Source: Methanobacteriota archaeon (GTDB lineage Archaea; JAADCQ01; Methanopyri; Methanopyrales; Methanopyraceae). From it: a stretch of DNA of 64,000 bases. The translations under genes were made by a program, and so were the position numbers. Within the stretch, counting starts at the first letter, position 1; the number at the start of each line of letters is the position of its first letter. Below are positions 1-64,000 of the stretch, one piece after another. The DNA is taken from the NCBI GenBank assembly GCA_027064425.1, contig JAMOPO010000057.1, forward strand, positions 96,001 through 160,000, read 5' to 3'. Below the pieces are notes generated by a model that was not told the DNA's origin, did no database searches, and was given only the letters and a program-made list of their open reading frames with translations.

Positions 1-753
1 CCAAGGACTGCACGGAGCTTCAGACGTCCTCGTACGACTGGCGCCGGGACTACTTCCTGATGACGCTGGACACCCTGAAGGCGCTGCTGGAGTCGGTGGC
101 GGTGCAGGGCTGGGCCTTGGCGTTCTTCCCGCTCCCGGAGGACCCCAAGGAGCTGCCGGAGCCGGCCCTGGAGGCGCTCTCGGGGCTGCCCGTCCGCGTT
201 CAGGAGTTCAAATGGTCGGAGGAGTCCACCGTCAGGCGAGTCAGGATCGATCTCTACCACGTGAGTTCCGTCGACCGGGTGTGCCGGGTCGTCGCCTGGC
301 TGAAGCGGGCATCCCGACGATCTGCCTGGTCCCGACGACCGTCCACCTGGTCGCGGGGCTGAGCTCGGTGGCGCTGGCGTGGGAGGGAGGGGGTCAGGAG
401 GGCTGGAGCGTCTCGAGGAGGAGGTTGGAAGGCTGGCCCAAGAGCTGGCGGAGCTGCGCCGGCGGTTGCTCGAGGAGGAGGCGAGGCTGGCGGACCTGGA
501 GCGGAGGGTCGCCGAGCTGGAGCGGCGGATGGCGGACGTGGAGGGGAAGGTGTCCGAGCTCGACTCCAGGCTGCGCGGGCTGGGGGAAGAGCTTGAGAGG
601 CTCGAAGGTGGCGTCGCACGGCTGGAGGAGCGCGTTTCGAACGTGGAGCGGAGGTCCCGGGGCGTGCCCCTGCCACCCTGGATCCTCATAGGTACGTTAT
701 TCGGTCGCAGCGGAGCTCGGCCAGGGAGGGGCCGGCCCTGGAGCACCTCTTGA
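1..753 (+). pseudogene. 5'-truncated gene for a probable exported coiled-coil protein with a GVPLPP-hydrophobic tail, broken by two apparent 1-nt frameshifts (pseudogene or homopolymer sequencing errors)
   Basis: Frame open from position 3. Plausible protein passes through three frames (ORFs 60-362, 212-691, 379-753), switching at G-runs near 307-309 and 389-393. The last segment is heptad-rich (LERLEEEVGRLAQEL...KVSELDSRL) and ends GVPLPPWILIG. Confidence 0.5.
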
Positions 754-1177
754 GCAGCCGCTCCGCCTCCTCCGGCTCCTCCGCGACCCCGGTCGGGTCG
801 AAGCCCAGGGACCCTGCTACCTCGGAGGGAGAGGCCTCCGAGGCGGGGTTCTCCTGACCGCCCGTCATCCCCCAGGAGGCGTCGGTTAGGACCACCACGG
901 TCAGGTTCTCGAACCGCTCGCGGTTCTGGGCCACCGTGGCCAGAGTGTGGAGGTGCATGAAGAAGCCGCCGTCGCCGATGACGCAGTAGACTCGGCCCTC
1001 AGCCCTCAGGCAGTGACCCAGCGCGACGGCCATCGCGCCGCCCAGCGCGCCGGTGCCCCCGTCGGGGTCGAGACCCGCCTTGGCCGCGGCGATCGTGTTG
1101 TCCCCGAGGTCTACCACGACCCTATCCTCGCCCTTGACGACCTTGGACAGGGCGAGGAGCGCCTCCTCCGGTCGCAA
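686..1177 (-). CDS. Thiamine-pyrophosphate-binding decarboxylase beta subunit (ComE / phosphonopyruvate decarboxylase-like)
   Basis: TPP motif GDGGFFM...D..WGMTGGQ and GALGGAMAVALG; 163 aa; TTG start with GAGGAG SD. Confidence 0.75.
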   Translation of the reverse strand: MRPEEALLALSKVVKGEDRVVVDLGDNTIAAAKAGLDPDGGTGALGGAMAVALGHCLRAEGRVYCVIGDGGFFMHLHTLATVAQNRERFENLTVVVLTDASWGMTGGQENPASEASPSEVAGSLGFDPTGVAEEPEEAERLLKRCSRAGPSLAELRCDRITYL

Positions 1178-1180
1178 CGT

Positions 1181-1585
1181 TCACTCCTCCTCTAGCAGGT
1201 AGACCTCGCCGTCGTCCAGGTTCACTCGCACGCGGCTACCCTCCGGCGGCATGAGGTGCTTGTGCTCCTCGCCGTGGTGGGGGGCATCCTCCGGGATCTC
1301 GGGCTTCACGAGCAGGTCTTTGACCTCCTCACTGACCGGCTGAGCGTCCCTGATGACCGGGATCTCCCCGTCGTCGGACAGCGTTCTGACCTCTCCCGTG
1401 CAGACGATGGCGACGGCCCCCATCACCTCCGGGTACGTATCGTAGGCGCCGCCCAGGTCCTGCGTGAAGACGACCTGTCCCTCCTGAATATCCACGATCT
1501 GGTCCGGGTGCGTCACGTGGATGACCTCGCCCTCCACCTCACCGCTGCCCCGCACGGTTTCGCCTCGCATGATCAGTCGGGCCAA
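1181..1585 (-). CDS. PEP-utilising enzyme mobile (swivel) domain-like protein
   Basis: GSGEVEGEVIHV...IQEGQVVFT...AVAIV...IPVI...EGSRVRVNLDDGEVY resembles the PPS/PPDK His-swivel fold, but there is no GGxTSH motif. Confidence 0.6.
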   Translation of the reverse strand: MARLIMRGETVRGSGEVEGEVIHVTHPDQIVDIQEGQVVFTQDLGGAYDTYPEVMGAVAIVCTGEVRTLSDDGEIPVIRDAQPVSEEVKDLLVKPEIPEDAPHHGEEHKHLMPPEGSRVRVNLDDGEVYLLEEE

Positions 1586-1689
1586 CTGAACACCCCCGGT
1601 GCGGGAGCGACCGGCAGCCTTATTTTGTCAGCAGTCCACTCTCCTGCGGGTCAAAGACCCACCTCCTCGAGGAGGTAGGGGACTAGACC

Positions 1690-2202
1690 TTGGCGGAGCG
1701 CAGGTGCGAGATCTGCGGCCGCCCGATCCAGGGCCAGCCTAAGATCGTGAAGGTGGAGGGGTCAGAGCTTAGGGTCTGCGAGGAGTGCGCGCAGTTCGGC
1801 AGGGAGGTGGCCCGCCCGCGCGCGGGGTCCGAGCGTAGGGCGCGCGGCCGGGCCCCGGCCCCGCGGCGCGCACCCCGGCCCCGCCGTAGTCGTCCCCGGG
1901 GCGTCGATCCGTTCAGCGAGGGGTACGAGGTGGTTCCGGACTACGCGGAGCGGGTTCGCGAGGCCAGGGAGGAGAAGGGTTGGAGTCAGGAGGAGCTGGC
2001 TGAGAAGCTCGGAGAGAAGGTCTCCGTGATCCGGAGAATAGAGGCCGGGAAGATGGAGCCTGACGTGGATCTGGCCAGGAAGCTGGAGAAGGTCCTGGAG
2101 GTTAAGCTCTTGGAACCGCTGGAGTCGACGGGAAGCGAGGCGTCCAGCTCCGGGGATGAGGGACTCACGCTAGGGGATGTGGTGGAGATTCGCAGGAAGT
2201 AG
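1690..2202 (+). CDS. mbf1: Archaeal multiprotein bridging factor aMBF1 (Zn ribbon + HTH)
   Basis: CEICG...VCEECAQFG Zn ribbon, Cro-type HTH (GWSQEELAEKLGEKVSVIRRIEAG), C-terminal LTLGDVVEIRRK. Confidence 0.92.
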   Translation: MAERRCEICGRPIQGQPKIVKVEGSELRVCEECAQFGREVARPRAGSERRARGRAPAPRRAPRPRRSRPRGVDPFSEGYEVVPDYAERVREAREEKGWSQEELAEKLGEKVSVIRRIEAGKMEPDVDLARKLEKVLEVKLLEPLESTGSEASSSGDEGLTLGDVVEIRRK

Positions 2203-2835
2203 GCCGGACGACAGCAGTAGGCCCAGGCAGACCAGGACGGATGCGGCCGTCGTCACGAGGGCGATGCGCCTGAGGTTCGGCTCCCGGCCCCTCCGCTCCG
2301 CCACCTTTCTCGCGATCTCCATGCTGAGCTCGCGCAGCTTGTCGCTGTCCCGGCGCGCGTAGAGCTTGACCCTACCCTCCTTCCGGTCGACGACCAGGTA
2401 CGCGTCCGCCGTCACGTGGCGCTCGTAGCGGCAGACCCTGTCGAAGCGCCTACGCACCTCCTTGAGGATCTCCTCGATCGTCTCCTCGTCGGCCCGCACG
2501 TCCAGCAGTAGCTTTCCCTCCAGCGGCACGGACTCCTCGAGCACGGCCACGTCGCAGTGGCGGACCGGGGGCGACTGCTCGACGGTCTCCAGCCGCTCGT
2601 CGATCGAGAACTTGTCGACGTACTCCTCACCGAAGAGGACCATCTTATCGAGGGACCGGCAGACGGACGACAGCACGTCCCGGTTGAACGGGTCTATCTC
2701 GCCCACCACCACGACGACGTCGTTCTTCGCCCTCTTAATTAGGCTGACTACTTCCGGTATCGTCCAGCCACTCCTCAGCACCACCAGCGTGGCCTTCCGC
2801 TTCACCTTCTTCCCCCGCTTCACCGGAGATCTCAT
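2170..2835 (-). CDS. Hypothetical protein with a single C-terminal transmembrane anchor
   Basis: 221-aa ORF with genome-typical codon usage ending IALVTTAASVLVCLGLLLSSGLL; overlaps the upstream FtsA-like gene by about 100 nt; start may be a nearby GTG. Confidence 0.65.
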   Translation of the reverse strand: MRSPVKRGKKVKRKATLVVLRSGWTIPEVVSLIKRAKNDVVVVVGEIDPFNRDVLSSVCRSLDKMVLFGEEYVDKFSIDERLETVEQSPPVRHCDVAVLEESVPLEGKLLLDVRADEETIEEILKEVRRRFDRVCRYERHVTADAYLVVDRKEGRVKLYARRDSDKLRELSMEIARKVAERRGREPNLRRIALVTTAASVLVCLGLLLSSGLLPANLHHIP

Positions 2836-4372
2836 CCACCGGGACGAGTATTGGACCCATTTCCTTCACCTGGACGACGATGTACTCGTAGGGGAGCCGG
2901 CGCACCTCGTCCGCTGACTCGGCGGGCAGCGTCCTGACCCGGACGCCCTCCACATCCTCGACTTTGTCGGAGTCCAGCCCGTCGAACTTGATCGAGACGG
3001 TGCCGGCGTAGGCTCGGCCCGAGAGCTTGGCGACGAGCGGGGAGGGTTCCATGAGGATGACCTCTTTGATGAAGCTGATGATGGCCTGCTTCAGGCCCGT
3101 CTTGCGCGGGATCTTCACGGTGTCCTCCAGCCTGCCGCTGACCTCCAGCGAGTAGCGGCCCTCGGGCGCCCTCATCTCGTCCACCTCGACCTCCACCCGG
3201 GCCCCGGCGTGGGCCTGGCACAGCACGGTGTCCCGGAGCACGGACAGCGCGACGACCCGCATGGGACCCTGCAGGCGGCGGCCGGTGTGCGGGACCACGC
3301 GCGAGGCGTCGAGGACCTGGATGCGCGGTACCGTGCCGAGGTAGTCCCGGTAGGCGATCATGACGGCCTCCTTGATCGCGTCCTCCGCCTGGTCCAGCAG
3401 TATTCCGCCGCCGAAGAGCCCCACGCGGTCGGGCGGGTGGAGGTCGGCGGCCCGGATCATACGCTTAACGGCGGACACGATGGTGTCTCGGACGTACTCG
3501 GCTACCTCCTCGATGGGCTCGAGGGCCTGGCTGCGGGAGATACCGTACTTGGACAGCTCCGACTCGGCGACGGGGGAGTTCAGCTTCTTCTTCAGGCTCT
3601 CCGCCTCCTCGTAGGTCAGGCCGAACTCGTTGGCCAGGGCGAGGGTGAAGTCGCGCCCACCGACCTTGATCGACTTGCACATCTCCAGGCTCGAGTCCCG
3701 GATCATGGAAACGTCGGTGGTGCCGCCGCCGGAGTCTATGAGCAGGTAGTCCGTGGCGCGATGCTCCGCCATCAGGGACTTGGCCACGGCGATGGGCTCG
3801 ACGGAGATCGTAATCAGCTTAAGGTTGAGGATGTTCGAGATCCGCTCCAGGTTGTCGACGAGGGTGGGGTTCGCGCTGGAGACGATGGCCCTGAACTTCA
3901 CCTCCGACGCCTTGGTACCGATGATCCCCTCCGGGTGCTCCGAGCTGAGCTCTCGGGGATCAACCTCCGCGCCGTTGACCTTCAGCTCCACGATGTCCAC
4001 GGAAACCGGTCGGCTGCGGCTCGAGAACTCCAGCTGTTCCACGATCGAGTACCCGATATCCTCCCACCGAATGCTTCCGCCAGGGCTCACCTCGATCGTC
4101 TTCTCCTGAATCTCGAACTTGTCCCCGGTCATTGAGAGGCCCACGCCTTCCACCTCGGACCTGGAGATGCCCGCGCTGTGGAGGGCCTCCTCCACGGTCC
4201 GCTCCACGATCTCGCTGACACCTTTGACGTACCGGACGTTGCCGCGCTCCATGACGGTGGGGTCCATGATGTACCGCTCGCTGTACCCCTTAACGATCAG
4301 GTTGTCACCGCGGAGCTTGCCCACGGCGGCCGCTATCACCTCCGTTCCCAGGTCGACGGCCACCACGTGCAA
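2735..4372 (-). CDS. FtsA/PilM-type actin-like ATPase with C-terminal extension
   Basis: Phosphate-1 AVDLGT, EPIAVA connect, phosphate-2 LIDSGGGTTD, GGRDFT...AESLKK, adenosine LFGGG; FtsA-like 1C insert (LKVNG..V.P...IIG.K.SEVKF). Confidence 0.8.
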   Translation of the reverse strand: MHVVAVDLGTEVIAAAVGKLRGDNLIVKGYSERYIMDPTVMERGNVRYVKGVSEIVERTVEEALHSAGISRSEVEGVGLSMTGDKFEIQEKTIEVSPGGSIRWEDIGYSIVEQLEFSSRSRPVSVDIVELKVNGAEVDPRELSSEHPEGIIGTKASEVKFRAIVSSANPTLVDNLERISNILNLKLITISVEPIAVAKSLMAEHRATDYLLIDSGGGTTDVSMIRDSSLEMCKSIKVGGRDFTLALANEFGLTYEEAESLKKKLNSPVAESELSKYGISRSQALEPIEEVAEYVRDTIVSAVKRMIRAADLHPPDRVGLFGGGILLDQAEDAIKEAVMIAYRDYLGTVPRIQVLDASRVVPHTGRRLQGPMRVVALSVLRDTVLCQAHAGARVEVEVDEMRAPEGRYSLEVSGRLEDTVKIPRKTGLKQAIISFIKEVILMEPSPLVAKLSGRAYAGTVSIKFDGLDSDKVEDVEGVRVRTLPAESADEVRRLPYEYIVVQVKEMGPILVPVDEISGEAGEEGEAEGHAGGAEEWLDDTGSSQPN

Positions 4373-4375
4373 GAG

Positions 4376-4690
4376 CTAGCCCTCCAGCTGGCCGAGGTCG
4401 CGCTGCTTGCGGGTTTGGAGCCTCCTGACGTCCTCCAGGTCGATGCCGTGGGCGGTCATGAACGCCTCTACCTCGATCAACAAGTCTCCCAGCTCCTCGA
4501 TCACCTTGTCACGATCACCGCGGCGGACGGCGTCCCGGACCTCGAGCGCCTCCTCCACCAATCGGGCCCCTGTCGCCACCTCTACGGCCCGATCCTTGCG
4601 AGGCGTAAGGCCGGTGATATTAAGGATTTGAGAGTCTAGCCGGCGGCGGGACCGGAACCGGTCGATCGCCGACTTCAGCAGGTCGTTCAA
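4376..4690 (-). CDS. MazG-like nucleotide pyrophosphohydrolase domain protein
   Basis: LVEEALEVRDAV...IEELGDLL motif. Confidence 0.8.
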   Translation of the reverse strand: MNDLLKSAIDRFRSRRRLDSQILNITGLTPRKDRAVEVATGARLVEEALEVRDAVRRGDRDKVIEELGDLLIEVEAFMTAHGIDLEDVRRLQTRKQRDLGQLEG

Positions 4691-4703
4691 GTTCAGCTTC
4701 CCC

Positions 4704-5261
4704 TCACCGCTCGTACACGTACGCGCGTCGACGCTCGTCCAGCTTCAGCACCTTGGGCGGCCCAAGGGAGTCTATCGGAAACGTGTAGCTGACGATCGTG
4801 GCGTCGCACGCGGCAAGGTCGTCGGAGAGCTCGCGCAGGAGCGAGGGGAGCAGGTACACGAACACGATGTCGGGGCGTAAGCCGCGGAGGTCCACCTCCC
4901 GGACGTCGGCCCGTATAAATACCGTTTTATCCTCTACGCCCAGTGTTTCGCACTTGCGTCTCGCAACCTGAAGTACATCCTCACGCACGTCGACACCGAT
5001 GCCGCGGCACCCGTACAGGTAGGCGGCGGCCGCCACGAACCGGCCGTCTCCGCACCCTAGGTCGACCACCCTGGTGCCCGGCTCCGGGTCCAGGTGCTCC
5101 AGGATCCGGATCACGGCGTCGATCGGGGTGGGGACGAAGCACAGTCGGGTCGGGCACGTGACCACGAAGTCGTCGTCCCGGTGGTACTCCACCTCGTCCG
5201 GGAACAGGCGCCGGAGGCGCTCAACCCTCCTGCTCTTCCTCCTCCTTCTCTTTGTCCTCAT
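4704..5261 (-). CDS. Class I SAM-dependent methyltransferase (FVPTP/DLGCGDG type)
   Basis: FVPTP, VVDLGCGDGR motif I, GVD, IVFVYLLP. Confidence 0.85.
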   Translation of the reverse strand: MRTKRRRRKSRRVERLRRLFPDEVEYHRDDDFVVTCPTRLCFVPTPIDAVIRILEHLDPEPGTRVVDLGCGDGRFVAAAAYLYGCRGIGVDVREDVLQVARRKCETLGVEDKTVFIRADVREVDLRGLRPDIVFVYLLPSLLRELSDDLAACDATIVSYTFPIDSLGPPKVLKLDERRRAYVYER

Positions 5262-5625
5262 CCACCCCGATCCTCCGCTTAGGTGAGTGGTACCCTCGCA
5301 GCTCCTCGAACTTGGCGAACCGGCGGAGGAGGCCTCGGTAAATGTCCCCGTGGCGCGGGGTGACGACGATCACGTGCCCGGGCGGGTGGATCTTCGAGAT
5401 CTTCTCGATGATCTCCGCCGGCTCTCCCTCGACCTGTGCGATGGCGGCCACCGGGTACGGTCGCTTGACCTCTCCGAGCAGTTCCCGGACGATGGTGTTG
5501 GCCACGGAGGCGCTGAGGATACGAGGTTTGCCCAAGATTTTAATACCCGCGTACCTCTCTATGTCCGACAGGCTGGTGAGTATCTTCTCATAGGAGTCGG
5601 AGCGCACCACTATAAATACCGGCAG
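5221..5625 (-). CDS. DUF356-like conserved methanogen protein
   Basis: VRSDSYEKILTSLSDIERYAGIKILGKPRI...KIHPPGHVIVV; probable CTG start at 5625, 6 nt after a GGGGTGA SD (ORF track uses GTG 5610). Confidence 0.7.
   Translation of the reverse strand: MPVFIVVRSDSYEKILTSLSDIERYAGIKILGKPRILSASVANTIVRELLGEVKRPYPVAAIAQVEGEPAEIIEKISKIHPPGHVIVVTPRHGDIYRGLLRRFAKFEELRGYHSPKRRIGVDEDKEKEEEEQEG
5611..5618 (+). promoter_or_regulatory. TATA box (TATAAATA) for the DUF2209/hflX unit, embedded in the opposite-strand gene
   Basis: Consensus archaeal TATA about 35-40 nt upstream of the probable start, in otherwise very GC-rich DNA. Confidence 0.55.
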
Positions 5626-5652
5626 CGTGGCTCACCCCGCGGGGGGTCGACT

Positions 5653-6084
5653 CTGGAGCGCACAAACGTGGTCGGGGTCGACATCTCCGGGCGTCACGCC
5701 GAGGAGGACGGCCGGTATAATAGGATCACGGCGTGCGTTTCGGCCGAGGTTGACGGGTTCAACGTGTTCTCGGTCCGCGACGTGAACGTGTTCGTCGTGA
5801 GCACCCCGGAGCCTCCCAACCTGCGGACGCTCGTGGAGGAGGTTTCCAAGGCGCTCAACGGGCTGGACAAGGCGGAGGAGTTCACGGTCGTGGCCGAGCC
5901 GGGCGAGTTCTTCGGGGAGCCCGAGTGGCGCGTTTCCGCCCTGCTGGGCGTCCCGTTCAAGTACGCGGAGACGGTGGCGGAGCGTGAGGTCGTGCAGATG
6001 GCCCACAAGCTGGCCTACGGCGTTTACAAGGGTGTTAAGATGGGGTTGAAGGTTGCCAGATCGTCCCAAGGCAGTCCTGGTTGA
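5653..6084 (+). CDS. DUF2209-like protein
   Basis: VVGVDISGRH...GEFFGEPEW...FKYAET..ERE....AH; start CTG 5653 or GTG 5668 after GGGGGGT SD. Confidence 0.7.
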   Translation: MERTNVVGVDISGRHAEEDGRYNRITACVSAEVDGFNVFSVRDVNVFVVSTPEPPNLRTLVEEVSKALNGLDKAEEFTVVAEPGEFFGEPEWRVSALLGVPFKYAETVAEREVVQMAHKLAYGVYKGVKMGLKVARSSQGSPG

Positions 6085-7324
6085 GCGCCTGGAGTGGGGT
6101 CAGGAGAGCCGGCTGGACGAGCTGGAGCAGCTGGCGGAGTCCGCCGGTTACGAGGTCGTTGGCAGGTTCAAGCAGCTCCGGCACGAGGACCCGAAGTACA
6201 ACATCGGTCGAGGCAAGGTGAAGGAGATCGCCGAGTTCGTCCGGGAGCACGACGCGGACAAGGTCATCTTCGAGAACGAGCTCAAGCCGGTGCAGGCGTT
6301 CAACCTGGCGGGCGAGTTCGGGGTCGAGGTCATCGACCGGTTCCAGCTGATCCTGGAGATCTTCGCGCAGCGGGCCCGGACCAAGGAGGCGAAGCTGCAG
6401 GTCAAGCTCGCCCGGCTCAAGTACGAGCTGCCTCGGGCCCGGGAGATGGTGAACCTGGCGAAGAAGGAGGAGCGGCCGGGCTTCCGCGGCCTGGGTAAGT
6501 ACGAGGCGGACAAGTACGAGGAGATGATCCGGCGGAAGATCGCGAAAATCGAGAAGAAGCTGCGGCAGATCGAGCGGGACCGCAAGCTGAAGAGGAAGCA
6601 CCGGAGGCGGCTCGGCTTCGAGCTCGTGACGCTCGCCGGCTACACCTGCGCGGGTAAGAGCACGCTGATGCGGCGGCTCACGGACGAGAAGGTTCACGTG
6701 GATGAGAAGATGTTCTCCACGCTGGACACGACCACGCGCGTGCTGAACCTGGACGGGCACAAGGTCCTGCTCACGGACACGGTCGGGTTCGTGGACAACC
6801 TGCCGCACTGGCTGGTGGAGTCGTTCAAGTCGACGCTGGAGGAGACGGCCCAGGCCGATCTGGTCCTGCTGGTCGTGGACGTGAGCGAGGAGCTGAGCGA
6901 GATAAAGCGAAAGCTACGCGTGTGCCACCGGGTGCTGGACGAGATCGGGGTCCGCTCCCCGGTCGTCACGGCGCTCAACAAGGTGGACCTCATCGGCTGG
7001 GAGGAGGCGGAGCGGAAGCTCGAGGCGCTCCAGGGGATGGTCTCGCACCCGGTCATCATCTCCGCCAAGACGGGCGAGGGCATCGACGAGCTGAAGGAGC
7101 GCCTCCGGGCCGTGTTGTCCCGGTACTGGAGGAACGTCCGCGTGCGGCTCCCCGCGGACCCGCGCAGTATGAGCGTGGTTTCCCGGCTGCACGACATGGG
7201 CAAGGTCCTGGACGAGCGGTGGTCCGAGGACGGCGTGGAGCTGTACGTGGAGGTCAGCGAGAAGGTGGTCGGGCGGATCAAGGGAATGATCGAGGACATG
7301 GGTGAGGTGGAGGTGCTCGACTGA
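6053..7324 (+). CDS. hflX: GTPase HflX
   Basis: IGRGKV.EI, DRFQLILEIFAQRARTKEAKLQVKLARL, G1 GYTCAGKS, FSTLD, DTVGF, NKVD, ISAKTG. Confidence 0.96.
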   Translation: MPDRPKAVLVERLEWGQESRLDELEQLAESAGYEVVGRFKQLRHEDPKYNIGRGKVKEIAEFVREHDADKVIFENELKPVQAFNLAGEFGVEVIDRFQLILEIFAQRARTKEAKLQVKLARLKYELPRAREMVNLAKKEERPGFRGLGKYEADKYEEMIRRKIAKIEKKLRQIERDRKLKRKHRRRLGFELVTLAGYTCAGKSTLMRRLTDEKVHVDEKMFSTLDTTTRVLNLDGHKVLLTDTVGFVDNLPHWLVESFKSTLEETAQADLVLLVVDVSEELSEIKRKLRVCHRVLDEIGVRSPVVTALNKVDLIGWEEAERKLEALQGMVSHPVIISAKTGEGIDELKERLRAVLSRYWRNVRVRLPADPRSMSVVSRLHDMGKVLDERWSEDGVELYVEVSEKVVGRIKGMIEDMGEVEVLD

Positions 7325-7332
7325 CGGGTCGA

Positions 7333-7779
7333 TCAGTCCTCGGACCGGGACTCCACGCTCTTCCGGTACCACTCCGGCACCTGGACCAGCGCGTACCCAC
7401 CGTCCGGGCCCGGCTTGCCGTCGATCTTGAAGCCCATCTTACGCAGGTCCTTGACCCGGTTGTGCACGGCCACCCGGCTCTCCCGGTTGATGAACTCCTT
7501 CAGCAGCTCCCCGCTGACGTAGTTGCCCGAGCGCGTGTATATACCGGCCTCCTTGAGGATCTGCTTCGCCTTCTTCTCGCCGACGGTCTTGGAGAGCTGG
7601 TCGAGGAGCCGGTTGGCCTCCTCCAGCACGGAGAGGATGATCAGGTGACCCGCGTCCACCTTAACCCCCTTCTCGTAGGCCCGCTTGAGGAACTCCCACA
7701 GGTCCCCGCGCGGGCGACTCTTGGCGACCCGCTCCAGCCTGAGCTGGGTCAGGGCGGCGATCTCATCGTCCCGCGCCAT
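7333..7779 (-). CDS. Winged-HTH (HTH_11/BirA-N-like) DNA-binding protein
   Basis: YVSGELL...SRVAVHNRVKDLRKMGFKIDGKPGPDGGY wing motif. Confidence 0.7.
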   Translation of the reverse strand: MARDDEIAALTQLRLERVAKSRPRGDLWEFLKRAYEKGVKVDAGHLIILSVLEEANRLLDQLSKTVGEKKAKQILKEAGIYTRSGNYVSGELLKEFINRESRVAVHNRVKDLRKMGFKIDGKPGPDGGYALVQVPEWYRKSVESRSED

Positions 7780-7800
7780 AGCGATTCCCCCACGTTCCGA

Positions 7801-7830
7801 CCCGTGTAACGTTTCACGGGATATAACTTT
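7801..7830 (-). promoter_or_regulatory. Promoter (AAAG-TTATAT) with an adjacent 20-bp palindromic operator
   Basis: Minus-strand AAAGTTATAT at 7830-7821, immediately followed by CCCGTGTAACGTTTCACGGG (7801-7820, palindrome with one mismatched pair). Confidence 0.65.
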
Positions 7831-7858
7831 GGCGCGGTGAGGGGGCGTCGGGAGGGCG

Positions 7859-8500
7859 TCAGGACCGCCTCAGCTCCTGCCGCTTCTTGGCCACTCGGCG
7901 GGCCACCACCGCCTCGCCCAGCTTGAACAGGTACACGAACAGCCGCTCGATCCCGCCCATGAGCCACAGCACGTACCCGAACGTCCGATCGCTGATCTTA
8001 CGCTCGAACTCCTCCGGGGACAGGTCCCGGTCCAGCTCCCGATTAAACACCATCGTCGCCGCCTCCACGAACTCCCGCCACGAGATCCCGGGCGCGTGCT
8101 CGTGCACCTCGCGCAGCAGCTTCTCCACCGGCGTGTCGTACAGCCTGGACATCAGCTCCACCACCGACCGCAGCGTGACCACACCAACCACGCTCATGTC
8201 GTCCTCCACCAGCGGGACCAGCGTAAGGTCGGACTCCATCATCACCTCCACGGCCTCGGTGATCGGGTCCGAGGGAGCGATGGACTCCGGCCGCCTCGAG
8301 ACCTCCTCCACCCGGCCGGCACCGGCCACGAGGCCCCGGCACACGTCGTTCGAGGTCACGAGGCCCGCCAGACGGTCGGAGTCGTCCACCACGACCGCCG
8401 TGTACTCCGAGTACCGGGCGAGCTCGCGAGCGGCCTGCTCGAGGTCATCGTCCACGCGAACTTTCGGGTACTCCCGCGTTGCCCACCGCTCCGCCCTCAA
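7859..8500 (-). CDS. CBS-domain pair protein with helical C-terminal domain
   Basis: Two CBS motifs (VVDDSDRLAGLVT..D; VPLVEDD..VVGVVT); overlaps the stop of the last polyferredoxin. Confidence 0.85.
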   Translation of the reverse strand: MRAERWATREYPKVRVDDDLEQAARELARYSEYTAVVVDDSDRLAGLVTSNDVCRGLVAGAGRVEEVSRRPESIAPSDPITEAVEVMMESDLTLVPLVEDDMSVVGVVTLRSVVELMSRLYDTPVEKLLREVHEHAPGISWREFVEAATMVFNRELDRDLSPEEFERKISDRTFGYVLWLMGGIERLFVYLFKLGEAVVARRVAKKRQELRRS

Positions 8501-9255
8501 CCCTCATCACCCTCCCGGACCTCGATCGCGTCCGCCGGGCAGTTGCGCGCGCACTCCGCGCACCGAATGCACCGATCGTAGTCGATCTCCGCCACGTCCC
8601 CGCGCACTTCCACGGCGTCGACCGGGCAGACCTCCACGCACACCCCGCAGCCGATGCAGGCGCTCTCGTCCAGCCTCACCTCCCGCTCGAACTCGGGAGG
8701 CTCCAGCCGCCTGCGGACTCGGATCGCGTCCACCGGGCAGGCGTGCTCACACGCCCGGCAGCCCACGCACCGGTCCAGGTCGATCTCCAGCGCCTCGAGG
8801 TCGGGCGCATCCACCGGGCAGATTTGAAGGCAGAGACCGCACTTAACGCACCTGGACTCGTCCAGTCGCGCCTCCCTGACCTCGATCTTACGGCGCACCA
8901 CCTCGACCCGCTCCAGCTCGATCTCGACCCTATCGTCCTCTACCCTCGCCTCACCGCGGACCACGCTGAGAGCGTTGACGGGGCAGGACTTCGCGCACAG
9001 GCGGCAGATCACGCAGCTCTCGTGGTCGATCTCCGGCGGCGTGGAGTGGTCGGGCTCCGAGATCGCGTCCACCGGGCACTCCTCGTAGCAGATCTTGCAG
9101 CCCACGCACCGGTCCTCGTCCACGATCACGAACTCCCGCTGCACGGGCCCGACCTCGGAGATGACGCGGCTGACCAGCTCCTCGTCCGCGTCCTCAACCC
9201 GCTCCAGCACCCTTTCAACGAGCTCCTCCACCGGGACGCTCTCACGGACGCTCAC
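8497..9255 (-). CDS. Polyferredoxin, 6 x [4Fe-4S]
   Basis: Six CxxCxxCxxxCP motifs. Confidence 0.9.
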
Positions 9256-9686
9256 CCGGCTCCCCCCACGGGCTCAATGGCTCGGGCCGGGCACGTCCTC
9301 ACGCACTCCAGGCACCCCACGCACCGGTCCTCGTTCAGCTCGGGCGCAGCCCCCTTCTCCCCGCGGAGCGCCCCGAAGGGGCAGGAGGAGGAGCAGGCCT
9401 GGCACCCCACGCACCGCTCCTCGACCACCCGAACCCTGACCCGCGGCGCCTCCTCGAGCACCTCGACCCGGATCTCCCCGTCCCGCTCGTACGCGCGACC
9501 GAGGAGCAGGGCGCTGAAGGGGCAGGCCTCCGCGCACAGGCCGCACTTCACGCACCGGTCCTCGTCGATCCGGGCCGCACCCTCCTCCACGGTGATCGCG
9601 TCCACCGGGCACTCCCGCTCGCAGAGCCCGCAGCCCCGGCACAGCTCGGGGATCACCACCACCCGCCTAACCTCGACGCCGGTCAT
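9252..9686 (-). CDS. Polyferredoxin, 4 x [4Fe-4S]
   Basis: Four CxxCxxCxxxCP motifs. Confidence 0.9.
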
Positions 9687-10806
9687 CTCCGACCCCCACC
9701 TCCAGGATGAGCTCGCGGAGCGCCTCCTCAGCGGCCTTCCTCACCACCCGCCGCGCGACCTCACGCCTCAGCTTCCGGTCCAGCTCGCGCTCCAGCCTGC
9801 GCTTGAGGCGGCGCTCCCGCTCCGTCACCGCGCCGAACTCGCGCTCCGCCCGCGCCAGGAGGCACTCCCGGAGCGTCTGCAGGAAGGCGTTGCTCACCAG
9901 GACGCGCCTCACCTCACGCTCCGCGCGATCCGTGGGCACCGTCTCGATGGCGGAGGTGGGACAGGCCTCGGCGCAGAGCCCGCACCGGACGCAGTCCGTG
10001 GGCGAGATGACCGGCATTCGGGTCGCCTCCTCGAGCTCGACGGCCCCGACCGGGCAGGCCTCGTAGCAGATCCTGCAGCCGATGCACAGGTCGGGCCGGA
10101 TGAAGTAGACCTCCTCCACCCGCCTGGGGCGCGGTCGGTGATCCGGGCGCTTGAGGGCCTCGGTGGGGCAGTAGGCCGCGCAGATGTAGCAGCCGATGCA
10201 GGACTCCGGGTCCGGTTCGTCCCCGGGCACCGGCTCCGCGGCACCGGTGGGGCAGACCTCGCGGCACTTACCGCACTCGACGCACATGTCGCGGTTCAGC
10301 TCGGGCGGGTCCCTGGTCTCGAGCTCCGGCACGTCCAGCTCGACGGTCACCGCGTCGTGCGGGCACGCCTTGACGCACTCGAGGCAGCCCCGGCACGCGT
10401 CGAGGTCGATCACGTGCTCCTCGATGACCCGGCGCATGACGTCGGTTGGGCAAGCGTCCAGGCACGGTCTCTCCTCGCAGTCCTCGCAGGCGTGCAGGTC
10501 CACGCGGATGGAGCGCACCTCGGGCTCGGCGCGAGGGACGCGGACGGGCCGGACGCGGGGCTCGGTGCCGTTGAACTCGAGCTCGTAGTAACGCAGCACG
10601 CGGCGGGGGCAGGCCTGGACGCACAGGGAGCAGCCCACGCACCGGTCCTCGTCGAGCTCCACCCGCTCCCGGACCTCGATGGCATCCACCGGGCAGACCT
10701 CGGCGCACAGCCCGCAGGCGACGCACTCCTCCGACCGCTCGGGACGCGCGAAGTTGATTCGGACGTTCGCGAGCCGGTCCTCAAAGCGGAAGTGAGCCTC
10801 GGCCAC
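9667..10806 (-). CDS. Eha-associated polyferredoxin (EhaQ-like), 8 x [4Fe-4S], with basic coiled-coil C-terminus
   Basis: Eight ferredoxin motifs (one CxxCxxxxCxxxCP variant); lies in the eha operon. Confidence 0.85.
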
Positions 10807-10810
10807 GGGA

Positions 10811-11398
10811 TCACCCCTTGGCCTCGCGGAGGGCCTCCTTCAGGCGCTCGGCCCAGCGCTCGGAGAGCTCCTCCACGTCCATCGGGATGATCTTGATCGC
10901 GCCGGCGACCGGACACGCCTCGATGCACCGCTCGCAGAGCACGCACCGGTCCGGGTCGACCCGAGCGGTGTCATCGACCTCGATCGCGTCCGAGGGGCAG
11001 ACGTCGCGGCATCGGCCGCACCCCACGCACAGGTCCTCATCGACGACCACCCGGGCGGGCTTGGGCGGGGTGATCCGCTCCTCCACCTCCCGGGTCAGCG
11101 CGCCGACCTCGATCGCCCCTACGGGGCAGACCTCGGCGCACAGCCCGCACCGGATGCACCGCTCGCGGTGGACGACGGGCCCCCGGTCCGTGATCTCGAG
11201 GGCGGGGGGCTGGTCGTCGGACTCGCCGACCGGGCAGGCGTCCGCGCAGGCCCCGCAGTTGACGCACCGGTCGAGGTCGATGATGGGGAAGTCCCGGAAG
11301 CGGCGCGGGCGGTCCCTAATCTTGCGGGGGGAGTGGGCGTCGAGCAGCCGCTTGCCGCCCTTCCGGGTCAGGATGTTGCTCAGGTAGTCCGGGAGCAC
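10811..11398 (-). CDS. ehaP: Eha polyferredoxin (EhaP-like), 4 x [4Fe-4S]
   Basis: RPRRFRDFP then four CxxCxxCxxxCP motifs; GTG start after GAGGTGA SD; directly follows the large subunit. Confidence 0.75.
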   Translation of the reverse strand: MLPDYLSNILTRKGGKRLLDAHSPRKIRDRPRRFRDFPIIDLDRCVNCGACADACPVGESDDQPPALEITDRGPVVHRERCIRCGLCAEVCPVGAIEVGALTREVEERITPPKPARVVVDEDLCVGCGRCRDVCPSDAIEVDDTARVDPDRCVLCERCIEACPVAGAIKIIPMDVEELSERWAERLKEALREAKG

Positions 11399-12606
11399 GC
11401 CCGGATCACCTCCCGCGCGCGTCCCTCGTAGAGAACTTTGCCGCGCCTCTCGTCGACGACCACGAACCGCTCGTTGCAGGCGACGCACGGGTCCAGGCTC
11501 GCGTAGGTGGCGACGGCGTCGGCGATGCTGGGGCACCCTGGGGCGATCGCCTCCAGGACCCGGATGTTGGGGACGGAAGGCGTGCGGATGGTGACGCGCC
11601 GGACGACCCCTCCCGGGGAGATCTCCATGTCGTAGACGAGCTCACCCCGGGGAGCCTCGACCCGGTTGTCCACGTGACCGCCGCGGATCTCCAGCTCGCG
11701 GCGGTGCTCCCCCTCCGGCAGCTCGTCCACGATCCGCTCGATGAGGTCGATGGATTGGAGGCACTCATCGTACCGGAGGAGGATTCGAGCCAGGTTGTCG
11801 CCCCGCCTGCGGGACACGGGCTTGAACCCGAGCTCGGGGTACACGGGTTCCTGGAGCCGCATGTCGGACTCTGGGACGCCGGAGGCGCGGGCCTGGGGCC
11901 CGACGACGCGGTACCTCCGGACGTGCTCCCTCGTGATCACGCCCACGCCGCGCGAGCGGAGCTTGATGAGGGGGTCCGTCTGGGCGATCCGGCGGTACGT
12001 TTTCACGTCCTCCCTCACCTCTTCGAGGGTCTCGAGTACGCGCTCCAGCTGCTCCTCCGTGACGTCGACCCGTACCCCGCCCACGACGTTCCAGCCGGTG
12101 AGGATGCGGTTGCCCGTGATCTCCTCGATGCAGTCGAGGACCCGCTCCCGCGTGTTCATGTTCCACACGAACATCGTCTCGTGCTCGATGGAGTAGAAGT
12201 ACGCCGCGTTGGCGATCAGGTGGGACTGGATGCGGTCCAGCTCCTGCACGAGCACGCGCAGGAACAGGCCCCTAGGGGCGGGCTCGCCCTCCGCCACGCG
12301 CTCGACGCCGCCGACGAAGCACATGTTGTGGGCGTGCGAGCAGATCCCGCAGACGCGCTCCGCCAGGAACGCGGCCTTCTGCCACGGCATCCCCTCCATG
12401 ATCTTCTCGATCCCGCGGTGGCAGTACCCCATCTCCACCTTGCAGTCGACGACCTCCTCCCCGCGCACGGCCAGCTTGATGCGCAGCGGCTCCTTGAGGA
12501 TGGGGTGGTTGGGCCCGATGGGCACCTTGTGCGAGATGGGAACCTCCTCGCCCGTCTCCACGTCCACCACGCGCACGTTGCCCTCGCCCTTACGCCTCCG
12601 CTCCAT
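11380..12606 (-). CDS. ehaO: Energy-converting [NiFe]-hydrogenase A large subunit
   Basis: GPNHP, GYCHRGIEK, ERVCGICSHAH, EAPRGE, DPCVACNER (group 4 motifs). Confidence 0.95.
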   Translation of the reverse strand: MERRRKGEGNVRVVDVETGEEVPISHKVPIGPNHPILKEPLRIKLAVRGEEVVDCKVEMGYCHRGIEKIMEGMPWQKAAFLAERVCGICSHAHNMCFVGGVERVAEGEPAPRGLFLRVLVQELDRIQSHLIANAAYFYSIEHETMFVWNMNTRERVLDCIEEITGNRILTGWNVVGGVRVDVTEEQLERVLETLEEVREDVKTYRRIAQTDPLIKLRSRGVGVITREHVRRYRVVGPQARASGVPESDMRLQEPVYPELGFKPVSRRRGDNLARILLRYDECLQSIDLIERIVDELPEGEHRRELEIRGGHVDNRVEAPRGELVYDMEISPGGVVRRVTIRTPSVPNIRVLEAIAPGCPSIADAVATYASLDPCVACNERFVVVDERRGKVLYEGRAREVIRACSRTT

Positions 12607-13069
12607 CCGCCTCACCCCGGCGGGACTCCCACGAGCGGAAGAGGCGCGGGACGACCTCCACGATGGCGGAGACGATCTCCTCCGGGCGCGGAGGACAGCC
12701 GGGCACCTCCGCGTCCACGGGGATCACCTCCCGGACCGGCCCGCAGACGCGCCCGCCGTTCTGGTTGAAGATCCCGCCGGAGCAGGCGCACGCGCCCACG
12801 GCCACCACGGCCTTGGGCTCGGGCACCTTCCGGTACAGGCGCTTCAGCTTCTCCCTCCACTGATACGTGACGGGCCCCGTGACGATCAGCACGTCGCTTT
12901 TCCTCGGATTGTTGTGGTAGTAAATCCCATACTGCTCCAGGTCGTACCGGTACGTGTAGCAGGCCAGGATCTCGATGTCGCAGCCGTTGCACCCGCCGGT
13001 GTTCACCACCGTGACGTGGATCGAGCGGGAGCGCACGAACCCCTTCAACCGCTCCAGCAGGGACCGCAA
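12590..13069 (-). CDS. ehaN: Energy-converting hydrogenase A small subunit
   Basis: GGCNGCDIE, VGACACSGG, VPGCPPRP. Confidence 0.95.
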   Translation of the reverse strand: MRSLLERLKGFVRSRSIHVTVVNTGGCNGCDIEILACYTYRYDLEQYGIYYHNNPRKSDVLIVTGPVTYQWREKLKRLYRKVPEPKAVVAVGACACSGGIFNQNGGRVCGPVREVIPVDAEVPGCPPRPEEIVSAIVEVVPRLFRSWESRRGEADGAEA

Positions 13070-13507
13070 CTACACGATCCCCCGGTCCCGCAGGGAGAGG
13101 AACGCGCTCAGCAGCTTCTCCCGGTCGAGCTCCACGGGCTCCTTGCCCTCGTGGATCCGCAGCAGCTCCCGCCTCAGCTCCTCCCGGAGCTCGCCCTCGC
13201 TCACGGCATCGATCAGGAGCAGGAGCGTGGCCTCCTCGTCCAGGTTCTCCGCCAGCCGCTCCACCTGCTCCAGCTCGCAGTGCAGGCCGTAGAGGCCCGA
13301 GCAGGACCGGGCCCGGGTGAGAACGGATCGGACCTGATCCTCCTCCACGTCCAGCGCCTCGGCGAGGCGCTTGACGACGTCCCGATCGTAGGCGTAGCTC
13401 TTCAGGATCCACCGCTTCACGCGCAGCACGACCTCCTCGTCCTCGGCGTAGAGCTCCTCCAAATCCCCCTCCGTCAGCCCCTTGCGACGGGTGAGGAGCC
13501 TCAGCAT
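13070..13507 (-). CDS. ehaM: Eha subunit M
   Basis: KRWILKSY...LAEALDV...SCSGLYGLH; position between ehaL and ehaN; ATG after GGAGGTGA. Confidence 0.75.
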   Translation of the reverse strand: MLRLLTRRKGLTEGDLEELYAEDEEVVLRVKRWILKSYAYDRDVVKRLAEALDVEEDQVRSVLTRARSCSGLYGLHCELEQVERLAENLDEEATLLLLIDAVSEGELREELRRELLRIHEGKEPVELDREKLLSAFLSLRDRGIV

Positions 13508-13833
13508 CCGATCACCTCCGCGCCCCGGTGGGCGAGGAGTATCGAGCAGAAGAGGATCAGGCCCAGCGCGGTCTCGATCCTCCCGTAACCGGGGCGCATG
13601 TTCAGCACGTAGCCCGCCAGGAACGCGCCCGCGCACAGGCCCAGCGGTCTCCACTTCAGCCAGGACACGGCGAGGGTCGCCCAGCCGAGCAGGGCGAGCG
13701 GGAGGGCGATGGGGTCGAGGCGGCGCTCTCGGAAGATCTCCCGGTAGACCCGGTAACTGTACTCGAGGCCGACCAGGGAGCCGGCAATGAAGGCGGCCAC
13801 CGCGCCCAGGATGGCGAGCTCCTCCGGGTTCAT
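13501..13833 (-). CDS. ehaL: Eha membrane subunit L
   Basis: FIAGSLVGLEYSY...MRPGYGRIE; hydrophobic. Confidence 0.85.
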   Translation of the reverse strand: MNPEELAILGAVAAFIAGSLVGLEYSYRVYREIFRERRLDPIALPLALLGWATLAVSWLKWRPLGLCAGAFLAGYVLNMRPGYGRIETALGLILFCSILLAHRGAEVIGC

Positions 13834-14069
13834 AGGTGCCCCACCCGCAGCACGTGGAGGCAGGCTAGGAAGATCGCCACCACGGCCAGGACCACGGCGA
13901 CCTCCTCGGCGCGGTGCACCAGCTCGTACGTTCGACCGCAGGTGGCGAGGAGCAGGGTGATCGCGAGGAGGATCAGGGCGCCGACCCGGGCCTGCGCCGA
14001 GTGCTCCGCGGCCGCTATACCGACCATCGCGAGCATCGAGGCGGTGATCGCGAGCAGGTGCGGTCGCAC
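13830..14069 (-). CDS. ehaK: Eha membrane subunit K
   Basis: Small three-TM ORF at the ehaK position; GTG start after GGGGAGG. Confidence 0.6.
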   Translation of the reverse strand: MRPHLLAITASMLAMVGIAAAEHSAQARVGALILLAITLLLATCGRTYELVHRAEEVAVVLAVVAIFLACLHVLRVGHL

Positions 14070-14080
14070 GGTCCTCCCCC

Positions 14081-14929
14081 CTACCGGATCAGCGCGTCCA
14101 GGAACATCAGCGACGCGACGAGCACGTGGATCCCCACGGCCTGGTACGGGGTTAGGATGGGGGTGACCGCGCACAGGACGGCCAGGAGGATCGTGAGCGC
14201 TCCCATGGCGAGCAGGTGGACGGCGGGGTCCGAGATGCCGAGGAAGACCGCCTGGAACACCCAGAGCTCGCAGTAGAACTTCAGGGCCTCGGCCGTGTAC
14301 ATGAGGGAGCGGAGAAAGCCGGGGTACTCCGTTAGGTAGCCCTCCACGATGTCGTAGCCCTTGGAGGGGTCGAGCGGGGAGTAGGGGGAGTCCACCCAGA
14401 CGAGCGTGAAGAACGCCAGGGCGGAGAAGGGCGCGTGCTCGATCAGCGGGCCGTGCGCCCGCTCCCAGGCGAGGATGCCGGCCACGTCGGCGTGCCCGGT
14501 GATGAAGTACGCGGAGATCAGTGAGCAGGCCAGGGCGAGCTCGCCCGCCGGCATGATGGCGTGCCGGACGCCGCCGATCTTCGTGTACGTGGAGCCCGCG
14601 GACACGCCGGCTCCGTGGGACAGGACCTTGTAGGCCGCGTAAAGGGCGAAGAAGGGGAGGAGGTTGCCCCGGAAGACGGCCGAGATCGTGACGGCGGAGG
14701 ACCAGATGATCACGTTGAACACGGGCACGAGCCAGTACAGGAAGCCGGCGGAGGTGATCGGAGCGTACGCCTCTTTCATGAGGAACTTGAGCGTGTGCAG
14801 GAACTCCTGGATGATGGGCGGACCCGGTCGCCGCTGGATGCGGGCGATCACCTTCCGGTGCAGCCCGAGGTACACGCTGCCGACCAGGAACGCCTCCGTG
14901 ACTCCCAGCAGGGTGTCCGCGACGACCAT
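14081..14929 (-). CDS. ehaJ: Eha subunit J (NuoH-like)
   Basis: GLHRKVIARIQRRPGPPIIQEFLHTLKF; multi-TM; GYLTEYPG. Confidence 0.9.
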   Translation of the reverse strand: MVVADTLLGVTEAFLVGSVYLGLHRKVIARIQRRPGPPIIQEFLHTLKFLMKEAYAPITSAGFLYWLVPVFNVIIWSSAVTISAVFRGNLLPFFALYAAYKVLSHGAGVSAGSTYTKIGGVRHAIMPAGELALACSLISAYFITGHADVAGILAWERAHGPLIEHAPFSALAFFTLVWVDSPYSPLDPSKGYDIVEGYLTEYPGFLRSLMYTAEALKFYCELWVFQAVFLGISDPAVHLLAMGALTILLAVLCAVTPILTPYQAVGIHVLVASLMFLDALIR

Positions 14930-14931
14930 CG

Positions 14932-15138
14932 TCAGTACCCCAGGAACGGTGCTCGGTCCGGTTCTCCGCGGGGCGATAGGGCCCAGCCTAGGGCGAGCAG
15001 CATGAGGGCGAGGACGAGGATCGTGAGCGCCGCGAAGGTCCCCTGATGCTCCCTCACCAGTCCGGGATGCCGCCACTCGATCCAGAGGAGGGCGACGTCC
15101 GCGGCGACGGTGGCCAGGAAGGGCAGCCAGCGGCGCAC
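14932..15138 (-). CDS. ehaI: Eha small membrane subunit I
   Basis: 68-aa two-TM ORF between ehaH and ehaJ. Confidence 0.6.
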   Translation of the reverse strand: MRRWLPFLATVAADVALLWIEWRHPGLVREHQGTFAALTILVLALMLLALGWALSPRGEPDRAPFLGY

Positions 15139-15154
15139 TCCCTGCTCGCCCCCG

Positions 15155-15826
15155 CTAGGGCAGGGCGCTGAGGATCTCCAGGTAGCGGGAGAAGGTCAGG
15201 AGCGTGGTCAGGTGTATGACGAAGGCGTAGCGGCCCCAGATCCTGCGAAACGAGTCCACCTTTACCGCGTAGAACGGGCCGACGCCCGCCTCCCCGAGGA
15301 CGCCGGTCGTGAGTAGGATCTTGGCGTACGTTATCGTCCACCCGCCGGCTCCCCTGGGCAGCTTCATCAGCTCGTGCAGGCTGAGCGTGCCGGTGGCCGC
15401 GAGGATCAGGGCGGCACCACCGAAGAGGGGCAGGCTCGCGATCAGGCACATCAGGCCGTAGTTGAAGGCGCACTCGAGGGCGAAGTCGTCCTCGACGGTC
15501 GTCCCGATCAGCCCCATGTTGGACATGCCGAGCAGGGACAGGAACAGGGTGAAGTTGAACACGTCGCCGGTCGTGACGACGCCCACGGCCGCGAGCGTGG
15601 AGACGAGGGCGAGGGCGGCCTTGATGCGGTCCTCTCGGGGCGCGACGATCTTGGCCTCGATCTTCGGCCGCTTGTGGTCGACCTCCACGTAAACGTCCGT
15701 CTTGCTGAGGATCGGGAGGAGCAGGACGGCGACCAAGGTCGCGAGGATGATCGCGTTCACCGTGCTGAGGTATGGCACGATGTCCCCCAGCGGGACGATC
15801 GCGAACACCTTACCGCTCGGGTACAT
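15155..15826 (-). CDS. ehaH: Eha subunit H (antiporter-like)
   Basis: VPLGDIV, TGDVFNFTLF, AFNYG, LAATGTLS, GEAGVGPFY. Confidence 0.85.
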   Translation of the reverse strand: MYPSGKVFAIVPLGDIVPYLSTVNAIILATLVAVLLLPILSKTDVYVEVDHKRPKIEAKIVAPREDRIKAALALVSTLAAVGVVTTGDVFNFTLFLSLLGMSNMGLIGTTVEDDFALECAFNYGLMCLIASLPLFGGAALILAATGTLSLHELMKLPRGAGGWTITYAKILLTTGVLGEAGVGPFYAVKVDSFRRIWGRYAFVIHLTTLLTFSRYLEILSALP

Positions 15827-16487
15827 GCCCCGACCCCGCCCGCACGTCGTAGCCCATCACGTAGCCGAACAGGGACAGCTTCGGCCCCACCTTCACCAGG
15901 ATGCCGCCGGTGCCGGCGAGCAGCAGCGCCAGCAGCCACTCCTTGGGGTACAGGAAGAACAGGCTGAAGCCGAGCACCCACAGGGCCCAGCCGAGCCCGG
16001 AGATGGACTCCATGCCCCGCCACTCCTCGTACCGCGGCCTGTTAACCCTTGAGAAAATGTAGAAGGCCGCCCCGGTACCCGCCACGGCCCCGCCGGTGAA
16101 CCCGGTGAGGAGCACGCCGTACAGCACCAGCCCGATCATGATCGCCTTCGGGGCCGTCCGAAGGATCTCCATGTCCAGCGGGTCGAACCGTGGCAGGGTG
16201 CGCCAGTCCGAGTGGCGGGCGATCAGGACCTCCGCCGTGGCCATGAGCTCCGCCAGCCCGACGACCAGCCCCGGCAGGATGAGGCACTCCGCCAGGTCCG
16301 TGCCCACCGAGGCGAGGAGCGTGAGGGCCCCGATCTCGATGGCGTCCGTCATCGCGAGCCGGTTGAGCGGGTTGCGGTCCGCGAGGATGTCCACGGCGGC
16401 GATCAGGCCCACGGCGATGCCCGCGGCCACGGCCACGTGGTACAGCTTCACCGTGAGCTGCGGGACCGTGGCGGGGACGAGGTGCAA
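15810..16487 (-). CDS. ehaG: Eha membrane subunit G
   Basis: GTDLAECLILPGLVVGLAEL...MEILRTAP...LTGFTGGAVAG. Confidence 0.85.
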   Translation of the reverse strand: MHLVPATVPQLTVKLYHVAVAAGIAVGLIAAVDILADRNPLNRLAMTDAIEIGALTLLASVGTDLAECLILPGLVVGLAELMATAEVLIARHSDWRTLPRFDPLDMEILRTAPKAIMIGLVLYGVLLTGFTGGAVAGTGAAFYIFSRVNRPRYEEWRGMESISGLGWALWVLGFSLFFLYPKEWLLALLLAGTGGILVKVGPKLSLFGYVMGYDVRAGSGHVPER

Positions 16488-16488
16488 G

Positions 16489-16992
16489 TTACTCCCTCCG
16501 CCCCATCTCCCGCTCGGTGACCGTCTTCATTCGAACGACCCACGAGAAGATCACGAACCCGACGAACATGATGGAGGACTCCAGGACCGTGTCCAGACCC
16601 CGCGTGTAGTAGAGGATCTCGTCGAGGATCCCGCCCGGGTGCGAGACGATCGTCGTGCCGCAGTGGCGGGAGTGCCGGGCCAGCCACCGGGTGAACGGGG
16701 TCAGGTACGAGGTCACCCATCCCCGCTTGGGCTCGAACTGCGGGTACTGCGACACCGTGATCCCGGGGCGCTTGAGCGGGACGCCGCCACGGTCGTACGG
16801 CGCCAGCGGGTCCCGCTCCTTCATCTGGACCTGCGGCGCGGGCCGCGGGTAGAGTTGCTTCCTGTGGTAATGGTACCCGTGCGTGAGCCCGTAGACGGCG
16901 ATGCCGGCGAGCAGCAGGCAGTAGGCGGAGACCATGGCCGTCGGCTTGCGTACGGACAGGAGGAGCCGCGAGAATGCCTCACTCGCGCTCAC
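16489..16992 (-). CDS. ehaF: Eha subunit F
   Basis: QLYPRP...LAPYDRGGVPL...GTTIVSHPGGILDEILYYTRGLDTVLES. Confidence 0.88.
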   Translation of the reverse strand: MSASEAFSRLLLSVRKPTAMVSAYCLLLAGIAVYGLTHGYHYHRKQLYPRPAPQVQMKERDPLAPYDRGGVPLKRPGITVSQYPQFEPKRGWVTSYLTPFTRWLARHSRHCGTTIVSHPGGILDEILYYTRGLDTVLESSIMFVGFVIFSWVVRMKTVTEREMGRRE

Positions 16993-17239
16993 CGGCCTCC
17001 ACCCTCAGGATGGCTCTCATGAGGATTGGCGTGGCGAAGGCTCCCACGGCGATGTACGTGAGGAGGGCCAGCAGGTGGTTGAACGCCAGGAAAATGAGGC
17101 AGATCCCGACGGCGGCCACGTCAAGGTTCAGGGCCTTGACGACGGGGTCCGAGCGGGCGGGGCCGATCGCGGCGCCCGCGGTGCCGGCGAGTACCATGAA
17201 CGCGCCCGCGTACAGGAGGGCCTCCGGGTCACTCACCAT
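16979..17239 (-). CDS. ehaE: Eha membrane subunit E
   Basis: GP.RSDPVVKALNLDV...LAFNHLLALLT. Confidence 0.8.
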   Translation of the reverse strand: MVSDPEALLYAGAFMVLAGTAGAAIGPARSDPVVKALNLDVAAVGICLIFLAFNHLLALLTYIAVGAFATPILMRAILRVEAGERE

Positions 17240-17474
17240 GGCTCCTCACCTCCTCGATCCTGATCAGGTAGACGCAGAACATGATCGTGCCGACGGCCTC
17301 CATGGCCGCGCCCGCGGCGGCGACGTCGAGGTAGCCCTCCGCGGCCACCGCGCCGATCATCCCGGACTTGGCCAGGGCGATCCCGGGGAGCTTCTGGATG
17401 GGATCCCGCCTGAGGACGGCGGACACGGTCCCGACCACGCAGGCCGCCAGGGACGCGAGGAGGAGGGCGTTCAA
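17229..17474 (-). CDS. ehaD: Eha membrane subunit D
   Basis: Small TM protein with DPIQK...YLDVA. Confidence 0.75.
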   Translation of the reverse strand: MNALLLASLAACVVGTVSAVLRRDPIQKLPGIALAKSGMIGAVAAEGYLDVAAAGAAMEAVGTIMFCVYLIRIEEVRSHGE

Positions 17475-17737
17475 CCGCCGCGCCCGCCCTCCCGTCTGAT
17501 CTCCTCGACTCTCCTGATCGTGTAGGCCATGGCGTTGGACTCGAGGGTGGAGAAGATGAACGCGCAGAGCGCCGCCAGGAGGCCCATGTCCGTGCGCCAG
17601 GTGGCGGCGATCAGGCCGGCGAGGGCGAACCCGACCACGTTGAGGTAGATCAGCTGCGCGTACACGTCCCGGGCCGCGAGCAGGCGGAGCGACGCCCAGA
17701 CCAGAACGGCCAGCATGACGAGCTCGGCGAGCCTCAC
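17471..17737 (-). CDS. ehaC: Eha membrane subunit C
   Basis: [14 protein letters not shown]...[15 protein letters not shown]. Confidence 0.8.
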
Positions 17738-18252
17738 TCCCGGGGCCCCCTACCCAGGCGGCGGGCTATGTCGCCGATGATCCGCGAGGCGGTCGGGTGG
17801 TCGATCCCGTGGATCGTCGTGATGGCCAGGACCATCCCGGCCACGAAGTTGATCGGGTCGAATCCAAGCACGCGGTGGTACACGGTCACGAGGGCCGTGG
17901 CGGCGAGCGCCCCGATCGTGCCGGCGTACCCCGGGTCGGCGCACAGCCGGTTTCCCACGTACACGGTCAGGGCCGCGAGCAGCCCGCCCTGCGGACCCCC
18001 CAGGCACCAGTAGCCGGCGGCGGCCAGCAGCGTGCCGGCGGAGGCGTCCGGAGAGCAGACGATGTTCCCCATGAAGTAGCCGCCGGCGATGTCCCCTCCC
18101 CGGCGCTCGACGGAGCGTCCGATGGCCTCAGCGCCCTTAACTCCGGGAGCCTCGGGCAGTCCCATAAGTATATCTACGACGACGAAGTTCAACCAAGCCA
18201 GCACGGCCCCGGTCGCGATCTCCAGCGCCTGCTCCCAGGTCAGCGTGATCAC
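17734..18252 (-). CDS. ehaB: Eha membrane subunit B
   Basis: [20 protein letters not shown]...[19 protein letters not shown]...[13 protein letters not shown]. Confidence 0.88.
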
Positions 18253-18539
18253 CCCGCCTCGGGCCGGGGGAACACCCGCTCGATGTTCGCCACGAGCGCT
18301 GCGGAGGCCACTCCCACCACGGCTCCAACGAGCGCCGCGAGCTTAGGCTCCTGCCATCCGAGCGCTCGGCACACCGCCACGGTCCCGCCGGCCCCGATCA
18401 CCGGGGTCGGGAACGCGGCCGAGACCTCCCACGACCTTCTTCTCGGCTTCTCCCGCTGGACCGGCGGCAGCCCGACCGCGAGCGCCACGATGAAGGACAC
18501 GACCGCACCGACCGCGGCCCCGAGCAGCTCTCCCATCAT
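18249..18539 (-). CDS. ehaA: Eha membrane subunit A
   Basis: GLPP...[18 protein letters not shown]; first gene of the operon. Confidence 0.85.
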
Positions 18540-18593
18540 TTTAAGGTTTCCCCTAACCCCGTTTGGGAGATTCCCGAACCGGGGGTTCTCCCC

Positions 18594-19634
18594 GTGAGCA
18601 AGGTGATCATGAAGCCTAAGGTCACCGTGGAGGACGACTGGATCGTGTTCGAGGGCGAGGAGGACCACGTCAAGCTTCCCAAGGACCCGTACCGCGTCAT
18701 CAAGGACTTCGAGGAGCGCGGGTACTTCTTCGACGACGAGCACAAGCGCGACTTCGCGGCCATGTACGTGACGCTGATAATCGAGCAGACCCCCGTCCTC
18801 CTCGTCGGGCCGCCCGGCACGGGCAAGACCAAGCTCGTCCGGATGATGGGCGAGCTGTACGACGTGCCCGTCGTGGTCATGCGAGGCCACCAGGAGGCCC
18901 GGGAGCAGGAGTTCATCGGCGGCGTGGACGTGGCCGCGCTCCCCGTCGCGGACAAAATCGCGGAGGAGTACGCGGAGGAGGACGTGGAGTACGAGGAGGC
19001 GATCGAGGCCCTGAAGGAGTTCATATACGTGGGTGGCTACCTCAAGGACGTGGTGAACGACGCTCGACGCTACGGAGCGTGCCTCTTCTTCATCGACGAG
19101 GTGAACCGGTTCCCGGGCTACATGATCCCCACGCTCATTCACATCTTCGAGAAGGACACCGAGGTGATCTACATCCCGCACTCCCCGATCGACTTCGGTG
19201 AGACGGGCGCGATCATGAGGATCGGCGCGCTGAACCCGGAGGGTAAGGGCACCACGAACTTCGACGAGGCCCTGCTGCGGCGCGTCGAGCTCGTCCCGTG
19301 GGGCGAGTACGACGTCGAGATCTACAAGAAGGTGGCCAAGGAGGCCGCGCGGCAGGTGATCGAGACGACGAAGGTCGTGGAGGAGGTGCTCGAGGACCTC
19401 GCCTCGATGATCAAGGACATGGGCAAGGGAGTGGACGTCGCGAAGGACGTGGCCCAGGCCGTGGCCATCGGCGTGAAGATGGGGTACGATCTGGAGACCG
19501 TCGCGCGCAACGTGGTTAATAAGATCCTAGGCGATATGCTATTAGACCCGGAAAAATCCGAGGAGTTCGAGGCCCGACGGAAGGCGCTCGAGCGGAAGGT
19601 CCGGGAGAAGCTCAAGCCCATCTTCGAGACCTAG
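18594..19634 (+). CDS. MoxR-like AAA+ ATPase
   Basis: Walker A GPPGTGKT, Walker B FFIDEVNR, sensor-1 ALNP, Arg finger EALLRR; followed by a vWA gene. Confidence 0.85.
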   Translation: MSKVIMKPKVTVEDDWIVFEGEEDHVKLPKDPYRVIKDFEERGYFFDDEHKRDFAAMYVTLIIEQTPVLLVGPPGTGKTKLVRMMGELYDVPVVVMRGHQEAREQEFIGGVDVAALPVADKIAEEYAEEDVEYEEAIEALKEFIYVGGYLKDVVNDARRYGACLFFIDEVNRFPGYMIPTLIHIFEKDTEVIYIPHSPIDFGETGAIMRIGALNPEGKGTTNFDEALLRRVELVPWGEYDVEIYKKVAKEAARQVIETTKVVEEVLEDLASMIKDMGKGVDVAKDVAQAVAIGVKMGYDLETVARNVVNKILGDMLLDPEKSEEFEARRKALERKVREKLKPIFET

Positions 19635-19660
19635 TGACCGTGGCTGGGTGATCGCTCGCC

Positions 19661-22006
19661 TTGACCGGCCCCGAGATTCGGCTTGAGGAGGCTACCGAGA
19701 TCGTTAGCGAGCTGATGGCCCGACTGCGGGAGCGCGGTGACATCCACGCTCCGCCCGACCTCCCTGAGGGCTTCTTCCGGAAGCTGACCGTACTGGCGGA
19801 CGGCGACAAGATCGACCTGCAGACCTTCGTGGACCTGGCCATCCGCCACTTCGCCCGGCACGGGTACAAGAAGCCCCTCGACCTGTACGAGAAGGTGATG
19901 GTCGCCCGGGCGATCGTCGCCGAGGAGCTCGCGAAGATCCTGTCCAAGGAGACCGTGGACGAGGAGGCGGTCGAGTCCCTCAAGAAGTTCGCCGCGCACG
20001 CTAACGAGGACGTGAAGGAGGAGCTCGAGTCCCTGCTGGAGGACGAGGAGCTGGAGGACGCGGAGCCGACCGAGCCGCCGGACCGCGAGGACGTGGAGAA
20101 GGTCCTCGAGGCGTTCGGCTCCCAGCTCTCCGACGACGCCATCATGGACATGCTCAAGACGGCCATCTTCGGGCCCGAGAAGAAGCGGATGCTCGAGAAC
20201 ATCACGGACGAGCAGATGATCGGCAGCCTCCTGCAGCAGCATGTGCCTCGCAGCATCATGGACAAGCTCTCCGAGCAGGGTCGGCTGGACGTGCTCAACA
20301 AGCTGAACTCGCCGCTCAAGAACAAGATCGAGGCGATGACGTCGCCCCACGCCTCGCACTCGCACTCCGTCGACCAGGAGGAGCTGGAGAAGGTCTTCTC
20401 CGACGACTCGTTCAACAAGCAGGCCCGGAGGATGCTCTCCGAGCTCGCGCACCGGCTCAACCAGCTGGCGGAGCAGGTCGGCGTTGAGGAGGCGCTGGAG
20501 CGCGCCCGCAAGATCGCGAAGGCGATCGCCTCGGCCAACGACCGGTGGGAGCGCGCCGCTAAGACGTTCGAGCGCGCTCTCGAGCGCCAGCTGCGGGAGC
20601 GCGGCCCGAGCTCGAACCCGTTCGAGGCCTACCGGCGCGGTGCCCCGATGGATCCGAACCACGTGGAGGAGAAGGCGGGGGAGGACCCGTCCGACTACAC
20701 CTGCACGCTCGAGCAGGCCCAGTTCGTCATCGAGGGCGTGGAGCGCCGGAGCAAGTTCCGGAACCCGCTGCTGGGCGTGATCCAGGCCAACGAGATGGTG
20801 AAGAACCTGCCCCAGGCCGACGAGGACCGGCTGAAGCGGCAGATCGAGAACCTGCTCAGGCCCACGATGGAGGAGCTGGAGGACTGGGCTGAGAAGGTGG
20901 GGCGAGAGGTCGTCAAGCGGAACCTGGAGGAGCTGGAGCGGGCCAAGGAGCAGGGTTACTACGTCCCGAAGGAGCTGGAGGAGAGGCTCCGAGAGCTCGC
21001 CGAGAAGGCCCCGGAGCGCGAGGAGGGAGAGGAAAGCGAGAGCGAGGCCGGTGAGGGCGTCGAGAGTCCGGCCGGGCTGACCTCCGAGGCGCCCGCCGCG
21101 GCGAGCGAGTCAGAGGAGGGGGAGGAGGCCGGCGGGGAGGGTGAGGCCGCGCCCGCCCCGGCTGGAGGCGTCTCGGGCGTGGGCAAGGGAGCGGACCCGG
21201 CGTTCACCGTGGACAAGTCGTTCCCGGAGCGCAAGAAGTTCCTCAAGATCCTGCAGAGCGACTCGCTGAAGATCCTGGACGAGGGGCACGAGATCTCGCG
21301 GGAGTTCGAGGAGCTGGAGGACGGTGAGGCTAAGGCTCACTTCGGCTGGCTGCACGGCTTCGACAAGGCGGACTTCCTGTCGGACATCGACTGGGAGCGC
21401 AGCCTCGAGGAGGGTTACTTCAAGAACGTCCCGCTGGTCCTTTACAAGCGCAAGTTCCGGAACAAGGACGAGCCGAAGGTGGCGATCCTGCTGGACTCGA
21501 GCGGCTCGATGAGCGGTGACAAGATGGAGGTTGCGGCCACCCTCGCCGCCGCCCTGTTCGAGACCGTCGGCATGGAGAACATCGGACTCTGGGCCTTCCG
21601 GTCGGAGGTTCACCAGCTCAAGGACTTCGAGGAGGTCGTCAACCGGCGGGAGCTGGTCGAGAAGATCCTGGGCATCCCGGCCGGCGGCGGTACGGACCCG
21701 GTCAAGCCGCTGGCGAAGGTGCTGGACTCGCTTGAGAACATTGAGTACGACAAGTGCAAGATCATCTACATCACGGACGCGATCTTCATGCACGAGGACT
21801 TCATCAAGATCCGCAGCATGCTGAGCGACCGGGACGACATCGAGCTGTACGCGCTGCTGATCAAGGACGAGTTCGAGCACACGGGCCCGACGATCTTCAA
21901 GAAGATCACCGAGGAGTTCGGCGGTGGAATGGTGCAGGTGAACCCGCGGGACAAGGAGAAGGTGCGCGAGAAGCTGAAGGAGTTCGTGGAAATCATCTCG
22001 GACTGA
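19661..22006 (+). CDS. Large acidic protein with C-terminal vWA domain (CoxE/ViaA-like)
   Basis: MIDAS LLDSSGSM, GGGTD, ITD; long helical N-terminus and E/G/A-rich linker. Confidence 0.85.
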   Translation: MTGPEIRLEEATEIVSELMARLRERGDIHAPPDLPEGFFRKLTVLADGDKIDLQTFVDLAIRHFARHGYKKPLDLYEKVMVARAIVAEELAKILSKETVDEEAVESLKKFAAHANEDVKEELESLLEDEELEDAEPTEPPDREDVEKVLEAFGSQLSDDAIMDMLKTAIFGPEKKRMLENITDEQMIGSLLQQHVPRSIMDKLSEQGRLDVLNKLNSPLKNKIEAMTSPHASHSHSVDQEELEKVFSDDSFNKQARRMLSELAHRLNQLAEQVGVEEALERARKIAKAIASANDRWERAAKTFERALERQLRERGPSSNPFEAYRRGAPMDPNHVEEKAGEDPSDYTCTLEQAQFVIEGVERRSKFRNPLLGVIQANEMVKNLPQADEDRLKRQIENLLRPTMEELEDWAEKVGREVVKRNLEELERAKEQGYYVPKELEERLRELAEKAPEREEGEESESEAGEGVESPAGLTSEAPAAASESEEGEEAGGEGEAAPAPAGGVSGVGKGADPAFTVDKSFPERKKFLKILQSDSLKILDEGHEISREFEELEDGEAKAHFGWLHGFDKADFLSDIDWERSLEEGYFKNVPLVLYKRKFRNKDEPKVAILLDSSGSMSGDKMEVAATLAAALFETVGMENIGLWAFRSEVHQLKDFEEVVNRRELVEKILGIPAGGGTDPVKPLAKVLDSLENIEYDKCKIIYITDAIFMHEDFIKIRSMLSDRDDIELYALLIKDEFEHTGPTIFKKITEEFGGGMVQVNPRDKEKVREKLKEFVEIISD

Positions 22007-22074
22007 ACGCGCGGGGCCAACCGACGCCCGGGCCCACGCTTTTCCGCGCGCCCCACCGCGTTTCGGGCTCTCGC

Positions 22075-22138
22075 TCCCTCGTTCACCTTTTACACTTCTT
22101 ACTTACGCTCCCTGCTTCGCCTCTTACCCCGCCGTCTT
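22075..22138 (+). terminator. Pyrimidine/T-rich tract between convergent genes; probable terminator
   Basis: CACCTTTTACACTTCTTACTTAC...CTCTT downstream of the vWA stop. Confidence 0.45.
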
Positions 22139-23077
22139 TCACTCCGTCAGCGCCCGGCCCATGGCGTCCATCGCCTCCATCGCGTTCTCACGGATGTCCT
22201 CGTACCAGACCGAGCACTCGCGCCGGCTCGTCTTCACGACCATCCGGTCTCGGTGCAGCGTCACGTTGATTGTGCCGCGCACGTCCATGCTCAGGCCCTT
22301 GAGGAAGTTGTGCGCGAGGATGATCTCGTCCACGTACTCCGTGGTCAGCTCGCCCAGGGGCGACCGGTACGAGATCCCCGCCCGCTCCCAGCTGCGACGG
22401 AACTTGTTGTGGAACTCGCGGAACAGGTACTTCGAGTAGCTGTGCTCGAGCAGCACGACCTCGGTCACGCCCGCGTGGATAAGCTGCGAGGCGGCCTCCA
22501 CGCTGTGCCAGTTCTCCAGGATCGACTCCACGCTCTTCGGGAAGAAGGCGTTGCAGCCCAGGCTGTTCACCCAGCCCACGGCGCAGTTGACGTCGAGCTC
22601 CTCCAGGCGCTCCATGTACTCCTTGTAAATGTCGCAGTGACGGTCGTCGACGAAGCTGATCACGGCCATGTTGTCGCTCATGCGCCGGGTCATGAACGTC
22701 TTGTGAGTGACGCGGAACTTCCGGATGCCCTGCCGGAGCAGGTGCCCGATGAACTTGGCCGGGACCGTGGTCTCGGCGATCATCTTGATCTCCACGACGC
22801 CCGAGGCACCCATGAAGGTGATATCGATGCTGTTGTCGTCCCGCTCCACGACCTCGAACTTCTCCAGCCCGGAGAGCTCCTCGTCCACGGCCCGGGCGAG
22901 GGTGGCCAGCGACTTCAGGAACGGGGACATGAACGGCCGCTTCATGCACACCTCGATCACTTCGTCCGGGAGCGAGACGCGGATCACGCTCTTATCCTCG
23001 GCGACGGGGATGACCTCGAACTCCGCGTCGAACTCACGCGACAGGGACGACAGGAGGGGTTCGATGCTCGCGTACAT
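22139..23077 (-). CDS. Hypothetical protein (about 312 aa)
   Basis: Open frame with typical codon bias; ATG at 23077 after GGGGAG SD; no recognised motif. Confidence 0.7.
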   Translation of the reverse strand: MYASIEPLLSSLSREFDAEFEVIPVAEDKSVIRVSLPDEVIEVCMKRPFMSPFLKSLATLARAVDEELSGLEKFEVVERDDNSIDITFMGASGVVEIKMIAETTVPAKFIGHLLRQGIRKFRVTHKTFMTRRMSDNMAVISFVDDRHCDIYKEYMERLEELDVNCAVGWVNSLGCNAFFPKSVESILENWHSVEAASQLIHAGVTEVVLLEHSYSKYLFREFHNKFRRSWERAGISYRSPLGELTTEYVDEIILAHNFLKGLSMDVRGTINVTLHRDRMVVKTSRRECSVWYEDIRENAMEAMDAMGRALTE

Positions 23078-23753
23078 GAAGGAACTCCCCGCCCTCTTGA
23101 ATGCCGTCGTGGAGGAGGTTAACTCCGATAAAGACCATTCGGAAACGTTCCGAGTTGAGGTATGGGAGGGGCCGCCCGAGCGCGTCGTCGAGACCGAGCA
23201 CATCCGGCGGGTTCGGGAGCTGGTAAGGAGGGGGCGCGACGTGCTCCTGGTCGGGGAACCGGGCTCCGGGAAGTCCACCACCGCGGTCGCCGCGTGCGAG
23301 CGACCCTACCCGATCGTGTTGACCTTCGGTGGAAACCTGCCGGCGTCGATACTTAAAACATTCGTCAACACCCTCCGCCGGGCGGGACCGCGCGAGCTCC
23401 TCCGGGCGGACGCCATCGTCGTCGGGGACGCGCGCATCGAGGGTCCGGTCACGCGGCTCCCGGTGATCGACGAGCTCTGCGTCCTCCTGGCGCTGGGATT
23501 GCTCCTAGCGGTCGCGCGCCTGCTCGGGAAGCCCATCGTGGCCATGCTGGCGTCGGACAAGTCGTACTACCGCCGGGCCCGGCGGCTCCTGGAGGAGTCG
23601 GGGTTCGAGGTCGTGGAGATCGAGCATACGCGGGAGTCCGTGAGAAAGATCCTGCGAGCCTACGGGGTCCGTGGGCGCCCCTCGAGCCGGAACCCGAGGC
23701 GAGAGCTCAGCCGCCACGCTCGTAGACCCACCGACCACCCCGCCGAGAGATGA
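23064..23753 (+). CDS. Small divergent P-loop NTPase
   Basis: VLLVGEPGSGKST Walker A; PVIDE possible Walker B; start uncertain (ATG 23064 or GTG 23109). Confidence 0.6.
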   Translation: MLAYMKELPALLNAVVEEVNSDKDHSETFRVEVWEGPPERVVETEHIRRVRELVRRGRDVLLVGEPGSGKSTTAVAACERPYPIVLTFGGNLPASILKTFVNTLRRAGPRELLRADAIVVGDARIEGPVTRLPVIDELCVLLALGLLLAVARLLGKPIVAMLASDKSYYRRARRLLEESGFEVVEIEHTRESVRKILRAYGVRGRPSSRNPRRELSRHARRPTDHPAER

Positions 23754-24960
23754 GCCCGCGCTCCTCCATGGACTTTAGCCGGCGGTGAAGCCGCTCCTCG
23801 GAGACCCGGAGCCGGTCGGCGAGCTCCCGGGTGTCCATGGGGCCCCGCTCGTAGAGCTCGTTCAGGATCCGTTGCTCGAGGATGCGACCGGTGAACGGGC
23901 ACCCGTCGTACTCCTCGCACTCGAGCCCGAGCATGCACACGACCTTGTCCAGGTGCTCCCGGACCTCGTACAGGGGTCGCCAGGAGGCGGGTGACACGCA
24001 GCAGCTCTTGATGATCACGTCGTCGGGCGCGCCGTCCCGCACCAGCTCGTAGATCCGGGGCAGCTTCTCTGGGCGCAGCGGGCCTCGGGCGGGATCCTGC
24101 ACCGGGTTGAACTGGAGGACGGTCTTGTTCGGGTTAAGCCGCAGGATGGAGAGCACCCGCTCCGCGTCGGCCTCCTCCGGGACGCCCGGGAGCCCAACCA
24201 CCCCGCCCACGAACGTGACCTCCAGCCCGTGCCGGTGGCACCAGGCCACGACCTCCCAGAACTCGTCGAACCCGCGGGAGCGGCCGGTGATGGCCCTCCA
24301 CTCCTCCCGGGTGCGGCCGGAGAAGCTGAGCTTGAGGTAGTCCAGGCCCGCCTCCCGCAGGTCCTCGAGCAGGTCCGTCGGGATGAGCGGGCCGGTGCCC
24401 ACGCCGACGGTGACGTTGAGCTCGGACTTGATCAGCTTGACCGCCTCGACCAGGTCCGAGCCCAGCGTGTGCGGGGACGCGCCCTGGATCACGACCTCCT
24501 TGTTGCCCGCCTCCACGCGCCGTCGGGCCTCCTCTAGGATCTCCTCCGGCGTGAGGTCGACGTGGTCTCGCACGAGGTTGTAGTAGCAGAACTTGCACCG
24601 CATGTCGCATCGCGTGGTGGCCACGATGCTGCCCGTCCGGGACTTTGACTCCCCGCGAATGACCCGGAGGAAGGCCTCGACCTCGGGCCCGCCGCGTGAG
24701 AGGCGGACGGGCTTGTTCTTGTAATCGTACTCCCGGGACGGTCGGACGAGCTCGCGCCACCCCTCTTCCGTCAGCGCGAAGCCTCGGTCGGTCGGCTCGA
24801 GGAGGCCCTCGTCCCGGAGCTCGTTGATCTCCCGGCTGATCAGCCCGCGGTTGCCCGGGATCTCGTCCATCAGCTCCCGCCGGGAGCAGGGTCCGCGCTC
24901 GGCCAGCGTTAGGAGGATCCGCTGGCGGAGCTCACTCCCAGAGGTTGCGGAAGGCGTCAT
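23707..24960 (-). CDS. Radical SAM protein flanked by N- and C-terminal winged-HTH domains
   Basis: CDMRCKFC; N-terminal ILLTLAERGPCSRRELM...ISREINELRDEGLL; C-terminal ILNELYERGPMDTRELADRL...LKSMEERGLI. Confidence 0.85.
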   Translation of the reverse strand: MTPSATSGSELRQRILLTLAERGPCSRRELMDEIPGNRGLISREINELRDEGLLEPTDRGFALTEEGWRELVRPSREYDYKNKPVRLSRGGPEVEAFLRVIRGESKSRTGSIVATTRCDMRCKFCYYNLVRDHVDLTPEEILEEARRRVEAGNKEVVIQGASPHTLGSDLVEAVKLIKSELNVTVGVGTGPLIPTDLLEDLREAGLDYLKLSFSGRTREEWRAITGRSRGFDEFWEVVAWCHRHGLEVTFVGGVVGLPGVPEEADAERVLSILRLNPNKTVLQFNPVQDPARGPLRPEKLPRIYELVRDGAPDDVIIKSCCVSPASWRPLYEVREHLDKVVCMLGLECEEYDGCPFTGRILEQRILNELYERGPMDTRELADRLRVSEERLHRRLKSMEERGLISRRGGRWVYERGG

Positions 24961-26194
24961 AGCTCTGCACCTCCCGGATGCCGGCCAGCTCCCCGTCTCG
25001 CACGACCACGGCGCCGGGGATGGGCTGGCAGTTGTAGCTGGAGGCCATGGACTCGCAGTAGGCGCCGGCCGTCAGGAACACGACCAGGTCGCCCTCGGAG
25101 ACGTTGACGGGCACCTCCCGATCCTCGGCCAGTACGTCCCCCATCTCGCACAGTGGCCCGGCGATGGAGGCCTTCTCGGTCTCGAGGTAGTCCCCGCCGT
25201 GGACCACGACCTCGTGGTACGCGTCGTACAGGGCGGGTCGGATGAGCGCGTTCATGCCGGCGTCGACGAAGATCCACTTCCGACCGCCCTCCTCCTTGAT
25301 CTGCCGGACTCGGGTGACCAGCACGCCGGCCTCCCCAACGATGCTCCGGCCGGGCTCCAGGTACAGGTCGAAGCCGGGCGACTCGGAGTGGAGGTCTCGG
25401 AGGTCGTCCCGGAGCGCTTCGGCCAGGTCCTTGGGCCTTGGAACCTCCTCATCCGGGCGGTAGGGGACGCCGAGTCCACCCCCGACGTTCAGGTACCGGA
25501 GTTCCTCTACGAGGCCGGTCTCCTCCAGGAAGCGGCGGACGGACCTGAGGGCCTCGATGAACGGCTCGAGCTCGGTGATCTGCGAGCCGATATGGTAGTG
25601 CACGCCCAGGAACTCGACGTGCTCGGACTCGATCATGGCCCGACAGACGCGCTCCGCGTCGCGCAGGTTGACGCCGAATTTAGACTCCTCAACGGCCGTC
25701 GCGATGTGCGGGTGAGTGTCCGGGTCGATCTCGGGGTTGACTCGGAGGGCGACCCGAGCCCGCTCGCCCTCGCGGCGGGCGATGCGCTCCACCCGGCGGA
25801 GCTCTTCCATGGAATCGACGTTGATGATCCAGGAGTTCAGGATGGCCGCCCGGAGCTCGTCATCGGACTTCGCGTTGCCGTTCACCACCAGCTCCTTCGC
25901 GCCGGCCTCCACCGCGATCTTCATCTCCCAGAGTGAGACGACGTCCGCCGCGCGGGTCTCGCTGAGGATGTGTTCGACGAGGTGCGGGTTGAAGTTGGCC
26001 TTCATCGCGTAGCAGACGTGCACGTCGCCCGGGAACCAGGAGAAGGCCTCGAGGTACTCCCGGGCCCGCTTGACGGCCAGGTCCGCGTCGTACACGTAAA
26101 CCGGGGTGCCGACGCCCGCCTCCTCCAGCACGTCGTCCAGCTCGCGCCCGGATACCTCAATCACCGCCCTCTGCCTCACCCTCAACCCGCTCAA
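24932..26194 (-). CDS. lysA: Diaminopimelate decarboxylase
   Basis: YAMKAN, LRVNP, SKFG, HYHIGSQ, GGGLG, EPGR, GPLCEMGD, GAY. Confidence 0.95.
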   Translation of the reverse strand: MSGLRVRQRAVIEVSGRELDDVLEEAGVGTPVYVYDADLAVKRAREYLEAFSWFPGDVHVCYAMKANFNPHLVEHILSETRAADVVSLWEMKIAVEAGAKELVVNGNAKSDDELRAAILNSWIINVDSMEELRRVERIARREGERARVALRVNPEIDPDTHPHIATAVEESKFGVNLRDAERVCRAMIESEHVEFLGVHYHIGSQITELEPFIEALRSVRRFLEETGLVEELRYLNVGGGLGVPYRPDEEVPRPKDLAEALRDDLRDLHSESPGFDLYLEPGRSIVGEAGVLVTRVRQIKEEGGRKWIFVDAGMNALIRPALYDAYHEVVVHGGDYLETEKASIAGPLCEMGDVLAEDREVPVNVSEGDLVVFLTAGAYCESMASSYNCQPIPGAVVVRDGELAGIREVQSYDAFRNLWE

Positions 26195-26729
26195 CCCCTT
26201 TCAGGTTCGCGACCACCAGCTCGACCGATTTGGGCCCGACCCCGCTCCGGTCCGCCCACGCCGCCAGGAACACGCCCAGGTCCTCGGGGGAGCGGCCGAA
26301 CACGTAGCCGACGGCGCACCCCATGGCCTCGAGGTCCCGCCGCACGCGCTCGAACCCGAGCGGGTCGATGATGATCTCGCCTCGGGCGGCGGCGTCCACC
26401 ATCTGTCCGGGCTCCTCGATGGGCCGGACGGGCACCGGCTCCTCCTCGGAGTACTGGGCCTGGATCCGCTCGGCCACAACCTGGCCCATGGTCTCGATGA
26501 ACCGTCGCCCCTCCTCGGACTCCGGATCCAGCACCTCCACCCCGCACTTCTCCAGGACCTGCTCGAGGTAGCCCGTCAGGTCCTCCAGGTCCCAGTCCTC
26601 GCTGCGGCTGACGCCCCGGACGATCAGCACGTCCACGTCGTCGAGCAGGGGCTTCGAGCCCTCGAACGCGTCCAGCTCCGTCATTATCTGCCTGGCCAGC
26701 CGGTGGATGTGGACGGGGGTGCCCGGCAC
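26157..26729 (-). CDS. DUF2120-like methanogen protein
   Basis: LARQIM..LDAFEGSKPLLD..DVLIVRGVSR...DPLGFERVRRDLEAMGC. Confidence 0.65.
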   Translation of the reverse strand: MPGTPVHIHRLARQIMTELDAFEGSKPLLDDVDVLIVRGVSRSEDWDLEDLTGYLEQVLEKCGVEVLDPESEEGRRFIETMGQVVAERIQAQYSEEEPVPVRPIEEPGQMVDAAARGEIIIDPLGFERVRRDLEAMGCAVGYVFGRSPEDLGVFLAAWADRSGVGPKSVELVVANLKGVERVEGEAEGGD

Positions 26730-26732
26730 GGT

Positions 26733-27710
26733 TCAGCTCCCCAGCTCCTTCCTGAGCTCGCCCATGGTGGTGATCCGCTCGGCGAACGCGTTGTGCTTGT
26801 GGATTGACTCGTAGTTCACCTGCCGGATGATCACGAGGGAGTCGTCCGGGAGGTTGTCGAACTCGTCCACGATCCGCCGGATCATCTCCCGGACGCAGTC
26901 CTCGACGAACTTCGGGTTGCGGCAGGCGTGCTTCGTGACCTCAAGCTCGTCCGGGCGCTTCAGCAGCTCGTAGGTGGGGGCGCTCATCGACTCCTCTATG
27001 ATGCGGATAATGTCCTTGATGTTGACGCTGTAAGCCTCTGGAACCTCGATCATGACCGTCCCCACGCCGCGCTGGTTGTGGGTCATTGGAAACACATCCT
27101 TTTTCATGATCTTCCGCGCGAGCTCCTCGGCCTCCTCCTCGTCCAGGTCCAGCTCCTTCATGAGTCGCCGCTTGACCCGGTCCTGGCTGTACTCGCGCAT
27201 CATCTCCAGCGCGCAGGGGCAGGCGGTGATGCCGACCACCTCCGCCCCGACCATCTTCCGGGTCTCGATGCCGTCGTCGGTCCGGCGGGAGACGGCCCGG
27301 CCGATGATCTTGTACGGCTCCTGGGTGGGCAGCTCCGTGACGGGGGTCTTCCTGGACAGGATCAACTCACCGGTCATGTGCACCTCGGATCGCGTCGCGT
27401 AGTCGTGCTTCTCGAGCAGCTTCCGCGAGATGCGGGAGCAGAGGTCCTCGATCATCGTGTCCGACTTCTCGACGGACTTCTCGAGCTCCTCGAGGACCTC
27501 CTGCAGCACCTCGTGGCTGCGCGACATGTGGATGCCCTTCTGATGGGCGGGAAGGTCGACGAAGAGGTTGAAGGTTGACACGAGAATTATCGGCCGACCG
27601 CTGCGCCGGGGGATCCTCACGAGCTTCTTAATCCCGCTGATGCCCACCCGGGTCAGGTGCGCGGGGATCTGAGGATCGGCGCTCTGGACGTCGGGGAAGC
27701 AGGTTTTCAA
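26733..27710 (-). CDS. mptA: GTP cyclohydrolase MptA (FolE2 family)
   Basis: [51 protein letters not shown]. Confidence 0.95.
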
Positions 27711-27776
27711 ACTCCACCTCCCCGTCCGCCGAGATAATCCATAAATTCAGGAAAGAGGGCCAACCGGGCCGGCGGG

Positions 27777-30700
27777 GTGGCGCCCTTGGCGATAGAGCTC
27801 CGCGTTGAAAAAGCCTACCCCGAGGACGTCGGCAAGCGCGTGGTTCGAATCGACAAGCGCTCCCGCGAGCGGATCGGCGTGGAGCCGGGCGATCTGGTCC
27901 GGGTCACCGGGTCCAAGTCCACCGTCGTGCGCGTTCGACCCGCCAAGCGTGAGGACGTGGGTAAGGGCATCATCCGAATGGACAAGTACGAGCGCCAGAA
28001 CGCGGGCGCGACCGTGGGAGAGCCCGTCGAGGTCGAGCGCGCGGAGGAGCGCGTGGCCAAGCGCGTGGAGCTGATGCCCACGGAGAAGGTCGTCGTGCCC
28101 GTTCAGGCGGGTCTGAAGGAGGAGGTCGAGAAGGAGCTCACGAAGGAGCACGAGCGGGACGTGCTGAACAAGATCAAGGACTACATCCGCACCCAGGCCG
28201 AGCGCGAGCCCATTCCCGCCACCCCGCGCGACGTGATCCCGCTCGAGATTCAGGGCAAGACGATCGCCGGCCACGTCCTCGTCAAGCTCCCCGACAGCGT
28301 GCTCGTCGTGGGTGTCGAGCCCGAGGACGCCACGGTCATCGGGCCCAAGACCGAGGTTATCGTGAAGCCGTACTCCGAGGACCTGGCCAAGGCGGCCGAG
28401 ATCCCGGACGTTACGTACGACGACATCGGCGGCCTCGACCGCGAGATCGAGCAGATCCGCGAGTACGTCGAGCTCCCGCTCAAGCGCCCGGAGCTGCTCA
28501 AGGAGCTGGGCATCAAGCCCCCGAAGGGCGTGCTCCTGTACGGCCCGCCGGGCACGGGTAAGACCCTGCTGGCCAAGGCCGTCGCGAACGAGTGCGGGGC
28601 CAAGTTCTACACGATCAACGGCCCGGAGATCATGAGCAAGTACTACGGTGAGAGCGAGGCCCGCATCCGCGAGATCTTCGAGGAGGCGCGGAAGAACGCG
28701 CCCGCGATCATCTACATCGACGAGATCGACGCGATCGCGCCCAAGCGGGGCGAGACGGGAGAGGTCGAGCGCCGGGTCGTCGCGCAGCTCCTCACCCTGA
28801 TGGACGGCCTCTCCGAGGACGAGCGCGTCGTCGTCCTCGCCTCGACCAACCGACCGGACGACATCGATCCCGCCCTGCGCCGGCCCGGCCGCTTCGACCG
28901 GGAGATCGAGATCGGCGTCCCGGACAAGGAGGGGCGCAAGGAGATCCTTCAGATCCACACGCGGGACATGCCGCTCGCCGACGACGTGGACCTGGACAAG
29001 CTCGCCGAGCTCACGCACGGCTTCACGGGCGCCGACCTGGAGGCCCTGTGCAAGACCGCCGGCCTGAAGGCGCTGAGGCGGGCGATCCGCCGGCTGGGCG
29101 CTAAGCTCGCGGAGAAGGAGGAGAAGGAGGAGGCGGAGGAGGTCTCGGAGAAGGTCTCCGAGCTGTCCGACGAGGAGCTGATGGAGGTGCTGGAGAAGGG
29201 GCTGGACCGGGCCGAGATCCCGGAGGACAAGAAGCGGGCGCTGCGGCGCGTCCTCGAGGAGGCGGAGGAGGTCGAGGAGAAGGAGGAGATCGAGTACTCC
29301 GAGGCCCTGGACAAGGTGCTCGAGGCGGAGGAGGTCGAGATCAAGGAGGAGCTCAAGGTCACGATGGACGACTTCATGGAGGCGCTGAAGGAGATCGAGC
29401 CCTCGGCCCTGCGCGAGGTCATCGTCGAGGTGCCGGACGTGTCCTGGGACGACGTGGGCGGCCTCGAGGACGTCAAGCAGGAGCTGAAGGAGGCCGTGGA
29501 GTACCCGCTGAAGTACCCCGAGGTCTACGAGCGGCTCGGCACGCGCCCACCGCGCGGGATCCTGCTGTACGGCCCGCCGGGCACGGGTAAGACCCTCCTG
29601 GCCAAGGCCGTCGCGAACGAGTCCGACGCCAACTTCATCGCGGTTCGCGGTCCGGAAGTCCTCAGTAAGTGGGTGGGTGAGTCGATCCCTGGCGACGAGG
29701 TTGTTTGGGCGAAAGTTGACGGAGAGGCCAGGCTGGTGCCCATCGAGGAGCTCTACGAGCGGTGGAAGGAGGGCCAGGACATCAAGGTCGCCGCGTTGAC
29801 GGATGAAGGCATCGTCTGGTCACCGGTGGAACGGGTCGCCCGACACCGCCGCCGGACCGGTCTCGTGAAGATCGTCACACGCACAGGCCGGGAGGTCATC
29901 GTTACTGAGGATCACTCCGTATTCACGGTCCGAGACGGCAAGATCGTGGACGTACCGACCTCGGAGCTGTCCGAGGGAGACTGGATCGTCCTACCGGCGA
30001 GACTACCGGCAGGCGACTCAGACGAGATCGATGGCGTCAAGATCGACGAGGATCTAGCATTCCTGCTGGGACTGTACGTGGCTGAGGGCAGCCTGACGAA
30101 CCAGAGGAATGCCGTCAGGATCCACAACAAGGACCCGGAGGTGATCGAGGAGATCGACCGAATCGTGCGAGAGAAGGGGTGGGAGGGCAAGTACTACGAG
30201 AGCGACGGCAGCTACTGGATCAAGAGCTGGGAGTTCAGGCGACTGTGCGAGAAGCTGGGCACGAAAGCCAAGGAGAAGCGGCTCGGGCCGCTCCTGTCGC
30301 TGAAGCCCGAGCTGCTCGCCGCCGCACTGCGCGGATACTACACCGGCGACGGGTCATTCTCGGTGAAGTCGCACGGCCGGTCTGCGACCATCGAGGCGAG
30401 CACCGTGAGCAAGCGGCTGGCGGATGAGCTCCTAGTCGCGCTGCAGATCTTGGGCATCGTGGCTCGCAGGTACGAGTGCGATGACGGGAGGGGAGGCACG
30501 CGGTACCGCGTCATGATCACCAAGTCGGAGTACATCCGCAAGTTCGAGGAGAAGGTTGGGTTCCTGCAGTCTGAGAAAAACGAGCGTATCCGGAAGTTCC
30601 TGGAGGAGAGGAAGTGGACGAGGGGTCGCTCCGACGTCCCGACGGAGCTCGTAGGGAGCCCGTACGCCTACGTCGAGGTCGAGTACATCTCGGACCGGGT

Positions 30701-31529
30701 CGCCGCGAACGGTGGTCTCATGAAAGCGGAGCTCGAGCACCTGTACTTCGACAGAATCAAGGAGATCGTGCCGCTGGACCGCGACGACGAGTACGTCTAC
30801 GACGTCGTGGAGGTGAAGTTGGGCCACAACTTCGTCGGAGGCCAGGGCGTCCTGCTGCACAACTCGGAGAAGAAGATCCGCGAGATCTTCCAGAAGGCGC
30901 GGCAGACGGCCCCGTGCATCATCTTCTTCGACGAGATCGACGCGATCGCACCCAAGCGGGGCACGGAGGTGGGTGGGTCGCGGGTCACGGAGCGGATCGT
31001 GAACCAGCTCCTGACGGAGATGGACGGCATCGAGGCGACGGAGGACGTGTTCGTGATCGCGGCGACCAACCGGCCGGATATCCTGGACGAGGCCCTGCTG
31101 CGCCCGGGCCGGTTCGACCGCATCGTGTACGTGCCGCCGCCGGACGAGGAGGCGATGAAGGAGATCGTGAAGATTCACACGCGGGACATGCCGCTCGCCG
31201 ACGACGTCTCGATCGACGACATCGTGGAGATCCTGAAGCGCAGGGAGGAGGAGGAAGACGCCAAGTACTCCGGCGCAGACATCGAGGCGATCTGCATGGA
31301 GGCCGCGATGCTGGCCCTGCGGGAGGTCATCGACGAGCTGGAGCGGATCGAGGAGGAGGCCGAGTCGGAGAGGGAGCTGGAGGCGCGGAAGGAGGCGCTG
31401 CTGGAGGAGCTCAAGGTGGAGCGCCGGCACTTCGAGAAGGCGGCCGAGAAGGTGCCACCGTCGATCTCGCGGGAGCAGCTGGAGGAGTACGAGAAGCTGA
31501 AGGAGGAGTTCCAGCGGCTGGCGGGGTGA
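27777..31529 (+). CDS. cdc48: CDC48/VCP AAA ATPase containing an intein
   Basis: Double-psi N domain and two AAA modules (GPPGTGKT x2, [10 protein letters not shown] x2); D2 is interrupted between SKWVGE and SEKKIREIF. Confidence 0.97.
29682..30863 (+). mobile_element. Intein (394 aa) with LAGLIDADG homing endonuclease
   Basis: Starts SIPGDE (Ser1); block B VTEDHS; LAGLIDADG motifs [10 protein letters not shown] and [10 protein letters not shown]; ends VYDV...HNF...LLHN followed by extein Ser. Confidence 0.95.
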
Positions 31530-31532
31530 ACC

Positions 31533-32003
31533 CTGCTCCTCCTAACCGATCACATGCTCCTACGCCTGTGCCGCTGGCTCCGCCTCCTCGGCTACCCCAC
31601 CCTCTCGGCGCACGAGATCGTCGACCCTAGGGAGGTGGAGGACGAGGACGAGGTCCTGCTAGAGTTCTGTCGGGAGCGGGACGCGCTGCTGATCACTCGA
31701 GACCGGGCCCTGGCGAGTCGAGCCCGGTCGCACTCCGTGCTGGTGCGGAGCGACGACGTGCCGGGGCAGCTCGCGGAGGTGCTCTCGAGGCTGGGTGACG
31801 AGCCCTACCTGGACCCGGACGAGTCCCGGTGCCCGGAGTGCAACGAGCCCGTGGAGCGCGTCAGGGCGGAGAACCCGGGCCCCTTCGAGGTCATGTGGCG
31901 GTGCCCTGAGTGCGGCAAAATGTACTGGGTGGGCGGGCAGTGGGAGGACATGGAGCGCGTTATTAGGGAGACCGAGCGGCGACTGAGGGGGTCCCCGGAG
32001 TGA
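31533..32003 (+). CDS. Mut7-C (PIN-like) RNase domain protein with Zn ribbon
   Basis: TDHML.RL.RWLRLLGY, LITRDR, RCPECN, CPECGKMYW.G; probable CTG start at 31533. Confidence 0.88.
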   Translation: MLLLTDHMLLRLCRWLRLLGYPTLSAHEIVDPREVEDEDEVLLEFCRERDALLITRDRALASRARSHSVLVRSDDVPGQLAEVLSRLGDEPYLDPDESRCPECNEPVERVRAENPGPFEVMWRCPECGKMYWVGGQWEDMERVIRETERRLRGSPE

Positions 32004-32617
32004 CCAAGCTGTCGCTGGAGGAGGGGGAGTTCCTGGTCCGGCTGGCCCGGGACGCGATCGTCGAGTACCTGAAGTCCCGGGAGAAGATCGAACGGGAGCC
32101 GCCGTCGGACCGGCTGAAGGAGGAGCGTGGCGTCTTCGTCACGCTGAAAAAGCACCCGAGCGACGAGCTGCGCGGCTGCATCGGGTTCCCGGAGCCCGTG
32201 GAGCCGCTCGTTAAGGCGACGGTGGAGGCCGCGATCAGCGCGGCGACGAACGACCCGCGGTTCCCACCGATGCGGGATCCGGAGGAGATGAAGGAAGTGC
32301 GGGTGGAGGTCAGCGTGCTCACGCCGCCCAAGCGGTTGGAGGTGGATGATCCGAAGGAGTACCTGGAGCGCATCGAGATCGGTCGACACGGTATCATCGT
32401 ACGGCGGGGGGCGAACTCCGGGCTGCTGCTGCCTCAGGTGCCGGTGGAGGAGGGCTGGGACGAGATGGAGTTCCTCTCGCACGCCTGCCTGAAGGCCGGG
32501 CTCCCGCCGGACGCGTGGTGCTCTTCGGACTGCGAGGTCTACGTGTTCGAGGCGCAGGTGTTCGAGGAGGAGGAGCCCGAGGGGGAGGTTCGGGAGAAGG
32601 AGTTAACGGAGGAGTAA
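32000..32617 (+). CDS. AMMECR1-domain protein
   Basis: RGVFVTL, LRGCIG, DPRFPP, EVSVLT, GLLLPQV, CLKAG. Confidence 0.93.
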   Translation: MTKLSLEEGEFLVRLARDAIVEYLKSREKIEREPPSDRLKEERGVFVTLKKHPSDELRGCIGFPEPVEPLVKATVEAAISAATNDPRFPPMRDPEEMKEVRVEVSVLTPPKRLEVDDPKEYLERIEIGRHGIIVRRGANSGLLLPQVPVEEGWDEMEFLSHACLKAGLPPDAWCSSDCEVYVFEAQVFEEEEPEGEVREKELTEE

Positions 32618-33220
32618 GCCCTCGCGCAGGCGGAAGGCTTCGAAGGCTTCCGCGTGCTTCACGCCGATCTTCGCGCCCCAGTACCCGGCGGTCCGCAGCA
32701 CGTGGTCCTCGCTGATTGCGCCGCGGCGGATCTGGGACTCGTGCGCCCGGACGGCCTCCAGCTTCTCCTCGATCACGTCGGAGATGTCCACGTACAGGAC
32801 GGGGTTGAACTCGGTGGTGGAGGGCCCCTCGCCCATCAGGACGCTGATCTCCGGGAACTTGCTCACCGCGGCCGTGACCAACCGGTAGGTGCGTCGGTGG
32901 TCCTGGTGGGTGTCCCGGGGCGAGTGGGTGAAGACCAGCTCGGGCCTGTACTCCCGCAGGTACTCGCGCAGGACGTCGATGCTCTCCGGGTCTACGGTGA
33001 TTCTGCCGTCCTCGTGGTCCAGGAACACGACCTCCTCCACGCCCAGTATCTCGGCCCCGCGGCGGGCCTCCTTCTCCCGGACCTCGGCCCGACCCCCGTT
33101 ATCCCCCCGGCTGAGTATGATCTCGAGGATCTCGTGACCCTGGAGGGCGAGCTTGCGGATCGTACCGCCGCAGTGAACCTCCATGTCATCGGGGTGCGCG
33201 AAGACCGCGAGGACTCTCAA
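32603..33220 (-). CDS. PIG-L/LmbE-family deacetylase
   Basis: AHPDD, R.KEAR, DTHQDH, K..AV.AHESQ, AEAF; TTG start overlaps the GT2 stop. Confidence 0.9.
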   Translation of the reverse strand: MRVLAVFAHPDDMEVHCGGTIRKLALQGHEILEIILSRGDNGGRAEVREKEARRGAEILGVEEVVFLDHEDGRITVDPESIDVLREYLREYRPELVFTHSPRDTHQDHRRTYRLVTAAVSKFPEISVLMGEGPSTTEFNPVLYVDISDVIEEKLEAVRAHESQIRRGAISEDHVLRTAGYWGAKIGVKHAEAFEAFRLREGLLLR

Positions 33221-34236
33221 CCGGCGTCCCCCTCCGACGCGCGGGCGGTTCGGTACCAAACGTTGCCGCGCAGCGCCAGCCAGAGGAGACCGCACACGGC
33301 CGCCACCTCCAGGAAAAAGGTCCAGAGGAACTGGAGCGGGATCGCGAGCAGGGCCCAGGCCGGGCCGCGCCTCTCGAGGCAGTACCTGGCGGCCGTCAGC
33401 GCGTAGATGAGTCGGCCGGTCACGGAGACGAGGATCACCTTGGGGTGGACGAGGGGCAGCACGTACGTCGTGAGCATGGAGGCGAGAAGGGAGCTGAGGA
33501 CGAAGGTGGAGAACGCTATCCCGGGGACGTTCCCAACGGACAGGGCCCGGGCAGTCGCTTGATACATTCCCGCCCACCACCTAGCCTGCTGGAGCAGGTT
33601 TTGCCGGAGACCGGCGGGATCGTCCATCCAGACCTCCAGCCCGGGCCGGTACAGGAATCCGGCCTCACCCCACTCGTGGGTGAGTCCGAGGGTGACGTCC
33701 TCGGCCAGGTTCTCCGGCAGCCCGTTCTCCCGCAGGAACTCGGTCCGGAACAGGGCGCCCGTGGTGTAGGCGGGGGCGGACCCGACCACGCGGCCCCAGA
33801 ACTTGATCCCGCCGCCGATCACGTCGAACTGGAGGGCGACCATCAACCCGACCAGGCTCTCGCCACGGTAGCGGATCTTCCCGAACGCGAGGTTCCCACC
33901 GCTTCGGGAGAGGGCGGACAGCAGCCTCCGCACGTAGTCGCGCGAGCCGAGCTCGTCGCCCGCGTCCAGCAGGAGGATCCACTCGGTCGGCACCTCGGCC
34001 TCGCGCAGGGCGGCGTTGACCGTTTCCCCCTTGACGTGACCGCCCGCGAGGACGACCTCCACCCGCTCGTCGTCCGAGAACCGGTCTCGGAACCGCTCGA
34101 AGTCGCGGCGGGACCCGGCCGCGATGATGACCTTCTTGACCCTCACCCCTCGCTGCCGGAGGACGGACCTCAGCGGGCGCTCCACGGCCTCGACCGGCTC
34201 GAACTTGGCGGGGATCAGCAGCGTGATCTCGGCCAA
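33217..34236 (-). CDS. Processive-type GT2 glycosyltransferase with C-terminal TM helices
   Basis: KGETVN, LLDAGD, LAED, QQARW motifs; 3-4 hydrophobic segments. Confidence 0.85.
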   Translation of the reverse strand: MAEITLLIPAKFEPVEAVERPLRSVLRQRGVRVKKVIIAAGSRRDFERFRDRFSDDERVEVVLAGGHVKGETVNAALREAEVPTEWILLLDAGDELGSRDYVRRLLSALSRSGGNLAFGKIRYRGESLVGLMVALQFDVIGGGIKFWGRVVGSAPAYTTGALFRTEFLRENGLPENLAEDVTLGLTHEWGEAGFLYRPGLEVWMDDPAGLRQNLLQQARWWAGMYQATARALSVGNVPGIAFSTFVLSSLLASMLTTYVLPLVHPKVILVSVTGRLIYALTAARYCLERRGPAWALLAIPLQFLWTFFLEVAAVCGLLWLALRGNVWYRTARASEGDAG

Positions 34237-34254
34237 GCGGGCCTCCTGCCCCGG

Positions 34255-35349
34255 CTAGTACTCCCGGCACATGTCCAGGAACTCGTCGAACAGCCACCGC
34301 GTGTCCCAGGGACCCGGGTTAGCCTCCGGGTGGAACTGGACCGAGAACGCGGGCGCGTCCGTGTGCACGACGCCCTCCACGGTCCCGTCGTTCACGTTCA
34401 CCCACCGTACCTCCAGCGGCGTGTCCTCCAGGCTCTCGGGGTCCAGCGCGAACCCGTGGTTCTGCGCGGTGATGTACACCCGGCCGTCCCTCAGGTCCTT
34501 CACCGGCTGGTTGGCGCCCCGGTGCCCGAACTTCATCTTGAACGTACGACCGCCCTCAGCCAGTCCGAGGATCTGGTTCCCGAGGCAGATCCCCATCAGG
34601 GGGACCTCGCCGACCAGCTCGCGGACCGTCTCGATCGTCTCCCTCACACGCTTCGGGTCTCCGGGCCCGTTGGACACGAGCACCCCGTCCGGGTCTAGGT
34701 CCAGGATCTCCTCCGCCGGCGTGTCGTACGGGACCACGAGCACGCCGGCGCCACGCTTGGCCAGCTCCCGCAGGATGCCCCGCTTCACCCCGCAGTCGAT
34801 GACCACCACCTCGGGCTCTCCCTCGGAGAACCGGTAGGGCTCCTCCGTGGAGACCTTGGGCACCAGGTCGAGCTCGGAGATGTGAGGCACCTGGCGCACC
34901 TTCTCCATCAGCTCCTCCCGGCTGGGCGGATCGTCCGGTTCGTAGGGAACGAGCACGCCGCGCATGGCGCCCTCCGTCCGGATCCGGCGCGTGAGCATCC
35001 GGGTGTCGACGCCGGCCAGCCCGGGGACGCCGTTCTCCTCCAGGAACTCGTCGAGCGTTTTCTCAGCCTTCGGGTGGATGGGCCCGTCGTGGAGGTACCG
35101 GACCACGAACCCCTCGACCTGCACCCGGTCGGACTCGCCTACCTCGGAGATGACCCCGTAGTTTCCCTGCATGGGCGCGGTCATGATGAGTATTTGACCC
35201 TTATATGAGGGGTCCGTGAGCGCCTCCTGGAACCCCGTGTGCGAAGTGTTGAAGACCACCTCTCCCTCGACCTCCCGGGGGCAGCCGAAGAGCTCCCCGT
35301 GCACCACCGTCCCGTCCTCGAGCGCCAGGGCCGCCCGCAAGTCAGCCAC
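34255..35349 (-). CDS. carA: Carbamoyl-phosphate synthase small subunit
   Basis: LALEDG, GEVVFNT, TDPSYKGQ, SNGPGDP, GICLG, FGHRGAN, QFHPE. Confidence 0.96.
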   Translation of the reverse strand: MADLRAALALEDGTVVHGELFGCPREVEGEVVFNTSHTGFQEALTDPSYKGQILIMTAPMQGNYGVISEVGESDRVQVEGFVVRYLHDGPIHPKAEKTLDEFLEENGVPGLAGVDTRMLTRRIRTEGAMRGVLVPYEPDDPPSREELMEKVRQVPHISELDLVPKVSTEEPYRFSEGEPEVVVIDCGVKRGILRELAKRGAGVLVVPYDTPAEEILDLDPDGVLVSNGPGDPKRVRETIETVRELVGEVPLMGICLGNQILGLAEGGRTFKMKFGHRGANQPVKDLRDGRVYITAQNHGFALDPESLEDTPLEVRWVNVNDGTVEGVVHTDAPAFSVQFHPEANPGPWDTRWLFDEFLDMCREY

Positions 35350-35399
35350 CCCAGTCCCGCCGGATCGCCGGAGTAAAAGTCTCCTCGGGGTGCCCCACG

Positions 35400-36767
35400 T
35401 TGCTGGAGGGACTGAGGGCGACGCTGAGGAGGGTCTCGGACGCGCGGTTGGAGTCCCTGCTGGGCAAGGACGAGCTGGACTTCCAGGTGTTCGTGAAGGG
35501 CGCCATCGGCGCACTGCGCGACGGGATCCGGCGGCTTGCGGGCCTGAACCCGGAGGCGGCGGCCGGATACGCCGCCGCGAGGCGCGGGTACCGGACGGAG
35601 ACGCTGAGGGAGCTCACCCGGGCCGTGGAAGGCAGGGCGGAGCACCTGGCGGTTCGCGCCCTGCAGCTGTACAAGGCGGCCTGCTGGGACGTTCTCGAGG
35701 ATTCGGAGGAGATCATGGGGGTGGGCGTCGCCGTCGACCTCCGAGAGGGTCGGGTGGTCGTCCGCAAGAGCCCCAAGGAGCGGGAGTACGAGCCGATCTC
35801 GAAGGCTTACGACCTGCCGGACGACCCGCACGAGCTGGTGACGGAGCTCGTCGACCGGTACGACCTTGATTTTATCTACGTGGCGGACCTGGACGCGATT
35901 CTGGACGGGGAGCCCGGTTCGGACCTGGAGTTCCTGGAGTCCGTCGAGGTACCCGCGTTCGTCGACACGGGGCGCTGCGACGTGGAGCTACCCTCCAACG
36001 CCCGGCGCATCCTGCCTACGGAGTGCTACGACGATGCCGAGGACTACCTCGAGGATCTGGAAACGCTTGAGGACGCCGTCGCGGGCCTGGACCTCGACGG
36101 GTCCAAGGTGATGGGCCCGTGGGAGCGGGTGGGGGAGTTCCTGGACGACGTCGTGGAGCTCGTTTGCAGCCGGCGGCCGGGAGCCGTGGTGGTGGACGTC
36201 GGGGCCGTCGGATCGGGCGAGGGGCCGCCGTTCGAGGCCGGCGCGTCCGTGGGCATGTACTGCGACGCGATCATAGGTGGAGGCGTCGGGTGCCTGAAGC
36301 ACCTGGAGCTGGCGCTCGGGACCCCGGGCGTGGTGGGAGTTATCGTCGGCACGCTCCTGTTCGAGGGGGTGAATCCCATGAAGCTGGAGGAGGCCAAGAA
36401 GCGTGGGAGGGAGCTTCGGGTGCACCACATGGGGCTGGAGGAGGAGTACCTGGAGCTCATCAAGGAGGGCAAGAAGACGGTGGAGGGGCGGGTGAAGGAC
36501 GACAAGCGCGTGAGGATCAAGCCCGGTGATAAGATCCTGTTCAACCGGCGGCTCCTGGTCGAGGTCGTGGACGTGCGGGAGTACGACTCGTTCGAGGAGA
36601 TGCTCCGGGAGGAGGGTCTCGAGAACGTCCTCCCGAACGTGGACTCCATCGAGGAGGGCGTGGAGGTGTACCGGAAGTTCTACTCCAGCGGTAAGGAGAA
36701 GATGTTCGGGGTCCTCGCCATCGAGATCCGGCCGCTGATGGACCTGTTCGAGGACATCTGCGACTGA
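35400..36767 (+). CDS. HisA/HisF-related TIM-barrel protein fused to a C-terminal ASCH domain, with unknown N-terminal segment
   Basis: AVDLREGRVV...Y.PIS, YVADLDAI, VGSGEG, GGGV; ASCH IKEGKKTVEGR...IKPGDKILF...YDSFEEML; alternative ATG at 35715. Confidence 0.8.
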   Translation: MLEGLRATLRRVSDARLESLLGKDELDFQVFVKGAIGALRDGIRRLAGLNPEAAAGYAAARRGYRTETLRELTRAVEGRAEHLAVRALQLYKAACWDVLEDSEEIMGVGVAVDLREGRVVVRKSPKEREYEPISKAYDLPDDPHELVTELVDRYDLDFIYVADLDAILDGEPGSDLEFLESVEVPAFVDTGRCDVELPSNARRILPTECYDDAEDYLEDLETLEDAVAGLDLDGSKVMGPWERVGEFLDDVVELVCSRRPGAVVVDVGAVGSGEGPPFEAGASVGMYCDAIIGGGVGCLKHLELALGTPGVVGVIVGTLLFEGVNPMKLEEAKKRGRELRVHHMGLEEEYLELIKEGKKTVEGRVKDDKRVRIKPGDKILFNRRLLVEVVDVREYDSFEEMLREEGLENVLPNVDSIEEGVEVYRKFYSSGKEKMFGVLAIEIRPLMDLFEDICD

Positions 36768-37568
36768 TCACTCCAGGATGGGACCCTCCGGGCTCGGGAT
36801 GAACCCGATGCGCTCCAGGAACTTGTCGTCGTACACCAGCTCAATCTCGGTGCCGCCCAGGTAGGGACCCACCCGGTGCAGGACGCCGGGGGCGTCGGTA
36901 TCCTCGTCGAGCACCACCTCGTTCTCCAGGAGCCCCCACCGCTCGATCCGGATGACGCGGCGACCGAAACCGGCCTTGTTCAGCGCTCGCTGGAGTCGTT
37001 TCCGAGTGATTCCGGAGACGATCATCCGGTCGTACGGGTCGGCGGCCATCTCGAGCAGGTACTCTACTTGCTCGTCCGTCAGCTTGGCCTCGATCTCCCC
37101 CTTCTCCTCGTCCACCTCCACGATCTCTACCTCGAGTGGTAAGTTCTCGACGAAGCCGAAACTGCGGCCGATATCCCGAACCGAGGCCTTCTCACCGTCG
37201 AGCAGCTGCTCCCTCAGTCGGTACAGCGGGATCAGCGCGTCGACCACCTTAGGACCCACCACCCCGATGTCCACGTAGACGCCGTACCCGACCTTGTAGA
37301 GGTCGATGATCTTTCCATAAATCACGTCGCCGGGCACCAGGTCGAACAGCGACCTGACGGTGTCGAACTCCTCGATCAACCGCTCCGCCGCCTCCTCCGC
37401 GTCGGGTCCGCGGAGCTTCAGGGTCGCCCACGAGCGGAAGTTCTTCTTCACCTCCTCGATCCTCACCTCGAGGTCGCTCAGTAGCTGCCTGACCTGAGTC
37501 AGCAGCGACTCCTCGGCCCCGCCGTCCCGGTACAGCTTTTCCAGTATCGTAACGTGGACCACCGGCAC
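36768..37568 (-). CDS. DUF2110-like protein (contains S1/OB-like segment)
   Basis: GKIIDLYKVGYGVYVDIG..DALIPLY.L; ERWGLLE; TDAPG. Confidence 0.7.
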   Translation of the reverse strand: MPVVHVTILEKLYRDGGAEESLLTQVRQLLSDLEVRIEEVKKNFRSWATLKLRGPDAEEAAERLIEEFDTVRSLFDLVPGDVIYGKIIDLYKVGYGVYVDIGVVGPKVVDALIPLYRLREQLLDGEKASVRDIGRSFGFVENLPLEVEIVEVDEEKGEIEAKLTDEQVEYLLEMAADPYDRMIVSGITRKRLQRALNKAGFGRRVIRIERWGLLENEVVLDEDTDAPGVLHRVGPYLGGTEIELVYDDKFLERIGFIPSPEGPILE

Positions 37569-37574
37569 GGCCGC

Positions 37575-38099
37575 TCACCACCGGTCAAGCTCTGGCGGTA
37601 TAGCGTTCAGCTCGGACAGCTCGCGGTGCAGCTCGACGAGCCTGCGAACGGGCGGGGCGTCCTCTCCCAGCTTCTCGGAGAACTTGCGGACGACGGCTTT
37701 GATCGGAACGTGCTCGGTCCCGAACGTCAGGTTGTCCGCGTGCGCTACGATCTTCTCCTCTAAGGTCTCCGGCACGTAATCCTTCGGCGGCAGCCCCAGC
37801 TCCTCGGCCTCCTCTTTCGGTATCCCGGCCCCGATGTGACGCTCCACGATGCGGGCGACCCGCTCCGGGTACCCCAGCTCCCGGACGATCTGGGCCCCGA
37901 CGACCGCGTGATCGATCCCGTGCGTCTTCGACCGGCCGATGTCGTGCAGCAGCGCTCCCACGCGAACTAGCTCGACGTCGACGTCCTCCCGACAGCGCTC
38001 GGCCATCTCGACGGCGAGCTCGCAGACGGCCTTGCAGTGGTTGATCACGCGCCTGGGACAGCCGACGCGCTTCAGGTCTTCAATCGGATCCCTGTCCAC
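37575..38099 (-). CDS. HD-domain phosphohydrolase (HDIG type)
   Basis: H..V, ALLHDIG, HAVVG, ERHIGAGI, EEKIVAHAD. Confidence 0.9.
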   Translation of the reverse strand: MDRDPIEDLKRVGCPRRVINHCKAVCELAVEMAERCREDVDVELVRVGALLHDIGRSKTHGIDHAVVGAQIVRELGYPERVARIVERHIGAGIPKEEAEELGLPPKDYVPETLEEKIVAHADNLTFGTEHVPIKAVVRKFSEKLGEDAPPVRRLVELHRELSELNAIPPELDRW

Positions 38100-38661
38100 T
38101 GAGCCGATCCCTGAGCTCCCGGAGCCGCCGGATCTCCTCTTTTAACTCCTCCGCCAGCCTCTCCAGCCGCTCGCGCTCCTCCGTCGTGTCGACCTCCTGC
38201 AGCATCTCGCCGCAGTTAGGGCACCTGAACTCGTGCTCCATGGCCTCCTCGAAGCTCAGGGTGGGGCACTCGTCGTTGCCGCAGTGAAACACCGGATGGG
38301 ACATGTCGTTGTTGAGCGCCTGCTCCACGTCCTCCAGCTCCCGCTCCTTGACCTCGAGGCCCCGGCGGAGGACCTCCCGCAGGTCGAGGTTCCAGGAGTA
38401 AACGGGGTACCGGTAGTCCTCGCGCCGCTCCTTCCTGAAGGACACCACGCCGCGCTCGTGCAGCTTGTAGAGCACCTTCCGCACCTCCCGCGGGTCGACC
38501 CCCAGCTCGCCCGCGATCTCCTCGTCGATGGCCTCCCGCTTCAGGATGATGTCGACGGTTTTTTCAGCCACCTCCGGGTCTATCCCCTCCTCTTCCTCCA
38601 GCAGCGACAGGGTCACCTCTTTAATTACCTTCAAGTCCTTTTCAGTCAGGCTCGAGTGCAT
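38080..38661 (-). CDS. tfe: Transcription factor E (TFE alpha)
   Basis: DEEIA.ELG...VRKVLYKL wHTH; FHC....C..LSFEEAMEHEFRCPNCG Zn ribbon. Confidence 0.92.
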   Translation of the reverse strand: MHSSLTEKDLKVIKEVTLSLLEEEEGIDPEVAEKTVDIILKREAIDEEIAGELGVDPREVRKVLYKLHERGVVSFRKERREDYRYPVYSWNLDLREVLRRGLEVKERELEDVEQALNNDMSHPVFHCGNDECPTLSFEEAMEHEFRCPNCGEMLQEVDTTEERERLERLAEELKEEIRRLRELRDRLSGQGSD

Positions 38662-38678
38662 CGGAGTTACCCCGCCCC

Positions 38679-39362
38679 TCACAGGATGCGTTTCAGGCAT
38701 GTAATAAACTTGTGTAACCGTCTAAAGGTGTCGCGTCGGGGGTGCACTATCACGGCCGATCCTTCTCCCTCCGCTATGATTTCGGCGGCGCTCTCCGGGT
38801 CCTCATCGTCGACCGTGTACTGGTCAATCCCCACCCCCTCCACGTAGTCCACTCCGAGCTCGTCGAGAATACCCTTGATCCAATCCGGCGTCCGGACGCC
38901 GATCAGCATCTTCAGGCCGGCATCCCGGGCCGCCCGGCCGAACCCGTACACCACGGAGGGGTGCAGCTTCGGGCCCAGGTCCTCCTTCCAGCCTCGCCTC
39001 GGCACCTTCCCCTTGAAGAAGGCGGTGTGGAGGGCCCCGCACAGCGTCAGGTACTTCGCGCCCTCCACGAGCCGCAGCGCCTCGAAGACCGCCTCCCGAA
39101 TCTTCCCCTCCGGGATCCCCGTGGCCAGCGAGGTTCGGTGAATCCCTATGTACCCCGGGCTGAGGTGGAGCGCCAGCTCGTACCCCTCCTTACCCAGCCG
39201 GTCCACGTAGCGTACGTCCGGGTGGTACTTCTTCACGCTCCCCGCGATGGACCACACGATCTTCCCGCCCAGGTGCTCCACGCGCCGCCGCGCCAGCTCC
39301 ACCTCCGAGTCGGGAACCTCCTTCTTCGACGGGTGATCGATGAACACGAGGAACTCGCTCAG
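38679..39362 (-). CDS. Hypothetical protein
   Basis: Open frame between purL and tfe; probable CTG start at 39362 after GAGGGGGAG (ORF track uses GTG 39347); no confident family. Confidence 0.6.
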   Translation of the reverse strand: MSEFLVFIDHPSKKEVPDSEVELARRRVEHLGGKIVWSIAGSVKKYHPDVRYVDRLGKEGYELALHLSPGYIGIHRTSLATGIPEGKIREAVFEALRLVEGAKYLTLCGALHTAFFKGKVPRRGWKEDLGPKLHPSVVYGFGRAARDAGLKMLIGVRTPDWIKGILDELGVDYVEGVGIDQYTVDDEDPESAAEIIAEGEGSAVIVHPRRDTFRRLHKFITCLKRIL

Positions 39363-39374
39363 CGGCGCTCCCCC

Positions 39375-41549
<2,175 letters not shown>

Positions 41550-41556
41550 GGGGAGG

Positions 41557-41629
41557 CCCCCTCGGGGAGTGCGTAACGTCGTCACTCCCGGCCCCGAAGG
41601 TCGGCAGACAGCGGGCTCCTCATCGGGGG
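41557..41629 (-). ncRNA. C/D box methylation-guide sRNA (dual guide)
   Basis: C ATGAGGA (41623-41617), 12-nt guide GCCCGCTGTCTG, D' CCGA, spacer, C' GTGACGA, 13-nt guide CGTTACGCACTCC, D CCGA (41565-41562); C-run/G-run terminal stem; both guides complement recalled archaeal 23S H42-H44 sequence. Confidence 0.82.
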
Positions 41630-42507
41630 GATAAATCGACCGCGTACTCCCACAGCGGCCGGACCTCGAGCTCACCCTCCAGGGTTCGGGCGCACATCGG
41701 GCACGGGGTTAGCACCGGCTCCCCAGCCCGCCGGAGGGCGCGAACGGTGGCGGGGGACGGCTTGCCGACCAGCGCCCCTCCCCCGCAGCACCGGAGCCGC
41801 CGGGGCGGGACCCTGACCCCGGGGAGGGCGGACAGGACCTCGTCGTCCACCCCGTGCCGTAGGAGGTGGCAGGGGGACTTGTAGGTGGCCCCCTCGGGTA
41901 CGCCCTCGAACTCGGCGATGGCCGCGTAGTACAGCGGGCGCTCACCCAGCACCTCGACGCAGAAGTCGAGGCAGCCGGGGCAGAACACGACCACCGCGTC
42001 GTACTCATCGAAGAGCTCCCGCCACCGCTCCCGGACCCGCTCCGGCACCTCCTCCCCGCGCTTCCGGGCGAAGTTCAGGCAGCAGGGCTCCTCGCGGCCC
42101 AGCGTGGCCAGTCCCGCCCGCCGCACTAACCTCAGGGCTGACTCCAGCCACTCGCGGCGGCTCCGGATCGTGCAGCCGAGGACGGCGACGACGTCCCCGT
42201 CCAGGGGCTCCTCCTCGCCCTCCAGCTTTCGATCGTAAGGGGTGCCCCGGCTCAGGGCGCGCTTGACGGCTTCCGGCGTCGGCTCCTCCTCCCGGAGCTC
42301 GGCGAGGATCTCGGTGTGGGGGATCCCGTGCGGGCAGACCCGCTCGCAGAGTCCGCACAGCGTGCAGTCGGAGGCGAGCTCGAGCGCCTCCTCCACGCGA
42401 CCCGCGGCGGCTAGGGTGTTGAACCGGCGCCGGGGGACGTCCATCGGGCAGCGGGACTCGCAGGCCCCGCACCCGTCGCAGCGGGTGAGGGCGCGCTCGG
42501 GGTTCAC
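41620..42507 (-). CDS. Compact Fe-S/CCG-domain oxidoreductase (HdrD/GlpC-like)
   Basis: Two CxxCxxCxxxCP motifs, then LGC...PCC...CPGC and SPCH...CCGG...CPMC. Confidence 0.8.
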
Positions 42508-43958
42508 CCCTCAAACCCCTTCCAGACGGGGTGCGGGGTGACCTCCTCCAGGCCCCGCTTCTCCACGCGCTTGGCCGTCTCCAGGGCGAGCTCGGCCAGC
42601 TCGTCCGGCACCCAGCCCTTGTCCACGGCCTCCTCCAGCTCGTCCTCGTCGACGATCTCCCGCTCGTCCTCCTCGGGCTCGACCACGTCGACCTCCAGGT
42701 CCACGTAGCGCGCACCGTCCTTGGTGATCTCGACGGGCGTGTTGATGTTGTAGTACCGGCCCTTGAGCTCGCCGTCCTTGCTGTAGTACTCGTGCACGAT
42801 GACCATGGAGCCGTCCGGGATCAGGGTGATCGCGTAGTCACCCTCCTCGATGGGCTTGTTCAGGCCGTCGTAGTACCCCGGACCCTTCATCCGCCGCCGG
42901 ACCTTGAGCAGGCCCTCCTTCGGGTCGTACTCCTCCACCTCCGGGTCGCCACCGAGCTTCTTCACCCCACGCCCGGGCTTGACGTGGTAGATGTCGATGC
43001 GGTCGCCCTCGGAGGGCCCCTCGGACTTGGCCAGGCACTCGATCAGGCGCTCGGCGACGGACTCCTCGTCCAGGTCCTCGAGGAAGGGCTCGACGGTGTC
43101 CACGGCGACGCTCGCGGCGAGGCTGCGGCACTTGAAGTAGTGGTGCCCGGTGATGGTCGGGAGGACGCGGGATCGGACGGTGTCGAGGTGGTGCTTGGCG
43201 AGGGCGTGGAGCTCGACCTCGGCCTCGCGGTACTCGATGATGGGCCCGGGCTCGTCCATCTCCTCGGCGCGCTTGAACAGCTCCTTCCGCTCCTCGATCA
43301 GCCGCTCGACCTCCTCGGCCAGCTCGTCCCCGGAGCGCCCCTCCGCGGCGGTGCGCCAGATCAGGCCCCACCCCTCGGGCACGAGGGCCTCGCCCAGCCG
43401 GATGAGCCGCTCCCGCTCCTTCTCGTCCTCGATCTTCCGGCTCACCTTGACCCCCTCGACGGGGACGAGGACGGCGTACTCGCCGGCCACGGAGACCTCG
43501 GTGGTCAGCCTGAGCGGCCCGTCGGATACGGACTCGGAGACCTGGACGACGACCTCCTCCCCCTCCTCCACCACCTCGGACTCCTCCTCGCTGAGGAACC
43601 CTCGGAGGCCGGACCCCAGGTCGACGACGGCCACGCCCGCCCGGTCGTCGATCTCCTCGACCACGCCCTTGAACACGCTGCCCTCGCCGACGCGCTCGGT
43701 CGTGATCGTGGCGAGCGTCTCCCGTTGGAGGAGCCTCAGGAACTCCTCGACCGCCTCCCGCTCCCCGTGCACCTGGATCCCGTGCCGGTTCCGGGTGTCG
43801 CGGACGTCCACGTCCGGGGAGCCGTCCTCGAACTCCTCGTCCGGGAAGCGCTCGAGGATGTCGTCGGAGGGCTGGGTGACCCTGAACCCGTAGTCCAGGC
43901 ACAGTCGGGTCAGGGCCGTGGAGTATATCCCGCGGATCCTGACCCGGTAGTCGCTCAT
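42504..43958 (-). CDS. fau-1: RNA-binding protein/ribonuclease FAU-1
   Basis: [13 protein letters not shown]1 domain, RNase E/G-like [22 protein letters not shown]402 YYNINTPVE...YVDLEVDVV. Confidence 0.92.
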
Positions 43959-43985
43959 CCGGGGACACCCCTGGGGGGCGTCGCG

Positions 43986-44285
43986 TTGGCCGACGCCGGC
44001 GTGCTGGAGGAGGTGTTCGAGGTGATCCGGCGCCGGATCGAGGAGCGGCCCGAGGGTTCCTACGTGGCCGAGCTGACGAGCGACGACGGCAAGCCCGCGT
44101 TGAACAAGATCTGCGAGAAGATCATCGAGGAAGCCGGCGAGCTGGTCCTGGCCGCTAAGGACGGTGACCGGGAGGGCGTGGTTTATGAATCCACCGACCT
44201 GATCTTCCACACGATGGTGCTGCTGGCCTACATGGGCATCGAGCTAGGGGAGGTGTTCGATGAGTTCGAGCGAAGGAGGCGGTGA
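43986..44285 (+). CDS. hisE: Phosphoribosyl-ATP pyrophosphatase
   Basis: [30 protein letters not shown]; TTG start. Confidence 0.93.
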
Positions 44286-44598
44286 GGAGCTGGAGCCTCC
44301 GGTACCCGAGGACGCGAAGTACGCGTACTACGTCGTCCTGTTCCAGAACCCGGAGGACGGGAACTGGGACCTGTTCGCAGTCATCCGCGGGTACCCTGGG
44401 CTCAAGGAGCCGTACGCCATCGCCGTGCACCTGGCCAAGACGGTGGAGGAAGCCCTTAAGGAGGTGGACGAGGACCTGAGCGTGGAGCTGCAGGTCGTGC
44501 CCGTGGGCGGCGAGTCCGGGGTGCCCGAGTCGGAAACCGTCAAGCTGCTCGAGGCCGTGGACGAGCTGCTTGAGGAGGCGAGCAGGCGGCGAGGATGA
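44260..44598 (+). CDS. Small acidic hypothetical protein
   Basis: 112-aa ORF with typical codon bias; GGAGGTG SD. Confidence 0.65.
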
Positions 44599-44650
44599 CG
44601 AGTTCTGAGGACGGTGACCATCCCGGGATGATCGGTGCGGGCGAGGCCGA
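44595..44650 (+). ncRNA. Candidate C/D box sRNA (degenerate boxes)
   Basis: ATGACGA - 12 nt - GTGA - 10 nt - ATGATCG - 12 nt - CCGA fills the gap between a stop codon and the ATG at 44652; target not identified. Confidence 0.35.
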
Positions 44651-44651
44651 C

Positions 44652-46007
44652 ATGACGACCCGGGTAATCGTCGTCGGGGCGGGCCCGGCCGGCCTGTTCG
44701 CCGCCCGCGAGGTCGCCCTACGCGCGGAGAGGGACGTCGAGGTGATCATCTTCGAGCAGGGTCCGGACGTGGACGAGCGGTTGGAGAAGGGCGAGGTCAT
44801 GCGCGGGGTGGGCGGGGCGGGCGGCCTCTCCGACGGCGTGCTCAACCTGCGCCCGGACGTCGGCGGCGACCTGGTCGAGATCGTGGGTAACCGGCGCGAG
44901 GCCGAGCGGCTGGTCGAGTACGTGGACGAGGTCTTCCTGAAGCACGGCGCCCCGAAGGACCTGCGCGAGCCCAAGGGACCCAAGGCCGAGGAGATCGCCC
45001 GCCGGGCCGCCGCCGCGAACGTCGAGTTCGTCCGGATCCCGCAGCGGCACATCGGCTCGGACAACCTGCCCAAGGTGATCAAGTCCTTCGTCCGGGAGCT
45101 TGAGGACCTCGGCGTCCAGATCGTCACCAAGACGCGCGTCGAGCGGATCCTGGCCTCGGGCGAGGAGGTGCGGGGCGTCCGGCTCGAGGACGGTCGGGAG
45201 GTGGAGGCGGACTACGTGATCGTCGCGCCCGGCCGGGTCGGCGCCGACTGGATGATCCGCGAGGCCAAGCGGCTGGGCCTCGGCATCCGCTACAACCCGA
45301 TCGACGTGGGCGTCCGCGTGGAGGTTCCGAAGGTCGTGATGGATCCGATCATCGAAATCTCCCTGGACCCCAAGTTCCGCATGCGCACGCCCACGTACGA
45401 CGACCAGGTCCGCACCTTCTGCGTCTGCCACGGTGGGTACGTGGTCAAGGAGAAATACGAGGGCTTCGTGGGCGTGAACGGGCACTCGTACCGGAAGAAG
45501 AAGTCCGAGAACACGAACTTCGCCTTCCTCGTGAGCATCGACCTGACCGAGCCCGTCGAGAACACGATCAAGTACGGCCGGTCCATCGGCGAGCTCGCGA
45601 CCACCATCGGCGGTAACCGGCCCATCCTGCAGCGCCTGGGTGACCTGCGGCGCGGTCGACGCTCCACCTGGGAGCGGATCAACCGGTCCCAGGTCACGCC
45701 CACCCTGACGGACGTGACCCCGGGCGACGTGTCCATGGCCCTACCGCACCGGGTCACGCTCGACATCATCGAGGGCCTAGAGATGCTTGACGAGGTGATC
45801 CCGGGCGTGGCCTCCGACTCCACCCTGCTCTACGCGCCGGAGATCAAGTTCTACTCCGCCCGTGTGAAGACGAACGAGGAGCTCGAGACGGCGGTCGAGG
45901 GGCTCTTCGTGGCCGGGGACGGGGCCGGCCTCTCCCGGGACATCGTCAACGCGGCCGCCACCGGCGTCATCGCCGGAAGGGCCGTCGCCGAGCGCGTGGG
46001 GGGATGA
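44652..46007 (+). CDS. NAD(P)/FAD-dependent oxidoreductase (COG2509-like)
   Basis: GAGPAG, GVGGAGGLSDG, RHIGSD, VRTFC, VNGHS, NTNFAFL, LYAPEIKFYS, GDGAG. Confidence 0.9.
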   Translation: MTTRVIVVGAGPAGLFAAREVALRAERDVEVIIFEQGPDVDERLEKGEVMRGVGGAGGLSDGVLNLRPDVGGDLVEIVGNRREAERLVEYVDEVFLKHGAPKDLREPKGPKAEEIARRAAAANVEFVRIPQRHIGSDNLPKVIKSFVRELEDLGVQIVTKTRVERILASGEEVRGVRLEDGREVEADYVIVAPGRVGADWMIREAKRLGLGIRYNPIDVGVRVEVPKVVMDPIIEISLDPKFRMRTPTYDDQVRTFCVCHGGYVVKEKYEGFVGVNGHSYRKKKSENTNFAFLVSIDLTEPVENTIKYGRSIGELATTIGGNRPILQRLGDLRRGRRSTWERINRSQVTPTLTDVTPGDVSMALPHRVTLDIIEGLEMLDEVIPGVASDSTLLYAPEIKFYSARVKTNEELETAVEGLFVAGDGAGLSRDIVNAAATGVIAGRAVAERVGG

Positions 46008-46933
46008 GCGTGCTCACCGCGGTGACGAAGCTCCTGCTGCTCGCCCCCCTGGCCCACCCCTCCGGCTGCTGCACGGTCCTGGTCCACGTGAAGGACGACC
46101 ACTACGTGCTCTCCTACCGCCGGGACGCCCGCTCGCCGGCGGAGGTCATCATCGAGCGCACCAACTGGGCCGGGCGACCGGCGCTCAAGGAGTACAAGGA
46201 GAACTCAGGCGGCTACTTCTGCCACACCGTCATCACGGAGGACGGCTGGATCGTCACCATCGGGGGCCGCGACTGCCCGGAGCTCAACCGGGAGCTCGAG
46301 CGACTCGGGCAGCGGATCGCTGAGCGCGGGAGGGTGGCCAAGGAGGATATCCAGCGGGCCGAGAGGATCCTCCGGGAGAACCAGTGGGGTCACTTCGTGG
46401 TCAAGGCGCCGGACGGGACGGTCGGCGTCGCCGTGTACGACTACCGGGTCTCGGCCGGCCGGACCGAGCTGTTCAAGCTGAAGGAGGGAGAGTACGTCAA
46501 GGTGACCAACAACCCGCGGTTCTACGACGTGGGTCGGTTCAGGGAGTACGACCCCGACCCGGTCACGGCCGCGATCAAGGTCGCGGGCAGGGACACGTAC
46601 GGGATCCACCGGCGGGACGTGATCACTTACTACATCAGCCCGAGGAAGCGCGGCGCCAGCGTCCGCGTGTGGGCCTCTTACGACGGCGGCGCCATGGTCG
46701 GCGGAGCGCCGGGCGCCCCGGATCCGGTGAACTTCCTGGGCAAGCGCGTGCCCGCCGACAAGCTTCCGACGATCCCGAAGCGGCTGGAGCTGGGCACGGT
46801 CACGCTGGAGCGGGAGCGCCCGACCGCCCACCGCCACGGGTCCCGGTGGCCGATGGCGGCGGCGCTCATCGCGGCCGGGGTCCTGGGGGTGGGGCTCGGA
46901 ATGACCGTGCTCAGGCGGCGTAAACTATTTTAA
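46004..46933 (+). CDS. Exported, C-terminally anchored protein with GCC(T)...RRD domain (Ntn-hydrolase-like)
   Basis: Signal-like N-terminus, then GCCTVLVHV...SYRRD, GYFCH..IT.DGW...GG.D, GHF..KAPDG; C-terminal TM + RRRK. Confidence 0.65.
   Translation: MSVLTAVTKLLLLAPLAHPSGCCTVLVHVKDDHYVLSYRRDARSPAEVIIERTNWAGRPALKEYKENSGGYFCHTVITEDGWIVTIGGRDCPELNRELERLGQRIAERGRVAKEDIQRAERILRENQWGHFVVKAPDGTVGVAVYDYRVSAGRTELFKLKEGEYVKVTNNPRFYDVGRFREYDPDPVTAAIKVAGRDTYGIHRRDVITYYISPRKRGASVRVWASYDGGAMVGGAPGAPDPVNFLGKRVPADKLPTIPKRLELGTVTLERERPTAHRHGSRWPMAAALIAAGVLGVGLGMTVLRRRKLF
46921..46933 (+). promoter_or_regulatory. Probable BRE/TATA for the tRNA gene
   Basis: TAAACTATTTTAA about 30-40 nt upstream of the mature tRNA 5' end. 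Confidence 0.55.
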
Positions 46934-46964
46934 CGCCCCGGTCCCGGCCGGCACCGGAGAGGAA

Positions 46965-47041
46965 GGGCCCGCAGCTCAGCCTGGTAGAGCGCGGCCCTTG
47001 CGAGGCCGTGGCCCCGGGTTCAAATCCCGGCGGGTCCACCA
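46965..47041 (+). tRNA. trnA: tRNA-Ala(UGC), intronless, CCA encoded, genomic C at position 8
   Basis: Cloverleaf GGGCCCG/CGGGTCC (G3:U70), GCTC/GAGC, CGGCC-CTTGCGA-GGCCG, CCGGG-TTCAAAT-CCCGG, ACCA. Confidence 0.97.
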
Positions 47042-47043
47042 AG

Positions 47044-47074
47044 CCGCGAATCGTTACAGAGTTCAAAACGTTCC
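47044..47074 (+). repeat. Copy 1 of a dispersed ~30-bp motif CCGCGRATCGTTAC-N4-TTCAAAACRTTC
   Basis: Matches 58926-58955. Confidence 0.6.
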
Positions 47075-47088
47075 AAGGGGTGTCCGAC

Positions 47089-48117
47089 GTGCGCAGGCTC
47101 CTTCCGCCCGTGGTGGCGGTCGCGGTGGCGCTCCTGGCGGTCGTCGGGGCGGGCACGGTCGCCTTCAACCCCGCGGACAAGGTCCGCGAGTTCGACCCCA
47201 ACCGCGCGCTGAACTTCGCCAAACAGGTCTGCAAGCTGGGTCCCAGGTACGGTGGCAACGACGCCGAGCTGAAGGCCGCGGACATGATGGAGCGGGAGCT
47301 CAGGAAGTACGGGCTGAACGTATGGAAGGAGAAGGTGGACCTTGGCGGCGGTAAGCACACGTACAACGTGATCGCGGAGATCAAGGGCACGAGGGAGCCG
47401 GACAAGTACGTGATCGTGGGCTCGCACATCGACTCGCCGGGCTTCTGCGAGGGCGCCACCGACGACGCGGCGGCCATGGGCATCCAGGTGGAGATGGCCC
47501 GGGTCCTGGCCAAGAACTTCCGGCCGAAGAAGACGGTCCTGATCATCGGGTTCGGCGGCGAGGAGCTCTGGTTCAAGGGCTCGGAGGCGTTCGTGAAGAA
47601 GCACCCGGACATCGTGAAGAACTGCGTGGCCATGATCGACCTGAACTGCGTGGGAGCCGGTGAGAACGTGTTCCTGACGAGGCGCAGCGCCAAGCCCAGC
47701 CCGGTCGAGGGAGACCCGAACCTGATCCGCACGCTCGAGCGGTGCGCGAGGGAGCTGGGGCACCCGGTGACCGTGGGTGACACGACCTACCCGAGCGACA
47801 CGTACCCGTTCTACCACAACAAGATCCGGCGCGTACCGGTGTGCCAGGTGATGAACCAGCCGTTCAAGGTCCCGCCGTGGAGCGGCTCCAACACGGCCGA
47901 CAAGCTGGATCCGAAGGACATGGAGAAGACGGGTGAGACCGTGACCCTGGCCGTGGTGAAGCTGTCGAACGCGGAGCCCGCCGCGAAGCCGCTGTGGGAG
48001 GAGCAGCGCGAGCGGCAGCGGGCGCAGCAGCGGGGCTGGTTCACGCCCGTGTGGTGGGCGGTGGCGCTCGCGGGCCCGCTGATCCTGGCGATCGCGCGCC
48101 GGGGGCTGGCCCGATGA
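47089..48117 (+). CDS. Exported M28-family peptidase-like protein with C-terminal TM anchor
   Basis: Signal peptide, YNVIAEIKG, GSHIDS, GATDD, GEE, SD.YPF; hydrophobic tail + RR. Confidence 0.85.
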   Translation: MRRLLPPVVAVAVALLAVVGAGTVAFNPADKVREFDPNRALNFAKQVCKLGPRYGGNDAELKAADMMERELRKYGLNVWKEKVDLGGGKHTYNVIAEIKGTREPDKYVIVGSHIDSPGFCEGATDDAAAMGIQVEMARVLAKNFRPKKTVLIIGFGGEELWFKGSEAFVKKHPDIVKNCVAMIDLNCVGAGENVFLTRRSAKPSPVEGDPNLIRTLERCARELGHPVTVGDTTYPSDTYPFYHNKIRRVPVCQVMNQPFKVPPWSGSNTADKLDPKDMEKTGETVTLAVVKLSNAEPAAKPLWEEQRERQRAQQRGWFTPVWWAVALAGPLILAIARRGLAR

Positions 48118-48656
48118 GGGCGCTGCTCATCATCGACATGATCCGGGACTTCGTGGAGGAGGGAGCCCCGCTGGAGGTGCCCGGGGCGCGCGACCTCGTC
48201 CCCACCATCGCCCGACTGGCGGGAGCGTTCCGGGACGCGGGCGAGCTCGTGGTTCACGTGTGGGACGAGCACTACCCGGGCGACCCGGAGTTCGAGGTGT
48301 GGGGCGAGCACGCGGTCGCGGGGACGGAGGGCGCCGAGCCGGTCGAGGGGCTGGAGCCGGAGGAGGGCGACCTGGTCGTTAAGAAGCGGAAGTACAGCGG
48401 GTTCTACGGCACGACGCTGGACTACGACCTCCGGGTCCGCGGCGTGAAGGAGCTGTACCTGACCGGCGTCTGCACGGACGTCTGCGTGCTGTTCACCTGC
48501 GCGGACGCGCTCATGAGGGGCTATGACGTTAAGGTGGTGAAGGACTGCGTGGCCTCCCTGGACGAGGAGGCGCACGAGTTCGCCCTCGAGCACATGGAAC
48601 GGCTGGGCGCGGAGCTCGTCACCTCGGAGGAGGTGCTGCGGGGGCTGGAGGGGTGA
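48114..48656 (+). CDS. Isochorismatase/nicotinamidase-family cysteine hydrolase
   Basis: [32 protein letters not shown]. Confidence 0.92.
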
Positions 48657-50014
48657 CCCGGATCCTGGCACTCGTGGACGGTGAGCACTACATCCCCGTC
48701 ACCCGGGCCGCCCTGAAGACCGTGGAGGAGGAGCTGGGCGAGCTGGTCGGGGCCGTGTTCATCGGCGGCACCGAGAAGATCGGCGAGCCGGAGGACGTCA
48801 AGCGGGAGCTGGGCGTTAAGGTGTGGCTGCCCGACGGGGACGGGATCCCGCTGGACCTGATCGAGGAGGTCGTGGAGCGCGAGCGCGTGGACGTGGTGCT
48901 GGACCTCAGCGACGAGCCCGTGGTCACCCCGGACGACCGGTTCAGGATCGCGGCCGCCGTCCTGTCCGCGGGCGCGGAGTACTGGTGCTCGGACCTCAAG
49001 CTCAAGCCCGTGGAGATGCACGACGTGCTCGAGAAGCCCTCGATGAGGATCATCGGCACCGGCAAGCGCGTGGGCAAGACGGCCGTCTCCGCCTACTCCT
49101 GCCGCGTCCTGCACGCCCGCGGCTACAACCCGTGCGTGGTCGTGATGGGTCGGGGTGGGCCCAAGGAGCCGGAGGTGGTGCGCGGCGACGAGATCGAGCT
49201 GACCCCGGAGTACCTCCTGAAGGAGGCGGAGAAGGGCAAGCACGCGGCCAGCGACCACTGGGAGGACGCCCTGCTCAGTCGGATCCCGACCGTGGGTTGC
49301 CGGCGCTGCGCGGGCGGCCTCGCGGGCCGGACGTTCATCGACAACGTGCTGAAGGGCGCCGAGATCGCCAACGACCTACCGGCGGACTTCGTCGTGGTGG
49401 AGGGCAGCGGCGCCGCCATCCCACCGATCGAGACGGACTCGGGCATCATCATCGTGGGCGCGAACCAGCCGCTGCGTCACGTGACCGGGTACCTGGGTCC
49501 GTACCGGATCCGACTGTGCGACCTGGCGATCATCACGATGTGCGAGGAGCCGATGGCGGACGAGGAGAAGGTGCGCCGCGTGGAGCGCGAGGTGCGCCGG
49601 GTGAAGGACGACCTGGAGGTGGTCCTGTCGGTCTTCCGGCCCAAGCCCACCGAGGACGTCTCGGGCAAGAAGGTCGTGTTCGTAACCACCGCGCCCGAGG
49701 AGGTGGTGCCCAAGCTCGTCGACCACCTCGAGACCGAGTACGGGTGCGAGGTCGTGGGCACGTCGCCCCACCTGAGCAACCGGCCGAAGCTGCGTGAGGA
49801 CCTGGAGAAGTACGTGGACGAGGCGGAGGTGCTGCTCACGGAGCTGAAGGCCGCGGCCGTGGACGTGGCCACGCGCGAGGCGCTCCGGGCCGGGCTGGAC
49901 GTGGTCTACGTGGACAACGTGCCGGTGGCCGTCGGTGGCGACTACGACCACGTGGGCGACGCGGTCGAGAGCGCGGCGGAGCTGGCGATCGACCGGTTCG
50001 AGGGCGGCTCCTAA
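48653..50014 (+). CDS. cpgS: Cyclic 2,3-diphosphoglycerate synthetase
   Basis: [61 protein letters not shown]. Confidence 0.93.
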
Positions 50015-50067
50015 GCGCCCGCCCTCTCGCCCACCGTAGTTCATTTGCAGGAAACTAAATCGGGCGG

Positions 50068-50307
50068 CTAGCGGCCCTCCTCCGCGGCGAGCCCCAGCAC
50101 GACCTCCAGGAAGGCCCGCTGGACGTCCTCCTTCTCCACGTACCTCTTTCCTCGCGCCGAGGCCAGCTCGCCCGCCCGCTCCCCGATCCGCTCCGCGAGC
50201 CGCTGCACGCTGTCACGCAGGGCGACGGACGCCCGCTGGCTGACCCTCATCCCCTTTCCCGCCGCCCGCAGCTTGCGATCGAACGGCGCCACCGGCAGCT
50301 CCGACAC
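50068..50307 (-). CDS. Archaeal histone-fold protein (variant), 79 aa
   Basis: MSELPVAPFDR.LR.AG..RVS..A...L......I...A.ELA...GKR.V..EDV..A aligns with the HMf pattern; GTG start after GGGGAG. Confidence 0.85.
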   Translation of the reverse strand: MSELPVAPFDRKLRAAGKGMRVSQRASVALRDSVQRLAERIGERAGELASARGKRYVEKEDVQRAFLEVVLGLAAEEGR

Positions 50308-50335
50308 GCTCCCCGACCCCCTCGGGGAGCGGGCC

Positions 50336-51118
50336 TTGACCGAGGTAAAAGTGTTGAAAGAGCCCACGCCCGAGGAGCTAAAGCCGCTGGCCGAGGACCT
50401 CGGCAAGCGACCCGTCCTGATCGCCGGGATCTGCGAGGCGGAGTACCGGGGGCGGGCCGAGTCCCGGGCCGGCCCCGCCCTCCGGCTGGCCATCTGCAAG
50501 CCGGACGGCACCTTCCTGCTGCACAACGCCCTGGAGAAGCGCGAGCCGACCAACTGGAACCCCGCCCCGTCCCGCCAGTCCCTCGAGGTGAGGGACGACC
50601 TCGTCATCCTCCGCTCCCGCCGCCTCGACGTGAGAGAGGAGGTGATCGTGTACTTTCACCGGGTCCTGCTCGCCTGCTCCCTGCCCAAGGAAGGGGCCAG
50701 GAGCGAGGAGTCCGTGTTCTCGCTGTTCAAGTCCGAGGACGACATGAAGCGCGTCATCTGGGAGAATCCGGACGTCATCGAGCCCGGCTTCAAGCCGGTC
50801 AGGGAGGAGGTCGAGTGCCGGGCCGGCATCGCCGACATGATCGGGTACGACGCCGACGGACGCCTCGTGGTCCTCGAGCTCAAGCGGGCCCGGGCCAGCG
50901 TCGACGCCGCCTCCCAGCTCCGCCGGTACGTGGAGGCCTTCCGTGAGGAGCGGGGGGAGGAGGTGCGAGGCATCCTGGTCGCCCCGTCCATCACCGACGG
51001 CTGCCGGCGCCTCCTGGAAAAGTACGGGCTGGAGTGGCGGCAGCTCGAACCCAAAGCCGCGGACCGAGACGGAAAGGGGGACGGCCAGCGCACGCTCACC
51101 GAGTTCCTGGGGGACTGA
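50336..51118 (+). CDS. nucS: Endonuclease NucS/EndoMS
   Basis: CEAEYRGRA.S, KPDGTFLLH, P.NW, SEDDM, ELKR, QLRRYV, RGILVAPSIT; TTG start. Confidence 0.93.
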   Translation: MTEVKVLKEPTPEELKPLAEDLGKRPVLIAGICEAEYRGRAESRAGPALRLAICKPDGTFLLHNALEKREPTNWNPAPSRQSLEVRDDLVILRSRRLDVREEVIVYFHRVLLACSLPKEGARSEESVFSLFKSEDDMKRVIWENPDVIEPGFKPVREEVECRAGIADMIGYDADGRLVVLELKRARASVDAASQLRRYVEAFREERGEEVRGILVAPSITDGCRRLLEKYGLEWRQLEPKAADRDGKGDGQRTLTEFLGD

Positions 51119-51120
51119 GC

Positions 51121-51771
51121 TTGGTTCGCGTCAAGATCTGCGGGATCACCCGTCCCGAGGACGCGCAGACCGCGGAGGAGGCCGGGGCAGACGCGGTCGG
51201 GTGCGTGACCGAGGTCCCCGTACCGAGCCCGCGCTCCGTGGGCGCTGAAACCGCAAACGAGATTCTTTCCACAGTGTCCCCCTTCGTTTCCAAAGTGACG
51301 GTAGTGATGGACGACCTGGGAGTGCTCGAGCGCGTCGAAGAGGCCACCGTCGCTCAGCTTCACGGGACGGAAAGCCCGGAGGACTGCGAGCGGGCGAGGG
51401 AGCTCGGGTACGAGGTCGTCAAGACGCTGTGGGTCGACGCGTCCGGGCGCCTGTGGCTGGGAGACGACCGAGTCGACGACGAGACCCTGTCCAAGTACCT
51501 GGAGGTCGTGGACGCCCTCCTTCTGGACACCAGGTCCGAGGAGGGTGGAGGCAGCGGACGCACCCACGACTGGTCGGCCTCGGCCGAGATCGTCGAGCGG
51601 GTGGACGTCCCGGTGATCCTCGCCGGCGGGCTGAACCCGGAGAACGTCGAGCGGGCTGTCAGGGAGGTGCGTCCCCACGCCGTCGACACCTCCTCCGGCG
51701 TCGAGCGGGAGCCGGGCGTCAAGGACCCCGAGGCCGTGCGAGAGTTCGTGCGCCGCGCCAAGCACGCGTGA
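51121..51771 (+). CDS. trpF: Phosphoribosylanthranilate isomerase
   Basis: VKICGIT, SPRSV, QLHG.E, GGSGRTHDW, LAGGLNPENV, VDTSSGVE. Confidence 0.95.
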   Translation: MVRVKICGITRPEDAQTAEEAGADAVGCVTEVPVPSPRSVGAETANEILSTVSPFVSKVTVVMDDLGVLERVEEATVAQLHGTESPEDCERARELGYEVVKTLWVDASGRLWLGDDRVDDETLSKYLEVVDALLLDTRSEEGGGSGRTHDWSASAEIVERVDVPVILAGGLNPENVERAVREVRPHAVDTSSGVEREPGVKDPEAVREFVRRAKHA

Positions 51772-54700
51772 TCACCAGCCGGTCGTCCACCCAACCCTCT
51801 CCCGCCGACCAGCCCGCGCCCACGCCCCCAGCCCGATCGCCAGCCCGACCAGGACCAGCAGCAGTAGACGCTGCAGCCACGCCGGCACCGGGGAGCCCGA
51901 GGTGGGCGAGCCCTGCCGAGTGAAGGATACGGCGGGGGTTCTACCCCCGGAGCGCCCGGTCCCGGAGGACGGTCTCGAGATTCCCTCGGCGGACACGACG
52001 CCCGAGGCGGCGATCGACCTCGAAAGTTCCCCGCCGCGGAGCGAGATCGAGGCCGCCGCACGCACCCTACCGGCGCCCATCACGGTGGAGCCCGCCGCGG
52101 CGGGCCGGATCACCTGAGCGCCGGCGGCGCGCGGCTGGGGCGATGGCGGCGAGATCCGGGGCGCGTGGGGCCGGTTGGCCGCGGTGATATCCCTAGAGGT
52201 GGTGCGGGCCGTCCGAGCGACCCGCGTGACCCGCGTCAGGGCTCGGGCGATTGAGGCGGTCACCGTGACGGCGCTCGTGACCAGTCGGCCGACGACGGTG
52301 CCGCCGTTGAGTGCCGTGGATGCGGCGGTGGGCTGGGTGACCGCGCCGGTGACCGTTCCCGGGACGGCGCCCGTCGGGCCGCGGGTTACGCCGGCCGGGG
52401 TCGCCCGGCTCACGGGGGGAGGGACCGGAACGGGTCTCGCCGGTGTGAGCGCCGTGGGCGTCGGTGACGGTCGGCCGGTGGGGGCCGGTTTGGTCGCGAT
52501 GATGCCCGCGGAGAACGGGTTGGGCAGGAACGCTCCGACCGGGCTGACCAGGGAGGTCACGGACCTCAGGACCGGGTTGGCGGCCTCCTCGAAGCACCCG
52601 CACCAGCCGTACTCCCGGACCAGGCGCGCGTACAGCTCGAGGGAGCGTGAGAGTACCGCGTTCTTCGCCTCCTCGACCCACCGCCCCACGCGGCTCAGCT
52701 CACCTCTCCACACCATGACCAGGGCGTGGTACGTCCGGCGGAGCAGGGTCTCACCCGACTGGTAGTACAGGTGGAAGACTCGGGCGACGATCGCCTCCAG
52801 GGCGTACGGGTTAACCCGCTCCAGGCGGTCAACGACCTCACGGTCGAGCACGAGCCGCCGCGTGACCTCGTAAAGGAGCTGGCCCAGGGCGCCCGCGAGC
52901 GCCTCCTCGGTCGGGGTCCCGGGGGACTCGACGGCGGGCCAGAGAGCGGCGATTAGGCCCAGCAGTCGTGACACCCGCTCGAACAGCGCGCTGGCCTGCC
53001 CCGGGGAGCTGAGCGACAGGATCCAGCCTCGGTCCAGGAGCAGCGAGTGGAACTCCCGCAGCAGCTCCGCGTGGAGCGGGACGAGCTCCATCGTGGTTAA
53101 GTCGAGGAGTCGGAGGTCCAGGCACGAGCCCCTCACCGCGCGGCTGAGGGCGCAGCAGGCGACGCCGAACTCCAGAACGTCCTCGGCGAGAGCTCCCCAG
53201 ATCCGGTCGGTCTCCGGCTTCACGATCTGGTCGACCAGGAGGAGCTCCAGCTCGAACATTCTCGGGTCCGAGACAGGACCCTCGGGCAGCAGGACCCGAC
53301 CCAGCTTGGCGGGCAGGGAGGAGACGAACTGCCCCCATTCACGGAGCTCGAGCCGCTCGGCGAGCGCCCGGACGCCGGTCGTGTAGTCCGCTGGGCAGTA
53401 CAGGGCCGCGGCGGCGCGCCTGGCGGCCTCCTCTACCGGGAGTCCCTCCACCTGCACGCCGTACAGGAACTTCACGGCCCACGCCTCGTACCAGAGCGGG
53501 TCCGGGTTGAAGTCGGGTGACGTGAGCAGCTCGATCGGGATCCTGCGGTACCACTCTCTCAGGACCTCCAGCCCGCGATGGAGCAGGCTCGGGTCAACGT
53601 GGATTTGCTCCAGCGCGGCCCGGAGCTCGGGATCCCGACACTCGGCCCTCAACCGCTCCAGGAGCCGCTCCAGCTCGACCGCCGGGCACCGGGTGGAGGC
53701 CCTCAGCACGCACGCCAGGTGCGCCTTGAACAGCGCGAGCCCCGGACGGCACCGGACGAAGATGGCCTCAAGCCCCTGACAAACTAGGACCGGAACGTAA
53801 GGTGGGGAGCCCGAGAGCACGTACCCGGAGACGCCCTTCCTAAGCCCGGTGGACCGCAGCAGGTAGGCCAAGGAGACGCCCCGGTCGTTGATTAGGTCCG
53901 TGGCGGAGAGGATGAAGAGCGTGGGCAGCTTCGGCGGCCGCAGGTTCTCGGCGACGTGCCAGGCCGCTTCGGTGGGGAGCTCGTCTGGGTTCAGGACGTA
54001 CAGCATCCGACCGGTGGGCAGAACGGAGGGGTCTAGGGTCGGGTCACCGGGCGGTCCGGTGGGGATCCGTCGGCCGTCGAGCACCCGGAGCAGGTCCTCG
54101 ATCTCCAGTCGGGCGGACTCGACCACGAGCCGTCGGATCCGCTCCGCCTCGTGGTAAAGATCGGGGTAAGCCGACCGCAGCTCGTCCGGGTGAGACACCA
54201 GGCGATCCCACTCACGCCAGAGCTCGTTCAGCAGTCGGAGGGCCCGATCGGGCTGCCCGTAGATCATCCGGTTCAGGTCCTCTAGGCTCATTCCGCGGCG
54301 CTCGAGCGCCCGCTTCAGGAACTCACGGAAGAGCACGGCTCGCACGTAGGCCCGCACCTCCTCCGAGGTCACGAGGCCGTATACGTGCAGTGAGCGGGCG
54401 AGACTCGCCGGCACCGGGCGCTCACCGTGACTCTGCATCGCGTGCAGGTAGAGGTGTAGCAGGTTTACCAGCCGCCCGAACCCCTCCTCCGTCCGCGCCA
54501 TCCGGACCACGTCGTCCCACCTGAGCCCCATCCACTCGTACAGTCCGGTGATCCGGAGCGTCTCCAGGATAAGCGGGCGCAGCCGATCCGCGAGCTTGGG
54601 GTCACCGGACTGGAACCAGTGAAAGCACTCGTGCAGCGCCTCCACGAGCGTCCGCAGGTAGAACTCCGTCGCGGTCTCCGGGGGTGGCGGCAAGTACCCG

Positions 54701-56127
54701 ATGACTACCGCGCTCGTCCTCCACTTGACGTTCAGCAGCTCTCCGCTCGTCACGCACCACAGGTACACGTGCGGGACGTCGCCCAGCAGCACCGTCGGGA
54801 AGTCCACGTGGGAGAGCAGCGTCCGACGCAGCGGCAACCACTCCAGCGTTCCGTGCGTGCCCACGTGGACGACGACGTCGACCGTCCGCTTCAGCCACAG
54901 GTACACGGCCAGGTAGTAGTGAGGCGGCGGGAGTAGCAGTGAGTGGTACACGACCGCCGACTCGAGTGAGCCCCAGAGCCAGCCGCGCGGGGGCTGGGGC
55001 AGCAGGAGCACCTTCCCGAGCTTCAGACCCGGGACCACGAAGTGCCCATCGACGACCATCACATCGCCCGGTGGGGGACCCCAACCAAAGAGTCCAGTCC
55101 GGTACCCCAGCAGCCGCTCGAACTCCCGACCGGCTTTCAGCGCCCGCTCGAACTCCCGCCGGAGCTCTGACACGCTGGCGCGGCCGGATGCGTACTCCAC
55201 CAACCCCTCCACCAGCCGGGAGAGCGCCCTCAGCGCCTCCTCCCTGGCCCTCGAAACGTCCCCCGAGCCGCCGGTGTTGAAACCGGCCGGGGCCACGGAA
55301 GACAGCAGGCGCTCCGCCTCCCGCAGCAGGGTCTGAAGCGAGCGCTTCAGCGTCTCCAGTTCCCGCTCGCCTAACGGGGGTTTGAGGAGCCGGGCGTACC
55401 CGTAAAGGAGCCCGGGCAGGCCGTCCTCCACGTACAACCGGACGACCTCGGGCAGCCTCGCGTACCAGCGCTCGTACGTGCTGACGGGAATCAGCGCGAG
55501 GTAGGCGTGGTGCTCGTACATCCTGCGCAGCCGCTCCTCGTCCCACCATCCCACGTTGATCCCGTAGCTCCAGATCAAGCGGGCGAGTTCACCCTCCAGC
55601 CTCTTCACCAGCCGGGCCGCCTCGTCCCACCGACCCTGCCGCTCGAGCCGGGCGATCTCGAGCAGCTCCCGGTCCCAGGGCGTCCTGACGTCGTAACCCG
55701 CGGCCCTGAGGTTGGCCAGGATGTTGACGAGTGATCCGAACACGTCCAATCCGGAAGCCGTGATGGACTCTCGGCCGGGCGGCCAGTCGTAATAAATCAG
55801 CGCGACGATCTTCTCGCGGTTGGGCTTCTTCGCCAGCTCCCTCCAGCGCTCCTCGAGCCTTCGAACTATGGCCTGGTTCTCGGGGTAGGGGTGACCCGCC
55901 AGCCGAGTGGGCGGTGTGACGATGGCCCCTTCAGCGTCCGGGAGCACGACCTCGCGGAAGAAGGTGGGAGTCGGGTACCCCAGCGGGTCCGCCCGGTACT
56001 CCACCGGCGGCACTCCCGCGTCGGGCTCGTGAAACGGCAGCTGCGGCGCGTCGGCCGCCGCGGGCTGCAGCGCGAGGAGTAGGGCGATCAGCAGCCGCCA
56101 CCTCCCCCCGGCGGCCGGGGTCCTCAC
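51772..56127 (-). CDS. Exported, membrane-anchored CobN/BchH chelatase homolog (degenerate C-terminal half)
   Basis: Signal peptide (LLIALLLALQPAAA); CobN motifs N.EK.VALIYY..PPG, LDVFGSL, WGPPPG, PQPPRG, PPPHYYLA.Y.WL, HVGTHGTLEWLP, LPTGR; Pro/Thr-rich linker, TM, basic tail. Confidence 0.82.
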   Translation of the reverse strand: MRTPAAGGRWRLLIALLLALQPAAADAPQLPFHEPDAGVPPVEYRADPLGYPTPTFFREVVLPDAEGAIVTPPTRLAGHPYPENQAIVRRLEERWRELAKKPNREKIVALIYYDWPPGRESITASGLDVFGSLVNILANLRAAGYDVRTPWDRELLEIARLERQGRWDEAARLVKRLEGELARLIWSYGINVGWWDEERLRRMYEHHAYLALIPVSTYERWYARLPEVVRLYVEDGLPGLLYGYARLLKPPLGERELETLKRSLQTLLREAERLLSSVAPAGFNTGGSGDVSRAREEALRALSRLVEGLVEYASGRASVSELRREFERALKAGREFERLLGYRTGLFGWGPPPGDVMVVDGHFVVPGLKLGKVLLLPQPPRGWLWGSLESAVVYHSLLLPPPHYYLAVYLWLKRTVDVVVHVGTHGTLEWLPLRRTLLSHVDFPTVLLGDVPHVYLWCVTSGELLNVKWRTSAVVIGYLPPPPETATEFYLRTLVEALHECFHWFQSGDPKLADRLRPLILETLRITGLYEWMGLRWDDVVRMARTEEGFGRLVNLLHLYLHAMQSHGERPVPASLARSLHVYGLVTSEEVRAYVRAVLFREFLKRALERRGMSLEDLNRMIYGQPDRALRLLNELWREWDRLVSHPDELRSAYPDLYHEAERIRRLVVESARLEIEDLLRVLDGRRIPTGPPGDPTLDPSVLPTGRMLYVLNPDELPTEAAWHVAENLRPPKLPTLFILSATDLINDRGVSLAYLLRSTGLRKGVSGYVLSGSPPYVPVLVCQGLEAIFVRCRPGLALFKAHLACVLRASTRCPAVELERLLERLRAECRDPELRAALEQIHVDPSLLHRGLEVLREWYRRIPIELLTSPDFNPDPLWYEAWAVKFLYGVQVEGLPVEEAARRAAAALYCPADYTTGVRALAERLELREWGQFVSSLPAKLGRVLLPEGPVSDPRMFELELLLVDQIVKPETDRIWGALAEDVLEFGVACCALSRAVRGSCLDLRLLDLTTMELVPLHAELLREFHSLLLDRGWILSLSSPGQASALFERVSRLLGLIAALWPAVESPGTPTEEALAGALGQLLYEVTRRLVLDREVVDRLERVNPYALEAIVARVFHLYYQSGETLLRRTYHALVMVWRGELSRVGRWVEEAKNAVLSRSLELYARLVREYGWCGCFEEAANPVLRSVTSLVSPVGAFLPNPFSAGIIATKPAPTGRPSPTPTALTPARPVPVPPPVSRATPAGVTRGPTGAVPGTVTGAVTQPTAASTALNGGTVVGRLVTSAVTVTASIARALTRVTRVARTARTTSRDITAANRPHAPRISPPSPQPRAAGAQVIRPAAAGSTVMGAGRVRAAASISLRGGELSRSIAASGVVSAEGISRPSSGTGRSGGRTPAVSFTRQGSPTSGSPVPAWLQRLLLLVLVGLAIGLGAWARAGRRERVGWTTGW

Positions 56128-56236
56128 CCCGCCACGTTAGGTTCCAATAAGACCGATCCCGGAACCCTTTTAGTGCGCATCGGTAACAACATCTGGGTGG
56201 GAGTTAGTACTACGCGGTACGTTGGGGGCCTCGTTA

Positions 56237-57631
56237 GTGAGAATAGTAATACCCACCCTGCTCGGGTTGCTGGTGGCGCTCGGTGGCGCCTCCGCGGGGC
56301 TCCAGGAGTGCAAGCAGGCCTACTTGGATGCCGCTAAAATCGAGGAGTACGGTGGCAAGCTTCGGGAGGCGCTCAACACCATTGGCGGCTTCCAGCCACC
56401 GTGCGGGCTGAAGGTGGTTCCGACGGCGTACCCGTACATGGCGCTCAAGGATGACAAGAGCGCGATCCAGACGGTGTTCGAGGGGACCGACGTCGCGGAG
56501 TCCGGCTCGTGGACGGAGGTGGGACCGGGCGACTTCCGGGCGCTGATCTACGGGATCCACGAGCTGAGTGAGAACTGGTTCAAGCGCGTCAGCACCGTGG
56601 TCGACCTGGCTCAGGAGCCGGCCAAGTGGGCGCTGAAGGTGCACGAGGAGACGCACGCGTGGGAGGGAGCCGTGGAGAAGGTGGGCGAGACGTGGGACGC
56701 GTGGGAGCAGCACAAGGGCTCCGATGACCTGAAGACGGCCATCGCATCCCGGACGCTGGCGGTGCTGGGCCTGGTCGTGTCCGAGAACTGGCGGGCGATC
56801 TTCAACGAGGCGAACAAGGCCGCGCACATCGCCGCCAACGTCGGGAAGGTGGAGATTCCGGCGGGCGTATACGGTAACGACAACCCGATCGAGTTGGACT
56901 TCAGCAAGTGCGAGACGCCGGGAGACGTGACCGGCGTGATTAAGGGCCTGATCAAGGCGGTCTTCGGCGACGACCAGCTGACGCCGGCGCGGGTGATCGC
57001 GCTCATCGACAGGGAGGCGGAGCACTTCGGACTGGGTAGCAACTTCGTCGAGACGTACCTGGAGGGTGGGCAGTACGAGCCGCACCCGGGCGGGTTCACT
57101 AAGGACGAGATGAAGCAGGTGATCGAGCTGTTCAAGCAGGGCAAGGACGTCTACGGTCAGCCGCTCTCTGAGGACGCGCTGGCGTTCGCGGTGCTGTTCA
57201 GCATCGAGAACGTGTGGGCAACGTACGAGGAGTACGTGCACCAGTACGGCCACTTCTTCCCGCCCGCGGCCGACGACGCCAAGCTGGCACGCGATAAGAT
57301 CCAGGAGGCGGTGAGCGACCTGGTGTCCGTACTGGACAAGCTGAACGCGTGGGCGGACGTAGGCATCACGAAGGTTAAGCTGAAGTCCAACCCGATCGAG
57401 TGCGCGCCGGCGGTGAAGGACTGGGCGGTAGGCCAGCTGTTCGGTGCGGTGGGGCAGCTACAGCAGAAGGTCAGCGAGCTCGAGAGCAAGGTCAGCGAGC
57501 TCGAAAAGAAGGGGGCCGGCAAGGGGACCGGCAAGGGCGAGACAGGGAAGGGTGGTAAGGGCGTGCCGGTGAACCCGCTGGTCGCGCTGGCCGGACTGGT
57601 GACGGTCCTGGTCGCGCTCCGGCGGCGCTAA
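56237..57631 (+). CDS. Exported protein of unknown function with coiled coil, G/K linker and GVPVNP-TM-RRR tail
   Basis: Signal peptide ending ASA; KVSELESKVSELEKK; GVPVNPLVALAGLVTVLVALRRR. Confidence 0.8.
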   Translation: MRIVIPTLLGLLVALGGASAGLQECKQAYLDAAKIEEYGGKLREALNTIGGFQPPCGLKVVPTAYPYMALKDDKSAIQTVFEGTDVAESGSWTEVGPGDFRALIYGIHELSENWFKRVSTVVDLAQEPAKWALKVHEETHAWEGAVEKVGETWDAWEQHKGSDDLKTAIASRTLAVLGLVVSENWRAIFNEANKAAHIAANVGKVEIPAGVYGNDNPIELDFSKCETPGDVTGVIKGLIKAVFGDDQLTPARVIALIDREAEHFGLGSNFVETYLEGGQYEPHPGGFTKDEMKQVIELFKQGKDVYGQPLSEDALAFAVLFSIENVWATYEEYVHQYGHFFPPAADDAKLARDKIQEAVSDLVSVLDKLNAWADVGITKVKLKSNPIECAPAVKDWAVGQLFGAVGQLQQKVSELESKVSELEKKGAGKGTGKGETGKGGKGVPVNPLVALAGLVTVLVALRRR

Positions 57632-57675
57632 CGCTCCTCCTCACTCTTTCCTTACCCACCTGTCCCGCCCTCCCT
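57632..57675 (+). terminator. Pyrimidine-rich tract; possible terminator/attenuator
   Basis: CTCCTCCTCACTCTTTCCTTACCC directly after the stop. Confidence 0.4.
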
Positions 57676-57697
57676 AGGTCCTCTCGGGGGTGGTCGA

Positions 57698-58897
57698 TTG
57701 AGGTGGTGGCTAATTCTCGTGCTAGGGGCGCTTCTAGCCGCTGCGCCCGCCCGGGCGGACCTGGCTGACCAGGTGCGGGATCGGTGCGTTAAGGCGACCC
57801 AGTGGCTGATCGAGCATCAGCGCCCGGACGGCGGTTGGCTCTACGAGGGCACAAACAAGTCCTCGAGCATGGACACCGGCGTGGTCCTGCTGGGACTCTC
57901 CGAGTTTTACAACCGAGCGCCGGAGAATCTGAAGCCAAGAATCAAGGAGGCCGTGGACCGAGGCGTCTCATACGTCTTGAAGTGCTGGGACTCGAACCGG
58001 AAGATGTTCTGGGATTACCCGGGGCAGAGTGAGCACGAGGACTGGCTGCCGATGTACACGGTGCACGCGCTCATGGGGCTGATCGCGGTCGAGAAGCACT
58101 TCCCAGACATCGCCAAGAAGTACAACGTCGACCGGTACGTGACGGAGGCACTGGAGAGGCTGATGAGCCTGCAGCGGCCCGACGGGACGTGGGCCAACTT
58201 CGGCCCGGGCTCCTGGCAGGACCCGTACCGGTGCACGCCGATCGTGGTCTGGCTGGCGGAGTGGTCGGGCAAGTACAAGCCCAGCGACCCGCGCGTCAAG
58301 AGGGCGTTGGAGTGGATCGAGGGGATCCTGACGAGGTCGCCCCTGGGCGGCCTGATCTCGCGGGGGGTCAAGATCGACTTCACCGCGTGGGACCTGCTGG
58401 CGTTTTACTACTCCGGCGATCGGTACTACCGGAGCTTCGTGCCGAAGCTGCAGCAGGGACTGTTGGGATTCCAGAGGAAGGATGGTGCGTTCGCCGCGCA
58501 CACCTCGGTGAATGACACGGTGTACGGCCCGAACGGCACGGCGGCGCCCTGCCCGCACAAGACGGCCCGGGTGCTCTTCGCCCTAATGAAGACGGGGATG
58601 GACCCGTTCGGCGACCGGATCAAGCGGGCCGTGGAGTTCCTGCTGAACACCAAGAGCCAGGACCCGGACGGGTCGTGGTTCTGGCCCACGATGGATAATC
58701 CGAGCAAGCCGCAGGAGGTGGCCTGCCGGGCGTACTCCACGGGCTGGTGCCTGGCGGCGCTGGCGGCGTGGCTGGAGAAGGCGCAGCGGAGCCAGCAGGG
58801 CATCCAGCGAGGGGGTAAGAGACCTAGGGTGCCGGTCAGCCCGGCGATCACACTGGTTGGGCTGATAGCCGCCCTGATTGCGCCCAGGCGGTTCTAG
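57698..58897 (+). CDS. Exported prenyltransferase/squalene-cyclase-repeat (alpha/alpha barrel) protein with VPVSP-TM tail
   Basis: QW-type repeats WLIEHQRPDGGW, LMSLQRPDGTW, LLGFQRKDGAF, SQDPDGSW; signal peptide; RVPVSPAITLVGLIAALIAPRRF; no DxDD motif. Confidence 0.85.
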   Translation: MRWWLILVLGALLAAAPARADLADQVRDRCVKATQWLIEHQRPDGGWLYEGTNKSSSMDTGVVLLGLSEFYNRAPENLKPRIKEAVDRGVSYVLKCWDSNRKMFWDYPGQSEHEDWLPMYTVHALMGLIAVEKHFPDIAKKYNVDRYVTEALERLMSLQRPDGTWANFGPGSWQDPYRCTPIVVWLAEWSGKYKPSDPRVKRALEWIEGILTRSPLGGLISRGVKIDFTAWDLLAFYYSGDRYYRSFVPKLQQGLLGFQRKDGAFAAHTSVNDTVYGPNGTAAPCPHKTARVLFALMKTGMDPFGDRIKRAVEFLLNTKSQDPDGSWFWPTMDNPSKPQEVACRAYSTGWCLAALAAWLEKAQRSQQGIQRGGKRPRVPVSPAITLVGLIAALIAPRRF

Positions 58898-58911
58898 GTG
58901 CGGTTCTAGGT
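58888..58911 (+). repeat. 12-bp tandem duplication GCGGTTCTAGGT x2 spanning the stop codon
   Basis: Exact direct repeat visible in the sequence. Confidence 0.85.
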
Positions 58912-58925
58912 CCCTGCCCGTTCTC

Positions 58926-58955
58926 CCGCGGATCGTTACGATTTTCAAAACATTC
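58926..58955 (+). repeat. Copy 2 of the dispersed ~30-bp motif
   Basis: CCGCGGATCGTTACGATTTTCAAAACATTC versus CCGCGAATCGTTACAGAGTTCAAAACGTTC at 47044. Confidence 0.6.
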
Positions 58956-58969
58956 TCCCTGGCTCCGGA

Positions 58970-60007
58970 TCACTCGAGCTCCTCCAGCTTAGCCGGCAGG
59001 TACTCCTCGACGACGTAGTCCAGGGAATACTTCGCGAAGGCCTGCTGCTCGGCCTTCTTACCCAGTCGGGCGAGGAGGTCCAGCTCGCGCTGCCAGAACT
59101 CGGTGTCGTAGCGAGGGTCCCGTTTCAGCTCCTCGATGCGCTTGCGGTCGGCCTCGGTGAGCGGCTCGGTGGGGAGGTCGTACTCCACGATGTCGGTGGC
59201 CGTGACGCCGATGAACTTGGCGTCGGGGCAGGCGAGCTCGTGGTTCAGGTGCGCGGCCTTGGCGCTCCCGCTCCGGATGACCATGTAGATGTGCCAGCCG
59301 TACGGATCGCCGTCGGTGAACACGTACACGGGGAGGCCGAGCTCCTCGTTCAGGCGGCGGAGGAGGCGCCGAGTGGCCCGGGCGGCCTGACCCTTGAGCC
59401 CGACGATCAGGGCGTCGAGCTTCTCGTGGGCCCGCTCCTGAACCAGCCTGCGGTACATTCCCATGGTCTCGACGGCGATGACGCGCTCGGCGCCGCAGTC
59501 CAGGAGCTCGACGGCGTCCACGTTGGGCGGGATGTTGTAGCCGCTGATGCCGGCCTTTTCGGCGTGGATCTTGACCCCGTCCTCCTCCACGAGCAGGTCG
59601 CCGTAAACGGCGGCCCCGTCCTCCTCGGGCCAGATGCCGAACTCCTCGCGCTTGAGCCCGAGCACGGCCTCGAGGTCCTCAACGATGGCGTCGCTCTCGC
59701 GCTGGTCCTTGAAGGGCAGCTCCCAGCCCTCACTCGTGTAGTAAAGCTCTCGGAGGGTGGCGGAGCGGCCGGACTCGACCAGCTTCTTGGCGAAGGCGGC
59801 GACGCTCATCATCTGGGCGAGCTTTTTGGAGCCGCGGAGGGTGTGAGGGCGGCGCTTGTACGTGTCGTCGCCGATCGTGTAAATGCGCCGCTCGGGGTCG
59901 TACTCGATGTTGGAGGTCGTGCGTTTGGGCACCTCCAGCGGCTCGTCCTCCTCGAGGCAGCGGAGGACGCGTCGGGCGAACTCGCGCAGCCGCTCGAGGG
60001 CCGTCAT
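58970..60007 (-). CDS. top6A: DNA topoisomerase VI subunit A
   Basis: TLRELYY catalytic Tyr, AVET, KGQ..RATR, FTDGDPYG, KAEQQA. Confidence 0.96.
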   Translation of the reverse strand: MTALERLREFARRVLRCLEEDEPLEVPKRTTSNIEYDPERRIYTIGDDTYKRRPHTLRGSKKLAQMMSVAAFAKKLVESGRSATLRELYYTSEGWELPFKDQRESDAIVEDLEAVLGLKREEFGIWPEEDGAAVYGDLLVEEDGVKIHAEKAGISGYNIPPNVDAVELLDCGAERVIAVETMGMYRRLVQERAHEKLDALIVGLKGQAARATRRLLRRLNEELGLPVYVFTDGDPYGWHIYMVIRSGSAKAAHLNHELACPDAKFIGVTATDIVEYDLPTEPLTEADRKRIEELKRDPRYDTEFWQRELDLLARLGKKAEQQAFAKYSLDYVVEEYLPAKLEELE

Positions 60008-60049
60008 GGGCCTCCCTCGGCCTTGGGGTGAGCGCTCTAGGCGCTCGGG

Positions 60050-60715
60050 TTAGATGAACTCGGGCGGCTCGGAGTCCTTCCAGAGGCGCATCTTCTCGCG
60101 CTTCATGCGCCGCCGCTCGCTCTCCAGGTACCGGTACACGCGGCCGTGCGGGGCGCCCGAGGCGAGCATCTCGATCGCCTTGCGCGCGATCTCGAGCTGC
60201 CGGGGCTTGCCGATCAGGGCGACGGTTTTACCCCGGATGGAGACGTCGGCGCCGCTGAGCTCCTCGATGATCTCTCGGGTGCGGCCCTCCCGGCCGATGA
60301 TGCGCGCACGCTGCCGCTCCAGGGCCTTGGGGTTGCGCCCGACGAGCTCGTACAGGTTGATGATCTCGAGGCTGGCATCCTCCTCCCGGAGGAGGCGGAA
60401 CGCGCGCTCGGGCGAGAAGCCGCGACCGATGGCGAGCACGCACTCCTTGGCCTTGAGCAGGTCGAGCGGGTCCTTCACGCGCTTGGTCGGTCGGATCTCC
60501 ACCTCACCGGTCTTGCTATCGATGCGGAGCTTGACGCCGGTCTTGCGCTCGATGTACTTCTTCGTCTCACCGTTCTTGCCGATGAGCACGCCGATTCGGT
60601 CCTTAGGGATCTTGACGCGCTCCACCTTCTCGTAGAACTCGTCGGCCAGCTGCGCCTCCCCGGCCTCCTCCTCTCCGGGCTCCCCCGCCGGCTCCTCCTC
60701 GGCCACGGCGCTCAC
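60050..60715 (-). CDS. KH-domain rRNA-processing protein (Dim2/Pno1/Krr1-like)
   Basis: RIGVLIGKNG, AIGRGFSPE, RIIGREG, GAPHGRVY. Confidence 0.92.
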   Translation of the reverse strand: MSAVAEEEPAGEPGEEEAGEAQLADEFYEKVERVKIPKDRIGVLIGKNGETKKYIERKTGVKLRIDSKTGEVEIRPTKRVKDPLDLLKAKECVLAIGRGFSPERAFRLLREEDASLEIINLYELVGRNPKALERQRARIIGREGRTREIIEELSGADVSIRGKTVALIGKPRQLEIARKAIEMLASGAPHGRVYRYLESERRRMKREKMRLWKDSEPPEFI

Positions 60716-61500
60716 CCCCTGATCTCCTCCAGGATCTCGTCGATCGGGGGCGTTTTAACCCCTATTCGGTTGAAGAAGTTGGTGAGGTTGCGGACGTCCC
60801 GGAGCAGGAGCTCGTTGGCGATCGGGTGGTCCAGAAGGACGCCCTGGGAGAAGTCGATGATGCGATAGTCGCCGTCGCCGCCGTACAGGATGTTGTACTC
60901 GCTGAGGTCGCCGTGCACGATCTCGGCCTTGCGGTACATGCGCTTGTAGTCCTCGAGGATGCTCCAGAAGACCTCCTCGGCGGTGTCCTCGTCCTCGGGC
61001 GGGTTGTCCTTGATGAGTGGGTAGGGGTTGCCCGCGTCGTCCCCGATGAACTCCATGATCAGGACGTTGTTCATGTGGGCGATGGGCTCGGGGCAGCGGA
61101 CGCCGGCCTCGTACGCGCGGGCGAGGTTCTTGAACTCCTTCTCGGCCCACGCGTAGACGATCTGGTGGCGCTTGCGCCCGATCTTCTGGAAGCGGGGATC
61201 ACCCCGAATGTACCGCCACATGCGTCGAAAGTCGCTGGTGGCGACGCGGTAGATCTTGACCGCGACCAGGTCGTCGTCGCGGACCCCGCGGGCGACGTTC
61301 GCCTCCTTCCCGGTCTTGACGAAGCCCATCAGGCCGTCGATGTAGCCGCGGCGGGAGAGCTCGTAAAGGGTCATCAGGGTGTACTGGTCGAAGACCTCCT
61401 CCTCGACCTTGAGGTCCTCCAGCGTCTTCTCCAGCCGCTCGACCTTCTGGGGCTCGACGTCGACCTTCTCGATGGCGGAGAAGTACTTATCCTCGGCCAA
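60712..61500 (-). CDS. rio1: RIO1-family kinase
   Basis: TGKEANV, AVKIY, YI.GDPRF, WAEKEF.NL, VHGDLSEYNIL, IIDFSQ. Confidence 0.95.
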   Translation of the reverse strand: MAEDKYFSAIEKVDVEPQKVERLEKTLEDLKVEEEVFDQYTLMTLYELSRRGYIDGLMGFVKTGKEANVARGVRDDDLVAVKIYRVATSDFRRMWRYIRGDPRFQKIGRKRHQIVYAWAEKEFKNLARAYEAGVRCPEPIAHMNNVLIMEFIGDDAGNPYPLIKDNPPEDEDTAEEVFWSILEDYKRMYRKAEIVHGDLSEYNILYGGDGDYRIIDFSQGVLLDHPIANELLLRDVRNLTNFFNRIGVKTPPIDEILEEIRG

Positions 61501-61503
61501 CGT

Positions 61504-61839
61504 TTAGCCTCCCGGGATGATCTCCTCGAGGAGCTTAGTCACCCGCTCGTCCAGCTTGCCCTTCCGCTTGAGCCAGTCGACCTGAACCTTCGTGTACCGC
61601 CAGGTGACGTCCGCCCGGTCGTCCTGGAACTCCCAGGGCTTGACGAGCACCACGTCGCCCTCGCGGATCCACACGCGCTTCCTCATCTTGCCCGGGATGC
61701 GCGCGATGCGAGTCTTCCCGTCCACGCACTTGACCTGCACGCGGTCGTCTCCGAGCATCTTCTCCACGACTCCGAAGATCTCGCCCTCCTTGGGGAGCCG
61801 GATCTTCTTCAGGGTCTCGTCGTCGATGCGCTTGCCCAT
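61504..61839 (-). CDS. eif1a: Translation initiation factor aIF-1A
   Basis: [36 protein letters not shown]. Confidence 0.96.
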
Positions 61840-61854
61840 CCCGATCACCCCCGG

Positions 61855-62085
61855 TTAGTCGCTGCGCACCAGGTTAAGTAGTTCCTCGGAAACCCGGGCG
61901 CAGGAGAGCGCCGAGTCGACACCCGAGGCGGCCTTGGCCGGGCTCCTGGCCCGGAACTCGATCTCCACCCGGTCCTCCCTGACCCGGACCCGGGCGCTGA
62001 AGCCCCGGGGGCCACCCTCCCAGACGGGCCCGTCCCGGAGCGGCGCGGGGAGGTCTCGGAGCACCAGCCTCCCTCGGAGGCGCGT
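61855..62085 (-). CDS. Pcc1-like KEOPS subunit (small protein)
   Basis: ...SARVRVREDRVEIEFRARS..KAASGVDSAL....VSEEL resembles Pcc1; start GTG 62064 or non-canonical ACG 62085. Confidence 0.5.
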   Translation of the reverse strand, partial: TRLRGRLVLRDLPAPLRDGPVWEGGPRGFSARVRVREDRVEIEFRARSPAKAASGVDSALSCARVSEELLNLVRSD

Positions 62086-62100
62086 GGTGGTGGCCCCCCG

Positions 62101-63072
62101 CTAGGAGGGGGCGCCCACGGCCTTGCGCACGGGCTCGAGGATCTCGGCGAGGTACCGGGCGGCGTTCTCTTTGAGGTCCAGTGGGTGGAGCTCCTCGTTG
62201 ACGAAGTCGCGCTCGAGCTCCTTGTAGCTGGTGTAGGTCACGTCGCCGCCGTACTTCTCGGGCCGCTCGATCGTGACCTCGTCGTACTCGCGGAAGATGA
62301 AGTAGCGGTAGATCTCGAGGATGGGGTTGCCCTCGGCCTCGCCCGCCGGGCAGTACGCTTTCATGATCTTCTCGCGGATGGTCTCGGGGTCATCGTTCAC
62401 GGCGATGTAGTTGTTCTTGCTTGAGGACATCTTCTCCTCGCCGTCGAGCCCGTGGATGATGGGCGTGTGCAGGCACGTGGGGGCCTCGTAGCCGAGCTTG
62501 GGCAGGATGTCCCGGGCGAGCATGTGGATCTTCCGCTGCTCGAGCCCGCCCACCGCCAGGTCCACGTCGAGGTGGACGATGTCGAGCGCCTGCATGATGG
62601 GGTAGACGACCTGGGAGACGGGTGGGTTCTCCTCGCGCCGGGCGATCATGTCCATGCTCCGGCGGGCGCGGCGCATGGTCGTGTGCCGGGCCATCCGGTA
62701 CACGTCGAGGGCGTACTCGTCCTCGAGCTGGAACTCGGAGCCGAGCACGAACTCCGTTCGTTTCGGGTCGAGGCCCATGGCGGTGAAGCAGCGCTTGTTG
62801 TACTCGGCGAGCTCGCGGATCTCCTCCATCGAGCCCTTTTCGTTCAGGTACGCGTGCAGGTCGGCGAGGAGGATGATGACCTTGAACCCGGCCCGCTGGA
62901 GGTCCACCATCTTGTCGATCACGAGCTTGTGACCGAGGTGGATGTCGCCGGAGGGCTCGAATCCGACGTAGGCGACGGGCTCGTCCTTTTCCTCGAGCAG
63001 CTGGCGGAGCTCCTCCTCCGTGACGATCTCGACGGTGTTGCGCGTGACGAGCTCCCAGGTGTCCTCCGCCAT
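62101..63072 (-). CDS. tyrS: Tyrosine--tRNA ligase
   Basis: YVGFEPSG.IHLGH, ADLHAYLN, YPIMQALD, GGLEQRKIH, KMSSS, LHPLDLK. Confidence 0.97.
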   Translation of the reverse strand: MAEDTWELVTRNTVEIVTEEELRQLLEEKDEPVAYVGFEPSGDIHLGHKLVIDKMVDLQRAGFKVIILLADLHAYLNEKGSMEEIRELAEYNKRCFTAMGLDPKRTEFVLGSEFQLEDEYALDVYRMARHTTMRRARRSMDMIARREENPPVSQVVYPIMQALDIVHLDVDLAVGGLEQRKIHMLARDILPKLGYEAPTCLHTPIIHGLDGEEKMSSSKNNYIAVNDDPETIREKIMKAYCPAGEAEGNPILEIYRYFIFREYDEVTIERPEKYGGDVTYTSYKELERDFVNEELHPLDLKENAARYLAEILEPVRKAVGAPS

Positions 63073-63085
63073 CGGGGCTCCCCCG

Positions 63086-64000
63086 CTAGTCCTCGGGTAG
63101 GACCACGGCCCCCTCGTCCAGGACGACGACCATGACCCGCTGGCCTATTTCTAATTCTTTGACAGAGTCGGTCTCGAAGCAGTCGAGCGTCTCGCCCGTC
63201 CGCTCCAGCACGACCTGCGCGGGGGAGGTGCTCACCACGATGGCCGGCTCGGGCTTTAGGAGGCTGGCCTCGGTGAGCTCCTCCCAGTCCAGCTCAACCT
63301 TCGACCCGTCCGTTAAGCGTCGGAGGGTGCAGCGCGCGCCCACGCCCGCGACCTCGTAGGGCGTCCCCTCGAGCTCGATCACGTCGCCCGGGCGGAAGTG
63401 CGGGATCCGGACGGAGATGGACGTGCGGTAGCGGCGCTTGCCCGTGCTCTTGTCGATGCCGACCAGCTCGTGAGACTCCTGGATGGTCCCCCCGAACTCG
63501 TCCACGATGCGTCGAGCCAGCTTCCGGGCGGCGCTGGTCGAGCCGAGGTAGAAGTCGATCCCCTCGTCCCGGTGCTTCACGTCCGAGACGAAGGCCATCG
63601 GGTCGCGCTTGAGCAGGGACTCCGCGGACCTCGTCACGAACTCCTCCAGCTCCTCCCGCTCGGACTCCGTCAGCTCGCCGCGGAAGGATCGAACCTGCAG
63701 GATGGCCTCGTAGAACCCGGACCGGTACTTCATGCACCGGTGGCAGAGGGTGAACTTGACCGGGACCTTGACCTGGTACTCCCGTCGGAGCCGCTCGCCC
63801 TCCACCTCCCACTCGCCCTCGATCAGGAAGGTGACGAGCACGCGGGCCCCGGGACCGCCCGGCTCGCCCTTGACCTCCAGCGGCCGGACGTCCAGCTCCA
63901 CGTCCGGGAGGACCTTCAGGTTGTCCTCCAGCACGCGCAGGGCGTAGTCGACGAGCAGGGACTCCACATCGCTCGCGTCCTCGGGCGGGTGCTCCCAGCG
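63086..64000 (-). CDS. NMD3-family ribosome biogenesis protein (5' end outside window)
   Basis: LC.RC....SGFYEAILQVR, GIDFYLGS, ELVG.D..TGKRRYR..ISVRIP; frame open to the window edge. Confidence 0.88.
   Translation of the reverse strand, partial: RWEHPPEDASDVESLLVDYALRVLEDNLKVLPDVELDVRPLEVKGEPGGPGARVLVTFLIEGEWEVEGERLRREYQVKVPVKFTLCHRCMKYRSGFYEAILQVRSFRGELTESEREELEEFVTRSAESLLKRDPMAFVSDVKHRDEGIDFYLGSTSAARKLARRIVDEFGGTIQESHELVGIDKSTGKRRYRTSISVRIPHFRPGDVIELEGTPYEVAGVGARCTLRRLTDGSKVELDWEELTEASLLKPEPAIVVSTSPAQVVLERTGETLDCFETDSVKELEIGQRVMVVVLDEGAVVLPED

Follow-up and report, generated by a model that had tools for sequence, protein, structure and literature searches.

Among the systems closest to the gene pair described here, PilN consists of a short cytoplasmic N-terminal peptide, a transmembrane helix and then an outside domain, and its binding site on the actin-like protein PilM is the 1A/1C groove. 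To our knowledge, FtsZ-based division in archaea is thought to have SepF as its sole membrane anchor. For bacterial FtsA, the sections available of PMC9098913 describe membrane binding by a C-terminal amphipathic helix and place the binding site for the C-terminal peptide of FtsZ in subdomain 2B. The accessible part of PMC8178401 states that SepF itself binds the membrane and reports an FtsA-like homologue of unknown function in Methanopyri, the only archaeal group so reported there; the portion available of Supplementary Data 1 of Pende et al. holds one FtsA accession for M. kandleri, which could be either the orthologue of the gene studied here or MreB. That Methanopyri carry an FtsA-like gene has been published before; our literature search found no mention of its partner gene, of its extra C-terminal domain or of the overlap between the two genes.

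The window, by which we mean the whole stretch of 64,000 nucleotides that was analysed (GCA_027064425.1, contig JAMOPO010000057.1, positions 96,001-160,000 of the forward strand), comes from a heat-loving methanogen, a Methanobacteriota archaeon of the Methanopyraceae, and contains the FtsA-like gene (A), its partner (B) and their neighbours as follows:

2735..4372, minus strand: gene A, 545 aa, TTG start at 4372 and stop codon at 2735-2737; a divergent FtsA/PilM-type actin-fold ATPase
2170..2805, minus strand: gene B, a 211-aa orphan tail-anchored membrane protein with a conserved GTG start at 2805 and stop codon at 2170-2172
2735..2805, minus strand: overlap of 71 nt between the 3' end of A and the 5' end of B, with B read in frame +1 with respect to A
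2812..2816, minus strand: Shine-Dalgarno-like purine-rich run GGGGG, 7-11 nt upstream of the B GTG and within gene A
4376..4690, minus strand: small MazG-like NTP pyrophosphohydrolase gene upstream of A (PF03819, 4.7e-11)
4704..5261, minus strand: class I SAM-dependent methyltransferase gene upstream of A (PF13649, 6e-11)
5221..5610, minus strand: DUF356 protein gene upstream of A (PF04009, 2.2e-32)

The reading that we favour, with a probability of roughly 0.6, is that A and B are separate, co-transcribed genes whose products form a membrane-tethered, actin-like ATPase of two parts that is confined to Methanopyrus. The initial annotation had described an overlap of about 100 nt between A and a gene ending in one transmembrane helix. 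The single helix stood, as did the distance when measured between open reading frames (the longest B frame in the window, 2170-2835 on the minus strand, encodes 221 aa from ATG 2835 and overlaps A by 101 nt), but the conserved start shortens the overlap: ATG 2835 is present in the window genome only, whereas the start common to all 6 Methanopyrus genomes compared is the GTG at 2805, which gives 211 aa and an overlap of 71 nt. The GGGGG run upstream of this GTG is a putative ribosome-binding-like element, and the other genomes carry GGGGG or GGTGGAG at the equivalent place. The stop codon of the MazG-like gene lies 3 nt ahead of the A start, and the order of the MazG-like and methyltransferase genes upstream of A is identical in all six loci; the DUF356 gene is found upstream in five of them, the sixth (L003) being incomplete, and an aMBF1 gene is also among the neighbours.

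The subdomains of A were delimited on its predicted model (pLDDT 81, pTM 0.83):

3872..4117, minus strand: 1C (SHS2-like) subdomain inserted in 1A, A residues ~86-167, boundaries inferred
3449..3658, minus strand: helical 2B subdomain, A residues ~239-308, with helices H239-308 in the model
2828..3205, minus strand: beta-rich orphan C-terminal domain, A residues ~390-515, with 9 strands and 1 helix in the model
2738..2827, minus strand: disordered acidic tail, A residues 516-545, mostly overprinted by the start of B

The fold class of A is established by its motifs, its profile matches and its modelled structure. As had been claimed from the sequence alone, all actin-fold motifs are present: D7-L-G-T10, D213-S-G-G-G-T-T-D220 and G321-G322 are invariant in 5 orthologues, and most of the nucleotide-binding motif positions are invariant also against 8 bacterial FtsA-like proteins; A would probably depend on ATP. 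The best family match was TIGR01174 (ftsA; 70.4 bits, 1.4e-19, residues 3-271), although its cut-off of 175.85 was not reached, nor were those of NF007009 (32.9 bits, cut-off 409), TIGR01175 (pilM; 43.7 bits, cut-off 133) and the MreB families TIGR00904 (25.3 bits, cut-off 365.75) and PF06723 (23.1 bits, cut-off 27). A does exceed the cut-off of PF14450 (41.2 bits against 31.8), a match that is not specific to FtsA because MreB from this genome reaches 57.7 on the same family; PF02491 (SHS2_FTSA) was absent from the Pfam matches listed up to E 0.1. Foldseek placed FtsA first (1.7e-22), followed by PilM (7.9e-19), EutJ (1.1e-12) and MreB (3e-10), and VIA-align gave the same order, with best Z scores of 27.8 for FtsA (340 aligned residues, rmsd 3.2), 25.3 for PilM, 20.3 for EutJ and 20.1 for MreB. 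A second early claim, that the 1C subdomain is of the FtsA type and not MreB-like, held up equally well: the region shows the elements E86-95, H103-113, E121-132, E135-137 and E158-167 in the model and is spanned by the TIGR01174 alignment, FtsA chains can be superposed on model residues 1-390 over a length of 340-359 residues, and FtsA and PilM chains together align ~320-357 residues compared with ~265 for MreB. We conclude that A is an FtsA/PilM-type actin-fold ATPase with a 1C subdomain where MreB has 1B, and a very divergent one.

These comparisons also bear on whether A is instead a soluble enzyme or chaperone of the ASKHA group (one resembling Hsp70 or EutJ, or else a reactivase or activase) with a substrate-binding C-terminal domain, in which case B would be unrelated to it and the complex described below a false positive. 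One source names the M. kandleri orthologue 'Predicted ATPase of the HSP70 class', the placing of a beta-rich domain after the nucleotide-binding one is reminiscent of Hsp70, and EutJ is the second-best family match of A (1.3e-12). However, EutJ, DnaK, diol-dehydratase reactivase and activase all matched the model less well than FtsA and PilM did (Foldseek 1e-12 to 3e-9 versus 1.7e-22; Z 19-20 versus 25-28), and these families lack 1C, as their shorter alignments of 242-277 residues suggest. The nucleotide-binding domain of DnaK matched at Z 19.0, and the alignment of full-length DnaK (2v7y, 504 aa) was confined to model residues 1-392. Together with the complex prediction, which passed while 3 of 3 controls scored 0.00, and with the strict co-conservation of A with B and the overlapped start, this makes a soluble ASKHA role for A improbable.

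Beyond the actin-like core, the roughly 150 extra C-terminal residues pointed out by the initial annotation resolve into a confidently modelled domain (~390-515) and a disordered tail (516-545). The domain was modelled with block pLDDT values mostly of 62-91 and a single dip to 54, and 53 of its 126 residues are invariant in the genus. It had no match in Pfam, none in a word-seeded search against shorter proteins (0 of 71 candidates scored) and none in an Atlas search, where feature scores reached up to 0.78; in the exhaustive profile search, 0 of the 149 matches listed outside its own cluster aligned past about profile position 385 of A. A relationship between this domain and B was considered and rejected (hhalign probability 0.2%). 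The tail has pLDDT values of 22-33, contains 9 D/E and 0 K/R, and has 6 of 30 residues invariant. The highest 19-residue hydropathy anywhere in A is 1.4, and the C-terminal amphipathic membrane-targeting helix is absent, the acidic, disordered tail standing in its place.

The product of gene B was modelled at pLDDT 80 overall and ~90 for residues 1-170, and comprises the following parts:

2572..2805, minus strand: small Rossmann-like alpha/beta domain, B residues 1-78, with strand-helix alternation; best structural Z 6.3, not significant
2749..2769, minus strand: codons of the GWTIPEV loop, B residues 13-19, inside the overlap; G13-V19 invariant in 6 of 6 orthologues
2287..2562, minus strand: second alpha+beta domain and start of a long helix, B residues ~82-173; best Z 6.0 (KA1 domain), not significant
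2197..2265, minus strand: predicted C-terminal transmembrane helix, B residues 181-203, followed by an 8-residue tail; assigned by hydropathy

B matched no Pfam or NCBIfam family; Foldseek against the PDB returned nothing at E <= 0.001, the best hit of a wide VIA-align search (Z 6.3) does not rise above noise by the standard that the tool itself sets, and in the Atlas search the top feature score was 0.76, with TM up to 0.32. In the window protein, Kyte-Doolittle hydropathy over 19 residues peaks at 2.34 (residues 181-199), and in all six orthologues the corresponding peak is 2.3-2.8, with basic residues ahead of the helix and 5-12 residues beyond it, as anticipated for a partner with one transmembrane helix. 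B would thus present ~180 cytoplasmic residues held in the membrane by its C-terminal helix.

When A and B were submitted together to complex prediction, each of 3 runs returned an ipSAE of 0.80, compared with 0.00 for the best of 3 controls. The pair thereby passed the tool's own mark, which 116 of 157 solved complexes attain but only 2 of 215 mismatched pairs; as our own alignments were used, these rates apply here only approximately. The alignments were shallow (5 and 6 rows, from a single genus). The runs had at least 78% of contacts in common, with partner pLDDT of at least 81. The result is unlikely to reflect a known complex that the tool remembers, since B lacks any relative of solved structure. 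On A the predicted interface comprises residues 233-238, 240-241, 244, 254, 290, 293-297, 300-301 and 304, mostly in the 2B subdomain. The interface is better conserved than the average: on A, 15 of its 20 residues are invariant in 5 orthologues compared with 235 of 515 overall; on B the figures are 8 of 20 and 54 of 178, respectively. The lowest expected error (0.9-1.2 A) belongs to contacts of B residues 12-18, and the prediction puts the invariant GWTIPE loop on 2B, at the centre of the interface. The suggestion that the partner supplies the membrane tether thereby gains support from a controlled prediction, and from a prediction only.

In the arrangement that we favour, A would be an ATPase with 1A, 1C, 2A and 2B and intact nucleotide-binding motifs, without a membrane helix of its own; the N-terminal domain of B would dock on 2B via the GWTIPE loop, and B may act in trans as the membrane anchor for A. 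The predicted dock is the 2B surface, at which bacterial FtsA binds the FtsZ tail; should B indeed occupy it, a simple FtsZ-tether role would become less likely, not more.

The position of the dock also bears on the proposal, made by the initial annotation as one option, of a PilM-like module, in which A would serve a surface-filament or secretion machine as its cytoplasmic platform and B would be the counterpart of PilN. PilM structures are nearly as close to A as FtsA structures (Z 22.5-25.3 versus 24.3-27.8 across the chains compared), the partner of PilM is likewise a single-pass membrane protein, and some of the closest relatives of A are named PilM in databases. Against this, A scores far under the TIGR01175 cut-off (as given above), B has a topology opposite to that of PilN, its large cytoplasmic portion being followed by a helix at the C-terminus, and the predicted contact lies on 2B and not in the 1A/1C groove. 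Moreover, no pilus or secretion gene was found among the ORFs scanned with Pfam and NCBIfam in 1181-5610, or by eye in the ORFs up to 9255. The proposal was therefore not borne out, and we regard a PilM-like role as quite unlikely.

The length of the overlap, together with the unusual codon usage that had been remarked upon in the last codons of A, raised the question of whether A and B are one gene, divided by a sequencing or assembly frameshift or joined by a programmed +1 frameshift, the product being FtsA-like and ending in a transmembrane helix that would anchor it covalently in the membrane. The atypical usage is real: GC by codon position is 0.78/0.57/0.43 in the A tail versus 0.65/0.40/0.91 in the gene body. 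Across the six Methanopyrus genomes the overlap measures 71 nt in five and 83 nt in the remaining one (71-101 nt when the longest frame in the window is included), and its variable columns fall 8/5/15 at B codon positions 1/2/3, a pattern by which selection in the overlap evidently follows the B frame. The odd codon usage of the A tail is accounted for by B, whose frame overprints it and drives selection there, and this renders a frameshifted fusion very unlikely. In addition, the two frames are retained in six genomes in which identity in A falls to 53%, and in 3 of the 6 a B-frame stop codon lies immediately ahead of the GTG. Contigs from the runs of two studies, which are possibly the source of the window assembly, had 0 differences to the window over 2500-3100, and a co-occurring strain that is ~87% identical differed only by substitutions, with no indel, in 2735-2835. 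No slippery motif common to the genomes was seen at the A stop, where the sequences vary, and no protein of 299-954 aa joining both parts was found; judged from sequence alone, a programmed shift is very unlikely rather than strictly excluded. On this evidence we consider a single gene highly improbable in either form and retain the reading of two separate genes. The A-B pair illustrates cleanly how a long overlap between archaeal genes can be both conserved and overprinted.

The distribution of the pair is narrow. Full-length orthologues of A occur in all six Methanopyrus genomes (53-100% identity), and the pair with its overlap is present in each of them, with identity down to 53% for A and 44% for B; the conservation that was to be expected of a genuine gene pair is thus found throughout the genomes available, which are also the only ones in their GTDB phylum. 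Homologues of B were found in Methanopyrus only (6 proteins in one search, 6 of 201 archaeal genomes in another), and the A-B pair is restricted to this genus. The strict co-conservation and the overlapped start argue for a functional pair. The best matches of A outside Methanopyrus in the exhaustive search were Patescibacteria/CPR FtsA-like proteins, at 2.4e-18 and weaker. Of 38 matches scanned, 34 reached E 1e-20 on TIGR01174, 29 of these lying under the FtsA cut-off (75.9-172.6 bits) and 5 over it, with most of the best 25 at 85-125 bits. A quick IQ-TREE analysis of 50 rows recovered clades of Methanopyrus (support 100), canonical FtsA (99), CPR FtsA-like proteins (99) and PilM (100) that join in a polytomy; the Methanopyrus clade has a stem of 2.4 changes per site and did not come out nested in FtsA in this tree.

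The genome has one FtsZ, ending in ...PSIDELEKIL, one SepF and a separate true MreB (339 bits). Gene A, on contig C57, is unlinked to ftsZ (contig C52), and sepF and mreB lie on contigs C15 and C27. The DUF356, methyltransferase and MazG-like neighbours carry no hint of division, and the MazG-like protein, a short query, found matches in Methanopyrus only (6 of 41 genomes). A search for RNA data covering the stretch listed no entry. The role that we infer to be most likely for the A-B pair is that of an accessory, membrane-associated element of the cytoskeleton or of division or the envelope, which would work alongside FtsZ-SepF and MreB.

More tentatively, the pair could be a split FtsA, in which an actin-like cytoskeletal element driven by ATP is held at the membrane by a genus-specific tail-anchored adaptor on 2B and the orphan domain of A recruits partners, for example FtsZ, SepF or the pseudomurein-synthesis machinery; this more specific proposal is possible but doubtful. 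Were it true, an archaeon would possess, besides SepF, a second tether for division or the envelope that had evolved independently. Taken together, the missing anchor and the gained orphan domain, the co-conserved tail-anchored partner and the predicted dock on 2B allow a gene of unreported function to be given a concrete hypothesis, one that thermostable proteins make testable in vitro.

Compared with known systems, A most resembles bacterial FtsA (for example PDB 3wqt, 4a2a and 7q6f), with which it shares the actin fold with 1C and the conserved nucleotide-binding motifs and which is its best structural match (340-359 residues), yet it falls under the equivalog cut-off. In contrast to bacterial FtsA, A has no amphipathic helix and carries in its place an orphan domain of ~125 aa and an acidic tail, does not adjoin ftsZ, has a dedicated overlapping partner gene and forms its own long-stemmed clade. 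A is not a plain transferred FtsA: the anchor helix is missing and an orphan domain has been gained. The CPR FtsA-like proteins (Candidatus Saccharibacteria and Berkelbacteria, in clusters named FtsA, PilM or rod-shape protein) are the closest matches outside Methanopyrus, form a separate clade and are ~400-430 aa long; they align only to profile position ~380 and therefore have no counterpart of the C-terminal domain of A. PilM-PilN (TIGR01175; PDB 2ych, 5eou) likewise combines an FtsA-like fold with 1C and a single-pass membrane partner, but differs in its reversed partner topology and its contact site, and pilus genes were not seen near A. Finally, like archaeal SepF, A-B is a candidate membrane-linked division accessory in an archaeon that uses FtsZ, but the folds are unrelated and the anchor of A-B would be a separate, tail-anchored protein.

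The frame encoding the 545-residue FtsA/PilM-type actin-fold ATPase (gene A) and that of its partner (gene B) lie on the same strand of the window (GC ~65%), with the following neighbours:

5221-5610, minus strand, DUF356 gene, upstream of A and closely spaced
4704-5261, minus strand, SAM methyltransferase gene, upstream of A and closely spaced
4376-4690, minus strand, small MazG-like gene, upstream of A, its stop 3 nt from the start of A
2735-4372, minus strand, gene A, 545 aa, TTG start
2170-2835, minus strand, gene B in its longest form, 221 aa, overlapping A
1690-2202, plus strand, aMBF1 gene (TIGR00270 at 2.7e-54), downstream of and convergent with B

The order DUF356, SAM methyltransferase, small MazG-like (4376-5610) is found 5' of the A-B pair, on the same strand, in the fetched Methanopyrus loci, and to our knowledge no functional link of these three genes to A-B has been described. 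The MazG-like protein, a short query, had matches confined to Methanopyrus among 41 archaeal genomes. The MazG-like gene and A share one frame in the window genome, split by a stop codon and the TTG of A (4370-4378); in two other fetched loci (L002 and L003) the frames differ, which makes a conserved read-through unlikely. At the other end, the 3' ends of B and the aMBF1 gene overlap by 33 nt (2170-2202), a very dense packing of genes.

The initial annotation regarded A and B as a coupled pair, and also raised the alternative that they are one gene split by a frameshift. A and B are adjacent in all six Methanopyrus genomes compared, that of the window included, where identity falls as low as 53% for A and 44% for B, and the pair is thus conserved. 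The overlap is also real, although the ~100 nt first ascribed to it holds only if B starts at an ATG (position 2835) found in the window genome alone. The start common to all six genomes is a GTG matching position 2805; it is immediately preceded by a TAA in the B frame in three genomes and is the sole start-type codon available in that frame in two more, which sets the length of B at 208-211 aa. Counted from this GTG, five genomes have an overlap of 71 nt and the sixth one of 83 nt. A putative ribosome-binding site, the purine-rich sequence GGGGG or GGTGGAG, lies 4-11 nt 5' of the GTG.

Across the first 69 overlapping nucleotides, the alignment varies at 8, 5 and 15 columns for B codon positions 1, 2 and 3, respectively, a wobble pattern that follows the B frame; the third codon position of A coincides with the second of B, where the fewest columns vary. 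The last codons of A, previously described as atypical, are indeed so (GC by codon position 0.78/0.57/0.43 in the tail versus 0.65/0.40/0.91 in the body), and we attribute this to overprinting of the N-terminus of B on a tail of A that evolves passively. The model shows this tail, residues 516-545, as disordered (pLDDT 22-33); it is acidic (nine D/E, no K/R) and has 6 invariant residues out of 30, which mirror the invariant GWTIPE codons of B. Over 2500-3100 the window showed no differences from contigs obtained from the runs of two studies, although the assembly may itself derive from these identical contigs; within 2735-2835, the contigs of a more abundant strain, ~87% identical, differ by substitutions alone. 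No slippery motif common to the genomes was seen at the stop of A, and no fused form was found among the 299-954-aa proteins searched. We regard a single frameshifted gene as very unlikely in view of the two frames kept in all six genomes, the conserved GTG, the B-frame wobble and the absence of a fused protein from that search. The second strain (~87% identity over 2500-3100) was present in metagenome runs X1, X2 and X5, at a word depth 7-22 times that of the window's own strain.

Having distinguished two genes, we consider the fold of A. The NCBIfam profile ftsA (TIGR01174) matched residues 3-271 at 1.4e-19 (70.4 bits), followed by EutJ (1.3e-12), pilM (1.8e-11) and mreB (7.2e-6), all far under their curated cut-offs. 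The Pfam FtsA profile (PF14450) passes its cut-off (41.2 versus 31.8) but is unspecific, as the true MreB of this genome scores 57.7. An AlphaFold model of A built from 13 aligned rows (pLDDT 81, pTM 0.83) retrieved FtsA in Foldseek at 1.7e-22 (TM by target 0.77), PilM at 7.9e-19, EutJ at 1.1e-12, diol-dehydratase reactivase at 1.1e-11 and MreB at 3e-10. VIA-align gave the same leading families: FtsA with Z 24.3-27.8 over 340-359 residues and PilM with Z 22.5-25.3 over 315-332 residues, then EutJ (Z 20.3, 242 residues), MreB (Z 20.1, 263 residues), ParM (Z 19.7), actin (Z 19.3) and DnaK (Z 19.0). The ~80 further residues that align with FtsA and PilM alone form a strand-helix-strand-strand insert (residues 86-167), which on the model is the 1C subdomain. 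The claims that A carries the actin-fold motifs, its nucleotide-binding motifs being invariant, and that its 1C subdomain is FtsA-like and not MreB-like were therefore both upheld.

Beyond the ATPase fold, residues 390-515 of A are modelled as nine strands and one helix (pLDDT mostly 62-91, with a single dip to 54), and 53 of these 126 residues are invariant within the genus. In an exhaustive profile search, no alignment extended past profile position ~385 in any of the 149 rows listed for other clusters than the family's own, and searches of Pfam, the Atlas and shorter proteins found nothing for this domain. A relationship of the domain to B was rejected by direct comparison.

The ATPase as a whole is similarly isolated. 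The exhaustive search (1.84 billion representatives) returned 1812 matches at E <= 0.001, yet the only cluster at 1e-30 or better was the Methanopyrus family itself, and the next match stood at 2.4e-18. When 38 of the 150 listed matches were scanned against NCBIfam at E 1e-20, 34 hit TIGR01174 and four hit nothing; 29 of the 34 fell under the FtsA cut-off, and most of the best 25 scored 85-125 bits. Five of ten clusters looked up were named, as FtsA, PilM or rod-shape protein, two of them with organisms (Candidatus Saccharibacteria and Candidatus Berkelbacteria). One distant match, the 969-aa protein P0125, is an unusual fusion of an EACC1-associated caspase-like domain (16-240) and an FtsA-like ATPase (568-854). 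A quick IQ-TREE analysis of 50 rows hand-picked from the hit lists (5 Methanopyrus, 27 low-scoring FtsA-like, 12 canonical FtsA and 5 PilM, with the MreB of this genome as outgroup) recovered each group as monophyletic with 99-100% support, with no supported order among the groups; in this tree the Methanopyrus stem measures 2.4 changes per site. Of the 41 archaeal genomes searched, 6 had a full-length match to A, every one of the six being Methanopyrus.

Homologues of B were likewise found in Methanopyrus alone, as six proteins in one search and in 6 of 201 archaeal genomes covering 142 genera in another, and neither Pfam nor NCBIfam holds a family for it. The model of B (pLDDT 80 overall, ~90 over residues 1-170) has as its best structural match one of Z 6.3 and comprises:

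residues 1-78, small Rossmann-like domain
residues ~82-150, alpha+beta domain

A long helix follows. Its end is hydrophobic (residues 181-203 of B in the window), a feature kept in all six orthologues despite sequence change, in line with the single C-terminal transmembrane helix originally ascribed to B. With basic residues before it and 5-12 residues after it, this hydrophobic end is probably a tail anchor, with most of B on the cytoplasmic side. We regard the structural assignments made for A and B as solid.

A controlled complex prediction, run on full-length A with a 5-row alignment and on B residues 1-178 with a 6-row alignment, gave the A-B pair an ipSAE of 0.80 in all three runs, against 0.00 for the best of three controls, in agreement with the proposed partnership. 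Of 157 solved complexes 116 reach the tool's mark, as do 2 of 215 mismatched pairs, rates that are rough here because our own alignments were used. At least 78% of contacts agree between runs, and the partner pLDDT is at least 81. The predicted contacts of B are residues 12-18 (the invariant GWTIPE loop), 20-21, 40-48 and 75-80; those of A (39, 217, 233-238, 240-241, 244, 254, 290, 293-297, 300-301 and 304) sit on the last 2A strand and the 2B helices, 2B being mapped by secondary-structure order and profile alignment and not by residue-level superposition. In the predicted interface 15 of 20 residues of A are invariant (235 of 515 overall), as are 8 of 20 of B (54 of 178).

According to Pende et al. 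2021 (PMC8178401), Methanopyri alone among Archaea have an FtsA-like homologue besides SepF, probably of bacterial origin and of unknown function, and their Supplementary Data 1 gives one accession for M. kandleri; Subedi et al. 2021 describe FtsA orthologues as rare in pseudomurein methanogens (PMC10117817). Full-text search found no other literature treating this gene, and we found no mention of the partner gene, the extra domain or the overlap in the papers retrieved. The window's genome encodes FtsZ (contig C52, C-terminus ...PSIDELEKIL), SepF (C15) and a true MreB (C27) once each, all on contigs other than that of A (C57). The MreB frame (C27, 139705-140688) has ~55 residues preceding the actin fold, very acidic and Glu-rich, as taken from a stop-to-stop frame.

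Overall, the best-supported reading of these models is that A and B constitute a two-part, membrane-tethered FtsA-like ATPase, in which the predicted complex would allow B to act as the membrane anchor of A in trans. Family resemblance suggests an accessory role for the pair in division, in cell shape or at the envelope, a suggestion weakened because the neighbouring genes are unrelated and because B possibly occupies the FtsZ-peptide site on A. [quoted passage not shown]

Follow-up and report, generated by a model that had tools for sequence, protein, structure and literature searches.

We report on positions 51772–58897 of the window (the whole stretch of DNA that was analysed, 64,000 nucleotides), which hold three real genes of Methanopyrus sp.: a gene of the CobN/HmuS superfamily, an orphan gene and a gene for a single-toroid protein. 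The new observation is that every one of the five exported CobN paralogues of this genome is paired with a toroid-family gene and that the same paralogue pairing is found in both families. We propose tentatively, at a probability of about 0.4, that the three genes constitute one HmuS-type, ATPase-independent (de)chelatase module at the cell surface, for which only candidate substrates can be put forward.

Gene content, linkage and conservation

The genes and the region separating the two divergent ones are as follows.

51772..56127, minus strand: CobN/HmuS-superfamily gene (P0001), from ORF and translation; 1451 aa, headless, predicted exported
56222..57631, plus strand: orphan gene (P0002), from ORF and translation; 469 aa, genus-restricted, predicted exported
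57698..58897, plus strand: toroid gene (P0003); 399 aa, predicted exported single (alpha/alpha)6 toroid with four QW-type repeats
56128..56221, no strand: divergent intergenic region between the ORFs of the CobN-like and orphan genes

The coding signature of the genome is present in all three (GC3 0.88–0.90, GC2 0.40–0.50). A long ORF just downstream of the CobN-like gene, at 50656–51765 on the minus strand, was rejected as a gene because it runs antisense to trpF and nucS. An earlier reading made from the sequence alone (the sequence-only reading) placed the divergent spacer at 56128–56236, which is right if the orphan starts at the in-frame GTG at 56237 and wrong if it starts at the TTG at 56222, where the spacer ends at 56221; the Atlas record of the orphan begins at residue 6, i.e., at the GTG. 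Alignment with four other genomes revealed little conservation and no recognisable operator in the spacer. Inspection of the gene cluster and its flanks found no transporter, reductant source or metal regulator encoded in the cluster, and the only MotA/ExbB-type gene of the genome is unlinked to it.

A toroid-family gene adjoins an exported CobN paralogue at 5/5 loci in the genome. Four of these neighbours are detected by Pfam or by the toroid profile, and the fifth by BLAST (3e-10 over 370 aa) and profile (1.5e-12); the nearest-paralogue pairs are identical in the two families. The toroid-profile search also recovered the pairing at 4/5 loci in each of the closed congener genomes G001 and G002, so the linkage at other Methanopyrus loci by which the sequence-only reading had proposed to be judged does exist. 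No such pairing was found in 115 other archaeal genomes, and no toroid-family gene was found at 10 exported-CobN loci from six other archaeal genomes. Judging from these sequences, the CobN-like/toroid pair has been duplicated and kept together five times. G001, G002 and G003 have the complete trio in synteny, the divergent CobN-like/orphan pair is found also in a more distant Methanopyri MAG, and all congeners examined have orthologues of the CobN-like protein. Interspecies identity is 53–84% for the three genes compared to 76–94% for the flanking housekeeping genes, and this faster divergence is the behaviour of surface proteins.

Export signals and anchors

All three products look exported and membrane-tethered, in agreement with the original claim of three adjacent genes that each encode a signal peptide and a C-terminal transmembrane (TM) segment with a basic anchor; the C-terminal anchors of all three were confirmed. 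The signal peptides were judged by eye from the translations. In each, a basic n-region is followed by a hydrophobic core and an AxA site; all three are kept in orthologues and look cleavable, with the cleavage site placed after residue 25 of the CobN-like protein (between AAA and DA), residue 25 of the orphan (ASA and GL) and residue 20 of the toroid (ARA and DL). The terminal features are listed below.

56053..56127, minus strand: CobN-like signal peptide (aa 1–25) with RWR, LLIALLLAL and the AAA/DA site; identified by eye, same layout in orthologues
51895..52503, minus strand: CobN-like stalk (aa 1209–1411), roughly 200 aa of low complexity rich in S/T/A/G/P/R, from translation
51772..51894, minus strand: CobN-like C-terminal anchor, with SPVPAW, a 17-aa hydrophobic stretch (aa 1421–1437), RAGRRER and a tail ending in W
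57563..57631, plus strand: orphan PVxP-CTERM signal, VPVNP followed by 14 hydrophobic residues, RRR and stop
58829..58897, plus strand: toroid PVxP-CTERM signal, VPVSP followed by 13 hydrophobic residues, PRRF and stop

Within the CobN-like stalk, which occurs in orthologues though it is poorly conserved, GC2 climbs to 0.67–0.77 while GC3 holds at 0.86. All five exported paralogues end in a TM segment followed by basic residues and a terminal W, as do the orthologues whose C-terminus was inspected (G001, G002, P0043 and P0045). The reading frame at this end is validated by orthologues of 37–76% overall identity, which keep G1411, L1418, L1421, R1441 and W1451, the last being invariant in the 8 aligned CobN-like orthologues. 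Because all three proteins combine a signal peptide with a C-terminal anchor, each should expose its body to the space that separates the membrane from the pseudomurein/protein envelope.

A second new observation is that the orphan and the toroid share a PVxP-TM-RRR ending that fits no named sorting domain. Fifteen of the 1305 ORFs have this signal, whereas internal control windows average 0.1, and its carriers are mostly toroids and coiled-coil stalk proteins of about 600–660 aa present in several copies. On the four PVxP tails scanned, no NCBIfam sorting-domain model reached its cut-off (best 10.5 bits against 24.5). The genome has an exosortase/archaeosortase-family gene (TIGR04178, 41.3 bits, cut-off 23) whose product reaches no named subtype cut-off, and such an unclassified gene is found in 6/6 Methanopyrus genomes; this enzyme probably reads the PVxP-TM-RRR ending. 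As in PGF-CTERM with ArtA and related archaeosortase systems, many exported proteins end in a short motif, then a hydrophobic helix, then a cluster of basic residues, and the genome has an enzyme gene of this family, but the motif is PVxP rather than PGF, PEF or VPXXXP.

The CobN-like protein

The CobN-like protein belongs to PF02514 (310.7 bits, cut-off 24.5), and its closest solved relatives are CobN (9uk9, 1.9e-40) and HmuS (9d26, 9e-40). The CobN, HmuS and ChlH structures align to it in three blocks comprising domain III/IV and the PTGRN region. Its residues 43–77 align to HmuS residue 284, CobN 350 and ChlH 403, from which we conclude that the N-terminal truncation is real, that the head and neck domains are missing and that the protein therefore has no counterpart of the HmuS Met-79/His-254 haem site. 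The C-terminal half has no significant match among solved structures and is CobN-like by language-model features (score 0.94). The sequence-only reading had thus been correct in describing a homologue with an HxGTHG core, a shortened N-terminus and a divergent C-terminal half. The conserved motifs are these.

54850..54867, minus strand: HVGTHG (aa 421–426); H421, G423, H425 and G426 invariant in 8/8 orthologues
54619..54636, minus strand: LHECFH (aa 498–503); H499, C501 and H503 invariant in 8/8 orthologues
54004..54018, minus strand: PTGRM (aa 704–708), the superfamily PTGRN motif; P704, T705, G706 and R707 invariant
53167..53184, minus strand: EDVLEF (aa 982–987), domain V motif; E982, D983, E986 and F987 invariant
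52594..52602, minus strand: CGC (aa 1176–1178), invariant, near the end of the folded body

By alignment, His425 is the counterpart of HmuS His-538, which is described as essential in the HmuS study (PMC12583661), and it is kept in orthologues down to 37% overall identity. LHECFH is a subfamily-specific His/Cys/His cluster in the place of which the solved CobN 9uk9 has DEYY. In a MAFFT alignment of 16 CobN-family proteins, complemented by a weak HmuS alignment, EDVLEF has Asp where the canonical Methanopyrus CobN (DLDHYYEF) and HmuS (LSLDHxxEF; His-1209) have the second cleft His; the GG after this motif is lost in this species. H558/H562 and C1176/C1178 are likewise invariant in the 8 orthologues. 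The invariant PTGR, ED..EF, H499/C501/H503, H558/H562 and C1176/C1178 argue for a constrained metal-related site and not a decayed scaffold. In one paralogue the motif is degenerate (RVGGRG), and its gene is frameshifted in this assembly.

As claimed before, no CobS/T or ChlI/D partner is nearby: the flanks contain no ChlI, ChlD, CobS or CobT gene. ATPases of these types are encoded on other contigs of the genome, as is, elsewhere in the genome, a canonical cytoplasmic full-length CobN (1171 aa, 1024 bits).

The orphan and the toroid

The orphan belongs to no Pfam or NCBIfam family, has only 2 matches among 1.84 billion representatives, and is found in 5/5 congeners and 0/25 other families. 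The four remaining features of interest are located as follows.

56642..56656, plus strand: HEETH (HExxH motif) of the orphan, aa 141–145, inside a long predicted helix
57458..57511, plus strand: short coiled-coil heptads of the orphan, from translation, LQQKVSELESKVSELEKK
57863..57874, plus strand: SSMD of the toroid at the class II cyclase DxDD place, in an alignment with 10 SHC-like proteins that all have DxDDT/A
58550..58558, plus strand: Cys-Pro-His in a long loop of the toroid (AAPCPHKTA), identical in 5 orthologues and absent from paralogues

HEETH is invariant in 8/8 sequences, one of them a 53%-identical homologue. The model of the orphan, which matches no known fold, predicts a helix at residues 119–154, and the tail region is common to the coiled-coil surface proteins of about 600–660 aa. 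By sequence the orphan is a lineage-only helical protein that combines an invariant HExxH with a short coiled-coil stalk.

The toroid matches PF13243 (2.9e-10) and TIGR01787 (1.3e-20) and has QW repeats at residues 41, 159, 259 and 321. Its AF2 model (pLDDT 86, with low to moderate confidence in the AAPCPHKTA loop) superimposes on squalene cyclase 1gsz with Z 28.3 and rmsd 3.2 over 299 residues. Among its matches, class II terpene cyclases, GH76 enzymes and sugar epimerases rank highest, with GH88/105 also present; since GH76 mannanases and sugar epimerases score Z 26–27 compared to 28 for terpene cyclases, the fold is generic. Sequence identity is 17–19% to cyclase-type proteins and about 10% to glycosidases. 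The closest known systems are the terpene-cyclase-like single-domain toroids 8pak/8paj and MstE 6sbb together with SHC 1gsz, which share the (alpha/alpha)6 toroid and the QW repeats and give the top Z scores (24–28) and the highest identity, but the toroid described here lacks the DxDD acid, looks exported and C-terminally anchored, and adjoins a CobN-like gene. The barrel was said to lack the DxDD cyclase motif, and SSMD indeed stands at that place; DxDD is wholly absent from the paralogues. The analogy drawn with transcobalamin found no support, as neither transcobalamin nor another tetrapyrrole binder is among the model matches listed.

Discussion

Orthologues of the CobN-like protein are publicly annotated as cobaltochelatase subunit CobN, and PF02514 membership agrees with an ordinary cytoplasmic subunit of B12 synthesis. 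CobN and ChlH/BchH (PDB 9uk9, 7c6o, 4zhj) do share homologous domains III/IV, the HxGTHG loop and the PTGRN region, but they are cytoplasmic and full-length and need CobS/T or ChlI/D, whereas our protein looks exported, is headless and is unpartnered. It scores about a sixth or less of every NCBIfam CobN/BchH equivalog cut-off (199 bits versus 1248). The export signal, the anchor, the missing head and neck and the canonical CobN elsewhere contradict this role, which we consider barely credible. Scarcely more probable is a role of the toroid, as a class II terpene-cyclase-like or prenyl-binding protein, in processing archaeal polyprenyl lipids at the membrane surface, the CobN-like protein being functionally unrelated. 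The four QW repeats and the best matches, squalene-hopene cyclase and drimenyl diphosphate synthase, point that way, but SSMD replaces DxDD, the toroid has one domain and not the two of a cyclase, and this role would not account for the strict pairing with CobN-like genes.

A possible though unlikely explanation is an envelope-building or glycan-handling module, in which the toroid, an (alpha/alpha)6 domain, would bind or act on the carbohydrate of pseudomurein or surface glycans, and the orphan and CobN-like proteins would be structural parts of an irregular outer protein layer after loss of chelatase chemistry. Methanopyrus is described as having a pseudomurein layer and an outer protein layer that shows no regular order (PMC4243693), which suits such a module, as do the nearly equal fit of the toroid model to GH76, GH88/105 and sugar epimerases, the resemblance of PVxP-CTERM toroids and several-copy stalk proteins to abundant envelope proteins, the fast divergence between species and the degenerate, frameshifted paralogue. 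However, the sequence (identities and TIGR01787 match) places the toroid with QW-repeat cyclase/prenyltransferase proteins, no glycosidase acid pair was identified in it, and a purely structural role would not need the catalytic His, the PTGR and the many invariant His/Cys residues that the CobN-like orthologues retain. Considerably less probable is capture of free Ni, Co, Fe or Zn at the surface by the CobN-like His/Cys clusters and the orphan HExxH, for delivery to uptake transporters whose genes lie elsewhere; tetrapyrroles would play no part. The invariance of the subfamily-specific H499/C501/H503, H558/H562 and C1176/C1178 and of HEETH, the conserved CPH of the toroid loop and the absence of the HmuS head/neck tetrapyrrole site are all consistent with it. 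Yet no transporter or metal-responsive regulator is linked, and the retained cleft motifs are those that surround the tetrapyrrole in relatives.

The proposed HmuS-type surface (de)chelatase module takes its model from HmuS (BtuS1/BtuS2) of Bacteroidota (PDB 9d26/9p4s), to which the sequence-only reading had likened the protein; topology and the absence of a neighbouring ATPase partner agree. The HmuS study describes a superfamily member with an essential HxGTHG His, an extracytoplasmic body anchored by N- and C-terminal helices and no adjoining AAA+ partner gene; haem is delivered to the periplasm, and the activity is described as needing no ATP but requiring a reductant, NADH with membranes (PMC12583661). 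The CobN-like protein differs in having no head/neck domains, in the Asp for His-1209 in domain V, in an N-terminus that resembles a cleavable signal peptide and not a TM anchor, in the long low-complexity stalk, and in its neighbours, where instead of hmuY/R/T/U/V there is a QW toroid together with an HExxH orphan. Several observations go against the module: HmuS requires a reductant, yet the cluster encodes neither an electron donor nor a metal transporter; the haem site is missing and the second cleft His is Asp; and the organism keeps its own cytoplasmic CobN. It also inhabits vent fluid rich in metals, which leaves no obvious need for scavenging.

All 10 exported CobN-like proteins inspected from 6 other archaeal genomes also have a signal peptide and a C-terminal TM/basic anchor, and most have the Asp at the domain V His position, but they are 1250–2400 aa long, most retain an N-terminal part, and their conserved tail is another one (…YEVS…GYF…). 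The functions of such orphan exported proteins of methanogens and other archaea, annotated CobN, have been called unclear (PMC12583661). If the module is real, the CobN-like body would act like HmuS, outside the cytoplasm, membrane-tethered and independent of an AAA+ partner or ATP, and the metal of a metallo-tetrapyrrole in the central cleft would be removed or exchanged through His425, which is retained. As a dedicated partner, the toroid would bind the ligand or hand it over, the HExxH orphan would be a metal-binding accessory, and the substrate may be haem, a corrinoid, an F430-type Ni tetrapyrrole or free metal.

Organization of the locus

Our analysis of this part of the source genome (G000, contig C57, 96001-160000; whole genome 1.54 Mb, 67.8% GC) shows a CobN-superfamily protein body that keeps the catalytic histidine, is predicted to be exported and tethered, has no partner subunits and is co-inherited with a toroid protein. 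Positions 51772-58897 of the window are filled by three open reading frames:

51772-56127, minus strand, CobN-like protein of 1451 aa (P0001)
56222-57631, plus strand, orphan protein of 469 aa (P0002)
57698-58897, plus strand, toroid protein of 399 aa (P0003)

P0001 and P0002 are divergently transcribed, and P0003 starts 66 nt downstream of P0002. All three frames carry the coding signature of the genome (GC3 ~0.9, GC2 0.4-0.5), which together with the frames themselves bears out the sequence-only reading of three adjacent genes around one divergent intergenic region. An alignment of that region across five genomes revealed no conserved operator. One flank contains genes for an M28 peptidase, a 453-aa protein, a histone-fold protein, NucS and TrpF, and the other contains topo VI-A, KH, RIO kinase and TyrRS. 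No ChlI, ChlD, CobS or CobT gene lies near P0001, as first read, the flanks being occupied by trpF, nucS, topo VI-A, KH, RIO and TyrRS; ChlD/I-like genes are located on other contigs. The hmu operon context (hmuY, hmuR, hmuT/U/V) was not found in the window flanks. The MotA/ExbB family is represented in the genome by one gene, located on contig C27 at a distance from all CobN loci, and ExbD (PF02472) gave no match. On that contig (locus L045, G000:C27:19000-33000, ~6790-7552, plus strand) the MotA/ExbB gene precedes a DUF2149 gene whose product has a transmembrane (TM) segment at its N-terminus; the two are a stator-like pair.

A frame at 50656-51765 (minus strand) was considered as a fourth gene of the operon and rejected; it does not have the coding signature and is antisense to trpF (PF00697) and nucS (PF01939/PF21003). 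This 369-aa open frame is rich in Arg, Ser and Gly and is ~50% conserved in congeners by tblastn, a trap for ORF callers at 68% GC. Since it is not a gene, the P0001-P0003 cluster stands alone among housekeeping genes. Elsewhere in the window (27777-31529, plus strand) a 1250-aa CDC48/AAA ATPase gene is split by an intein that includes a homing-endonuclease domain of the LAGLIDADG type (PF14890, PF14528).

The trio is syntenic in two closed congener genomes (G001 and G002) and in a further genome (G003), with orthologues attributed to Methanopyrus sp. or M. kandleri, and interspecies identity is 53-84% for the three genes versus 76-94% for the housekeeping flanks. In a contig of a Methanopyri MAG (L044), an orphan homologue cut by the contig end is divergent to a CobN-like gene, which is followed by the trpF-nucS-453-aa flank. 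Genome-contig scans with two distant P0001 orthologues returned one locus for P0045 and none for P0043.

Export, anchoring and a candidate sorting signal

The N-termini of all three proteins have a basic n-region, a hydrophobic core and an AxA site, and the C-termini have a hydrophobic stretch followed by arginines. Both features were read from the translations and are kept in orthologues, so that the signal peptide and the C-terminal TM/basic anchor proposed earlier for each protein stand as predictions from sequence. N-glycosylation sequons (0, 0 and 3 in the three proteins, with a genome median of 0 per 100 aa) are uninformative. The sites relevant to sorting are as follows:

57563-57631, plus strand, P0002 tail: VPVNP, 14 hydrophobic residues, RRR
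58829-58897, plus strand, P0003 tail: VPVSP, 13 hydrophobic residues, PRRF
G000:C57:74023-74505 (L033:4024-4509), third site of the sorting-system observation

We counted PVxP-TM-RR(R) tails with a regular expression, using 20 rounds of internal windows as the control. The pattern ends 15 of 1305 coding-like ORFs, compared to an internal-window mean of 0.1 (maximum 1), and all but two of these 15 proteins begin like a signal peptide. PVxP followed by a TM segment and RRR is thus common to some 13-15 exported proteins, of which most are toroids or coiled-coil stalk proteins (~600-660 aa). The genome has one gene of the exosortase/archaeosortase family (PF09721, 29.4 bits; TIGR04178, 41.3 bits against a cut-off of 23), and this gene is present in 6 of 6 Methanopyrus genomes. 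Both hallmarks of archaeosortase-dependent sorting, the tripartite signal and the archaeosortase gene, are therefore found. None of the named archaeosortase subtypes passed (best heimdallarchaeosortase, 45 bits against 130; ArtA, 30.3 against 75), and none of the NCBIfam sorting-domain models reached its cut-off on four PVxP tails (PGF_CTERM, 10.5 against 24.5). The enzyme and the signal thus differ from the PGF-CTERM/ArtA, VPXXXP/ArtB, ArtD and ArtE systems in falling below the type-specific cut-offs. A literature search yielded no paper on a Methanopyrus sorting signal or a PVxP signal. PVxP is probably a new sorting signal, and together with the unclassified archaeosortase it looks like an undescribed Methanopyrus sorting system.

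The anchor of P0001 is unlike PVxP. PNPFSAG is followed by a low-complexity stalk of ~200 aa (the linker noticed at first reading) and SPVPAW; a hydrophobic segment of 17 aa then leads to RAGRRER, and the last residue is W. A TM-basic-W ending is present in all five exported CobN paralogues of the genome and in those distant orthologues that were seen to the C-terminus.

Similar tails occur close by. The M28-family peptidase (window 47008-48117, plus strand), a few kb from the cluster, has a C-terminal hydrophobic segment followed by arginines, and a similar tail is kept in the Methanopyri MAG (L044:8553-9635). A 309-aa protein that belongs to no family (46004-46933, plus strand) ends in AAALIAAGVLGVGLGMTVLRRRKLF, again a hydrophobic segment followed by arginines; both are predicted to be further anchored surface proteins near the cluster. 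Contigs C9, C10, C43, C55 and C39, each of a few kb, carry near-duplicate toroid and coiled-coil genes with the PVxP C-terminal signal, and C39 has a copy of the orphan/toroid pair that is 78% identical and resembles the G003 orthologue. These short-contig copies may be true paralogues that broke the assembly or co-assembled pieces of a related strain.

The CobN-like protein

P0001 matches PF02514 with 310.7 bits (cut-off 24.5) in three stretches, of which the best covers profile positions 354-736, and profile positions 1-178 have no match. All CobN/BchH NCBIfam equivalogs are below cut-off (NF004644, the best, 199.4 bits against 1248; TIGR02257, 178 against 822; TIGR02025, 165 against 829). 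Among solved structures, P0001 matches CobN (9uk9, 1.9e-40), the Bacteroidota haem dechelatase HmuS (9d26, 9e-40) and ChlH (4zhj, 5e-33), with aligned blocks at residues 43-167, 333-556 and 659-727. Because the first block (from P0001 residue 43) begins at HmuS 284, CobN 350 and ChlH 403, P0001 is without the head and neck domains, which confirms the N-terminal shortening seen from the sequence. The earlier description of a retained HxGTHG core also holds: HVGTHG at 421-426 aligns with HmuS 534-539, is invariant in 8 of 8 orthologues, and its second His is the equivalent of HmuS His-538. The HmuS loop motif is HFG(T/A)HG, and replacement of His-538 abolishes haem turnover (PMC12583661).

The domain V motif is altered. 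When 16 proteins of the CobN family were aligned with MAFFT, the motif was DLDHYYEFLGG in the canonical cytoplasmic CobN of Methanopyrus and AEDVLEFGVA in P0001. Distant orthologues of P0001 have AEDVVEFLGG. Against LSLDHxxEFMGG, which contains His-1209 and Glu-1212 of HmuS, P0001 reads ALAEDVLEFGVA, with Asp in place of His, the Glu retained and no GG, so the full motif is not present. Asp occupies the His position in 9 of 13 aligned exported CobN-like proteins from Methanopyrus and other archaea. The C-terminal half of P0001 gave no significant match to solved structures, in agreement with the divergence reported there. Language-model features class this half with CobN (score 0.94, 190 shared features, 30 of 30 matches PF02514), which we use only as a lead.

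An alignment of eight orthologues, reaching down to 37% overall identity, includes three proteins of 1447-1453 aa, one of which clusters with a Methanopyri archaeon record. Invariant in 8/8 are H421/G423/H425/G426, PTGR, E982/D983/E986/F987, H499/C501/H503, H558/H562 and C1176/G1177/C1178, and H499/C501/H503 stand where CobN 9uk9 has DEYY. This pattern of invariant His, Cys and motif residues speaks for a constrained site in P0001 that would be rich in metal ligands.

The toroid and the orphan protein

P0003 matches SQHop_cyclase_C (PF13243; 2.9e-10, 40.1 bits against 26.1) and TIGR01787 (1.3e-20), and its AlphaFold2 model, built from 18 sequences, is a single (alpha/alpha)6 toroid with a mean pLDDT of 86. 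The best structure matches are squalene cyclase 1gsz (Z 28.3, rmsd 3.2, 299 aligned, 19% identity) and drimenyl diphosphate synthase (Z 28.2). Four QW repeats of the form Q-x(2,3)-DG-x-W/F were found. The DxDD cyclase motif, already reported missing, is replaced by SSMD, which aligns with DxDD of 10 out of 10 SHC-like sequences; the paralogues have AWH, PLY and PLY there. P0003 therefore shares the QW repeats and the toroid with class II terpene cyclases of the squalene-hopene cyclase type but does not have their general acid. Thioester domains match less well (Z 22-24), and no CGEQ or CxEQ motif was found, which sets P0003 apart from the TED domains of alpha2-macroglobulin and complement. The proposed likeness to transcobalamin found no support: transcobalamin is absent from the 50 matches listed by the wide structural search and from the Foldseek matches listed for the model, where an unlisted family may still match.

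P0002 belongs to no Pfam or NCBIfam family and had no match in the Atlas, a PDB profile search, Foldseek or a wide structural search. An exhaustive search of 1.84 billion representatives returned 2 matches, both from the same lineage, and the protein is present in 5/5 congeners and 0/25 other archaeal families. All 8 sequences compared share an invariant HExxH motif (HEETH, residues 141-145), which falls within a long predicted helix. The model has a pLDDT of 68.8, high in the core (130-340), and resembles no known fold or peptidase family (Foldseek best E 0.012; VIA best Z 9.5, helical hairpins only). P0002 may belong with the zincin-type metallopeptidases, which are defined by HExxH on an active-site helix, the zincin fold and a third ligand. 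Set against the profiles of two proteins encoded beside other CobN loci (630 aa and 581 aa), P0002 gave unconvincing probabilities of 57% and 12%.

Linkage of CobN-like and toroid genes

Besides a canonical cytoplasmic CobN (1171 aa, 1024 bits), PF02514 identifies in the source genome a copy on contig C26 that is split and five paralogues that are exported and anchored. The genome-wide co-occurrence of CobN and QW-barrel paralogues, suggested earlier as a check, is borne out: a toroid-family gene adjoins all five exported paralogues, and in both G001 and G002 a toroid-profile match lies within ~3 kb at 4/5 exported CobN loci. Four of the five toroid neighbours were detected by Pfam or the toroid profile; the fifth (581 aa) matches another family member by BLAST (3e-10 over 370 aa) and the profile at 1.5e-12. 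The closest paralogue pairs are identical in the two families, the copies at C15:85k and C3:61k pairing in both (CobN 40%, toroid 32%), as do those at C15:330k and C15:217k (CobN 28% over 1378 aa, toroid 24% over 370 aa), and this correspondence fits duplication of the two genes as a whole module.

Among 115 other archaeal genomes, PF02514 was found in 18, PF13243 in 20 and both in 2, there on separate contigs; the count is a lower bound because PF13243 misses divergent toroids. Exported, C-terminally anchored CobN-like proteins are common in these genomes (10 of 10 proteins inspected, from 6 genomes), and none of those 10 loci has a toroid-profile match. We found no paper on a CobN/toroid pairing in a literature search.

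Several other CobN loci have unusual structures. An exported paralogue in L030 (G000:C15:324000-338000, ~3108-9234, minus strand) extends over two overlapping frames (1224 aa and 1260 aa), with RVGGRG at the place of HxGTHG. In G001 and G002 the orthologue is one uninterrupted frame, of 2032 aa and 1951 aa respectively; the split reflects a frameshift, an error of assembly or decay of this copy. In L032 (G000:C26:24000-37000) the N- and C-terminal halves of CobN (4883-6241, minus strand, and 6210-8282, plus strand) lie head to head beside an mtrH-like gene, and a CobN split across opposite strands also occurs in G001, G002, G003 and G005. Beside another CobN-like/toroid pair, a 490-aa exported protein with the PVxP signal is encoded at L028:3222-4694, minus strand (G000:C3:58221-59693); its assignment to CbiX, a class II chelatase, was rejected (sub-threshold E 0.007, unsupported by PDB and NCBIfam searches).

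Discussion

The locus encodes an HmuS-type exported protein of the chelatase superfamily with a lineage-specific set of partners, and its function is putative. We give a probability of about 0.4 to the reading in which P0001 acts like HmuS, the toroid is its ligand-binding partner and the orphan is a metal-binding accessory. HmuS strips haem of its iron in an extracytoplasmic reaction that needs no ATP (PMC12583661), and P0001 would likewise remove a metal there without ATP. A further trait of the HmuS family is a methionine-rich insertion in domain IV. The HmuS family, whose body is tethered outside the cytoplasm by terminal helices, shares with P0001 the HxGTHG loop and its essential His, and the N-terminal signal, C-terminal TM segment and basic tail of P0001 would place it similarly. 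Against this reading, P0001 does not have the head and neck domains that carry the Met-79/His-254 haem site of HmuS, has Asp in place of the second His (His-1209), and is linked to no reductant source or transporter, its locus being without hmuY, hmuR and hmuT/U/V, while the toroid fold is generic.

The main rival, an envelope or glycan role for the module, is in our estimation rather unlikely; for it, the P0003 model matches GH76 mannanases and sugar epimerases close behind the cyclases (Z 26-27, ~10% identity), and against it, the catalytic His is kept in P0001. Capture of free metal is distinctly unlikely; the invariant His and Cys residues of P0001 speak for it, and the retained cleft motifs, which enclose the tetrapyrrole in related proteins, speak against it. 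Lipid processing is very improbable, as the cyclase-like toroid is missing the general acid. That P0001 is an ordinary cytoplasmic CobN is scarcely credible: canonical CobN and the Mg-chelatase H subunit are cytoplasmic, partnered by AAA+/VWA proteins (CobS/T or ChlI/D) and usually encoded beside cob or bch genes, whereas P0001 is predicted to be exported and is unpartnered.

An extension of the HmuS-like reading, which we regard as unlikely, is that the five paralogues are surface ATP-independent (de)chelatases, each with its own toroid ligand carrier, sorted by PVxP and archaeosortase and tuned to different metallo-tetrapyrroles (haem, corrinoid, F430-type Ni tetrapyrrole), and that they would remove or exchange Fe, Co and Ni on the outer side of the membrane. 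Archaea have many homologues of CobN/HmuS, frequently with more than one paralogue, for which no clear use has been established (PMC12583661, 2025, section 23). A 2011 Methanothermobacter paper lists several CobN genes and assigns nickel insertion, as a proposal, to unrelated chelatase homologues. If the five-machine reading is true, it would provide the first function for a large class of orphan exported archaeal "CobN" proteins.

The locus is a compact and testable case, with a minimal body that has lost the head but retains the catalytic His, a partner family kept through five duplications and an HExxH protein confined to the lineage. M. kandleri is a cultured relative, and its thermostable ectodomains would be apt for binding, dechelation and structural work. 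A further point of interest is the C-terminal sorting signal, which looks undescribed and is accompanied by an archaeosortase-type enzyme of its own, in a hyperthermophile with an uncharacterised outer protein layer. If the module is structural, the main anchored surface proteins of Methanopyrus would have been identified.
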